DNA from: an uncultured Burkholderiales bacterium
GTDB taxonomy: Bacteria; Pseudomonadota; Gammaproteobacteria; Burkholderiales; REEB80
Assembly (NCBI GenBank): GCA_964473355.1
Contig: CAYYOS010000002.1
Coordinates: 1 to 50,843 of the forward strand
Length of the DNA: 50,843 nt
Direction: 5' to 3'
Below are positions 1 through 50,843 of the stretch, in pieces. The position numbers and the translations under genes were made by a program. Numbering within the stretch: the stretch's first letter is position 1; each line of letters starts with the position of its first letter. The notes under the pieces were generated by a model. The model had not been told where the DNA came from and did not search any database. It saw only the letters and a list, made by a program, of their open reading frames with translations.

Positions 1-325
<325 letters not shown>

Positions 326-391
326 CTAGTGTACACAATAGTCTTTGATGAGACCAAGATTTGCCTAATCTTGGGCTCCTGCAACACAGCT

Positions 392-1129
392 TTAAGCCAA
401 TAGCGCCCGCACCGCATCTAAATCCGTTTGCGTATCAACGCCTACCGGTTGGAGCGGTGTAATTACCATGCCTATCGTATGGCCATGCCAAAGGGCACGT
501 AATTGTTCTAAACACTCGATATTCTCCAGGGGCGCTTTTTCTAAAAGCGTGAATTTTTTTAGAAACCCTACGCGGTATGCGTATATTCCGATATGCCGAT
601 ATACCTGCTGCATTTTGTTCCGCGCATCACGTACAAAAGGAATCGGCGCGCGACTAAAATAAAGCGCATGGTAATGAGTATTTAACACCACTTTAACAAT
701 ATTTGGATTCAACCAAAGCGCTTCATCTCGTAAGACGTGGGCGGCGCTGGCCATGCTAATATCTGGATGATCGGTTAAATAAGCCGCCACTTGGGCAATG
801 AGTTTCGGGTCCATCGTGGGCTCATCCCCTTGGACGTTAACCACGATTTCATTGTCTCCCCAGCCCAGACTGGTGACCAACTCTGCGATGCGATCCGTCC
901 CGGAAACATGCGTGTGGAGCGTCAGTGCCGCTCGATAACCATATTGCTCAACCACCGAAATAATCTTCTGTGCATCGGTCGCCACCCATACCTCCTTCGC
1001 GCCCGATGCGTGAGCTTTCTCCAACACATGAATAATCATGGGTTTGCCGGCAATGTCGAGCAGCGGTTTATCCGGTAATCGTGTTGAGGCTAAGCGCGCG
1101 GGGACAACAACGTTAAAAGACGGCAACAC
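392..1129 (-). CDS. kdsB: 3-deoxy-manno-octulosonate cytidylyltransferase (CMP-KDO synthetase)
   Basis: 245-aa ORF with N-terminus VVPARLASTRLPDKPLLDIAGKPMI, NVQGDEP and RHIGIYAYR motifs typical of KdsB. It sits in the conserved lpxK-ycaR-kdsB context. GTG start. Confidence 0.95.
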   Translation of the reverse strand: MLPSFNVVVPARLASTRLPDKPLLDIAGKPMIIHVLEKAHASGAKEVWVATDAQKIISVVEQYGYRAALTLHTHVSGTDRIAELVTSLGWGDNEIVVNVQGDEPTMDPKLIAQVAAYLTDHPDISMASAAHVLRDEALWLNPNIVKVVLNTHYHALYFSRAPIPFVRDARNKMQQVYRHIGIYAYRVGFLKKFTLLEKAPLENIECLEQLRALWHGHTIGMVITPLQPVGVDTQTDLDAVRALLA

Positions 1130-1146
1130 TATTGGAAACTTGGTTC

Positions 1147-1326
1147 TTAAACTTCTTCTTCAGCAGGCAGCTTGCGCGCCTCCTCTTCTAACATAATCGG
1201 AATATCGTCCTTAACTTGATACGCGAGACGATCCGCTTTGCAAATGAGTTCGTTCTCACTTTTTTTGTAAAGCAGCGGGCCCTTGCAGACGGGGCACACT
1301 AAAATTTCAAGCAGCTTGGGATCCAT
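1147..1326 (-). CDS. ycaR: Trm112/YcaR-family small zinc-ribbon-like protein (59 aa)
   Basis: Below the 60-aa cutoff of the ORF track; found by hand translation. Sequence: [59 protein letters not shown]. The [14 protein letters not shown] ... AYxxxDGIPxML pattern is the UPF0434/Trm112 signature. Its position between lpxK and kdsB matches E. coli. Its first 20 nt overlap the lpxK 3' end. Confidence 0.85.
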
Positions 1327-2317
1327 GATAATTCCTTATGTTTTGCAGTAATTTTACGCTAAACCCCGCTTCCATGCGCGCCTCAACCTTTAAGAACCAG
1401 CACTTCTCTGTGGCAAAGCCAAAGCATTTCACCGCATCTTTCTCGGTCATTAATATAATCTCGGCATCCAGTTCTAGGTCTTCAGCGTTAAATCGATAAT
1501 GATCGGGATACGCATGCTCTACAAAAACCAGACCCAACGCTTGCAAATGGGAAAAAAAGCGCTGCGGGTTACCAATCCCTGCGATGGCGTGAATTTTATT
1601 CCCCCGAAATGCGGTCGCCTTCTCGCAACGTTCAGGAACGGCCAGATTATAAAATATATCCCCCACCAACGACATCTGGTACTGGTCTTTATCCTTGGTC
1701 GGCCCATTAACAACCACCGCGTCCAAATTTTTTAAGCGCGACATCGGCTCCCGCAGTGGCCCCGCAGGCAAGAGCTTACCGTTGCCAAATAAACGTTCGC
1801 CATCCACCACCGCAATTTCCATATCACGCTGAAGTCGATAATGCTGCAAGCCGTCATCGCTGATCAGCACGTTACACTGAGGATTTGCTTTTAAAAGTGC
1901 ATGAGCGGCCGCCACACGATCTCGTCCTACCCAAACGGGGCAACGGCTGGCCTTAGCCATAAGCAAGGGTTCATCGCCGACCTCATCGGGGTTGCTGCCC
2001 GCATGCACTTGCTGCGGCGCAATATTATGGCCGCGATAACCTCGGCTGATAATTCCCGGGCATAAACGCTGCTCGCGCAGTAAGCGGGCTATCCATAAGG
2101 TTAGCGGGGTTTTTCCAGTGCCCCCCACCGTAATGTTGCCTACAACCACCACCGGAAGCGACAGCTTATAAGAACGCAGCAAACCGCAGCGGTAAAAAAA
2201 ACGACGCGCAGCCGCAACCGCACCAAATACCATGCTCAACGGTCCAAGTATCACTTGCCAGGCACTATTCGTTTGCCACTCGTGCTGTAGCCAATGCTCA
2301 AGCGAGCGTTTAGTCAT
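1307..2317 (-). CDS. lpxK: Tetraacyldisaccharide 4'-kinase
   Basis: 336-aa ORF with the Walker A-like [17 protein letters not shown] motif characteristic of LpxK. Adjacent to ycaR/kdsB. Confidence 0.95.
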
Positions 2318-2319
2318 GC

Positions 2320-3438
2320 TTAATCCCAGTCAAACACATTTTGCAATAGCGTTGCATTCATTTCCACGCTCAAGCGTCGCTCCTCCCAAAAAAAGCGACG
2401 TGCCGTGTCGGCCATCTTGCGGGCCAAAATAGGATTATCACAATAAGCCTGCCACTTTTCCAGTATCAGCGATTCAGAGTCTAATTCGATCACGGCATCC
2501 GCCAATATTTTTTTTGGTAGCATCGTCGCATCTTTTATACTCATGGCGCTGCCGCCTGCCATTGCCTGCCAAAAAATCATCTCGGTCATATTAAAAAAAT
2601 GTGCTGCGGTGACGCAGGCGGCAACCGCTGGCAGCCATTTTAAATCATCCACCCGTACGACAGATCCCGCAGGAATAGGCGTACGTTGCCACGTAGCCAG
2701 GCGAATGCTCTCACCTGAAGCCCCCGCGCCACTTATAAATAACACGTCTAGGGGAAATTTATCATTAAAGCTTTTTATAAACTCCCGCGTAAATTTACGA
2801 TCATCAGCATGCAGCCACCACAGTCGCCGGTCTTGGTCACCGTTGATGAGGCTTTTAAGATTAGGGTCAACCTGCGCCTCGCTGAGTAAACTAAAGAAAT
2901 CAACCGCAGGATAGAGTTGAGACGTTTTCCAGCCTCGCGCTTGTAGTTCGGTGGCGGGACATATGCTATCAAATGTGGTATCCACCTGGTATTCATTGTC
3001 TGCCGCAATCACCATCTTATGCGGAATGGTTTGTAGGGCGCGGCTTAAGTTCGGTTTGGGCGGGGCGCCCGCAAAAAGGATGGCAAAGGGTTTGAGTTTG
3101 CTAATAGCGCGTGTAATACTCGCGGAGTAATCGCTGGGCCCGTAGCCCCAACCCATTTTTTTTAAGCCGCTTAAAGGCTCAAGAAGGGAGCGATATTCGC
3201 GTTCGAACGTTAGCACCAGCCGCACGTCCAGTCGTTTTTCACGTATCGCTCGTGCCACTTCCACGCCTAAGCGTACGCTGGCTGCGCTGCTGCCGGTGAC
3301 TATCCAAATGAGTTTGCCTTGGGCTTGTGGCGCATTGAGCCATCCCCAGCGGGCATTGGCGCGCGCCGTATTGCCGGTTAATCTATCGCGCAAATCGCAG
3401 TAGAGTAGTGTAGGGAGAAAGGAACCGTAAGGATTCAA
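2320..3438 (-). CDS. Hypothetical protein with distant WaaA/KdtA-like (Kdo transferase) architecture; canonical motifs degenerate
   Basis: 372-aa ORF ending 3 nt upstream of the lpxK start. A manual alignment to E. coli WaaA gives colinear but weak matches. RWGWL...GKLIWIVTGSSAASVRLGVEVARAIREK aligns with RWGERYG...GIMLHSVSVGETLAAIPLVRALRHR. KPFAILFAGAPPKPNL aligns with DPKLVLIMETELWPNL. The C-terminal GGHNPLE-type motif is not recognisable. The call is tentative. Confidence 0.4.
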   Translation of the reverse strand: MNPYGSFLPTLLYCDLRDRLTGNTARANARWGWLNAPQAQGKLIWIVTGSSAASVRLGVEVARAIREKRLDVRLVLTFEREYRSLLEPLSGLKKMGWGYGPSDYSASITRAISKLKPFAILFAGAPPKPNLSRALQTIPHKMVIAADNEYQVDTTFDSICPATELQARGWKTSQLYPAVDFFSLLSEAQVDPNLKSLINGDQDRRLWWLHADDRKFTREFIKSFNDKFPLDVLFISGAGASGESIRLATWQRTPIPAGSVVRVDDLKWLPAVAACVTAAHFFNMTEMIFWQAMAGGSAMSIKDATMLPKKILADAVIELDSESLILEKWQAYCDNPILARKMADTARRFFWEERRLSVEMNATLLQNVFDWD

Positions 3439-3517
3439 ATGGGTAAAAATGACTAAGCGAACGACAACGTTAAATCATTTCTGGGAATTCTGAAACTATT
3501 GCTCGCCAAGGAACGAT

Positions 3518-3542
3518 CTTCTCTGACTGCCGTCCAGAGAAG
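3518..3542 (+). promoter_or_regulatory. 8-bp perfect inverted repeat (cttctctg-N9-cagagaag) upstream of the aldo/keto reductase RBS; possible operator or 5' hairpin
   Basis: The arms 3518-3525 and 3535-3542 are exact reverse complements. The repeat lies in the divergent intergenic region, 16 nt upstream of the AGGAGG (3558-3563) that precedes the GTG at 3569. A TATATT hexamer follows at about 3543-3548. No functional evidence. Confidence 0.25.
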
Positions 3543-3568
3543 TATATTTACTCAAATAGGAGGACCAA

Positions 3569-4468
3569 GTGCGTTTACCCCGCCGCCAATTTCTTAAACT
3601 GCTTGCAGGTATTGGTTCCACTGCGGCCTTACATTCTCGTATGGCTTTCGCGCAACCCGTCATTAGTAAAGCCATTCCGTCCTCGGGTGAACGCATACCG
3701 GCAATTGGTCTAGGCACATGGCTTACTTTTGACGTGAGCGATGCTGCCTTAGCACAAACCAGGTTGTTACCGGTGTTACAAACCTTTTTTGATCACGGCG
3801 GCGCCCTTATCGATTCTTCCCCTATGTATGGGGCATCGGAGGAAGTCATCGGCGACCTGCTGCCCTTAGTTAAAAATAAGCCCGCCTTATTTGCCGCTTC
3901 CAAGGTGTGGACCATGGGTCAAAACCGCGGCGTAAACCAAATGGAGACTTCCCGCAAACTCTGGGGTGTCTCTCGCTTCGATCTCATGCACATTCACAAT
4001 ATGTTGGATTGGGAAACGCATTTGGAAACACTTAAAAAATGGAAAAGCGAAGGACGTATTCGCTATATCGGCGTTACTACCTCACATGGGCGGCGTCATG
4101 AAGAGATGGAAAAAGTCATGGCGAAAGAGCCGATTGATTTCGTGCAATTTACTTACAACGTTATTGACCGCGAGGCCGAACAACGTTTGCTACCGTTGGC
4201 AGCGGAACGCGGCCTCGGGGTGATTATAAATCGACCTTTTCAAGGCGGGGCATTGTTTAGCCGCGTTAGAAACACCCCCCTCCCCGCCTGGGCGGCAGAA
4301 TTTGATTGCCGTAACTGGGCGCAGTATTTTTTGAAATTTATCATTGCGCATCCTGCTGTTACCTGTGCTATCCCCGCTACTTCCCAAGCACGCCACGTGT
4401 TAGAAAATATGGGTGCGGGCTTAGGGCGCCTGCCCGACGCTGCGACACGCCGACGCATGGTGCTTTAG
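3569..4468 (+). CDS. Aldo/keto reductase family oxidoreductase with twin-arginine (Tat) signal peptide
   Basis: 299-aa ORF with a GTG start 5 nt after AGGAGG. The N-terminus MRLPRRQFLKLLAGIGSTAALHSRMAFA has an RRxFLK Tat motif, a hydrophobic core and an AxA site. The body has AKR-like segments (IPAIGLGTW, IDSSPMYG, RYIGVT, FVQFTYNV, GLGVIINRPFQGG). Confidence 0.85.
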   Translation: MRLPRRQFLKLLAGIGSTAALHSRMAFAQPVISKAIPSSGERIPAIGLGTWLTFDVSDAALAQTRLLPVLQTFFDHGGALIDSSPMYGASEEVIGDLLPLVKNKPALFAASKVWTMGQNRGVNQMETSRKLWGVSRFDLMHIHNMLDWETHLETLKKWKSEGRIRYIGVTTSHGRRHEEMEKVMAKEPIDFVQFTYNVIDREAEQRLLPLAAERGLGVIINRPFQGGALFSRVRNTPLPAWAAEFDCRNWAQYFLKFIIAHPAVTCAIPATSQARHVLENMGAGLGRLPDAATRRRMVL

Positions 4469-4587
4469 GTTACTGCATTCCTTGCGCGCTGTTCCGCTAA
4501 CTTAGCGAGATGCACCATAGCTTGACTGAAAAAGTTTGACACGCGCTTGGATATCGCAAACCTCGCGAGCCCTGGCTAAGCAAACTT

Positions 4588-4914
4588 TTATTTCACAACT
4601 AAGCTATTTTTTACCCGCTTTACCCCCGGCGTTTTCCCTGCAATTGCCGCTGCGCGGCGCATCTGTCCTTCATCCCCCACTACGCCCTTTAGCACTACCT
4701 CGCCGGATTTTGACTCCACGCTGATAGCGGCGGTTTTTAATTCTATATCTGCGGAAAAGCCACTTTTTATTTTACTGATGATTAAATTATCGTCGAAGTA
4801 CGGTTTAGGTTTTTCTACCACGGGTGGAATATCTGGCGCCGGCATAGGGACGGGGGTGTATTGCGTCGCGCAACCCGCTAACATCAGTAAAAGAACTACA
4901 ATAATTCTAGGCAT
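4588..4914 (-). CDS. BON-domain lipoprotein
   Basis: 108-aa ORF. The N-terminus MPRIIVVLLLMLAGCA has a lipobox (LAGC). The C-terminal part (AAISVESKSGEVVLKGVVGDEGQMRRAAAIAGKTPGVKRVKNSLVV) matches the BON-domain pattern. It overlaps the miaA stop by 8 nt. Confidence 0.8.
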   Translation of the reverse strand: MPRIIVVLLLMLAGCATQYTPVPMPAPDIPPVVEKPKPYFDDNLIISKIKSGFSADIELKTAAISVESKSGEVVLKGVVGDEGQMRRAAAIAGKTPGVKRVKNSLVVK

Positions 4915-5812
4915 GATGTAACTCCTTTTTTAAATAGGCTTCTACCTCCTTTTCAACTGCCGGTTTGAGGCAATCGAATTCTTGGATTTTCATTCCCCGT
5001 AGCCAAGTTAATTGGCGCTTCGCCAATTGGCGTGTTGCGGCGATGGCTTTTTCGCTTAATGCGGACGCGTCCAACTCGCCTTGTAAATATTGCCAAACCT
5101 GGCGATAGCCTACTGAGCGCATGGACGGCAAATTCGCGCTAAGTGCATAGGCCTTACGTAACGCTTCAACTTCTTTAATTAATCCTTGATCCAGCATGAT
5201 TTGAAAACGCGCTGCAATACGTTTATGCAGCACCGTTCGATCGCTCGGGATTAGCCCCACCTGGATATAACGATGGGTGCTCGGAATGTCACGCTTACTC
5301 TGTAAGGCAGACAAAGGTTGGCCCGTTAAATAGTTTACCTCCAGCGCGCGCTGAATCCGCTGCGCGTCTGCGGGGTTGATTTTTTCTGCCGTGGTGGGAT
5401 CCACTTTTTCTAGTTCGGCATGCAGGCTCTGCCAACCAGCGCGACGGGCTTGTTCGTCTATTTTTGCTCGTAACGCTTCGTCTCGTCCGGGTAAATCCGA
5501 CAGGCCTTTTAGCAATGCCGAAAAATACAGCATGGTGCCGCCTACTAACAGCGGTATCTTTCCGCGCTGGGTAATTTCCTGCATTACGGAAGTCGCGTCC
5601 TTACAAAATCGGGCGGCAGAATAACTTTCCGTGGGCTCCAGAATATTAAGTAAGTGGTGCGGCGTTTCTAAGCGGGTTTGCCTATCGGGTTTTGCGGTCC
5701 CAATATCCATGCCCTTATAAATCTGCGCTGAATCAACGCTAATAATCTCCAGCGGCAATATTTTCGTTAAGGCTATGGCTATGGCGGTTTTGCCGCTGGC
5801 TGTTGGGCCCAT
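4907..5812 (-). CDS. miaA: tRNA dimethylallyltransferase
   Basis: GPTASGKTAIAIAL P-loop, SVDSAQIYKGMDIGTAKP, and the conserved HHLLNI and GGTMLYF motifs. The start is uncertain: the listed ATG sits immediately before the P-loop (see findings). Confidence 0.92.
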   Translation of the reverse strand: MGPTASGKTAIAIALTKILPLEIISVDSAQIYKGMDIGTAKPDRQTRLETPHHLLNILEPTESYSAARFCKDATSVMQEITQRGKIPLLVGGTMLYFSALLKGLSDLPGRDEALRAKIDEQARRAGWQSLHAELEKVDPTTAEKINPADAQRIQRALEVNYLTGQPLSALQSKRDIPSTHRYIQVGLIPSDRTVLHKRIAARFQIMLDQGLIKEVEALRKAYALSANLPSMRSVGYRQVWQYLQGELDASALSEKAIAATRQLAKRQLTWLRGMKIQEFDCLKPAVEKEVEAYLKKELHHA

Positions 5813-5888
5813 TAAACAGATGGCGGGCGGAGTTTTACCTCCGCCCCTAGTCTCCCCTGTTAGCGGGTCAGGAAGCGCCGTTATCGGG

Positions 5889-6188
5889 TTAAGGGGGATT
5901 TTTGAGATGAGTTTTAGGCTCTTCTAGAACTTGAAAAAAAACTTCGTCCGGGCGCACCATGCCCAGCTCATTTCGCGCGCGCTCTTCAATCGCTTCATAA
6001 CCGGTTTTAAGATCTTTTACTTCGGCCTCAAGCGTATCATTGCGTGCTTTTAACCCACGATTGGTTAATTTTTGTGCGTCCAGCTGCCGATTAATTTCTG
6101 AGACGCGCAGCCAACTGCCTTTGCCTATCCACAGTGGATATTGCAAGGCGACCAGTAAAATGACCAGCGCTGCGGTTAACCAGCGCAT
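5889..6188 (-). CDS. ftsB: Cell division protein FtsB (septum formation initiator)
   Basis: 99 aa with an N-terminal TM ([17 protein letters not shown]) followed by a coiled coil and ...[24 protein letters not shown], the FtsB signature. It lies directly downstream of eno, as in many gammaproteobacteria. Confidence 0.9.
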
Positions 6189-6207
6189 CTAGTACTCCTC
6201 ATTTTAC

Positions 6208-7770
<1,563 letters not shown>

Positions 7771-7786
7771 TTACGATTGGATTTCA

Positions 7787-10319
<2,533 letters not shown>

Positions 10320-10426
10320 TCAAAAGCCGATCGGCTCCAAATGGAGGAGAAGGCAAAAGGCGAAAACCAAAAGTGACAAGGCAAAATAAAGGCCCGCCGA
10401 CGAGGTAAGTCGCGTGTAGCCTATAG

Positions 10427-12556
10427 CTAAAATTCGTGGCGTAACGCTAAGCCCAACAGAAAATTTCGCCCCGGCGCGGGCTCAAAATAACGCTGATTGC
10501 TTTCGTTGACGATAACGGCGCCTATGTAGTTTTTGTTAAAAAGATTATCGATGCGTAAGAATTCTTTAAGCTGCCAGCCGGAGAAATTTTGCTCAAACCC
10601 CAGCCGAAAATTGGCCATACCATAAGCCGCGGCAGATTGAGAATTGACATCGTTAACCATGACGGTCGATTGATAGCGGGCTTCCAGTGCCGCGTAAAAG
10701 CCCGACGACGACTGCCACAAAAACTCTGAGTGAAAAATGAAGTGCGGAATCCCCGGGATCCGGTTGCCCGCTGCCACCAAGGTGGGGGCGGTGCAGGGAA
10801 CCGTGGCACAACTAAAAAACTGATTTTTATACACTGCGTCCAGATAGGTTGCGGCGCTGCTCAAGGAAAAACCGTTGCCCCACCTGTAATCCAATGACAG
10901 CTCTGCTCCCAGGCGTTGGGTAGCTCCGCCATTTTGAAATACAGATCTGCCCCCACTATTACTGGCCACCATAATCTCATTTTCACTGTCTATCCTGAAC
11001 AAGGCAGCATTGAATTTATGTTTCTCGCCCAAGATCTTTAGGCCTGCCTCGTAATGACGGCTTTTTGCCGCCTCTAAGTCAAAATTTAATCCGCTTAACC
11101 CGTTGTTGCGATAGCTAAGCTCATTAAAAGTAGGCGTCTCGAAACCGCGGCCAACACTCGCGTAGACGTTTACTAGGGGATTAAGATGGTAGACGATGCC
11201 GGCAACCGGCGAAACATCAGTAAATTTGGTTTGCCCGCTGTCGTCGGGGTTGGTGTTAGTAATGTATCTGTCGGAGGATTTAAATTTTACTTGGGTGGCA
11301 CGCAAGCCGCCGCTTAGAGCCATTTTCGGAGTGATCTGCCATTCAATTTGGGCAAACTGGTTGGCACCTGAAACTCGATCGTCTTCATCGCGGCGTAGCG
11401 CCCCCAGTACACCGGTTCGGCCACCGCTAAAATTTTGATAACCTCGGCGACGCTCATTACTAGTCTCGAAATTTACACCTGAGGTAATAACTAATGGACG
11501 CTCTGAAAAAGTTGCGGTATGCGTCCAGCGCAAATCTATTCCGCCAAAATCACGGTCCAAATCGATGACACCCCCCGAATGCAAGGGATTGTTTTGTGCT
11601 GCAATGGGTACCGCCAAAAACTGCCGCACCTCGCGTAATCCGTAATGTCCCGTGATTTTAAGCTTATTGCGCTCATCCCCATCTTGCTCATACACGAGAC
11701 CTAATTGCTGGTTGCTCACATCTTTACGGGTATTAAACAAAATAGCCGCGGCATCCGCCTGAGACGGGTCGGCCGCTACCTGGGCCTGGCTTAAGCCCAG
11801 CGGATCTTGCGTTCCAGGCTGACGGAGCGTATTCGCTATCAAGCTTAAGCTGCCGCCATCTCCCAGTGGAAATTTAAACTTAGCATTGAGTTGTTGACGT
11901 TCGGCACGACTATGCTCGCGAAAACCATCCGTTTTAAAAAAGGTGGCGCTTACCACCATATCAGCGCCCGTTTTAGCGCCCACGTTTAAATTGAATTGCT
12001 GGCTGGCAAAACTTCCTGTCGCCAGATGAGAAGTGAACGTGGGCTGCTCTGGCGCTTCTTCACTGAACACATGAATAATCCCGCCCGCTGCGTTTCCGTA
12101 TAAAGCGGAAAATGGTCCCCGTAACACTTCAATGCGATTCGCCGAGGGTAGATCAAAAATGCCCGTCTGCCCTTGTCCATCCGGCATGGTAGCCGGAATA
12201 CCGTCCGCATAAAGACGTACCCCGCGCACACCAAAAGGGGATCGCGCGCCAAAGCCACGTACAGAAACCTGGATATCTTGGGCGTAATTTTGGCGATTTT
12301 GTGCAACAACCCCCGGCACCCGCCCCAACGTTTCTGAAATATTCAATTGCGGCTGGCCGCGCTGCAAGACGGTGCGCTCGACTACGTCATGGCTTACGGG
12401 TTGATCAAACCCCGGAAGAACTATCGGCGGGGCCCGAACGATTTGCGGCTCAAGCTCCGTAATGCCCTGCGCCTTGATGGAACAGCTAAAGGCCAGCGCT
12501 ACCCAAAATAGATTTTGCGAGCGGCTGTCTATTATTTTTCTGCCTTTACTGGGCAC
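10427..12556 (-). CDS. TonB-dependent outer-membrane receptor (substrate unknown)
   Basis: 709 aa with a signal peptide (LFWVALAFSCSIKAQG). Plug-domain motifs (VPGVVAQNRQNYAQDIQVSVRGFGARSPFGVRGVRLYADGIP, EVLRGPFSALYGNAAGG). Long beta-barrel region ending in a terminal aromatic residue (...LRHEF). Confidence 0.9.
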   Translation of the reverse strand: MPSKGRKIIDSRSQNLFWVALAFSCSIKAQGITELEPQIVRAPPIVLPGFDQPVSHDVVERTVLQRGQPQLNISETLGRVPGVVAQNRQNYAQDIQVSVRGFGARSPFGVRGVRLYADGIPATMPDGQGQTGIFDLPSANRIEVLRGPFSALYGNAAGGIIHVFSEEAPEQPTFTSHLATGSFASQQFNLNVGAKTGADMVVSATFFKTDGFREHSRAERQQLNAKFKFPLGDGGSLSLIANTLRQPGTQDPLGLSQAQVAADPSQADAAAILFNTRKDVSNQQLGLVYEQDGDERNKLKITGHYGLREVRQFLAVPIAAQNNPLHSGGVIDLDRDFGGIDLRWTHTATFSERPLVITSGVNFETSNERRRGYQNFSGGRTGVLGALRRDEDDRVSGANQFAQIEWQITPKMALSGGLRATQVKFKSSDRYITNTNPDDSGQTKFTDVSPVAGIVYHLNPLVNVYASVGRGFETPTFNELSYRNNGLSGLNFDLEAAKSRHYEAGLKILGEKHKFNAALFRIDSENEIMVASNSGGRSVFQNGGATQRLGAELSLDYRWGNGFSLSSAATYLDAVYKNQFFSCATVPCTAPTLVAAGNRIPGIPHFIFHSEFLWQSSSGFYAALEARYQSTVMVNDVNSQSAAAYGMANFRLGFEQNFSGWQLKEFLRIDNLFNKNYIGAVIVNESNQRYFEPAPGRNFLLGLALRHEF

Positions 12557-13320
12557 ATGCTTATCTGACGTACCCGTTCAAAACAACATACTGCAGCAGC
12601 AGCTGCCGCATTCAATGATTCAATTTTACCCGGCATAGGTATGCTAACCTGGTCATGCGCCAGCGATTGCGCAGTGAGCGACACGCCTGCGCCTTCGTTG
12701 CCAAATACAAAGGCTACCTCTCCGGTTAGGTCGCAATTAAATATGGAATTAGTAGCGGCGGCGGTGGTGGCATAGGTTTTTCCGGGGAATGTGGAAAGAA
12801 TTTTGGCGATATCTACATTCTCAAAAATTTCCACGCTAAAATGTGCACCCATGCTGCCGCGCAGCGCTTTAGGGGACCAAACGTCGGCGCATTCATATAA
12901 ATAAACCTGAGCAGCCCCTGCGGCGGCTGCAGTGCGTATCATCGATCCGACATTTCCCGGGTCTTGTATGCCTTCCAACACGACACAAAATTCCCCAAAT
13001 TTTTTTTGCTGCGCCCGGGGGATCTCTATGAGGCTTAAATAACCATCGGGATGTTCCAAGCTCGATACCTGCGCATACAAAGCCGGGCTAAATTCAAATA
13101 CAGCAATGCCATGCCCTCCCAGGGACTCCAGGCGCTGTTTGTTTAGCCCCTTGCCGGAACAAATTAGTGCTCGCGGATTCAATCCCAGTGCTAAATAAGT
13201 TTGCAATAGCGTATAACCTTCCAACAAGGTTAAGCCCGCTTTGCGACGTTCTTTCGCGGCGCTACTCAATTTCTTTAACTGTTTAAATAAGGGATTATGC
13301 AACGAAGAAATTTGGCGCAT
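12532..13320 (-). CDS. TrmH/SpoU-family RNA 2'-O-methyltransferase (RlmB-like)
   Basis: C-terminal SpoU motifs (LEGIQDPGNVGSMIRTAAAAG, VFGNEGAGVS, IPMPGKIESLNAAAAAAV). The start was chosen at MRQISSLHNPLFKQLKKL (ATG complement 13318-13320), which overlaps the upstream gene's TAA by 1 nt. The ORF track extends 24 codons further. Confidence 0.85.
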   Translation of the reverse strand: MRQISSLHNPLFKQLKKLSSAAKERRKAGLTLLEGYTLLQTYLALGLNPRALICSGKGLNKQRLESLGGHGIAVFEFSPALYAQVSSLEHPDGYLSLIEIPRAQQKKFGEFCVVLEGIQDPGNVGSMIRTAAAAGAAQVYLYECADVWSPKALRGSMGAHFSVEIFENVDIAKILSTFPGKTYATTAAATNSIFNCDLTGEVAFVFGNEGAGVSLTAQSLAHDQVSIPMPGKIESLNAAAAAAVCCFERVRQISMCPVKAEK

Positions 13321-14609
13321 TAGGGCTCCAGCGAACAAGTGCGGAATCCGGCAAAAATATCCCTGCGCTCCGGCGTGTAAAAATTTCTCCAAGTGTTACG
13401 AATTAATTTGTAAGCCGTGGCAAAACTGCCGCCACGCAAAACTTTATGGGTGCCAAACCAAGGCGCAGAATATTCTTTATACGGGTCGATAATAAAACCC
13501 GGGTAAGGTTGAAAAGTACTGGCCGTCCACTCCCAAACATTTCCCAGCATTTGCCTACAACCACTGGCGCTATCTCCGAGCGCGTGAGCAAAAACTGGAA
13601 CCGGTTGATTTAACAAACCACCCAGGTTGGCAACGCGCGCGTCAGGTAGAGTTTCTCCCCACGGATAGCGGCGTTTGTTGTTAACGTGCGGATCCAGGGC
13701 GGCAGCTGTCTCCCATTCCGCTTCGGTGGGCAATCGGCGCTTTGCCCAACGGCAATACGCATCAGCTTCAAACCAATTCACGTGTATGACGGGTGCGTGC
13801 AAAGCCAGTGGGGTGATTAGGTCGAACACGCGCTGCTGCCAGTTTGGCCCGTCTTTTAACCAGTACGCAGGCGCGACAGTGTTTTCCTGTAGACGCCACC
13901 TCCATCCCTGCGGAGACCACAAGTCCGCCCTGGTATAGCCATTGTCTTCGACAAAGTTAACAAATTCTTCATTGGTTACGGGCGTGCGCGCAATAGCAAA
14001 AGGCGCCAACTCAATTTCATGCGCCCACTTTTCATTATCGAAAACAAAGTCGTTAGATTTCGTCGCGCCCAATAGAAATCTTTTTCTGGGGAATGTTGCA
14101 TCCCCCGCACAGCTACTTGGCGATGACGCGACGATATTCTGCGCTTTCGGGAATGCGTAACCCAGGGTTTGGCGGGTGTAGGTGAAAGCCTCCGCGTGCA
14201 TATCCTCGTGAAAAATCGCGAGCTGCAAAAAATAATCATCCATCGCCTGATGTTTTTTTGCGCTGACTTTTTCTGCAACCTGATTTAAGTACATTAAGGT
14301 CTGCGCCGGGGTAAGCAGAGGCAGATCCCAACGCGACGCGTGAGGAACCGTTGCCGAATTATATAATTCATCCGCGTTTGGAATAATCGATGGCCGCACT
14401 GCCTGGCCTTGCTGCTGGCGCAAGCACCAAAATTCCTGAAACCAGGCCAGGTGACCCAACTCCCACAACGGGGGGTTCACGATGCTTAGCCTAGGACCCA
14501 ACCATTGCGTAGGGGTTAAATCTGCAGTCAAGCTTAAGGTACGCTGCCGGGTTTGGACTAGATCGGCAAGAAGCGTATCGGCATTAATCGAAGAAATAAT
14601 TGCGTCCAT
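13320..14609 (-). CDS. EgtB/SenA-like sulfoxide (or selenoxide) synthase homologue: DinB_2-type N-domain plus FGE-sulfatase (SUMF1) C-domain
   Basis: The N-domain has WELGHLAWFQEFW and FHEDMHAEAF (His-rich DinB-type metal ligands). The C-domain has GWRWRLQ, VNWFEADAYCRWAKRRLPTEAEWE, GNVWEWT and RGGSFAT, typical of the FGE-sulfatase fold. The start was trimmed to MDAIISS (complement of 14607-14609), because the full ORF would leave only 12 nt to the divergent gene. Confidence 0.8.
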   Translation of the reverse strand: MDAIISSINADTLLADLVQTRQRTLSLTADLTPTQWLGPRLSIVNPPLWELGHLAWFQEFWCLRQQQGQAVRPSIIPNADELYNSATVPHASRWDLPLLTPAQTLMYLNQVAEKVSAKKHQAMDDYFLQLAIFHEDMHAEAFTYTRQTLGYAFPKAQNIVASSPSSCAGDATFPRKRFLLGATKSNDFVFDNEKWAHEIELAPFAIARTPVTNEEFVNFVEDNGYTRADLWSPQGWRWRLQENTVAPAYWLKDGPNWQQRVFDLITPLALHAPVIHVNWFEADAYCRWAKRRLPTEAEWETAAALDPHVNNKRRYPWGETLPDARVANLGGLLNQPVPVFAHALGDSASGCRQMLGNVWEWTASTFQPYPGFIIDPYKEYSAPWFGTHKVLRGGSFATAYKLIRNTWRNFYTPERRDIFAGFRTCSLEP

Positions 14610-14756
14610 AGAGGGTTTTTTGTTTCGGAGGAATATTTTGACACAAAGATTTAGGCGAGTCCTAAGAGATTGCCGGAGGGACGGCCAGTCCATTTTGACT
14701 ATTTTGTTATGGGTATATGATGGTAGGATGTAAGAAGCAAGCAACGGGGCTAGCGC

Positions 14757-17700
14757 TTGGCAGGTACCTACAATCTCTGGTTAGTAACTCTATCGATCAT
14801 CGTCGCGGTTTTCGCGTCGTATGTGGCGCTTGATTTGGCGTCTCGCGTTATCGCTGCAAACAAAAAAGCATTCTTGTGGTTGGCCAGCGCTGCCGTATCC
14901 TTGGGGGTTGGCATCTGGTCCGTGCATTTCATCGGAATGCTGGCTTTTCACCTACCGATTTCAGTGGCCTACGCTCTTGCGCTCACATTATTAGCGTTGT
15001 TAACCGCGATATTGGCAGCAGCCTTAGCTTTCTATCTGGTTAGCGGGCTTACGTCACGCTGGCCGCGATTTGTTTGGGGAGGAATCGTATTGGGCTTAGG
15101 GATAGCCGCCACGCAGTTTATTGGTGTGGTGGCAATGCAAATGCACCCGCCTATAAAGTATGATTTCAGGCTCTTAGGTTTCTCCGTCCTCATTGCGGTA
15201 GTTGCTTCCGTTATCGCGTTGTGGAACGCGTTCCATTTGCGTTCGGAAAACCACTCCCCTAGAGTTTGGAAAAAGACTTGGTATGCAATAGTGTTGGGTG
15301 CGGGCATCGCGGGCACGCATTACACCGGCATGGCCGCGGGAATTTTTTCCAGTCACAGCGTGTCCCTGGCTAGGGGCTTAGCCATACAGGATATTTGGCT
15401 TGCCATCGGCATTGGCGCTTTTACGCTCATATTGCTCACCGCCACCCTGGTTGCCATTTCAGAAAACCGTCTCAAGCGTTATTTGAGCGAACATCTGCGC
15501 CACGCGCAAATGCTACGCGAATCCCACGATGAATTGGAATTTAGAGTGCAGCGCCGCACGCTCGAATTGGCTCGCGCCAACACAGCGCTGCAAGCCGAGG
15601 TGGCGCAACATGAGCGCACGGAAGAAGCCCTGCGAGCCAGCCAGGAAGAAGCGCGGGGGATTATGGATACCGCGCATGACGCCTATATCGCTATAAATGC
15701 GGATAGCGTTATCGTAGAGTGGAACCGCCGGGCCGAACGCATTTTCGGTTTTTCACGCGCAGAAGCCTTGGGGGAAAATCTCGCAGAAACCCTGATCCCC
15801 TTGCCATACAGAGAGGCACACTATCAGAGAATCAAGCATTTTTTAGACACCGGCGAGGGGCCGACGATTAATGATCGTCGAGAACTCCGCGCGCTGCATC
15901 GGGACGGGCATGAGTTTCCCGTGGAAGTCTCCATATGGCCGACTAAAACGGGCGGGGAGTATAAATTTAATGTGTTCTTGCATGACATCAGCGAGCGTCG
16001 CAGAGCGGTGCAGAGGTTAACTGCCTTAACGGAGGCATCGACAACTTTAGTCGAATCAACCACGCTGGAGGAAGCGGCGCCCAATATTCTCCGCGAAATC
16101 GGCTCGGCCCTCGGGTGGGCGGTAGGCGTTTTTTGGACACTTGATCGGTCGGCGAACTTGTTACGCTGCGCCGCATTCTGGCATGATCCGCATTTTTCTA
16201 GCCCCTACTTTGAGGCGCAAAGCCGCGCTTTAAGTTTTACGCCCGGGGTAGGAGGACCGGGGCGAATTTGGGCTAGCGGAAAACCTCTTTGGATTGCTGA
16301 CATCTGCTTGGATCAAAACTTTCGGCGCTCGATATCCGCGGGGGTAGAGGGGTTGCATGGCTACTTCGGCTTTCCGGTGATTTGCGGCGGTAAACTCTAC
16401 GGGGTGATGGAATTTTTCTCCACCACCAGTCAAGAGCCGCATCCCGAGTTGTTAACAATTACGGATACGCTGGGTAATTTGCTTGGGCAATTTTTAGAGC
16501 GGATTCAAACCAAATCGACGTTGGAGCAAGAGCGGGAATTTCTCGCCGCGCTTTTGGAGAATCTTTCCGATGGCATCGTCGCCTGCGACGAACAAGGAAC
16601 ACTATCCCTTTTTAATCGTGCGACCCGTGAGTTTCATGGCTTAGGGGCAGAGCCCTTACCACCTGAGGCCTGGAGTAAACATTATCACCTCTATCTGGCG
16701 GATGGCAAAACGCCTATGCCCACTAATGATATTCCTTTGTTTCGCGCATTTCGCGGCGAAGTCGTGCGGGATGTCGAGATGGTAGTCATTCCAGAAAACG
16801 CGCCCAGTCGAAACTTAGTTTGCAACGGTCAAGCGTTAATCTCTGCGTCCGGTAAAAAACTCGGCGCGGTGGTTGCAATGCATGACATAACCGAGCGTAA
16901 GCAGGCGGAACAAAAACTGGTGCAGCTGGCGCACTTTGATCCGCTAACGACGCTACCCAATCGTTTGTTGTTTTTTGAATCCCTGCAAAAAGCCTTACTC
17001 CATGCCGACAAACACCAGTGTGTCGTATCGGTGATGTTTCTCGATATTGATCGTTTTAAGGAAGTTAATGATACTTTAGGCCACGCTACCGGTGACGAAT
17101 TATTGCGACAAGTCGGCAGTAGGTTGGTCCAGTGTTTGCGCGTGCGCGATACGGTCGGGCGTTTAGGCGGCGATGAATTTGGCATAATTCTGATTACGCC
17201 CAACGGACCGCAAGGTGCGCAAATCGTCGCTGCGAAAATCGGTGCAGCGCTACAACCCCCGTTTGAAATACATGGCCAAGAAGTAACGGTGACAGCATCG
17301 ATTGGAATAGCTATCTATCCCGACGATGGTTTAGATAGTGATGTATTAATGCGCTATGCCGATACGGCTATGTATGAAGCCAAAGCAATGGGCAAAGATA
17401 CATTCCGTTTTTATAAAGCAGAAATGAACGCCCACGCGTTGCAAAAACTAGAGTTGGAAAATGCCTTACGCAAAGCGCTGGCAAACAATGAATTTGTTTT
17501 ACATTACCAACCGAAAATTCAAATAGATTCAGGTGAATGGGCCGGAGTCGAGGCGTTATTACGCTGGCATCGGCCTGGGCATGGTTTAGTTTCGCCCGCG
17601 GCCTTCATTCCTTTGTTGGAAGAAACAGGGCTGATCGTTCCGGTAGGTGCTTGGGTGATTAGCACAGCCTGTAAGCAGATGGCAGATTGGCGGCGGGCCG

Positions 17701-18269
17701 GTGCGGGTTTGATTCGGGTGGCCGTGAATGTATCTGGTAAGCAATTCCTAGAAGATGGGCTGATAACCACGGCAACCAACGCCATGCGGGAACATAGAAT
17801 CGGCGTGGGCTTGTTAGAAATGGAAATAACCGAAAGTTCTTTAATGAAGGATGCGGACAGAACCCATCGGATGTTGAAAGAACTGAACGCGCTGGGCATT
17901 TCAATTGCGATCGACGATTTTGGTACTGGCTATTCTAGCCTTGCGTATCTTAGCCGGTTTTGGATTGACAAGCTTAAAATTGATATCGCCTTCATACGCA
18001 ATGTGACGACCAATTCAGACAACGCCGCCATCACTATCGCAATTATTGGCATGGCACACAATTTAAAGCTCAGCGTGGTTGCTGAAGGCGTGGAAACGCT
18101 GGAGCAGTTGGAATTTCTGCGTGCTCACCATTGCGACGAAATTCAAGGCTACTTGCTCTCTAAACCCTTGCCGCCGACAGAGGTGATGATGCGTATTAGT
18201 GAGCCTTTCGTTTTTCCTTCGATTTATGCGGCCGATTCGAAGCCGTCGTCCGCGTGGAAGAACAACTAA
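14757..18269 (+). CDS. Multidomain c-di-GMP signalling protein: MHYT membrane sensor, coiled coil, PAS, GAF, PAS, GGDEF, EAL
   Basis: 1170 aa with a TTG start. The N-terminus has about 7 TM helices with MHYT-type repeats (VHFIGMLAF, GTHYTGMAA). Two PAS-like segments flank a GAF-like segment (WALDRSANLL...GYFGFPV...GVMEF). There is an intact I-site plus GGDEF (RVRDTVGRLGGDEF; GGDEF at 17166-17180). EAL-domain motifs are present (EALLRW, EITE, DDFGTGYSS, EGVE, QGY). Confidence 0.9.
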   Translation: MAGTYNLWLVTLSIIVAVFASYVALDLASRVIAANKKAFLWLASAAVSLGVGIWSVHFIGMLAFHLPISVAYALALTLLALLTAILAAALAFYLVSGLTSRWPRFVWGGIVLGLGIAATQFIGVVAMQMHPPIKYDFRLLGFSVLIAVVASVIALWNAFHLRSENHSPRVWKKTWYAIVLGAGIAGTHYTGMAAGIFSSHSVSLARGLAIQDIWLAIGIGAFTLILLTATLVAISENRLKRYLSEHLRHAQMLRESHDELEFRVQRRTLELARANTALQAEVAQHERTEEALRASQEEARGIMDTAHDAYIAINADSVIVEWNRRAERIFGFSRAEALGENLAETLIPLPYREAHYQRIKHFLDTGEGPTINDRRELRALHRDGHEFPVEVSIWPTKTGGEYKFNVFLHDISERRRAVQRLTALTEASTTLVESTTLEEAAPNILREIGSALGWAVGVFWTLDRSANLLRCAAFWHDPHFSSPYFEAQSRALSFTPGVGGPGRIWASGKPLWIADICLDQNFRRSISAGVEGLHGYFGFPVICGGKLYGVMEFFSTTSQEPHPELLTITDTLGNLLGQFLERIQTKSTLEQEREFLAALLENLSDGIVACDEQGTLSLFNRATREFHGLGAEPLPPEAWSKHYHLYLADGKTPMPTNDIPLFRAFRGEVVRDVEMVVIPENAPSRNLVCNGQALISASGKKLGAVVAMHDITERKQAEQKLVQLAHFDPLTTLPNRLLFFESLQKALLHADKHQCVVSVMFLDIDRFKEVNDTLGHATGDELLRQVGSRLVQCLRVRDTVGRLGGDEFGIILITPNGPQGAQIVAAKIGAALQPPFEIHGQEVTVTASIGIAIYPDDGLDSDVLMRYADTAMYEAKAMGKDTFRFYKAEMNAHALQKLELENALRKALANNEFVLHYQPKIQIDSGEWAGVEALLRWHRPGHGLVSPAAFIPLLEETGLIVPVGAWVISTACKQMADWRRAGAGLIRVAVNVSGKQFLEDGLITTATNAMREHRIGVGLLEMEITESSLMKDADRTHRMLKELNALGISIAIDDFGTGYSSLAYLSRFWIDKLKIDIAFIRNVTTNSDNAAITIAIIGMAHNLKLSVVAEGVETLEQLEFLRAHHCDEIQGYLLSKPLPPTEVMMRISEPFVFPSIYAADSKPSSAWKNN

Positions 18270-19963
18270 AACTCCATACTGCGGGCGCCGCGGAGTTCTC
18301 ATTAGCCATTGCCGGCGTGGGGAGCCGCAGCTATGCGTTTATTATTGACTGGCATATCCGTTTTATTTTAGCGCTGGCATGGGTGCTGATCGTGGCTTTG
18401 GTCGTCAGCATGATGAGTCCGGAAGCTCGATTTTTTGAAGGCTTTTTTTCCGCGTTGTGGAAACACCCGAAGATAACTTGGATTGGCGCCGCGCTAATTT
18501 ATCTGGCTTATCATCCATTGCTCGAAGTGCTTATGAGCGGGCGCACCCCGGGAAAGCGTATGGCGGGCGTCCGCATCGTTTCTATAACCGGGCAAACACC
18601 CACTGTCGGCGCGTTGCTAATCCGCAACGTATTTAGGCTCATCGATTCACTCCCACTTTTTTACATTCTGGGGTTAGGGGTAGCGCTTTTTAACCAACGA
18701 AACGTAAGGATAGGTGACATCGCCGCGGGCACATTGCTTGTTTTCGAAAATAAAACCGCCCATATCAAATCCCAGCTTACGACGCACGTTGGACAAGCCG
18801 ACCTAGAATTGTTAAATGATATTGTTGAACGTTGGCCAAGCTTAGGGCGTGCCGCTCGACAACGCTTGGCCCTGAAGTATCTAGAGAAAACAGGAGAAGT
18901 TTTAACAACTGCGGAAGAAACCGATGAACGTGTTCTCCACGCTAGACTAAAACATATCCTTACTATCAGTAAAAGTGATCAGCCGGCACCGACTGCGCTG
19001 GTAACCTGGCTAAAATCAAGGCAGGCAATTTGGGAAAATTTAAGAAGCTTGCTGAAGCTAGAGCATGCTACTGGGGCGCTCAAAGTGGAGGAAGCAAAGG
19101 GGCTCATCCGGGGGTTTCGTGGTCTGCTCCGCGACGTATCGCTAGCGCGCAGCACCATACCCTCGAGTCGACTAACCGGCCAGTTGGAAGCTTTGTTAGT
19201 GGAGACGCACGATACCATTTACCGAGCGCCCAGCAATCTTCGTCAAGACTTAATGCAACTGATGCGTAAAGAAGTGCCGGAAGTGGTAGCGAGTTTACGC
19301 GGTGCGATTGTGGCCACAAGCGGGCTATTTTTAGGTAGTGCCATCGCGGGATGGCTATTAGTTTATACCTACCCAGAGTTAGCTAGTTTATTCGCCTCCG
19401 AGGAAATGATTAATACCGTGCAACGGGGCGAACTTTGGACGGATGGCCTGCTAAATATTATGCCGTCCGCATGGCTATCACTTTCCATTATGACCAATAA
19501 TATTTTGGTCACACTGTTTGCCTTTGTGTTGGGTGCGCTGTATGGATTAGGAACAATATATATCGTGACCCTAAACGGTTTGATGCTAGGCGCTGCCTTT
19601 GCTTTTACCGCCCAGTATGATCTGGACGGCAAACTACTCAAGTTTATTGTCGCTCATGGCGTAGTAGAACTGAGCATAGTTTGCCTTGCCGCCGCGGCCG
19701 ATATTCAATTAGGGGAGGCGTTAGCTCGCCCCGGTAAATGCACTACTCGCGCCGAGGCATTCCGTGCCGCAGTGGCGCGTGCCGGAAAATTACTTCCTGT
19801 GTGCGCGCTATTTTTGGTGGGCGCAGGTTTAATAGAAGGCTATATTTCTCCCAATGACAATTATGACTTAAAGGTTCGCATAGCCATAGGCATAGGCTAC
19901 GGCATATTGATGTGGTTAGTTTTGAGTGGCAGAATTTGGCGGGGCAAGATAAGCGTAGTTTAG
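18254..19963 (+). CDS. Membrane protein fusing an N-terminal RDD domain to a C-terminal SpoIIM-like (stage II sporulation protein M family) domain
   Basis: 569 aa. The N-terminal part (GSRSYAFIIDWHIRFILA...RTPGKRMAGVRIV...IGDIAAGTLLV) fits the RDD pattern. The C-terminal part (NNILVTLFAFVLGALYGLGTIYIVTLNGLMLGA...AHGVVELSIVCLAAAA) fits the SpoIIM pattern. The GTG start overlaps the preceding gene by 16 nt; an alternative GTG lies about 57 nt downstream. Confidence 0.7.
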   Translation: MEEQLKLHTAGAAEFSLAIAGVGSRSYAFIIDWHIRFILALAWVLIVALVVSMMSPEARFFEGFFSALWKHPKITWIGAALIYLAYHPLLEVLMSGRTPGKRMAGVRIVSITGQTPTVGALLIRNVFRLIDSLPLFYILGLGVALFNQRNVRIGDIAAGTLLVFENKTAHIKSQLTTHVGQADLELLNDIVERWPSLGRAARQRLALKYLEKTGEVLTTAEETDERVLHARLKHILTISKSDQPAPTALVTWLKSRQAIWENLRSLLKLEHATGALKVEEAKGLIRGFRGLLRDVSLARSTIPSSRLTGQLEALLVETHDTIYRAPSNLRQDLMQLMRKEVPEVVASLRGAIVATSGLFLGSAIAGWLLVYTYPELASLFASEEMINTVQRGELWTDGLLNIMPSAWLSLSIMTNNILVTLFAFVLGALYGLGTIYIVTLNGLMLGAAFAFTAQYDLDGKLLKFIVAHGVVELSIVCLAAAADIQLGEALARPGKCTTRAEAFRAAVARAGKLLPVCALFLVGAGLIEGYISPNDNYDLKVRIAIGIGYGILMWLVLSGRIWRGKISVV

Positions 19964-20055
19964 TTTTGTGCAGGGCTCCTGCATTGGCCCTCCAATAATC
20001 CATCGTTTTTCAGTGCGCTACTGTCCTGAAATAATCTCGTTTACAACACTCCTTA

Positions 20056-20139
20056 GTCTTAGGCAATGCTCCCTAAGACGTTCCGTCGCTTTATGTGCCC
20101 TGTATGTTCACTCTTGTCATTCCCGCGAGAAGCGGGAAT
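20056..20139. repeat. Two stem-loop modules in the gap downstream of the RDD-SpoIIM gene
   Basis: gtcttagg-N8-cctaagac (20056-20079) and attcccgc-gagaa-gcgggaat (20119-20139). The second belongs to the widespread 'gtcattcccgcg...gcgggaatccag' type of proteobacterial intergenic hairpin. A related tcccg-tctgg-cggga-tccag module occurs inside the 7525-7770 element (about 7683-7702). Confidence 0.55.
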
Positions 20140-20159
20140 CCAGGTTTTGAATATTAACT

Positions 20160-20530
20160 TGCCGGGGGTAGCCCGGCAGCTAGTGCGCCCTGGCGCGTCG
20201 CACGAGGGACCCGCGTTAGCGGGACCCTAGCAGCGGCAGGGATGCCAGGCGACTGCGCTCTCATTCCGCCCCCGCATCCCGCTTTCACGTCGCACCTTCC
20301 TTAACGGAAGGCACTGCTCCTACTCAAGCGGTCGCCCTTCTTTTGTTTGGCCAAAAAGAAAGTAATCAAAGAAAAGGCCACCCTCCCCATCACGCTATGT
20401 TCTGTTCCCGCTCACCAAGCCCAAGCGGCTCTCGCAACTCAACCTCGGCGCTAAAGCGCCTTAAGGATTCGAGCAGTGCTCGCCGACATCCCTGGCTTGG
20501 TTCGCTGCTCGGCGGTGAAGAAAGGGACCC
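20160..20530. repeat. Copy A of a ~375-bp GC-rich hairpin-mosaic repeat (inverted relative to copy B)
   Basis: The reverse complement aligns end to end with 41750-42124. Long perfect blocks include ggggagggtggccttttctttgattactttctttttggcc and ggtgcgacgtgaaagcgggatgcggggg. It lies in the convergent gap between the RDD-SpoIIM and DUF58 genes. ORFs on it are not conserved between copies. Confidence 0.85.
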
Positions 20531-20687
20531 TTAAAAAACAAAAGGCAAAATCAAAACCCACGCCCACTGAACCATAAGTCTGCTTGTTACATACGTCTTA
20601 TTTATCCTAAAGGGCGCTACTCCCTGCCCCTGACTCCAAAGCCATAAAAGCCTCTCTTGCGGGATCGATGGCAAGACTTTAGCGCGC

Positions 20688-21983
20688 TTATATCTGCCGC
20701 CTTTGACGTAGTTTTTCGTAATACGCGAGCACCGCGCTGTCGAGAGCGTCGGGTCGTTCAAATACCACCGCGGCGCCTAATCGTACTAATTGCATCATGA
20801 CGCCGTGGGCTTCTTGCATGAGGATCTCGGCGGCCAATGTTTCATAGGGATCTAGCCAACGCTCGGCGGGTTTTTCGCGCATGGCTTCCACTTCCTCATC
20901 TATGAGTGCTGCAATTAAGGGCAAATGCTGAGGGGCGATAAGCTTTGTGGCTTTGGTGAGTTGATCGGCGCGCTCGCCTTCATCTAAATCTGTAAAGAGA
21001 GGGACTAACGTGCGGTGTTTGACTAGGCGGCGGATTTCCAGCATGGCAGCGAGCGGGTTAGACTCTTGGCTTGTCACGCGTATGCGCTCCAGTGCCCCGC
21101 GTATTTGCATGAGACCCGCGATACCTTTTACCGGCGTTATAATTTCCTGCGGCTTATCCGCAAACACAACAATGCCCACGCGATCACCATTGTGAATGGC
21201 TTTTTCCGCCAGCCGCGCGGCGATATTAATATAATGCTGGACGCGGGTTAGCGGACCCGCTTCCAGGTTTGAACTTCTCCCGGCATCGATGGCCAGTATC
21301 AACTCGAGTTGTTGGTCTTCGCTAAAAACTCGCACCGTGTGCCGTCCGCTTCGTGCGCTCGCCTTCCAGTCGATCGCGCGTAGGGGGTCGCCCGCGCGGT
21401 AGTCGCGCAAACTAATAAGCTCTAGCCCCGCTCCTCTGGGTCGCATGGCGATCTGCCCCCCTACTATGACTCCGCTGGCTCGCTCCTGCGAAGATAGCTG
21501 GGAGGGTGTCACGCGTCCGCCCCCTGGTAGCGTAACTTTGCGTGGCCACCACGCCAATCCAAAGTATCCCAGCACCCGCGTATAAATTGGTGGCCAAGCG
21601 AAGTTTCCCAATGCTTTGGGGGATGCGGTAAATTTCTGGTGATATTTTTCTCCAGCGGCAATCACGGAACGTATGGGATGATCGAGGCCAACCATCCCTT
21701 TGGGGCAGCCAGGCTGGGCCTCGATGATTAAAACGCGTTCTTCCATATTGCTGATACTAAGATCCATGCTGAAGGATTGCCCCAGCGCGACCTGGGCTTC
21801 GTGCGAGCGCCGCATGGCAAATTTATGGCGCCTTGCCAATCCACCCTCGGCAATGAAAGCGAGGAGCAATAGCACCGTAGGAAAGCGCCATGCGCCGCTA
21901 AGTTCGCCCCCATACCAAAGACCGGCAATGCCCAGCAAGGCGATGGCGCCTGCCAATAAAAAAGCTAAACCTGTAAGATTCAT
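20688..21983 (-). CDS. DUF58-family protein (vWA-like partner of MoxR ATPases), two N-terminal TM helices
   Basis: 431 aa. The core RDYRAGDPLRAIDWKASARSGRHTVRVFSEDQQLELILAIDAGRSS is the DUF58 signature. It is preceded by two hydrophobic helices. Its start overlaps the MoxR stop by 4 nt. Confidence 0.85.
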   Translation of the reverse strand: MNLTGLAFLLAGAIALLGIAGLWYGGELSGAWRFPTVLLLLAFIAEGGLARRHKFAMRRSHEAQVALGQSFSMDLSISNMEERVLIIEAQPGCPKGMVGLDHPIRSVIAAGEKYHQKFTASPKALGNFAWPPIYTRVLGYFGLAWWPRKVTLPGGGRVTPSQLSSQERASGVIVGGQIAMRPRGAGLELISLRDYRAGDPLRAIDWKASARSGRHTVRVFSEDQQLELILAIDAGRSSNLEAGPLTRVQHYINIAARLAEKAIHNGDRVGIVVFADKPQEIITPVKGIAGLMQIRGALERIRVTSQESNPLAAMLEIRRLVKHRTLVPLFTDLDEGERADQLTKATKLIAPQHLPLIAALIDEEVEAMREKPAERWLDPYETLAAEILMQEAHGVMMQLVRLGAAVVFERPDALDSAVLAYYEKLRQRRQI

Positions 21984-22933
21984 TCGCGTGGCACATTAAC
22001 CTGATTCAATATCGATTCGGTTAATTGTTTTCTATCGACCCCGGCCAACATGGCGTCCGCGGTTAAAATTAAGCGATGCGGCATGACCAGCGGCGCAACA
22101 GATTTAACATCATCCGGCGTAACAAATGCTCGATCCTGCAGCGCTGCTTCAATGCGTGCACAACGCATTAGCGCTAAGGCACCGCGAGTAGATAAGCCCA
22201 AACTGGCGTGGGCATGGACCCGGCTAGCTGCTGCGATATCGGTTACATATTGGTAGATACCATCCGATACATGCACACCAGAAATATGCTCCCTAGCCTT
22301 AAGAAGATCGAGGTCTTCTGTAATTTCGCGTGCAACACCACGATCGGCGTGACCGCCGCCCGGCAAATCGTAGGCGCGCAAAACCGCTTGTTCCATACTA
22401 GGCTCGGGATAGCTCATGTCGAGACGCAGTAAAAAACGATCCAGTTGTGATTCCGGTAAGGGAAAGGTGCCTTCGAACTCATGGGGGTTTTGCGTGGCGA
22501 TGACAAAGAAATTTGGCGGCAGTGGATACGTTTGGCGGTCTATGGAAATGCCGCCCTCCTCCATTGCCTGCAGTAAGGCGGATTGGGTTTTGGGTCCGGT
22601 GCGATTAATTTCATCGACAAGGACCACGTCTGCAAATAAGGGACCGGGCAGCAATTCGAATTTGCGGGTCTCGGTGTTATAAACATGAATACCGGTCATG
22701 TCCGACGGCATAAGGTCGGCGGTGCATTGAATGCGCTTAAACTGCCCATTAAGCCTCGCCGCCAAGGATTTTGCCAATAGCGTTTTGCCGATCCCCGGCA
22801 CCCCTTGCAGCAGCACATGTCCCCCGGCTATTAATGCGATACTGATGCCACGGATTATCTCATCTACCCCAAACACCGTTTGGCTTAAATGATGACGTAA
22901 GGTATTGGCAAATTGCTGGGCGGGTGTACTCAT
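21980..22933 (-). CDS. MoxR-family AAA+ ATPase
   Basis: 317 aa. Walker A GVPGIGKT, Walker B VVLVDEINR, and the ATQNPHEFEGTFPLPESQLDRF segment are diagnostic of the MoxR/AAA_3 group. Confidence 0.92.
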   Translation of the reverse strand: MSTPAQQFANTLRHHLSQTVFGVDEIIRGISIALIAGGHVLLQGVPGIGKTLLAKSLAARLNGQFKRIQCTADLMPSDMTGIHVYNTETRKFELLPGPLFADVVLVDEINRTGPKTQSALLQAMEEGGISIDRQTYPLPPNFFVIATQNPHEFEGTFPLPESQLDRFLLRLDMSYPEPSMEQAVLRAYDLPGGGHADRGVAREITEDLDLLKAREHISGVHVSDGIYQYVTDIAAASRVHAHASLGLSTRGALALMRCARIEAALQDRAFVTPDDVKSVAPLVMPHRLILTADAMLAGVDRKQLTESILNQVNVPRE

Positions 22934-24183
22934 GTAAGACTTTTCCTTATGTTGTAAATTAGGCGTGCGAACCGCACTAGCTTGGGTTTAGTGGTAGCTA
23001 GATTAGAATAAATTTGTTGCAGCGCCCCTAAGTCTTGGCGATCCACGCGCGCAACGCCCTGGAGAATTTCCCACACAGGCTCACCGGTTAAGGGCAGGTG
23101 ATAACGTCGCCGCACTTCGTTAAAAAATCGCTTCGCTAGCTCTTTGGCGACGCTGGCGGATGAAAGACGGCGCGCATATAAACCTCCCACGGCTCGCGTG
23201 AAATCCACTGCCCGCGTTCCCTGGGGAAAGACATTGAGCGGCGCGAGCCGATTGCTGCGGCCGACCAAATAAAGCAGCCACAACCCTACCAAAATCAAAA
23301 GCGTATAGTGCAAACGGCGATCTTTGAAAAAAACGTCGGGGTTGTAAAGGTCAGAGACGCCTTGGTGCATATCGTCAAAAATTACTCTACCGCCAGCGAC
23401 GACAGTTGCGCTGATTAGATTGGCAATCAATCGCGCATTGTCTCTATCGCCCAGATTCGCGTTACCTAGCCAATTTCCATAGCGGCTGATCCAGCCGGTT
23501 CCTTGGCCAACTCTAATTTGCCAAAAGGCCGGCGCATCCGTGGCTTCCTCACGAAGTAAGACAAATGCAGTTCGATAACGATCTTCTGCTCGCAACACCA
23601 CATCGCTAACTGCGTTCGCAGCAAGGGTGACCTCGATTTTTTGTACCGATTGAAGAAGAGGTAATGATTGATATGGGCGCAGCGCCAGTTTTTTTGGCTC
23701 GCCGCTAACAAAAATGCGGGGGGTTTTAGCGCTTTTGGCAGCCGGCGTTTTAGGCTTGGTATCCGCAGGCGAAAAATAGAAACCCAAATCAGACAAAACC
23801 GGGTCCATCATCGCGCCTAGCCACTCCGCTTCGCCGCCGTTCATTAGCACCAAAATATTGTTGCCTTCTCGTATCCAATCCAGCAGCACTTCTCTTTCCC
23901 GATCACGCGCCGGCGCAATGCTGGGTAAATGGACGATCAATAGATTTCCGCTTTGCGGCAAGCTGGCGTCTGCTAATAATTCATCGTAACGGTTGCGTAG
24001 GCTTTTGGTCGCCCCGCCACTTTTCTCCAGCCAGCGCTTTAGGCCTAATAAGCCATGGTTGCCATGATCTGTGCTAACCGCGCGCGACGGCGGCGGTTCG
24101 TTGGCTGGAGGCGGGATCAGCAACGTAATGACTAAGTAGAGTGCGAAAATGCCACCCAACAGCGTTATTAGTCTATCTTTCAC
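22930..24183 (-). CDS. DUF4350-like membrane protein
   Basis: 417 aa. N-terminal TM, then a periplasmic-type domain beginning STDHGNHGLLGLKRWLEKSGGATKSL, then a second TM (HYTLLILVGLWLLYLV) and a C-terminal tail. Both the architecture and the position upstream of MoxR match DUF4350 proteins as I recall them. Its start is 45 nt from the upstream gene, and its stop overlaps moxR by 4 nt. Confidence 0.55.
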   Translation of the reverse strand: MKDRLITLLGGIFALYLVITLLIPPPANEPPPSRAVSTDHGNHGLLGLKRWLEKSGGATKSLRNRYDELLADASLPQSGNLLIVHLPSIAPARDREREVLLDWIREGNNILVLMNGGEAEWLGAMMDPVLSDLGFYFSPADTKPKTPAAKSAKTPRIFVSGEPKKLALRPYQSLPLLQSVQKIEVTLAANAVSDVVLRAEDRYRTAFVLLREEATDAPAFWQIRVGQGTGWISRYGNWLGNANLGDRDNARLIANLISATVVAGGRVIFDDMHQGVSDLYNPDVFFKDRRLHYTLLILVGLWLLYLVGRSNRLAPLNVFPQGTRAVDFTRAVGGLYARRLSSASVAKELAKRFFNEVRRRYHLPLTGEPVWEILQGVARVDRQDLGALQQIYSNLATTKPKLVRFARLIYNIRKSLT

Positions 24184-24228
24184 TGTCGCTACATTTATTT
24201 TTCATGGTAACCTCATTAACAAAACCTT

Positions 24229-25179
24229 TCATTTTGCACCCGAATAATTTGCGCCCAGCAGATCACGGCTCTCTTGTAAGAGCGCTTCCATATCTATGGC
24301 GCTCACCTGCCGCCCGCCGTAGAGAATCGGGTCCAGCGTCAAAATAAAATGCTCGAATGCGCTACCGTAGGGTTGCTCGCTGCGCTTAAGGTTTGCGGAA
24401 AGTTCGCGGTTAGTGAGTCCGGCATTTCCGGGCAGGAGCGCGCGCTCAACCAAGACGTAGATGACCAGTTTCAACAACGCTGCGGGCCGTTGTTGTAAGG
24501 GTAGACTTAGCACACCGTCCAGTGTTGGTATTTCTGTTTTTGGCACCGTGGCGCGGAACCCAAATTGCGGACGCGCAAAAAGACGGCTGCGCCATTTAAA
24601 ACTGCCGCCACCCGCGCGCAGCTCGTTTCCTATCACTATCAGCGCTAACAATAAAATTAATCCAATGGCGCCTTTAAACAGTAACTCCGCCAGCCATCGA
24701 GGAGGAACAATTTTTTCCAGAAATTTAATGAGCCAGCTCATATCACCCGTCTGGTCCTGTTGCGCGAGTTTGGCTTGCATCCACTCCTTAAAACGTTGCC
24801 ACCAATCGACCTTGGGTTTTGGGCCAGCGATTAAAGTACTAGCAAGTAACGGTTTTAACCCCGAAAAGTCAAACTGAGTGGTGGCAGGGACAGCCACTTT
24901 CGCAGCGCGCAGCAAGGATTGCAAATCCATAAGCTGATTGAGACTCGTCTCATCACCGATGCTCTCTTGCATCGGCCATGCCTTGCCTTCTTTAGACAGC
25001 GCTGATTTTAGTAATGGGCAAGCTTGACTTAACTTAAACGATTGATTAATGGATGGCGCGCGCGCTTCATCAAACCTAGATTCGATGCAGGCGCCGAGAC
25101 TGGCTTCCAGTGCGACGTTTTCCGCGGCTAAAACACAGGTAGAGAAAATCGCACTAACGGTTAAAACGGTGAAGCGCAT
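24229..25179 (-). CDS. DUF4129-like protein with signal peptide and one internal TM
   Basis: 316 aa. Signal-like N-terminus (MRFTVLTVSAIFSTCVLAAE) and TM (AIGLILLLALIVIGN). The C-terminal segment LTNRELSANLKR...FEHFILTLDPILYGGRQVS resembles the DUF4129 motif (T..E.......F......Y.Y.G). Confidence 0.55.
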   Translation of the reverse strand: MRFTVLTVSAIFSTCVLAAENVALEASLGACIESRFDEARAPSINQSFKLSQACPLLKSALSKEGKAWPMQESIGDETSLNQLMDLQSLLRAAKVAVPATTQFDFSGLKPLLASTLIAGPKPKVDWWQRFKEWMQAKLAQQDQTGDMSWLIKFLEKIVPPRWLAELLFKGAIGLILLLALIVIGNELRAGGGSFKWRSRLFARPQFGFRATVPKTEIPTLDGVLSLPLQQRPAALLKLVIYVLVERALLPGNAGLTNRELSANLKRSEQPYGSAFEHFILTLDPILYGGRQVSAIDMEALLQESRDLLGANYSGAK

Positions 25180-25192
25180 GCCCTAAGGAAAT

Positions 25193-25963
25193 TTAGGAAC
25201 GAGGCGCAAGGCGCGCCTCGAGGTCGTGTCCCTCACTTCTAAGTTTTAGGTCGTGATATTGGACGATCATCACCGAATAAATTAATGGCGTAATAATCGT
25301 GCTGATTACCGCCGCAACTAACTCGGTGATTAGCTTAAACCCAACTGAATCTAAAGCGCCGCCCGTAGCCATAAACACCCCCACGGCGATACCAAATCCC
25401 ATATAGACCACCAATAGCATTATCCAATATACCGATAATACGGTTAAAGTCCGCCACCATTTTCCCCAAACTAAGCGATGACTATGCTTTAACGATTGCA
25501 CCGGCGATTCGTTGTCTAACACAACGCCCGTATACCAAAAGTACAAGCTCACGGATAGAATAATTCCGGGAATAATAAGGAGCACGAAGCCCACCATCAA
25601 AATTAAAACATACAAAATTATTCCTACGATAATAGGCAACAGGGTCTTCGCGCCACGCATTAACGCTTCCGATAGGCTTACAGACCGCGATTCGGCGACA
25701 CCCTGCATTTGATATATAAGGCCCGATACTAAGATAAAATATATAGGGAGGAGCAACACCAACCATATCATTGATTGACGCATGGCGGCACTCGCGGATT
25801 CGAAGTCACCTGACGTTTCGGTCGATAACATGCCGGGAATTGCCATTAAGAGCGCGCTCATAAAAGATAAGAGCAATACTTTCTTAAAGGCGGCGGCATA
25901 CAACTTAAAACTGTGATCCAGGACTTGACCTATGGTTTGAGGCTGATTGGACAGAGTAAACAC
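25193..25963 (-). CDS. YciC/UPF0259-like (GPDPase-membrane-domain-like) polytopic membrane protein
   Basis: 256 aa. The layout is colinear with E. coli YciC: an N-terminal soluble cap, then paired TM hairpins. The central segment LLIIPGIILSVSLYFWYTGVVLDNESPVQSLKHSHRLVWGKWWR aligns with YciC [42 protein letters not shown]. It is the first gene of the MoxR operon. Confidence 0.5.
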   Translation of the reverse strand: MFTLSNQPQTIGQVLDHSFKLYAAAFKKVLLLSFMSALLMAIPGMLSTETSGDFESASAAMRQSMIWLVLLLPIYFILVSGLIYQMQGVAESRSVSLSEALMRGAKTLLPIIVGIILYVLILMVGFVLLIIPGIILSVSLYFWYTGVVLDNESPVQSLKHSHRLVWGKWWRTLTVLSVYWIMLLVVYMGFGIAVGVFMATGGALDSVGFKLITELVAAVISTIITPLIYSVMIVQYHDLKLRSEGHDLEARLAPRS

Positions 25964-26135
25964 GTGACCCCCTTTTTATAAATTTCTGTTGGAATTCCCG
26001 CGCACGCCAGGCTTTTCACCAATATTACCGGCAATAATAAATAATGACAAACCGATGCCAGGGTTGCACTCGGCTCTTGAAGTTTAATAATGAGGATTAC
26101 TGCATCTTTAACCGGTTAGCATTTATAGTAAACGT

Positions 26136-27089
26136 ATGCACATTGCCTTAATCACCCCTGCGCCCCCATTATCTCGCTTAGGTAACCGCAACACGGCGCA
26201 GCGCTGGGCGTTTATGCTTAAAAAGTTGGGCCAGCAGGTCACCATACAACAGGTATGGGACGGTAGCCCCTATGATCTGATGCTTGCCTTGCACGCCAGA
26301 CGTAGTTACGCCTCTATCAAAGAATTTGCACTACGCTTTCCTACTCGACCGTTAATCGTCGCCCTTACGGGCACTGATCTATATCGGGATATTCAAACAG
26401 ATGCCCAGGCTCAGGAATCTTTGCAGTTGGCGCATCAACTGGTAGTTCTGCAAGAATTGGGGCTAGCGGAATTAAGCCCGGAGCTGCGACAAAAGACCAG
26501 GGTGATCTATCAATCCGCTAAGGCGCTAGCCCGCGGGCCTTTTAGAAAACGCAGTTTTGATATTTGTGTTATCGGCCATCTGCGGGATGAAAAAGACCCG
26601 TTCCGCTGCGCGCTGGCGAGTCAGCACCTCCCCTCTTCCTCGAAAATAAAAATTCGCCATATGGGTAAAGCCATGACCGAACTCGCCGAGCAAGAGGCCC
26701 GAGCATTAATGGCGCGCTTACCTCGCTATCGCTGGTATGGCGAATTACCCCAAGCGCGAGTACGACAGGAGTTGGCCCGCTGTCGGCTGATGGTCATTAG
26801 CTCCAAAATGGAAGGCGGTGCGAATGTGGTCAGTGAAGCGTTAAGCGCCGATGTGCCGATCATCGCTTCGAATATTTCAGGCAATGTCGGCATGTTGGGC
26901 CCCGATTACCTGGGCTACTATCCTTTGGGTAACGAAACAGCCTTAGCAACCGCGCTAAGCCGCGCAGAATCAGATAAAAAATTTTATGAGCAGCTACAAA
27001 ACCAGTGTCGCCTGCGAGCAAAACGAATTACGCCAGAGCAAGAATTGGCGGGATTAAAAAAAATAATTTCGTTTAGGAAGGTGCAATAA
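26136..27089 (+). CDS. Short GT-B glycosyltransferase, possibly TIGR04348/SenB-like
   Basis: 317 aa. The C-terminal half has the GT4-type nucleotide-sugar motif region (KMEGGANVVSEALSADVPIIASNISGNVGML). The N-terminus MHIALITPAPPLSRLGNRNTAQRWAFMLKKLG and the small size resemble my recollection of the TIGR04348 family. The family assignment is not verified. Confidence 0.7.
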   Translation: MHIALITPAPPLSRLGNRNTAQRWAFMLKKLGQQVTIQQVWDGSPYDLMLALHARRSYASIKEFALRFPTRPLIVALTGTDLYRDIQTDAQAQESLQLAHQLVVLQELGLAELSPELRQKTRVIYQSAKALARGPFRKRSFDICVIGHLRDEKDPFRCALASQHLPSSSKIKIRHMGKAMTELAEQEARALMARLPRYRWYGELPQARVRQELARCRLMVISSKMEGGANVVSEALSADVPIIASNISGNVGMLGPDYLGYYPLGNETALATALSRAESDKKFYEQLQNQCRLRAKRITPEQELAGLKKIISFRKVQ

Positions 27090-27132
27090 TATTTAGTAAC
27101 AAACAGCCGCTGGCTACCAATACCAATAACAA

Positions 27133-27576
27133 TTAACTCAGCAAGCCAAGCACAACCGTGATCAGCCCCAGCATCAGATTAACCCCGACCAAAATACGAA
27201 TTTTTGCTAATGCCTGTGCGCCCGCCGGCCAGTTTTGCGCTGTCACCGCTACTGTCAGCCGCACGTAAAGGGCGAAATATACATAGGTAAAAATTCCGGT
27301 CATGGCAAGCCCTGCTATCATCATTAGCCACACGCTAAGCGGCACGACGTTAAACCCGCCGATGCGCCAGATCATATAGAATCCGCTCGTCAGAATAAGG
27401 GCGACGGCTAACCACACCCAGGTGAAAAAAATCTGAAAGGTCGCACGCCACAAGCTCAGGCGCTCGGGGGGTTGAAGCGTTTTCACCGCTGCGGGGCGCA
27501 GGGCAACGTAAGCGAAGAACATGCCGCCCACCCAAACCACCACACCGAATAAGTGCGCGGCTAGGGCGAAACTCAT
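27133..27576 (-). CDS. Small 4-TM integral membrane protein, CopD-family-like
   Basis: 147 aa with four hydrophobic helices. The N-terminus [23 protein letters not shown] resembles short CopD-family proteins. Its start overlaps the rnhB stop (ATGA). Confidence 0.4.
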
Positions 27577-28154
27577 GATAGGCTCGCAACTACCATGCGT
27601 TCATGCACGATGCGCACCGGCGCAAAGGTTTTACGATGAATATCGCAACAGCCGAATTCCTCTAGCGCACGCAAGTGTTCTGGCGTGCCATAGCCTTTGT
27701 GTCGATCAAACCCATAATTGGGATAGCGCGCGTGCAGTTCCACCATATAGGTGTCACGTTCGGTTTTAGCCAAAATCGAAGCTGCGGATATCTCACGAAT
27801 TTTGGCGTCACCACCAACGACCGCTCGGGAAAAAAATTTAACCTGCGGACAAAATAAGCCATCCACTAAAACCTCTTGTGGCTCAATGTGCAAACTTTCA
27901 ATGGCGCGCTTCATTGCCAATAACGTTGCCTGCAGAATATTTAGGCAGTCTATTTCTTCTACCTCCGCCCGGGCTACGGCCCACGCTACCGCACGCGCTT
28001 TAATACGCTCGGCAAGAATTCTGCGGCGTTCCTCAGGAAGAATTTTTGAATCCGCCAGACCCCGAATCGGGCGGCTTTTATCAAGGATGACGGCCGCAGC
28101 AAACACCGCGCCGGCTAAGGGGCCACGCCCCGCTTCATCCACGCCGCAGATCAT
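27573..28154 (-). CDS. rnhB: Ribonuclease HII
   Basis: 193 aa. The N-terminus [23 protein letters not shown] and DSKIL motifs are diagnostic. It follows lpxB, as in E. coli. Confidence 0.95.
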
Positions 28155-28164
28155 CGCAACCCGC

Positions 28165-29334
28165 TCATGTGCGTAATTTTTTTAAATCGAGCATATTAAT
28201 AATTGCTTCCGCTGCTTTTTGTGCACTATTTTGCCGCAATTCCCGATGCATTTGCGTAAATTTCTTGATTAAATCTTTTTGCAAATCTAAATCAGCTAGC
28301 TGATCTATTAAGGCACACGCTAGACGCTGTGGTGTCGCCTGATTTTGCAAAATCTCGGGCACAATAAATGCATTGGCCAAGATATTAGGTAGGCCGATAT
28401 AGGGCAGTAAGCGTCGAGGCCACATGATCACGGCGGTTAACCAGGGTACCTTATAGGTTATTACCATGGGCCGTTTTAACAGCGCCGCCTCTAATGTAGC
28501 CGTGCCCGAAGCCACTAAGACTACATTGGCCGCAGTCATAGCGAGGCTTGCCTGCCCGCGAATAAGAACGATTTTTAGGCCTTCTGCGCGACAGCGTTTA
28601 ATTGCTTGCACCATTAGGCGCTCGGTTTCTTCACTAACTAAAGGCACTACAAAAATACTCTCGGGATATGTTTTCGCGATCAGTTTGGCGGTGTTTGCAA
28701 ACAATTCGCCATGCATTTGTACCTCGCTTTGCCGGCTTCCCGGCAATAGGGCAAAAATGGTGGCGAAAGAGTCCAATTTTAATTCTTGGCGGGCCAACGA
28801 CCTATCCGGCAACTCCGGAATAACATCCGCCAAAGGATGGCCTACAAAGGTGGCGGGCACGCCGGCCTGATCGTAGAGCGTTTTTTCGAAAGGAAAAACC
28901 AGAAGCATGTGAGAAACAGCACGAGCGATACGCCGGATGCGCTGCCCTCGCCATGCCCAAATGGAAGGGCTGATTAAATGCACCGTGGGGATACCGGCGG
29001 CCTTTAATTTTTCTTCTAGACTTAAATTAAAGTCGGGTGCGTCGATACCGATGAATAGATCCGGTCGATTATTTAGAAAATGGTTTTTTAAATTTTTTCT
29101 GATGCGGAGAATTTCAGGGATGTGGCGCAGCACTTCAACATAACCGCGCACCGCTAATTTTTCCATAGGATAGCGGGCAATAACACCGGCGGCGGCCATT
29201 TTTGGGCCGGCGATGCCCTCAAATTCCATCTTCGGATATAACTGTCGCAACGCCTGCACCAAATGAGCGCCTACCATGTCGCCGGACGCCTCGCCGGCTA
29301 CGATGCCGATTCTTATCGGCACACTATCTCGCAA
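28165..29334 (-). CDS. lpxB: Lipid-A-disaccharide synthase
   Basis: 389 aa. [11 protein letters not shown] start motif, DAPDFNL, and [13 protein letters not shown]. In the lpxA-lpxB-rnhB order. Confidence 0.95.
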
Positions 29335-30094
29335 TACCGCGGGAGGATTGTTCTAAAAAATCCAACAGGATCTGAATCTCGGCACAGACGGAAACTTGGG
29401 TAGCGAGCTGCTTCTTCGCTTCTTCTAAAGAAAGCCCGGATTTGTATAAGGTTTTATACGCCAATTTGAGTTGCGCGATGCTGGCGGGCGTAAAATTCCG
29501 TCGTTTTAGACCCACTGTATTAATACCCCGCACTTTAGCGTCCCCGCCCGTCACTAACATAAAAGGGGGTATATCTTGAACCACCACCGTGCTAATGCCT
29601 GTCATACTCTGCGCGCCGATGCGACAAAACTGATGCACGCCGGTGAAACCCCCTAACATCGCGTAAGAATCGATATGCACGTGACCCGCCAACTGCACAC
29701 AATTGGCCAAAATAGTATTATCCCGCACATGGCAATCATGCGCGATATGCACATACGCCATAATCCAATTGCCATTGCCTATCGAAGTGACGCCGCCGTC
29801 TTGAATGGTGCCGATGTTAAACGTGCAAAATTCGCGTATGGTGTTGTCATCGCCAATTTCTAAACGGGTGGGCTCATTCTGATATTTTTTGTCCTGCGGA
29901 ATTTCACCCAAAGACACAAATTGGAAAATTCGATTGTTTTTGCCTATCGTCGTATGCCCACGAATTACGGCGTGCGGGCCGACCGTGGTGCCGCTGCCTA
30001 TGGTTACGTTTTTTCCGATAACTGAATACGCCCCCACGCTGACATTAGCGCCGAGTTTGGCCCCGGCTTCGATTAAGGCGGTAGCATGGATCAT
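29324..30094 (-). CDS. lpxA: Acyl-ACP--UDP-N-acetylglucosamine O-acyltransferase
   Basis: 256 aa. Hexapeptide-repeat N-domain (IHATALIEAGAKLGANVSVGAYSVIG...), an MAYVHIAHDC motif, and a helical C-domain. Confidence 0.95.
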   Translation of the reverse strand: MIHATALIEAGAKLGANVSVGAYSVIGKNVTIGSGTTVGPHAVIRGHTTIGKNNRIFQFVSLGEIPQDKKYQNEPTRLEIGDDNTIREFCTFNIGTIQDGGVTSIGNGNWIMAYVHIAHDCHVRDNTILANCVQLAGHVHIDSYAMLGGFTGVHQFCRIGAQSMTGISTVVVQDIPPFMLVTGGDAKVRGINTVGLKRRNFTPASIAQLKLAYKTLYKSGLSLEEAKKQLATQVSVCAEIQILLDFLEQSSRGIAR

Positions 30095-30103
30095 CGCGGG
30101 GAA

Positions 30104-30553
30104 TTACGTTGCACTCGGTAATGTGCGCAAGGTGCACATCAAATCCGCTCCGGTAACCAGTACATCGTTGACTTTGGCCTGCGCGCTGTACTTCCAGATT
30201 TTGGGGTTGGTCCGGGTAATCTGCACATGCAAGATCAGCTGGTCGCCGGCCGTCACGGGCTTTTTAAAACGTGCATTATCGATCCCCACGAAATAATATA
30301 AAGACTGGGTGTCGGATTTGCGGTTCATACTTTTGAATGACAAGATGCCCGCCGCTTGAGCAAGCGCTTCGATTATCAATACCCCAGGCATGACGGCGTG
30401 ATGAGGAAAATGGCCCATGAAAAAAGGCTCATTTATGGTGACATTTTTTAGCGCAACTATACTTTTGCCGGGCTCACATTCCAGCACGCGATCTACCAGT
30501 AAAAACGGGTAGCGATGGGGTAAGTACTGCATGACTTCTTGAATGTCCATCAT
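30104..30553 (-). CDS. fabZ: 3-hydroxyacyl-ACP dehydratase
   Basis: 149 aa. [13 protein letters not shown] and [23 protein letters not shown] motifs. Confidence 0.95.
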
Positions 30554-30555
30554 TA

Positions 30556-31605
30556 TTAAGCGGGGCCTCTCTCCCGTTTTTCTAAGTTTTCGAATCGGGT
30601 TTGCAAAGCGTCGAATTTTTCTGCTAACTCACCCAAGCGCCTTAACTGCACCATGTTTTTTAGCCAGATTTCATGCGTAGTGAAGGGCACGCCGGAACTA
30701 TAAGCGCCGGGTTTGGTGATAGATTTGGTTACCAATGTAAAACCGGAAATGTGCACATCATCGCAGATTTCTATGTGCCCGACCAAGCCCGCCCCGCCCC
30801 CGATAGTACAGCGGCTACCTATTTTAGCGCTGCCGGCAATACCGACGCACCCGGCGATAGCCGTGTGCGCACCGATTCTAACGTTGTGGGCAATTTGAAT
30901 TTGGTTATCAAGCTTAACGCCTTCTTCAATGACGGTGTCCTCGAGCGCACCGCGATCTATGGTGGTATTCGCGCCAATTTCTACATCATCTCCGATTACG
31001 ACACGCCCGACTTGCGGAATCTTTACCCAACGGCCCGCCTGTTGGGCCAGACCAAATCCATCCGCACCGATTACAGCGCCGCTATGGATGATGCAACGCT
31101 GAGCGAGAATGCACCCCGCCTCCACAACGACGCGGACATGCAGGTGCGTAGCATCACCGATTTGGGCACCCTCCCCGACGATGCAACCCGCCTCGACAAT
31201 GCAATGTTCGCCTAGAGTCGTTTTACTGCCTATCACCACTAAAGGTCCAATATGGCAAGAGGCGGGCACGTTAGCATCCGGGGCGATAATCGCGCTTGCA
31301 TGTACCCCTGGCAAAAATACCTTAGGCGGATGAAAAAAATCCAGCAGGCGAATGTAATACGCCTGCGGATCATCGCTGACTATGCGCGGGCGTGCCGTGA
31401 GTGTCTCGTCTTTGGCACCGAGTATCACCGCGCCCGCTTGTGTGGATTTTAAGTGATGCCGATATTTGGGATTGGCATAGAAGCTTAACTCCGTCGCTCC
31501 CGCGGAAGAAAGCGGTGCAAGCTTATTAACGGTTATGTCCTCGCCAATAAGTTTGCCACCAAAACGTTGAACGATTTCCGAAAGCGTGGGGGTGGGAGTA
31601 ACCAT
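30556..31605 (-). CDS. lpxD: UDP-3-O-acylglucosamine N-acyltransferase
   Basis: 349 aa. N-terminal uridine-binding-like domain, long hexapeptide repeat region ([41 protein letters not shown]), and a C-terminal helix. Confidence 0.95.
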
Positions 31606-31625
31606 TCAGCTTAGGAATAACGCGG

Positions 31626-32129
31626 CTATTTGTCGGCCAAAGCCTTCAACACTTTTTCGGTGATATCCAAGCGCTGGCTGATGTACACCGCTTCTTGAAT
31701 AATTAAATCAAATTTTTCTCGCTCAGCGAAATCATTAATTGTTTTTGTTACCCGCTCTTGGAATTGTGCGCGCTCTTCATTTTGCCGCAGATTTAAGTCC
31801 TCGCGGAATTCTCGTTGCGCGCGTTGCAAGTCGCGGTTTAGGTTTGCCGCATCCCGTTCCTTGTTGCGCCGCTCAGTCTCACTCATGGTTATATTTTCGC
31901 GTTCCAAAAGGCTTTGGACTTCGCGGAATTGTTTTGATAATTTTTGAATTTCTTGTTCCCGTGCTGCAAATTCCTTTTCGAGTTTTTTAGCCGCACGGAC
32001 TGCAGGCGCCGACTCTTTTAAAATACGCTCGGTGTTTACCACACCGACCTTTAATTCCGCTAGTGCTAAGGATGGCAACAGGCATACCGCCAACCCGCAT
32101 GATAAAATCATTCGACTTTTTTTCACCAT
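31626..32129 (-). CDS. skp: Periplasmic chaperone Skp (OmpH family)
   Basis: 167 aa. Signal peptide, then a lysine/glutamate-rich coiled-coil body. Located between bamA and lpxD. Confidence 0.85.
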   Translation of the reverse strand: MVKKSRMILSCGLAVCLLPSLALAELKVGVVNTERILKESAPAVRAAKKLEKEFAAREQEIQKLSKQFREVQSLLERENITMSETERRNKERDAANLNRDLQRAQREFREDLNLRQNEERAQFQERVTKTINDFAEREKFDLIIQEAVYISQRLDITEKVLKALADK

Positions 32130-32145
32130 TGTTACTCCTATCCAA

Positions 32146-34422
32146 TCAAAAGGTCGAGCCCAAAATAAACTGGAAGACCTCTTTTTTATCGCCGGGCTTC
32201 GCGTTTAAGGGCTGACCGATGCTAAATTTTAAAGGGCCAATAGGCGATAACCAGCTGACCGCAACGCCTGCAGAATAACGGAGTTCGCCCACATCAAATT
32301 TTTCGCCTTGGCCGAATACCATACCACCGTCTATAAAGGTGCTCATGCGTATCGATTTATCGTTACCCAATCCTGGAAATGGGAAAAACAATTCGACGTT
32401 GCCGACAATTCGTCTATCCCCGCCCAACGCTTCACCGTTAGTATCCCGCGGCCCCAATGATCCGGATTCATAGCCCCGTACCGAGCTATTCCCCCCTGCG
32501 TAAAAGTTTTTAAAGAACGGTAAGGGTTTATCGCTATAACCGTTAGCGTAGCCGAGTTCGCCATTAAGCATTAAGGTAAAATTGCTAAACAGCGGCGTAA
32601 ACCATTGATGCTGGTAGGAACCCTTGTAATATTTTAAATCGCCGCCTGGCAAGCCGACCTCACCATATATTCGTTGAAAGCGACCGCGCGTGGGATAAGT
32701 AATACTATCGCGCGTGTCCCTGGCATACCCGAGTTCGCCTCTTAAGGTGGTATTGTTAGGACCAAACGTAGTGACAAAATCTTGATAGCGCTGTGGACTG
32801 TCTTCAAACACCGTGAGTTTAGTGCGCTCAAAAGCCAAGCCGACATTAATGGTGTCCTGTTCGTTAACCGGGATGCCGTAGCGCACACCCGCTCCCAACG
32901 ACGACGTTTGATAGCGTCCTAACGACAAATCCGTAGAATCCACATCACGCTTGTAAATATCAAATCCACGGCTGATGCCATTCACGGTATAGTAAGGATT
33001 GGTATAGGAGAGTGAATAGACACTATTTATTTTACTGGAATTCACTTGGGCGATAAGACTATTGCCCGTGCCAAAGAAATTGCTCTGCGAGACTGAGCCG
33101 CTGACAATAAACCCGTCCGAACTGGAAAAGCCGGCGCCCAATAATACGTTTCCCGTCGATTTTTCGGTGACGCTAAAGTTGATATCAACTTGGTCAGTCG
33201 TCCCTGCAACTGCCGGCGTCTCCACATTTACGTCGGAGAAAAAGCCCAAGCGATTTAAGCGTTCGCGAGACCGCGAAATCTTCTCCGCAGAATACCAGCC
33301 CGCCTCCATTTGTCGGAATTCACGACGCACAACTTCGTCTCTGGTGCGTGTATTGCCGGTGACATTGATGCGTCGAATATAAACTCGCTTGCCGGGATCT
33401 ACAAAAAAAGTAAACCCGACTTCATGTTTCTCCTTATCGAGCTTGGGCACGGCATTGACATTAGCAAATGCGTAGCCTTCATCACCCAATTTGTCGCCGA
33501 TGGCTTTTGTCGCCACGGTAAGTTTTTCTCGTGAAAAAACTTCACCCGGCTGAATTTTAATAAGCTTGCGCACTTCCTCTTCGGGTGCTGTAAGTTCGCC
33601 GGCAAGTTGAATATCCGAGACAATATATTTCGGGCCCTCATTAACATTAATGGTGATGTAGATATCTTTCTTGTCTGGGGTAATGGACACTTGGGTGGAT
33701 TCGATAGTAAATTCCAAGTAACCTCGATTTAGATAAAAGGATCGGAGATTTTCTAAATCAGCGCTTAGTTTTTGCTTGGAATATTGATCGTTTTTATTCA
33801 GCCAGGTTAACCAATTGGGCGTTCTCAGCGTTAAAAGACCGATTAATTCCTTATCGGAAAAAACTTTGTTGCCGACGATATTAATTTGCCGGATTTTAGA
33901 GACCGCGCCCTCGGTAATGGCAAAATTAATCCCAACACGGTTACGCTCTAAGGGTGTCACGGTCGTGACGATTTCCGCCGCATATTTCCCGCGGCTAAGA
34001 TATTGACGTTTTAATTCCTGCTCCGCTTTATCCAGCAAGGAACGGTCAAAAATTCGCGATTCGGCTAAACCAATTTGTTTTAGCCCGTCTTTAAGCTGTT
34101 CTTTGGTAAATTCCTTGGCGCCAGTAATGTCAACTTCAGCAATGGCCGGGCGCTCTTCCACTAACACAACCAAGACATCATTGTCGTATTCCAAGCGCAC
34201 GTCTTTGAAAAAACCGGTGGCGTACAGAGCCTTGATTGACGCCGCGGCTTTTTCATCGTTCATGGTTTCGCCAACCTTTACCGGCAAGTAGGAAAAAACC
34301 GTCCCTGCTTCGGTACGTTGGATACCTTCCACACGTATGTCTTTCACGACAAAAGGGTCTATGGCCCATGAGGGAGAAGCGAAACTTAAGGCGAGCAGCA
34401 AATGGAGTGTTTTTATTTTCAT
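32146..34422 (-). CDS. bamA: Outer membrane protein assembly factor BamA
   Basis: 758 aa. Signal peptide, five POTRA-like repeats (starting FVVKDIRVEGIQRTE), and a C-terminal beta-barrel ending ...FQFILGSTF. Confidence 0.95.
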   Translation of the reverse strand: MKIKTLHLLLALSFASPSWAIDPFVVKDIRVEGIQRTEAGTVFSYLPVKVGETMNDEKAAASIKALYATGFFKDVRLEYDNDVLVVLVEERPAIAEVDITGAKEFTKEQLKDGLKQIGLAESRIFDRSLLDKAEQELKRQYLSRGKYAAEIVTTVTPLERNRVGINFAITEGAVSKIRQINIVGNKVFSDKELIGLLTLRTPNWLTWLNKNDQYSKQKLSADLENLRSFYLNRGYLEFTIESTQVSITPDKKDIYITINVNEGPKYIVSDIQLAGELTAPEEEVRKLIKIQPGEVFSREKLTVATKAIGDKLGDEGYAFANVNAVPKLDKEKHEVGFTFFVDPGKRVYIRRINVTGNTRTRDEVVRREFRQMEAGWYSAEKISRSRERLNRLGFFSDVNVETPAVAGTTDQVDINFSVTEKSTGNVLLGAGFSSSDGFIVSGSVSQSNFFGTGNSLIAQVNSSKINSVYSLSYTNPYYTVNGISRGFDIYKRDVDSTDLSLGRYQTSSLGAGVRYGIPVNEQDTINVGLAFERTKLTVFEDSPQRYQDFVTTFGPNNTTLRGELGYARDTRDSITYPTRGRFQRIYGEVGLPGGDLKYYKGSYQHQWFTPLFSNFTLMLNGELGYANGYSDKPLPFFKNFYAGGNSSVRGYESGSLGPRDTNGEALGGDRRIVGNVELFFPFPGLGNDKSIRMSTFIDGGMVFGQGEKFDVGELRYSAGVAVSWLSPIGPLKFSIGQPLNAKPGDKKEVFQFILGSTF

Positions 34423-35783
34423 CCGGACAGTAGGCGGTTAATATCGTTATAAAAAGCGAAGGTCATTAAAGTAAGTAAGAGCGCGATGCCTATTTGCTGC
34501 CCAATCGCCATGGCTTGTTCGGTGGGCGGACGGCCGCGAATAATTTCTGCCATATAATACATTAAATGTCCCCCATCCAATAAGGGAATAGGCAACAAGT
34601 TCATAATCCCAAGCCCGATGCTAATCGCGGCGACAAACGCAAGATAAGGCATGAACCCAAGATTAGCCGATTGCCCGGCATAATCCGCAATAGTGATGGG
34701 ACCACTAATATTTTTCCAGGAAACTTGGCCCATAATCATGCGCCCTAGCATCTCCAGCGTGAAAATTGCACTATCCCAGGTTTTGGCAATGCCTTTGCCT
34801 AAGGCCTCCACCGGGCCGTAGCTGACCTTAGCTTCCAGGGTGGCTAATACCTCTGGTGCTACCCAAGGGCCGGCACCTATCTTGCCGACGTTCTCGTCGT
34901 TTTCCTGCACGCTGCGGGGAGTAAGCGTCACACTGAGCGCCTGCTCCCCGCGTAAAATGTCCAGCTTTAAAGGTAAACTGGGGCTTTTTCGAACCAAGCG
35001 AACAAAATCCCCCCACGTACTTAACGCGACACCATCCACGCTTAAAATTTTGTCTTGCGGCTTAAGGCCCGCTGCTGCTGCCGCCCCTCCCGGAGCCATA
35101 TCGCCCATTATGGGATCGAGCTTGGGCCGATACGGGACAAGACCAAGTTTAGGGAAAAAATCCTTATCCAACTCTTCGGTGGACAATCCGCGCATTGATA
35201 AATTATGTTGGCTAAGTTTTCCATCGACGTTAATCACTTCCAGTAACGCGTCATTTTTATGCACCGCTTCTTTTAACAGCTGCCAACGCACATCGGACCA
35301 ATTGGTCATCGCTTTGTCGTTAACTTTACTAATGACTTGCTGGGGTTTTAAGCCTGCCAAACCGGCTGCAGTGTTTGTGGCAACTTCCCCAATTATTGGT
35401 TTAGCACCAGGAACGCCTATCATAAATAGCAACCAAAAAAGCGCGATGGCCAGCAGGAAATTGGCCATAGGCCCGGCCAGCACAATCGCAAAACGCCGGT
35501 AAACCGATTGCGTATTAAAAGCGCGGGGCAATTCGTGGGGAGCAACTTCGCCTTCGCGCTCGTCCAACATTTTTACAAACCCGCCCAAGGGAAAGGCCGC
35601 GACAACCCATTCGGTTTGGTCGCTACCATAGCGCTTCGTGATTAGCGGTTTACCGAAGCCCAAGGAAAATCGCAACACCTTAACACCGGCCCAACGTGCA
35701 ACCAGGTAATGCCCGAGCTCGTGCACGACAATTAGTACGCCCAAGGCGACTGCGAACGCGATAATGGTGACGACAAGATTCAT
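34419..35783 (-). CDS. rseP: RIP zinc metalloprotease RseP
   Basis: [11 protein letters not shown] (HExxH) near the N-terminus, two PDZ-like segments, and the [12 protein letters not shown] motif. The start was set to MNLVVTII (complement of 35781-35783), which forms an ATGA overlap with the dxr stop. Confidence 0.93.
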
Positions 35784-36970
35784 TGTAAAACATGTTCCTG
35801 GGTGAAGTATCCTTGGCAAGCCGCCCGCGCACTCAGGTCAGCGTCTAATACGTCCTGCAGCGCTCCTATGGGTTGATGGGGCACCTGGGATAAGGCGTAA
35901 GCTATGGTCTTCGGTATCATATTAAACGTGATTCTGTGATCCAAAAATGCGCCAACCGCTTCTTCATTTGCAGCGTTTAAAATGGCCGGTGCGGTGCCAC
36001 CTGAATTTAGTGCCTGATATGCCAGCGCTATGCAGGGAAATCGCTGATGATCTGGTCTCTTAAATTCCAAATTAGGCGTAGTGAGTAAATTGAGTCCTGT
36101 TACGCCTGATTCGATTCGTTCAGGATACCCTAAAGCGTGAGCAATAGGGGTGCGCATATCAGGATTACCCAGTTGGGCCAACGTCGAACCGTCGATATAT
36201 TCTACTAAAGAATGCACGATGCTTTGCGGATGTATGACGATTTCAATGTACGCGGGATCGAGATTAAATAGCCAACGGGCTTCGATGACTTCCAAGCCCT
36301 TGTTCATCATCGTCGCCGAATCTACGGAGATTTTTTTTCCCATTACCCAGTTCGGGTGAGCACACGCTTGCTCCGGAGTTATGCTATCAAAAGCGGCTAA
36401 GGGCATAGACAAAAATGGTCCACCCGAAGCGGTCAACCATATTTTAGCCACACCGTCGGCGTTTAAGTTAGTCGAAAAACCGCGCGGTAAGGATTGAAAA
36501 ATAGCGTTGTGTTCGCTATCGATGGGTAAAAGCTGGGCGCCCGACTGCGCCGCCGCCTGCATAAAAGTTTGCCCGGCCATCACTAAAGCCTCTTTATTTG
36601 CTAACAACACCCGCTTTCCTTTTTTTACCGCCGCTAAAGTAGGATGCAAGCCCGCGGCACCAACTATTGCGGCAACCACGGTCGTCACCTCATCTAACGT
36701 CGCCACCTCCAGCAAGCCCGCCATGCCGGATAACACTTGCGTGGACGAACCCGCATTGCGAAGTTGCACTGCTAATTTTGCTGCCGCGTCCTCATTTAAG
36801 AGCACAGCATAGCGGGGGCTAAATTTTAAACATTGCTCGAGTAACACGCCATGCCTGCTATTAGCAGATAAGGCCACTATTTCGAAACGGCTGGGATGGC
36901 GGGCAACCACATCTAGGGTATTGACGCCAATACTTCCCGTGGAACCCAGTAAAGTAAGCGTTTGCCGCAT
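35780..36970 (-). CDS. dxr: 1-deoxy-D-xylulose-5-phosphate reductoisomerase
   Basis: 396 aa. [22 protein letters not shown] motif, [42 protein letters not shown]. Confidence 0.95.
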
Positions 36971-37783
36971 CTAGAAAAACCCGTCGAAAAAGATTACGAA
37001 TGCCGCTATTGGCAAAGCAGATGTCAGCGCGTCCACACGATCCAGTAAGCCGCCATGTCCTGGTAAAATTTGGCCGCTATCTTTTAAGCCGCTTTTACGC
37101 TTCATCATGGATTCAAATAAGTCGCCAACTATACTTAAAACGGTTAGAAAAGCAGTTGCCAAAATAAGGTATAAGGCACTAATACCGACAAAGTAACTCA
37201 GCACGAAACCATATAGAATCGTGGCAAGTAGTGCGCCCAATACCCCCTCCCAAGTTTTGCCGGGGCTTAAAGCCGGCGCTAATTTGTGCTTGCCAAATTT
37301 CTTTCCGGAAAAATAGGCGGCGATATCCGCGACCCACACTACACCCATTATCGCCAGTAGAACTAACGCATCAAGAAACCGCAGGTGAATTAACGCGAGC
37401 GCAAATGGCATCAATACTATCAAGCCGGTCATCGCCAATATGAATTTATTGCTTATTTGCCATCTCGACCATAGCCACCAAGGTGCGATGACTAGCCAGA
37501 AAGCGGCTGCCACAGCAAAAATAATTTTAATAGGGAGCCACTCAGCGTAAGGGAAATTTTGCCCCGGTCCGGCTAAAATCAAAATCAGCAATAATGCCGT
37601 GCCTAAAATTGTAAAACTCCATTTCTGTTTTTCCGTAAAACTGGAAATATTTCCCCATTCCCAGCTAGCCACCATAAAAATTGCGACGACCAACGCTCGC
37701 CAAAAATTCTGAGGTAAATAAAAAACTGCCAAGAAAAAAGCGACAAGTAACAAAACGGCGGTTAAAACCCGCGTTTTTAGCAT
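36971..37783 (-). CDS. cdsA: Phosphatidate cytidylyltransferase
   Basis: 270 aa, polytopic. The C-terminal signature SMMKRKSGLKDSGQILPGHGGLLDRVDAL is present. Confidence 0.9.
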   Translation of the reverse strand: MLKTRVLTAVLLLVAFFLAVFYLPQNFWRALVVAIFMVASWEWGNISSFTEKQKWSFTILGTALLLILILAGPGQNFPYAEWLPIKIIFAVAAAFWLVIAPWWLWSRWQISNKFILAMTGLIVLMPFALALIHLRFLDALVLLAIMGVVWVADIAAYFSGKKFGKHKLAPALSPGKTWEGVLGALLATILYGFVLSYFVGISALYLILATAFLTVLSIVGDLFESMMKRKSGLKDSGQILPGHGGLLDRVDALTSALPIAAFVIFFDGFF

Positions 37784-37802
37784 GCCGGATGCCGCTTAAA
37801 AG

Positions 37803-38579
37803 TCATTTAATACGGCTTTTAGATTGCGCGACTGGGATGAGTTGTTCGCTAGTGCGACCAAAACGGCGTTCTCGCTGCTGATACGAGAGCACCGCTCGAT
37901 GCAAGGCCTCGGCGTTAAAGTCGGGCCAGAGCGTATCGGTAAAATAGAGTTCGGTGTAAGCCAGCTGCCACAAAAGAAAGTTGCTTATGCGTTGTTCGCC
38001 GCCGGTACGAATGAAAAAGTCAGGTTCGGGCAAGTCACTGGTGGAAAGATAAGGCGCCAGATCTTCTTCATTTAAAGATTTGGCTGCTTCGGGAGACGCT
38101 TCCAACAAGCGCCGTAAGGCCTCCAAAACATCCCAGCGCCCGCCATAGTTAGCGGCAACGGTGAGGGTTAGACGTTGATTGTTTAGGGTGAGTGCTTCCG
38201 CATCACGAATAAGCTCGACAATTTTCGGTTCAAATCGGCTTAAGTCGCCAATGACCTTAAAACGAATTTCGTTAGCGTGAAGCTTTGCTACTTCTTGCTC
38301 TAAGGCACGCATGAAAAGCTGCATCAGCAAAGAAATTTCTTCAGTCGGGCGACGCCAATTCTCGCTGCTAAAAGCAAAAACCGTCAGGTATGTCACCCCT
38401 AGTTCGATGGACGACTTAATAACTTCCCGCAGGGTTTCTACGCCTCGACGATGCCCAGCAATGCGAGGTAGCATGCGCTGTTTCGCCCATCTGCCATTGC
38501 CATCCATAATAATGGCAATATGCTTAGGAATAGCCGAAATTTCCGGAATTTGTTTCGTACTGCTTTTAAATAAAGCCAT
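37803..38579 (-). CDS. uppS: Ditrans,polycis-undecaprenyl-diphosphate synthase
   Basis: 258 aa. [51 protein letters not shown]. Confidence 0.95.
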
Positions 38580-39136
38580 TAGACCGCCAGAAGATCCGCT
38601 TCCTTAACTTGCAAAGTTTTTTCAATCTCCCCAATATATTTATCCGTTAAGCGCTGGACGTCTTCCTGCGCGCGGCGCTCATCATCATCGCTAATTTCTT
38701 TATTTTTAACCAATTCCTTTAAGGTATTGTTGGCATCACGGCGTATATTTCGCACCGCGACTTTAGCGTTTTCACCTTCATTTTTTACCACTTTAATTAG
38801 CTCCCGACGCCGCTCTTCTGTCAAAGGCGGCATAGGCACGCGAATAAGTTCGCCCATGGTGGCGGGATTCAAGCCTAACCCACTATCACGAATTGCTTTC
38901 TCTATTGGGCCCACCATTTTTTTTTCCCAGGGGGAAACGCCGATGGTACGTGCATCGATAAGCGTTACATTCGCCACTTGATTGATAGGCATGGGCGCGC
39001 CGTAATAATCGACCTCAACGTGATCCAAAATCCCTGCATGGGCGCGGCCAGTGCGCACTTTCCCTAAGTCGGATTTGAGCGCTTCCAGGGATTTTTGCAT
39101 TTTTTGTTCAGCGGATTTTTTAATGTCTGCGATCAT
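38579..39136 (-). CDS. frr: Ribosome recycling factor
   Basis: The start was trimmed to [21 protein letters not shown] (complement of 39134-39136). [13 protein letters not shown] and VRNIRRDAN motifs. Confidence 0.95.
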
Positions 39137-39194
39137 TGTTACCCCAAAATCGAGAGTGAGCAAAAAACAGTTGGCTGAAACTTTAGCGGATGCG

Positions 39195-40795
<1,601 letters not shown>

Positions 40796-40814
40796 TTCAT
40801 CCTCTTATGTTTAT

Positions 40815-40840
40815 TAAAAAAGGGGCGAATCGCCCCTCTT
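40815..40840 (-). terminator. Rho-independent terminator/attenuator between rpsB and tsf
   Basis: On the minus strand: AGGGGCG-AUU-CGCCCCU (40821-40837) followed by UUUUUU (complement of 40815-20). It lies 20 nt after the rpsB stop and upstream of the tsf RBS (AAGAGGA). An internal attenuator at this position is known for the E. coli rpsB-tsf operon. Confidence 0.65.
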
Positions 40841-40859
40841 TATCGACGTCGCGGAAAAG

Positions 40860-41603
40860 CTATTGTGAAGCCTGGGCTTCATCCACTTCCACAAATTCGT
40901 CTTTGATAATTTCTTTAATGATCATGGAGCGGCCTTCCAAAATCGCATCCGCCATACCACGCGCAAAAAGCAAAATGGCGCGATTAGAATCGTCGTTGCC
41001 CGGAATAACATAATCGATGTCAATCGGGGAATTGTTGGTGTCGACCACGCCTATCACTGGAATACCCAGCTTTTTTGCCTCAACGATTGCGCCGCTTTCG
41101 TGGCCCACATCAATCACAAAAATCGCATCCGGCAAACCCGGCATATCTTTAATGCCGCCTAAGCTGCGCTGCAGTTTAGCTAGCTCGCGCTGATAGCCCA
41201 GCGCTTCTTTTTTGGCCAATTTTTCCAAGCTGCCGTCTTGGATCATGGTTTCCATTTCATGTAGGCGGGAAACCGATTGCTTAACCGTTTTAAAATTGGT
41301 CAACATGCCACCTAACCAGCGGTGATTCACAAAAGGCGCGCCGCAACGCAGCGCTTCTTCTTTTATAATCTCGCGCGCTTGGCGCTTAGTGCCGACAAAT
41401 AAAATCGTGCCCTTATTCGACGCCATGCGACGCACAAATTGCAAAGCCGAATTAAATAAAGGCAGGGATTGTTCGAGGTTAATAATGTGGATCTTATTGC
41501 GGTCGCCAAAAATATAAGGCGCCATTTTAGGATTCCAATAGCGGGTTTGGTGTCCGAAATGAACGCCCGCTTCCAGCATTTGCCGCATTGTTACTGCTAT
41601 CAT
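40860..41603 (-). CDS. rpsB: 30S ribosomal protein S2
   Basis: 247 aa. [22 protein letters not shown] at the N-terminus, then the canonical S2 body. Confidence 0.96.
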
Positions 41604-41725
41604 TAGTATTCCTTACAAAAGGGTTAAGCCGCCATCCGTGATACCCCTAAATTCGGAGCACCCGATTGTTTACGGATGTGTGAGATAAAAAGCCGTTATT
41701 ATACCTGATGTTCCGTTTGATTCAA
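41604..41725 (-). promoter_or_regulatory. Putative sigma70 promoter and structured 5' leader of rpsB
   Basis: On the minus strand: TTGAAT (complement of 41720-41725), a 16-nt spacer, then TATAAT (complement of 41698-41703). This predicts a leader of ~85-90 nt. The leader contains a 7-bp stem (41633-41639 pairs with 41672-41678) that encloses a UCGG-GUGCU-CCGA hairpin and a GGGGU run. S2 autoregulation through the leader is established in E. coli. Homology here is not verified. Confidence 0.45.
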
Positions 41726-41749
41726 AGATGATATCAATGCCGATTTCAC

Positions 41750-42124
41750 GGGACCCTTGCCCCACCGCCGAGCAGCGCAACCAAGTCAGGAGTAGTCGGC
41801 GAGCACTGTTCGAATCCCGAGGCGCGATAGCGCCGAGGTTGAGTTGCGCAGCCGCCTGGCTTGGTGAGCAGCACAGGGAACCCGAAGGGGCGGTGGGGAG
41901 GGTGGCCTTTTCTTTGATTACTTTCTTTTTGGCCTTACAAAAGAAGGGCGACCGCGAAGGGTGGAGCAGTGCCTACGCCTTGGCGTAGGTGCGACGTGAA
42001 AGCGGGATGCGGGGGCCCGGAATAAGAACGCAGTCGCCTGGCATCCCTTGCGCTGCCCGATCCCGCTACCGCGGGTCCCGCGTGCGACGCTCCAGGGCGC
42101 CCTAGCTGTCGGGCTACCCCGGCA
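41750..42124. repeat. Copy B of the ~375-bp GC-rich hairpin-mosaic repeat (inverted relative to copy A)
   Basis: Aligns with the reverse complement of 20160-20530 (see copy A). It lies immediately upstream of the putative rpsB promoter and downstream of the 42174-42875 membrane-protein gene. Confidence 0.85.
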
Positions 42125-42173
42125 TGTTCATACATAAAAACCCGACAGCAAGCGCCGCTTATAGATTATTAGT

Positions 42174-42875
42174 TTATGGGTCACTAAGGGGTGCGGGGCT
42201 TTCGCTCTTGTCGAGATGGCCATTGCGCCATAACTGCACATACACGATAGCTGTAAGGGCGTAGATTAATAAATTAAGCAAAGCTACCCCAACGCCGAAC
42301 AAAAAATAAAGGGCTTGGGTGATCAAATCAGTTGAATCGACTAGTAAGCCCCGCGTTATGTCCAGGCTGAGAAGAAATATCCAAATTACCAACACGGCGA
42401 TACTGATGCGCCAAACATGGCCCTTTGTTTGGTCAACACTCTCTCCAATTGCTTCAAAAGGGCCGCGGGTTCGCTCAAGGACGAGAACCGGCGCGAGGAT
42501 AGCACTGGAATAGATTAGTACAGCGGGAATTAGGAGAAAGACTCCCGCCAAAGAACTAGCAATACCAACATAAAAGGTAACGAATAGGAAAAAGAAAAAA
42601 ACAGATTTGGATATAGCTTTTGGCGAAGAAATCTCACCTCCCGCCCGACTTAAAAGAACCTGCAAAGCCTTAATATTCGCAAAGGTGCTTACGCACCACG
42701 CGACTATCAACATGGCAATGTAGCTTGGCCCCTTAAGGTATCCTGTCAGTAAGTGTGCGGCTTCCGCGAGCACAAGCAATGGAACAACCAGCCGCGGAAG
42801 GAGGTAAAAGCATTCTCCGTAAAGCCGCAGGGCCGACTTCAGAGTTTCTCGACTGCCTAACTTGATTTGAGTCAT
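42174..42875 (-). CDS. Polytopic membrane protein with the same YciC-like layout as 25193-25963
   Basis: 233 aa. The central segment VFLLIPAVLIYSSAILAPVLVLERTRGPFEAIGESVDQTKGHVWR parallels LLIIPGIILSVSLYFWYTGVVLDNESPVQSLKHSHRLVWGKWWR of the other protein. Otherwise unassigned. Confidence 0.45.
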   Translation of the reverse strand: MTQIKLGSRETLKSALRLYGECFYLLPRLVVPLLVLAEAAHLLTGYLKGPSYIAMLIVAWCVSTFANIKALQVLLSRAGGEISSPKAISKSVFFFFLFVTFYVGIASSLAGVFLLIPAVLIYSSAILAPVLVLERTRGPFEAIGESVDQTKGHVWRISIAVLVIWIFLLSLDITRGLLVDSTDLITQALYFLFGVGVALLNLLIYALTAIVYVQLWRNGHLDKSESPAPLSDP

Positions 42876-42916
42876 GGTTTTATTTTACGGGCTCTCACGC
42901 CCGACGTTATTAGACG

Positions 42917-44872
42917 TTAGTCAATTTCGGCTGCTGCTGCCACCACACTAAAAAACTCCACCACCTCCGCCAAATCCCTCGTCCGCTTCATAGGCGGCAA
43001 ACTACGCCAGATCTTACCCCCATAAGATTTAGTGATTAAACGAGGATCACCGATCATCAACACCCCTCTATCCGTTTCATCGCGAATCAACCTCCCTGCT
43101 CCCTGCTTTAAATTGATAATCGCACGCGGCAATTGGTATTCAAGAAACGCATTACCGCCGGATTGGGCAATATGTTGTATACGCGCAGCGAGCACCGGAT
43201 CATCCGGCGGCGCAAACGGAAGTTTGTCGATGACAACCAAAGAAAGCGCATCCCCGCGCACATCCACACCCTCCCAAAAACTTTGGCTCGCGACCAATAC
43301 GGCGTTGCCCAGTTCGCGAAAACGTTCTAATAATTGCGTGCGCGTTTGCTCGCCTTGCAACAACAAAGGATAAGGCAAGCCTTCTTCTACAAAAGCCGTT
43401 TTAAGAAGTTCGTACGCGGCGCGCATGGCCCGTAGGCTAGTAAACAATAAAAAAGCGCGGCCACCCGAAGCTTTAATAACCGGTAAAGCCGCCCTCACCA
43501 GCGCTTCGGTATAAGAAAGGCTGTTGGGGTCCGGCATACTTAGTGGGACGTACAGTAGTGCTTGCGAGGGATAATCGAATGGGCTTTCCCAAGAAATGGC
43601 GGCGGCCTGAGATAAACCCATCTGTTTTTGGTAGTGACTAAAATCATCCTTTACCGCCAAGGTTGCGGACGTAAATATCCAAGTGCGGCTTTTTTCTTCC
43701 AGCTGTTTTTGAAAAATTTCAGCAATGGATAAAGGTGTCGCCTGAAACTGTACGGCTTGCGCGAAAACTTCTAGCCAGCGCACATACTCTTTTTCATTTT
43801 GCCATTGCTCGAGCAAGGCGTTTAAATTTACCGCGCGGCGCCAGCAATTTTCCAAACCGGGGGCCCGCTGCGCTTGAGATTCCAAAAGCGCGGCCAACTC
43901 TTTTAAGGCATCAATCAAACTGCCTAAGGCGCTCACAAAGGGCGGCGAAACGCTCACTCTTTCATAGGGTATGCGCGTGGTAGGTTCATTAAACGCTAAA
44001 CGTAAATCTCGGGCGGTTTTTTCTAGGAAACGCGCGGCAGGATCCAGCGCTTCGAAATCCGGGGCGCCGCGTGCGCGTTCGGCAATACTGTCCCGGGCTA
44101 ACTCTATGAGCTGCCCGGTGCTGACGCTATAGCCAAAGAATAGGCTCGCGGTTTCCGGTAATTGATGGGCTTCATCCAGGATTATGGTGTTACTCGCGGG
44201 CAAGAGTTCCGCTAGGCCTTCATCGCGCAGCATCACGTCAGCAAAAAATAAGTGGTGATTCACCACCACAATCTCCGCCTCCAGTGCTTTTTTCCGCGCT
44301 TCCATCACAAAACATTTTTTTAGGTGCGGGCATTCTTGCCCTAAACAATTTTCCCGAGATGAAGTCACATAGGACCAAATTCCCGCTTCCTCCGGAACTT
44401 CGCCCAGCCCTGCCTTATCGCCATCCAAGCTGGTCTCCGCATAGCGGACCACCAAGGGCAAATATTCCGCATCTTCACGAGAGTAAAAGCGGCCTTCAAT
44501 GTGGGCGTGCTCTAAATGATAGTGACAAACATAGTTGGCGCGCCCTTTAAGCATGGCGACCGTAACGGGAATTTTTAGGGCATCCCGCACGGCGGGGATA
44601 TCGCGCTTAAACAATTGGTCTTGGAGGTTTTTGGTGCCAGTAGAGATGATGGTCTTACCGCCGTTTAGTATAGCCGGCACCAGATAGGCAAACGTTTTGC
44701 CCGTGCCCGTGCCCGCTTCGGCTATCAGTACTTGCTGGGTTTCCATGGCTTCATAAATGGCGCGGGCCAGCGCCAGTTGCTGCCAGCGGTGCCGATACGC
44801 CGGCGCGGCAAGCGATAGGCTTCCGTTCTCAGCGAAGATAGCGTCTAACACAGGCATGAGGGATTTTAGCAT
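42917..44872 (-). CDS. yoaA: DinG-family (YoaA-like) ATP-dependent DNA helicase
   Basis: Colinear with E. coli YoaA by eye: EAGTGTGKTFAYL (Walker A), the four-Cys Fe-S region (YVCHY...CLGQECPHLKKCF), VVNHHLF, DEAHQL, SATL, SFWEGVDVRGD, and KQGAGRLIRDETDRGV. The start was trimmed to MLKSLMP (complement of 44870-44872), which leaves 71 nt to the divergent gene. Confidence 0.88.
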   Translation of the reverse strand: MLKSLMPVLDAIFAENGSLSLAAPAYRHRWQQLALARAIYEAMETQQVLIAEAGTGTGKTFAYLVPAILNGGKTIISTGTKNLQDQLFKRDIPAVRDALKIPVTVAMLKGRANYVCHYHLEHAHIEGRFYSREDAEYLPLVVRYAETSLDGDKAGLGEVPEEAGIWSYVTSSRENCLGQECPHLKKCFVMEARKKALEAEIVVVNHHLFFADVMLRDEGLAELLPASNTIILDEAHQLPETASLFFGYSVSTGQLIELARDSIAERARGAPDFEALDPAARFLEKTARDLRLAFNEPTTRIPYERVSVSPPFVSALGSLIDALKELAALLESQAQRAPGLENCWRRAVNLNALLEQWQNEKEYVRWLEVFAQAVQFQATPLSIAEIFQKQLEEKSRTWIFTSATLAVKDDFSHYQKQMGLSQAAAISWESPFDYPSQALLYVPLSMPDPNSLSYTEALVRAALPVIKASGGRAFLLFTSLRAMRAAYELLKTAFVEEGLPYPLLLQGEQTRTQLLERFRELGNAVLVASQSFWEGVDVRGDALSLVVIDKLPFAPPDDPVLAARIQHIAQSGGNAFLEYQLPRAIINLKQGAGRLIRDETDRGVLMIGDPRLITKSYGGKIWRSLPPMKRTRDLAEVVEFFSVVAAAAEID

Positions 44873-44943
44873 GTCCCCAGCTATGCCATTTAACTTGTAA
44901 TACCGCCGTGCTCTGCTAGGATGAAGTAACAAGGAATAATAAT

Positions 44944-47190
44944 ATGCGCAACGTTATCCCTCTCCATTATCGTCCTAGCTTTTCCATCAGGCATTTTTTT
45001 TGGGCCTTTGCAATCGGCGTAGCGGTTGTCTTTGCAATCAGCGCCTGGGCAATGTGGGGGGAGCTCAATTCTCTGCGCGCGAGTATGTATCAAAAAAATC
45101 TACAGGCGGCCAAGGGCGAATTGCAAACCGCGGTGTTTGCCAGTTTGGGCATGGCCACATTTATCGCGCAAAATCTAAGCGAAGATGAAGATGTACTAGA
45201 TATGCTCGCAGGACCAGTGAACTACGCTCGCTGGAAGAAGAGGAAACTCCGGAATTTAGCGGTCGCGCCTTGGACTCTCGCTGGCATGGATTTATACGAT
45301 AAAGAGGGCGATAGCTTAAACTTGGCTAATGATAGGGACCCGGGAATGCCCCCACGGGTGTTCAGCAGCGAGGCACGAAGAATTTTAGTACGAGAAAAAA
45401 ACCAGGATTTTTTATATGTCTTTTTGCCGGTTAATAGCTCTGGGGCTGCGCCTAAACTCCGCGGGTATGTGGGCATCAAACTAAACTTTTTGCAGTCTTT
45501 GCACCAAGCCCAACGGTATCGCTACCTGGACGCCCGCAGCCTTTCCTTGCAGCAAATTACTAGCGACCAACCCACCCCGGCGCAAATCGTTGAGCGCATG
45601 TCGTTTAAGTTAATGCACGACCCCGAGGCCCAAGCCCTGGAACAAATGACCACCAACTCGTTTACACGGATTGCCTTAATTCTTATAGCGATTTGGATGT
45701 GCGCCTATTTTCTATCTATTTATTTAGTGGGTCGGCCGCTGCTGCGCTTTTCCAAATACTTGGATTTTATGCGCAGCAAGCGTTCTCCTCGACTTTTGGA
45801 AGACGGCGCCTTAGGGTTGTATTCGATAAGGGAACTGGAAAACGTTCGCAAGTCCTTTAACGATTATCAAACTAAGTTGCACGACCTCAATGCCAGTGTT
45901 GAGGATATGGGCAAGGAATTAATTACCTTAACCCACCATGACGCGCTCACCGGAGTATGTAACCGCCACGCCTTCGAAGCCCATTGGGAAAAACTATTAA
46001 CGGGCGCTAAACCCCGTGACGACCAAGTGGCGTTCATGCTGTTTAATTGCGACGATTTCAAGACCATTAACGATACCTACGGACATACGGCAGGTGATTA
46101 CGTCATACGAGGCATCGCCGAATCGCTTTCTACGGCATTAAGGCAGCGCGATCTGCTATATCGGATGTACGGTGACGAATTTGCTACCTTACTCATGAAT
46201 GTGGATAGTATCAATGCCCAAGAGATTGCCACAAAGTGCCTCCAACAAATCTCCAAGTATGACTTTAAACCCTTTGGCATTACCCAACCCGTACGAGTAA
46301 GTGCGGCAATTGCCTATACCGGCAGCGGGGATGACGAGGAATTTAATTTACTGCGCAAGCAAGCGGATATTGCCATGTTTTACGCAAAGCGCATGGTAGA
46401 AAACAAAGTTGCGATTTATAAGCCGGATATGGAAAAAAATGGGCTCTTCGTTTCGAGCCCCGGCATCACCGCCGTCTATGCGGCCATTACCAATCCTCAA
46501 CATATCCGCATGCACTATCAAAAAATGCTTCGCTTAGCGAATTCTGAGATCGCCTACTATGAAGCGTTAGTCCGCATTCAGGACGGGGAGCGGCTAATTA
46601 TGCCTGCCGATATTTTTCCGGTTGTGGAGTCTAAACGTTTAAACGTGGAATTCGATCTGGCTATATTTAAATGCATACAAGCTGATTTGCAACGGGGCAT
46701 TATCCCAAAAGGTGTCGGTATCTCGATCAATGTCTCCGGCCCCAGTATTATTAACACCACTGTGTTGGAAAAGCTGCTCACTTTAGCTATTTTTATCCAA
46801 GAGCACCCTTTACTAATCGAGGTAACGGAAACAGTTTTAATAACCCACATCAGTCAAGCCTCGGTGAATTTAAGCGTCTTGCGTAAGGCCGGTTTTCGAA
46901 TTGCCTTGGATGACTTCGGTAGCGGTTATTCATCATTTCGCTATCTAGCCAACATGCCGGTGGATATTGTGAAGTTTGACATTTCTTTAATTCGGGTTTT
47001 AAGCGGAGATTCACCGCAAAGCAAGGTCATTGAGAATCTCGCGCATCTCATTTTAAATGCCGGCTACGAACTGGTTGCCGAAGGCATAGAAAACCAAGCA
47101 GTATTAAATAAGGTTTTGCGCTTGGGCTTCGCCTACGCCCAAGGCGAGATTTTTGAAATGCCCAAAGAATTGAATCTCACAGCGCCGTAG
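44944..47190 (+). CDS. Membrane-bound GGDEF-EAL protein with an uncharacterised periplasmic sensor domain; GGDEF motif is YGDEF
   Basis: 748 aa. TM1 (FFWAFAIGVAVVFAISAWAMW), a loop of ~200 aa, TM2 (IALILIAIWMCAYFLSIYLV), a linker, then a GGDEF domain with RQRDLLYRMYGDEF (YGDEF at 46168-46182). The EAL domain has all the usual motifs (YEALVR, EVTE, DDFGSGYSS, EGIE, QGE). Confidence 0.88.
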   Translation: MRNVIPLHYRPSFSIRHFFWAFAIGVAVVFAISAWAMWGELNSLRASMYQKNLQAAKGELQTAVFASLGMATFIAQNLSEDEDVLDMLAGPVNYARWKKRKLRNLAVAPWTLAGMDLYDKEGDSLNLANDRDPGMPPRVFSSEARRILVREKNQDFLYVFLPVNSSGAAPKLRGYVGIKLNFLQSLHQAQRYRYLDARSLSLQQITSDQPTPAQIVERMSFKLMHDPEAQALEQMTTNSFTRIALILIAIWMCAYFLSIYLVGRPLLRFSKYLDFMRSKRSPRLLEDGALGLYSIRELENVRKSFNDYQTKLHDLNASVEDMGKELITLTHHDALTGVCNRHAFEAHWEKLLTGAKPRDDQVAFMLFNCDDFKTINDTYGHTAGDYVIRGIAESLSTALRQRDLLYRMYGDEFATLLMNVDSINAQEIATKCLQQISKYDFKPFGITQPVRVSAAIAYTGSGDDEEFNLLRKQADIAMFYAKRMVENKVAIYKPDMEKNGLFVSSPGITAVYAAITNPQHIRMHYQKMLRLANSEIAYYEALVRIQDGERLIMPADIFPVVESKRLNVEFDLAIFKCIQADLQRGIIPKGVGISINVSGPSIINTTVLEKLLTLAIFIQEHPLLIEVTETVLITHISQASVNLSVLRKAGFRIALDDFGSGYSSFRYLANMPVDIVKFDISLIRVLSGDSPQSKVIENLAHLILNAGYELVAEGIENQAVLNKVLRLGFAYAQGEIFEMPKELNLTAP

Positions 47191-47228
47191 CACTTTACAA
47201 GTAAGGCAAATGGCGTTTAAATTCCCTT

Positions 47229-47768
47229 ATGCGCCTGCTTTCGATTTATTTATTGATAGCACTATTCAGCTTTCCCTATCAGGGCAACGCCGAGGGTTGG
47301 CCAGCGGACGAGTCGCCGCCACCGGGTTCGGCATTGCTGAATTCCACCGCACCCTTGGCAGCAGAGATCGTTTTATATTCTTTAAGTCTAACCGGAACAC
47401 AGTACAGGTTCGGTGGCGATTCCCCCGATAAAGGCTTCGATTGCAGCGGCTTGATTCGCCACGTTTATCAGAGCGTGGCGGGTTTGTTGCTTCCTCACAG
47501 CGCGCAGGCGATATATGCGGCGGCAACCAAAGTGTCCTTAGATGAACTCCAGCCTGGTGACGTTGTCTTCTACAATACCTTAAAGCGGGCCTACTCCCAT
47601 GTTGGAATTTATTTGGGTAATCAACGCTTCATTCACGCTGCCAGCAGTGGGCGTAGCACGCAGGTGTCGACCATGACGGATAAATATTGGGCTAAAAGGT
47701 ATAACGGCGCCGGGCGACTAATCGCACCCGTTCTGCCGTCGTTAGTACTTACGGAGGAATCCCCATAA
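47229..47768 (+). CDS. NlpC/P60 (C40) family cell-wall peptidase, secreted
   Basis: 179 aa. Signal peptide, then YRFGGDSPDKGFDCSGLIRHVY (catalytic Cys), then GDVVFYNT...YSHVGIYLGNQRFIHA (catalytic His). Confidence 0.88.
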   Translation: MRLLSIYLLIALFSFPYQGNAEGWPADESPPPGSALLNSTAPLAAEIVLYSLSLTGTQYRFGGDSPDKGFDCSGLIRHVYQSVAGLLLPHSAQAIYAAATKVSLDELQPGDVVFYNTLKRAYSHVGIYLGNQRFIHAASSGRSTQVSTMTDKYWAKRYNGAGRLIAPVLPSLVLTEESP

Positions 47769-48538
47769 TGTATAGACACTGTTTAAAGGTGACGGTCTTG
47801 GCGCCGATGGCGGCAATTGTTTTCATGACCTCCGTTATGGCTGCCGATTTAACTGCTCAGGAAAAGGAAGATTGGTTTAACGCGGATCCGGAGAAAACTG
47901 CGGCCCAGGTCAACGAAGGGGTGTTAGTTTTTTTAAATAAGCCCCCAACGCAATTGGTTCATCATCACGACAACAGCGTCGTCATCACCAAAAATACCTT
48001 AAAGGACGGCTGGTCCGCCATGACCCAATGTCATCAAAACTTGGATCAGGTCCCAAGGGCACAAATCATGTTTAATCGCGAACGCACCCGTGCCCTCAAA
48101 ATCCAGTCCTACAGCGGCATCAAGAGAGCATGGGTGGAAGAGAACTCGGTGCAACTAGAGGACATGGGTCCAGGTGCTAAGCTTTGTGTTACGGCGGAAT
48201 CTCACAATTTGGTCAATAACGGTGATGGGACTTATAGCTTGTTTAATGGGCCTTTTATGCGGCGATTTTTAGATGGCTACTATCCTATGCGCGTTTCGAT
48301 GAATGTTCGCCTGGCGAGCGCGGAAATGAAATTTGTCGAAATTTATCCGACGAACCAAGAAGGGTTTAAGGTTTGGCAAACTCCTAGAGAAATGCACTTC
48401 GACGCTTGGTTTGAAGGAAAATTAATTACCGAAATTAAATTAAAAACGACAAAGAAGCGCGAACCTGCGGCATTAAAATCTCAGAGCAATCCGTTTTCAG
48501 CAAAAGAAAGCGTCGCATTTTTACCCACGATAAAGTGA
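47768..48538 (+). CDS. Hypothetical secreted protein (no family recognised)
   Basis: 256 aa. Signal-like N-terminus ([20 protein letters not shown]). Its ATG overlaps the TAA of the NlpC/P60 gene (TAATG), which suggests translational coupling. I recognise no motifs. Confidence 0.5.
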
Positions 48539-49155
48539 TCTAACACTCTTACGTCCACCAATTGCAACGCCTTTTGTAAATTCAGTGTGAGTATCTTATC
48601 CGCCGAACTGGGCTGCGCGGCGCCATCAGGATGGTTGTGAGCAAACATCAAAGCGGCAGCGTTGTGATGCAGGGCGCGCTTAACTACCTCGCGAGGATAA
48701 ACGCTGGTCTCAGTTAGCGTTCCACAAAATAATTCTTCGGACGCAATCACCTGGTGTTGTACATTTAAAAATATTGCCATAAAGACCTCGTGCTGGCGCC
48801 CACCCAGCGACAGTCGCAAATAGTCGCGCACCAGGGTGGGTGAAGAAAGCGCCCCGGTTTCTTTTAAATTTTCTGCCAGGCTACGCCGTGCCAATTCTAC
48901 GATAGCCTGCAATTGGGTGTACTTTGCCGGGCCCACCCCGGGAATTTTCACACACTCAACCAAACTCGCCGCAAATAGTTGCTTTAAAGACCCAAAATGT
49001 GCCAATAGTTCTCGCGCCAAATCCACTGCGCTTTTGCCTTTGCGGCCGGTGCGCAAAAATACCGCCAGTAATTCGGCATCCGATAAACTGGCGGGGCCTT
49101 GCGTAACCAGCTTTTCGCGCGGCCGCTCATTTGCCGGCCAATCATTAATCGCCAT
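48481..49155 (-). CDS. radC: RadC-family JAB-domain protein (UPF0758)
   Basis: The start was trimmed to [16 protein letters not shown]... (complement of 49153-49155), giving 224 aa, the usual RadC size. Motifs: [13 protein letters not shown], HhH segment [12 protein letters not shown], and JAB motif [17 protein letters not shown]. Located in the radC-coaBC-dut context. Confidence 0.9.
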
Positions 49156-49177
49156 GGTGGAGGGATTCACGTAAAAT

Positions 49178-50437
49178 ATGTCCATTATGGAACAAAAGCC
49201 AAAACGGCGCATATTACTAGGCATCACGGGTGGCATTGCGGCGTACAAAGCTGCGGAATTTGTGCGTCTGGCAACGGCAGCGAATTTTGATGTACGAGTC
49301 GTACTCACGGAAGCCGCCACCCAGTTTGTTACTCCTACCACGCTGCAGGCCTTGAGCGGTAATCCCGTTTATAGCGGGTTGTGGGACAGACGCGTTCCTA
49401 ACGCGATGGGTCATATTGAGTTAAGCCGCGACGCTGAATTAATACTCGTTGCCCCCGCTTCGGCCAATTTTATGGCCAAGTTAGCGCATGGTTTGGCGGA
49501 TGATTTACTTTCGACCTTATGCCTGGCTCGCGCCTGTCCTTTGGTTATCGCGCCCGCCATGAATCGTGAAATGTGGCTCAAGCCTGCGACTCAGCGCAAT
49601 GCCGATTCCTTGCGTCAAGATGGCATTCGCCTTATTGAACCTGAAGCTGGTCTTCAAGCATGTGGTGAAACCGGCATTGGGCGCATGGCCGAACCAGCAA
49701 GTTTGCTGGACCATATTACCGCCTTACTCGCACCCCGAGTCTTGCTAGGCCGTCGCGTGCTAATCACAGCCGGGCCGACCCTTGAAGCCATCGATCCCGT
49801 CCGTACGATTACCAATTTGAGTTCCGGAAAAATGGGTTATGCCGTGGCACAAGCGGCTATTGACGCTGGCGCGGAAGTGACTTTAATTAGCGGCCCCACT
49901 GCGCTGCTTCCTCCCCGAGCAGCGAAATTCATTTCCGCTATTAGCGCGGATGCCATGTATGTAGCGGTAATGCAAGAATTAGATCGGGCGGACATTTTTA
50001 TTAGCGCAGCGGCAGTCAGTGACTATAAAATTGCTACACCCGCGCAACACAAAATAAAAAAAAGCGCCGCAGAGCTAAACTTGACGCTCACGCCTACCAA
50101 AGATATTTTACGGGCAGTCGCGAATTTGCCACAGCCGCCTTTCTGCGTCGGTTTTGCAGCGGAAACCTCGGAGCTAGGCAGCCAAGTTGAGGATAAACGA
50201 CTATCAAAAAATCTTCCGCTTATTGCGGCCAATCGTGTTCCGCAAGCTTTTGGTAGCGACGAAAATGAATTGGTGCTCTACGATCAAAACGGTCGCCACA
50301 CTTTACCACGTGGCCCAAAAATCGAGGTGGCGCGAACCTTAATTGGCCACATCGCGCAGATGCTGGGAGAGCGCGCCATAGGGAAATCTAGCTCGCCTAC
50401 TAAGATCGGCAGCGTGGCGCACATAAAAGCAAAATAG
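49178..50437 (+). CDS. coaBC: Bifunctional phosphopantothenoylcysteine decarboxylase / phosphopantothenate-cysteine ligase
   Basis: 419 aa. [14 protein letters not shown] flavoprotein motif, PAMNREMW, and [10 protein letters not shown] in the CoaB half. The alternative ATG at 49187 is equally possible. Confidence 0.95.
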
Positions 50438-50439
50438 CA

Positions 50440-50843
50440 GTGCAACCTTCAGCCACCCCCAACCATCAGGATTTAGCTGTTAACTACCGCATCTTAGATG
50501 AGCGGATACGCGCCTTGCCGCCAACGTACGCCAGCGTCGGCGCAGCGGGCGTAGATCTACGCGCCTGCTTGGATGCCCCCTTATCTTTAGCGCCCGGGCA
50601 AACGGAGTTAATTCCCACCGGCATCGCCATACACCTGGCAAATCCTAACGTCGCGGCAGTAATCTTACCCCGTTCCGGCCTAGGTCATAAACACGGCATC
50701 GTATTAGGTAACCTTGTTGGCTTAATCGATTCTGATTATCAAGGACAGTTGTTTGTTTCATGCTGGAATCGCAGTAGCGATACCTTCGTCGTGCAGCCCA
50801 TGGAGCGCATTGCGCAATTGGTCATCGTGCCAGTGATTCAAGC
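50440..50843 (+). CDS. dut: dUTP diphosphatase, N-terminal ~134 codons (runs off the right window edge)
   Basis: Not in the ORF track (open at the edge). Hand translation from the GTG at 50440 gives [44 protein letters not shown]...[36 protein letters not shown]...[13 protein letters not shown]. This is a near-textbook match to the Dut motifs. It follows coaBC, as in E. coli. Confidence 0.93.

Follow-up and report, generated by a model that had tools for sequence, protein, structure and literature searches.

What might a MoxR-type ATPase do together with five membrane proteins that are encoded beside it? The question is raised by a gene cluster in the window, the 50,843-nucleotide stretch of DNA from an uncultured Burkholderiales bacterium analysed here. 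As given by the ORF coordinates, the cluster consists of five minus-strand genes and one convergent plus-strand fusion gene, and its six genes represent seven protein families, giving one ATPase and five membrane proteins. The copy found here is an ordinary member of a gene set that returns with hardly any change in several phyla; the tuberculosis bacillus is one of its carriers.

Gene organisation and products of the cluster

The locus has the following features:

25193..25963, minus strand: gene 1, polytopic inner-membrane protein of the UPF0259 / GPDPase_memb / DUF7847 group, 256 aa, about six TM segments (hydropathy)
24229..25179, minus strand: gene 2, bitopic DUF4129-like protein, 316 aa, one TM segment at 166-184 (hydropathy)
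22930..24183, minus strand: gene 3, DUF4350 protein, 417 aa (Pfam DUF4350 35.7 bits, cut-off 30.4)
21980..22933, minus strand: gene 4, cytoplasmic MoxR-type AAA+ ATPase, 317 aa (AAA_3 194.6 bits, AAA_lid_2 76.5 bits)
20688..21983, minus strand: gene 5, DUF58 protein, 431 aa (DUF58 83.8 bits, VWA_2 35 bits)
18254..19963, plus strand: convergent RDD-SpoIIM fusion, 569 aa (SpoIIM 97.7 bits, RDD 54.2 bits)
19964..20687: spacer between the convergent stops, 725 nt, no ORF of note
25964..26135: divergent intergenic region 5' of the operon, three sigma-70-like minus-strand promoter matches by consensus matching alone
14757..18269, plus strand: MHYT-PAS-GAF-GGDEF-EAL c-di-GMP signalling gene (Pfam matches), context only

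The tight packing described in the sequence-only reading was found throughout: genes 3 and 4, and genes 4 and 5, overlap by 4 nt in an ATGA that holds both stop and start, the remaining two gaps are 13 nt and 45 nt, and the fusion gene is convergent. An operon of the five minus-strand genes is predicted from this packing and the overlaps. An AGGGGG Shine-Dalgarno sequence precedes the GTG start of gene 1, and promoter matches in the region overall were no more numerous than in shuffled sequence. The convergent spacer is lengthened by a repeat of about 400 nt that is inserted at 20143-20536; in close relatives, which lack the repeat, the spacer is only 115-183 nt. Hydropathy analysis bore out the earlier statement that every product except MoxR has membrane features, namely TM segments or a signal-peptide-like N-terminus.

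The AAA_3, DUF58, DUF4350, SpoIIM and RDD assignments proposed earlier all exceeded their Pfam cut-offs. In the MoxR ATPase both Walker motifs are intact (A, GVPGIGKT; B, DEINR), and its nearest solved structure is 2r44 (E 6e-64). At its N-terminus the DUF58 protein has two TM segments; these precede the DUF58/vWA domain, in which D233, G235, R236, S238, T331 and D332 are conserved; a structure search found no solved homologue. Its MIDAS motif is non-canonical (D233-A-G-R-S-S238, DxGRxS), so that the usual mode of acidic-ligand binding may be inapplicable.

The assignments of genes 1 and 2 were sub-threshold in this copy but were backed by the orthologues. The gene 1 product scored 23.7 bits against Pfam UPF0259 (cut-off 31.4) and 30 against NCBIfam YciC (cut-off 227), while among 51 orthologues UPF0259 was matched by 40, GPDPase_memb by 24 and DUF7847 by 23. 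Through its membership of this group, the YciC-like protein is the GPDPase-membrane-domain partner that the earlier reading had named. It carries two conserved cytoplasmic motifs, SHxLVWGxWWR and the C-terminal DLKLRxEGxDL. The gene 2 product starts with a signal peptide, after which come a periplasmic domain (about 145 aa) with a near-invariant Cys, a TM segment and a cytoplasmic C-terminal DUF4129-like domain. It scored 16 bits against Pfam DUF4129 (cut-off 24.8), but 47 of 57 positional orthologues matched this family (best E-value 7.5e-9), and the Nonomuraea counterpart reached 44.8 bits with an alignment to the same region.

The DUF4350 protein is arranged as TM1 (2-22), a periplasmic alpha/beta domain (about 46-270), TM2 (289-309) and a cytoplasmic helical domain (325-416), with the invariant sequence VIFDDMHQG closing the periplasmic domain. 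The best Foldseek matches of its AF2 model (pLDDT 88.2) were the IFT52 GIFT domain (5fms and 5fmr; E 4e-6) and a GH42 trimerisation domain. The periplasmic domain thus models as a GIFT fold, IFT52-/GldG-like.

The fusion protein comprises RDD (about 20-160), a cytoplasmic helical linker made up of the RDD tail and DUF8413 (about 165-347) and a 6-TM SpoIIM-like part (about 349-558), DUF8413 being taken from precomputed Pfam matches on orthologues. Its AF2 model (pLDDT 85.8, pTM 0.73) had no structural match in the PDB (best Foldseek E 0.5). Invariant polar residues within the membrane, conserved across phyla, are N416, N441, H468, E472 and E528 in the SpoIIM part and R25, D32, E91, K101, R152 and D155 in the RDD part. 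The fusion, pointed out for this copy in the earlier reading, proved to be common, occurring in 82 of the best 120 homologues and always in the order RDD>SpoIIM; in most relatives whose neighbourhoods were examined, the two are separate overlapping genes. As a Rosetta-stone fusion it speaks for a single system. The stop of the upstream c-di-GMP gene overlaps the start of the fusion gene by 16 nt, and the fusion gene may therefore not stand alone. This overlap recurs in loci L006 and L008, whereas other lineages have different neighbours at that position; it is specific to the lineage of this copy.

Conservation of the gene set across genomes

The five genes in the order seen here, with SpoIIM and RDD convergent on them, were present in essentially all of the 60 GTDB species-representative loci with enough flank (Gammaproteobacteria including Burkholderiales, and Binatia). 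A Nitrospira MAG, found separately, showed an identical gene order, and the flanks were unrelated between this MAG, a Burkholderiales MAG and one 4.6-Mb genome that share the order. Rearranged or co-directional versions occur in Alphaproteobacteria, Alteromonadales, Actinomycetota and Bacteroidota, with every member on one strand in Alphaproteobacteria and Catenovulum (RDD>SpoIIM>x>DUF4350>MoxR>DUF58). Paracoccus and Rhizobium phaseoli have a co-directional overlapping operon, DUF805>DUF4129>DUF4350>MoxR>DUF58>SpoIIM>RDD; the first gene is thus replaceable, DUF805 standing in its stead in Alphaproteobacteria. The SpoIIM gene of the cluster was matched on 52 Rhizobium plasmids, in one of which the gene neighbourhood was read. 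The earlier statement that Actinobacteria have the same family order agreed with Nonomuraea, where GPDPase_memb, DUF4129, DUF4350, MoxR and DUF58 are followed by a convergent SpoIIM gene. Further versions were seen in Nocardia and Prevotella.

The genes are therefore co-localised in relatives, not scattered, and the set has been passed on as a unit across phyla. No flanking gene family was common to more than 7 of 65 loci; since the flanks are unrelated between loci, the cluster is self-contained, as the sequence-only reading had supposed.

Relation to known systems

The mycobacterial cluster Rv3689-Rv3695 (MAB_0386c-0392c in M. abscessus/chelonae) and those of Nonomuraea and Nocardia share a membrane protein, DUF4129, DUF4350, MoxR (moxR2), DUF58, SpoIIM-like and RDD proteins with the present one. 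They differ in that RDD is a gene of its own, divergent from SpoIIM, and in their low sequence identity; DUF4350 profile searches did not reach the mycobacterial, Nonomuraea and Nocardia proteins.

In the Bat (Bacteroides aerotolerance) and mxaRS-ACKL operons, MoxR-proper and DUF58 are followed by membrane proteins acting extracytoplasmically. Unlike these modules, the cluster has no BatA/BatB-type vWA membrane proteins and no TPR protein, and its partner set is different. MoxR-DUF58 modules with membrane vWA proteins also have examples in Borrelia and Riemerella. GldG of GldAFG, with its TM-domain-TM layout, and IFT52 resemble the DUF4350 protein in the fold of the periplasmic domain, at a sequence identity of only 13-16%, and Pfam ABC_transp_aux gave a weak match on the Catenovulum homologue. 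In contrast to GldG, the cluster lacks an ABC transporter partner and would be energised, if at all, by the AAA+ ATPase. SpoIIM of Bacillus subtilis is the scaffold of the SpoIID-SpoIIM-SpoIIP engulfment complex. It shares the Pfam SpoIIM domain with the fusion protein, which differs in having an extra N-terminal DUF8413 domain and a fused RDD. The fusion protein was rejected as its orthologue (TIGR02831 18 bits, cut-off 100), and none of the six products matched SpoIID or SpoIIP families.

In P. aeruginosa, PA2875 is presumably a MoxR protein and PA2874 a DUF58 protein, and TgpA presumably ends in a DUF4129 domain. The three genes PA2875-PA2874-tgpA are transcribed together, and the last encodes a membrane protein that has a periplasmic domain, but no SpoIIM, RDD or YciC-like partners are mentioned in the description of PA2875-PA2872 (PMC3507681). 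The periplasmic module of TgpA is an active transglutaminase and not a GIFT domain, and tgpA is essential in P. aeruginosa.

Archaeal DUF4350 sets resemble the cluster in having a large extracytoplasmic flavodoxin-/GldG-like domain encoded beside a vWA protein and a COG0714 ATPase, and the paper describing them reports SpoIIM homologues adjoining vWA and COG0714 in bacteria (PMC5898192). The archaeal sets differ in carrying S-layer or Ig-like proteins, and RDD and DUF4129, and apparently also a YciC-like protein, are absent from the paper's main text; the archaeal model is a prediction and not an experiment (PMC5898192). The neighbourhood has thus been partly noted before, by Makarova 2015 and as mycobacterial Rv3689-Rv3695 (PMC5898192, PMC8191103); of the earlier proposal of an undescribed system, what stands is that its kind is uncharacterised.

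Candidate mechanism and alternative readings

We consider that there is about an even chance that the products form one inner-membrane system around a MoxR/DUF58 remodelling module, which remodels a membrane complex with a periplasmic output. Because a strongly basic segment comes after the two N-terminal TM helices of the DUF58 protein, a cytoplasmic location is expected for its vWA domain. vWA partners are substrate adaptors of other MoxR ATPases (CbbQ/O, NorQ/D, RavA/ViaA and BchI/D), and by analogy the membrane-anchored DUF58 protein may recruit or tether the MoxR hexamer and serve as its adaptor. The substrates would be conserved domains that the membrane proteins of the cluster expose to the cytoplasm, candidates being DUF4129, the DUF4350 C-terminal bundle, the RDD tail with DUF8413 and the C-terminal tail of the YciC-like protein. 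ATP-driven remodelling could then assemble or switch a hetero-oligomeric complex, whose working surface would be periplasmic, made up of the GIFT-like domain, whose invariant DDxH lies beside the membrane, and the Cys-bearing DUF4129-like ectodomain. The RDD-SpoIIM unit, with its invariant intramembrane Asn/His/Glu, would more probably form a catalytic or conducting core than serve as a passive scaffold. As a guess from localisation only, the likeliest physiological role is maintenance or remodelling of the cell envelope.

A dedicated secretion or surface-assembly system, with the membrane proteins as conduit and the GIFT-like protein as its periplasmic or extracellular part, appears unlikely. 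The same idea was proposed for the archaeal DUF4350 (arCOG01314)-MoxR-vWA neighbourhood, where Makarova et al. 2015 predict a 'secretion or membrane remodeling complex' and relate DUF4350 to GldG, a component of the ABC transporter associated with gliding and T9SS (PMC5898192), and the Foldseek result supports the GIFT fold here. However, no cargo candidate, S-layer/Ig-like protein or outer-membrane component is conserved beside the bacterial cluster, and the archaeal partner families (arCOG02884 and others) gave no Pfam or own-HMM match in the window or the loci. It is also improbable that the cluster matures an enzyme of the periplasm or membrane whose gene lies elsewhere, perhaps by inserting a metal or cofactor; precedents are methanol dehydrogenase, matured by MoxR/MxaR with MxaS (DUF58) and MxaACKL, and nitric oxide reductase, matured by NorQ/NorD. 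A MoxR-proper ATPase adjoining DUF58 is the mxa-operon arrangement, and the invariant periplasmic D270-D271-x-H273 and the His/Glu in the SpoIIM TM helices are putative metal ligands, but across 65 loci no enzyme that could be the client is conserved within 4 kb, and the hosts are metabolically very different.

That RDD-SpoIIM is a transporter or channel regulated or assembled by the MoxR operon would accord with the invariant polar residues of both parts, and a Halobacillus RDD protein is reportedly a Na+(Li+,K+)/H+ antiporter; since the model resembles no solved transporter and neither a solute-binding protein nor any other transport gene is conserved beside the cluster, we regard this as decidedly unlikely. 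The opposite strands in the window, and two GTDB loci (L029 and L037) in which both SpoIIM and RDD are missing up to 7.7 kb from DUF58, would suit two independent units that are merely adjacent. This reading, already disfavoured, is very unlikely, as the adjacency is kept in about 47 of the GTDB loci that are informative (about 50) and in six other lineages despite rearrangement, including single-strand overlapping operons. An anti-phage or conflict system of the MoxR-vWA type seems extremely improbable: PF20030 bpMoxR matches the ATPase at 41.9 bits, but beneath the far stronger AAA_3 match, PADLOC matched nothing besides generic AAA, the cluster has no beta-propeller or effector domain, and it lies in housekeeping surroundings (an lpx/bam cluster), with no recurring defence-type family among the flanks of the loci.

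Our literature search turned up no experimental work on a member of such a cluster. For the mycobacterial counterpart, Rv3691 is required for slow growth by TraSH, which together with the Rv3694c/Rv3695-Rv0954 co-immunoprecipitation gives only hints to function. In the latter, Rv3694c (SpoIIM-like) and Rv3695 (RDD) of M. tuberculosis were co-pulled down with Rv0954 (PMC8093794). In M. chelonae, the whole cluster MAB_0386c-0392c shifts expression together (PMC8191103). The co-varying block in M. chelonae is contiguous and takes in glpK and glpF, and loss of the region could explain the shift instead of co-regulation.

Gene layout and family assignments

The six genes of the cluster are placed in the ORF table as follows:

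18254-19963, plus strand: RDD-SpoIIM fusion gene (569 aa)
25963-25193, minus strand: YciC-like gene (gene 1)
25179-24229, minus strand: DUF4129-like gene (gene 2)
24183-22930, minus strand: DUF4350 gene (gene 3)
22933-21980, minus strand: MoxR gene (gene 4)
21983-20688, minus strand: DUF58 gene (gene 5)

These coordinates agree exactly with those of the sequence-only reading. The two 4-nt overlaps that it reported were both found to be ATGA in the junction sequence, with the stop codon overlapping the start codon, and its gaps of 13 and 45 nt at the other two junctions agreed with the coordinates. Terminator-like consensus sites occurred within the putative minus-strand operon at a frequency no higher than that in shuffled sequence; with the ATGA overlaps and the conserved gene order, this gives indirect evidence for a single transcript of the five genes. 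A simple hydropathy scan likewise agreed with the claim that every product except MoxR carries TM helices or a signal peptide, the ATPase being the sole exception. The GTG start of the fusion gene overlaps the stop of an upstream GGDEF-EAL gene by 16 nt.

Pfam matches of the cluster products (score in bits; cut-off in parentheses)
Fusion protein, SpoIIM (PF01944): 97.7 (26.9)
Fusion protein, RDD: 54.2 (24.1)
Gene 1 product, UPF0259/YciC: 23.7 (31.4), under cut-off
Gene 2 product, DUF4129: 16 (24.8), under cut-off
Gene 3 product, DUF4350: 35.7 (30.4)
MoxR ATPase, AAA_3: 194.6 (27)
MoxR ATPase, AAA_lid_2: 76.5 (22.7)
Gene 5 product, DUF58: 83.8 (23.4)
Gene 5 product, VWA_2: 35 (27)

The family assignments of the sequence-only reading all appear to hold at the family level, because the DUF4129 and YciC calls, which are weak in the window, were tested on positional orthologues from related loci, and the orthologues carry them. 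DUF4129 was matched by 47 of the 57 positional orthologues of the gene 2 product (E<=0.05; best 7.5e-9), and the Nonomuraea counterpart scored 44.8 bits, aligned to the same region. Among the orthologues of gene 1 (n=51), UPF0259 was matched by 40, GPDPase_memb by 24 and DUF7847 by 23; the score of the gene 1 product for the NCBIfam YciC equivalog was 30.4 bits, below the cut-off of 227. This product is a member of the wider UPF0259/GPDPase_memb/DUF7847 group, and the "GPDPase-membrane protein" named for the actinobacterial neighbourhood is the YciC-like gene itself.

The MoxR ATPase, of the MoxR-proper type, matched PDB entry 2r44 (E 6e-64). Walker A (GVPGIGKT) and Walker B (VLVDEINR) are both intact in the translation, G44-T51 and D107-E108 are kept in at least 90% of 57 orthologues, and the stop codon is overlapped by the adjoining DUF58/VWA_2 gene, which supplies the vWA/DUF58 partner. 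The MIDAS of the DUF58 protein is non-canonical, reading D233-A-G235-R236-S-S238 in place of DxSxS, and at least 90% of the 54 orthologues share this form. Of the later positions of the motif (DxSxS...T...D), both T331 and D332 are present. No sequence homologue was found in the PDB for either the DUF58 or the DUF4350 protein.

Structural models and conserved residues

The sequence-only reading placed RDD and SpoIIM in one polypeptide, as is borne out by the scores of both domains above their Pfam cut-offs. The two are fused in the window and in the 81-95% relatives, and independently elsewhere, for example at a further locus (L061 = P0176); most relatives have instead two genes that overlap, one for RDD and one for SpoIIM-like. 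Among the 120 best homologues found with the fusion protein, 82 were RDD>SpoIIM fusions (458-631 aa) and 38 were stand-alone SpoIIM-like proteins. The fusion is thus real and informative as a Rosetta stone, yet not unusual, and the fused form argues for direct contact between the two families. The sporulation SpoIIM equivalog of the DMP complex was rejected as an identity (TIGR02831, 18.3 bits against a cut-off of 100.2), and Pfam and NCBIfam searches of the six cluster products gave no match to the SpoIID/SpoIIP families.

The AF2 model of the fusion protein (pLDDT 85.8, pTM 0.73) consists of a small beta-sheet with TM helices (RDD), a long helical cytoplasmic region (the RDD tail and DUF8413) and six TM helices (SpoIIM); nothing in the PDB matched it structurally (best E 0.5). 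Residues kept in 10 taxa of 6 lineages are R25, D32, Y86, E91, G100-K101, R124, R152 and G154-D155 in the RDD part, and W260, N416, N441, H468-G469-x-x-E472, R499 and E528 in the SpoIIM part. The Arg/Asp/Asp set of RDD (R25, D32, D155) is invariant in the 10 taxa. The invariant polar residues within TM helices suggest a role in catalysis, ion binding or conduction, rather than that of a pure scaffold.

All listed database homologues of the DUF4350 protein carry PF14258. Its 138 database relatives include 4 at 81-95% identity, from forest-soil metagenomes, the others being at 48% or less, and the closest GTDB relative shows 46% identity. The AF2 model (pLDDT 88.2, 113 sequences) comprises a TM helix (2-22), an alpha/beta domain (~46-270), a second TM helix (289-309) and a five-helix C-terminal domain. 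Among PDB entries, Foldseek placed the model closest to the IFT52 GIFT domain (E 4e-6) and to the trimerisation domain of GH42 beta-galactosidases, in agreement with the HHpred result of Makarova et al. (2015, PMC5898192) for archaeal DUF4350. The invariant residues (G79-N80, G107-N108, N241 and D270-D271-x-H273-x-G275) stop ~15 residues before the second TM helix, and are therefore at the periplasmic membrane surface. Mutual homology of the DUF4350 C-terminus, DUF4129, DUF8413 and the RDD tail was rejected, with an hhalign probability of ~1% or lower.

By the positive-inside rule, four parts are predicted to be cytoplasmic (the vWA domain of DUF58, the DUF4129 domain, the C-terminal domain of DUF4350 and the conserved YciC-like tail) and two to be periplasmic (the GIFT-like domain and, in the DUF4129-like protein, the Cys-containing N-domain). 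The cross-phylum invariants offer targets for mutagenesis, three within the membrane (H468, E472, E528) and three on the periplasmic side (D270, D271, H273).

Conservation among relatives and in other phyla

A GTDB scan with one genome per species returned 60 loci, nearly all from uncultured Gammaproteobacteria (including Burkholderiales, Steroidobacteraceae, Woeseiaceae and Granulosicoccaceae), together with one Binatia MAG. The loci of relatives were searched with HMMs built from seed sequences against stop-to-stop ORFs. We found that the five operon genes were present, in order, at every locus with enough flank, and that the SpoIIM/RDD pair directly followed DUF58 in ~47 loci; at two loci with the full operon (L029, L037), the 7.7 kb downstream of DUF58 contained neither a SpoIIM-like nor an RDD gene. 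Three unrelated contexts, namely a 4.6-Mb genome, a Nitrospira MAG and a Burkholderiales MAG, showed the seven families in identical order: YciC-like, DUF4129, DUF4350, MoxR and DUF58, then convergent SpoIIM-like and RDD. Clustering of the flanks revealed no eighth conserved gene, and no flanking ORF family occurred in more than 7 of 65 loci, so that the cluster is self-contained. When 1.84 billion representatives were searched in full with HMMER, 362 proteins matched at E<=1e-30 and 2660 at E<=1e-3; the family is of moderate size. At one relative's locus (L004, 12254-13549, plus strand, and 13532-14533, minus strand), and also at L010, L011, L013 and L022, the 3' ends of the DUF58 and SpoIIM-like genes overlap by ~18 nt, which in these Burkholderiales MAGs leaves no room for a terminator, so that the two transcripts should overlap in antisense.

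Other taxa were reached with the fusion protein as query, in a tblastn search of PLSDB, where some records are in fact chromosomes; the loci were then annotated with Pfam and our own HMMs. The DUF4350 protein gave no tblastn match on plasmids, and a re-search toward other phyla with its profile (A1) returned the same proteobacterial subfamily only.

Arrangement of the cluster in other taxa
Catenovulum adriaticum: RDD > SpoIIM > hypothetical > DUF4350 > MoxR > DUF58, on one strand; BPSS1780/DUF7847 protein 2.4 kb off
Paracoccus aminovorans and Rhizobium phaseoli: DUF805 > DUF4129 (weak) > DUF4350 (weak) > MoxR > DUF58 > SpoIIM > RDD, on one strand, overlapping
Nonomuraea gerenzanensis: GPDPase_memb/DUF7847 > DUF4129 (44.8 bits) > DUF4350 (104 bits) > MoxR > DUF58; SpoIIM convergent, RDD divergent
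Nocardia farcinica: DUF4129 > MoxR > DUF58, then RDD and SpoIIM
Prevotella oral taxon 299: RDD, SpoIIM, two hypotheticals, DUF4350 (83.7 bits), MoxR, DUF58

For Rhizobium, the SpoIIM gene was matched on 52 plasmids, and the arrangement was read from R. phaseoli alone. Single-sequence hhalign of the "hypothetical" genes of Catenovulum, Paracoccus and Prevotella against the DUF4129-like and DUF4350 profiles gave weak matches (E 5e-5 to 0.02). In Paracoccus (L071, 4224-4664) and Rhizobium (L072, 3533-4616), the operon begins with one or two DUF805 membrane proteins in place of a YciC-like/GPDPase_memb protein; it seems that the small polytopic component at this position can be exchanged.

The actinobacterial neighbourhood described in the sequence-only reading, in the order of the window, was recovered at the Nonomuraea locus; the M. 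chelonae table lists the same gene set, mapped to Rv3689-Rv3695 (PMC8191103). The survey across phyla found the genes co-localised in examples from Actinomycetota, Pseudomonadota and Bacteroidota. Composition, and often order, is kept across at least five phylum-level lineages, in some as one overlapping operon, and the cluster includes genes of M. tuberculosis (moxR2 and its neighbours). The seven families almost certainly make up one functional system. In the window, genes for the membrane protein, DUF4129, DUF4350, MoxR, DUF58, SpoIIM-like and RDD adjoin one another; this composition and gene order place the cluster in the neighbourhood of Rv3689-Rv3695 type. The cluster resembles the archaeal DUF4350 set, the PA2875-PA2874-tgpA operon and the Bat/Mxa MoxR-DUF58 modules, but is a member of none of them. 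A Bat/aerotolerance operon was rejected since Pfam found no BatA/BatB vWA proteins and no TPR BatC in the six products. The SigF-regulated MoxR/DUF58 operon of M. smegmatis (MSMEG_6606-6612) was set aside, no tie to this cluster type having been made.

Proposed function and genomic surroundings

The best-supported reading is that the cluster encodes a single inner-membrane system. The TM-anchored DUF58 protein would recruit a MoxR hexamer, ATP hydrolysis would remodel or assemble a complex of the co-encoded membrane proteins via their cytoplasmic domains, and the functional output would lie at the periplasmic face, with the RDD-SpoIIM unit as the polytopic core. Localisation, co-inheritance, fusion and fold are observations on the cluster; by analogy with other MoxR/vWA pairs, we infer which parts make contact, the direction in which the system acts and its role in the envelope. 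A fuller version is possible, and we put it forward tentatively as rather doubtful: a previously uncharacterised class of AAA+-powered inner-membrane machine, shared by Actinomycetota (M. tuberculosis among them), Pseudomonadota and Bacteroidota, in which a MoxR/DUF58 motor drives a GIFT/DUF4129/YciC-like assembly round a catalytic or conducting RDD-SpoIIM core, with an envelope function like that of no known secretion, transport or cell-wall system.

Other explanations are less probable. The cluster might be a secretion system, and Makarova et al. (2015, PMC5898192) predicted a secretion or membrane-remodelling complex for archaeal DUF4350 with MoxR and vWA, and also noted bacterial SpoIIM homologues adjoining vWA and COG0714. 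It might instead be a cofactor-insertion chaperone or a regulated transporter. The MoxR operon and the RDD/SpoIIM gene could, in addition, be two independent modules that converge in the window; however, the single-strand versions in other lineages argue strongly that the two convergent units belong together. A defence system is a further alternative, for which PADLOC gave nothing specific; the MoxR-vWA-beta-propeller conflict/defence identity was rejected, the PADLOC matches being generic AAA matches and the bpMoxR match being subsumed by AAA_3.

The literature offers partial leads on the mycobacterial version. In co-immunoprecipitation, Rv3694c and Rv3695 were recovered together with Rv0954, a protein of the division site (PMC8093794). 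Slow-growing BCG requires Rv3691 and induces it, and an SNV in Rv3690 occurred in one D-cycloserine-resistant double mutant. The M. chelonae genes co-vary as a contiguous block (PMC8191103), a pattern that may stem from loss of the region and not from regulation. Among the papers in the library searched, none characterises the cluster. The neighbourhood had already been annotated and was partly discussed in 2015, so that this copy is not the first of its kind. The copy in the window is unremarkable, its value being in the question it raises rather than in the copy. Cultivable hosts in which genetics is possible are Rhizobium, Paracoccus, Catenovulum, Nonomuraea, Nocardia and Prevotella.

The 725-nt spacer between the convergent stops contains no ORF and gave no Rfam or tRNA match. 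Most of it is one copy (20143-20536) of a ~400-nt repeat, which the close relatives L006 and L008, with spacers of 115-183 nt, lack; the other copy is at 41744-42142 (inverted), both are intergenic, and they share 82.7% identity over 404 nt. The repeat had no Rfam match and an unremarkable fold z-score, and JGI metagenome contigs contained no exact copy of its 40-nt core. At 20119-20139, a few bases 5' of the repeat and beside the 20143-20536 copy only, there is a perfect palindrome, ATTCCCGC-GAGAA-GCGGGAAT.

To the right of the cluster, a group-1 glycosyltransferase gene (26136-27089, plus strand; Pfam "GT4-conflict", 26.4 bits against 26) is divergent from the operon, and at this flank it is kept only in L006 and L008. 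Beyond it, CopD-like, rnhB, lpxB, lpxA, fabZ, lpxD, skp, bamA and rseP (27133-41603, minus strand) form a standard proteobacterial block, which, judged by ORF sizes, probably continues past rseP with dxr, cdsA, uppS, frr, pyrH, tsf and rpsB; such a block is consistent with a host of beta/gamma-proteobacterial type. On the other side, the GGDEF-EAL gene encodes an MHYT-PAS-GAF-GGDEF-EAL c-di-GMP protein (14757-18269, plus strand). Its 16-nt overlap with the fusion gene is kept in the 81-95% relatives, suggesting a lineage-specific regulatory link between c-di-GMP and the cluster; other genes take this position in other lineages. Divergent upstream of it is a gene (13320-14744, minus strand) for a DinB_2 and FGE-sulfatase protein with the architecture of an EgtB/OvoA-like sulfoxide synthase.
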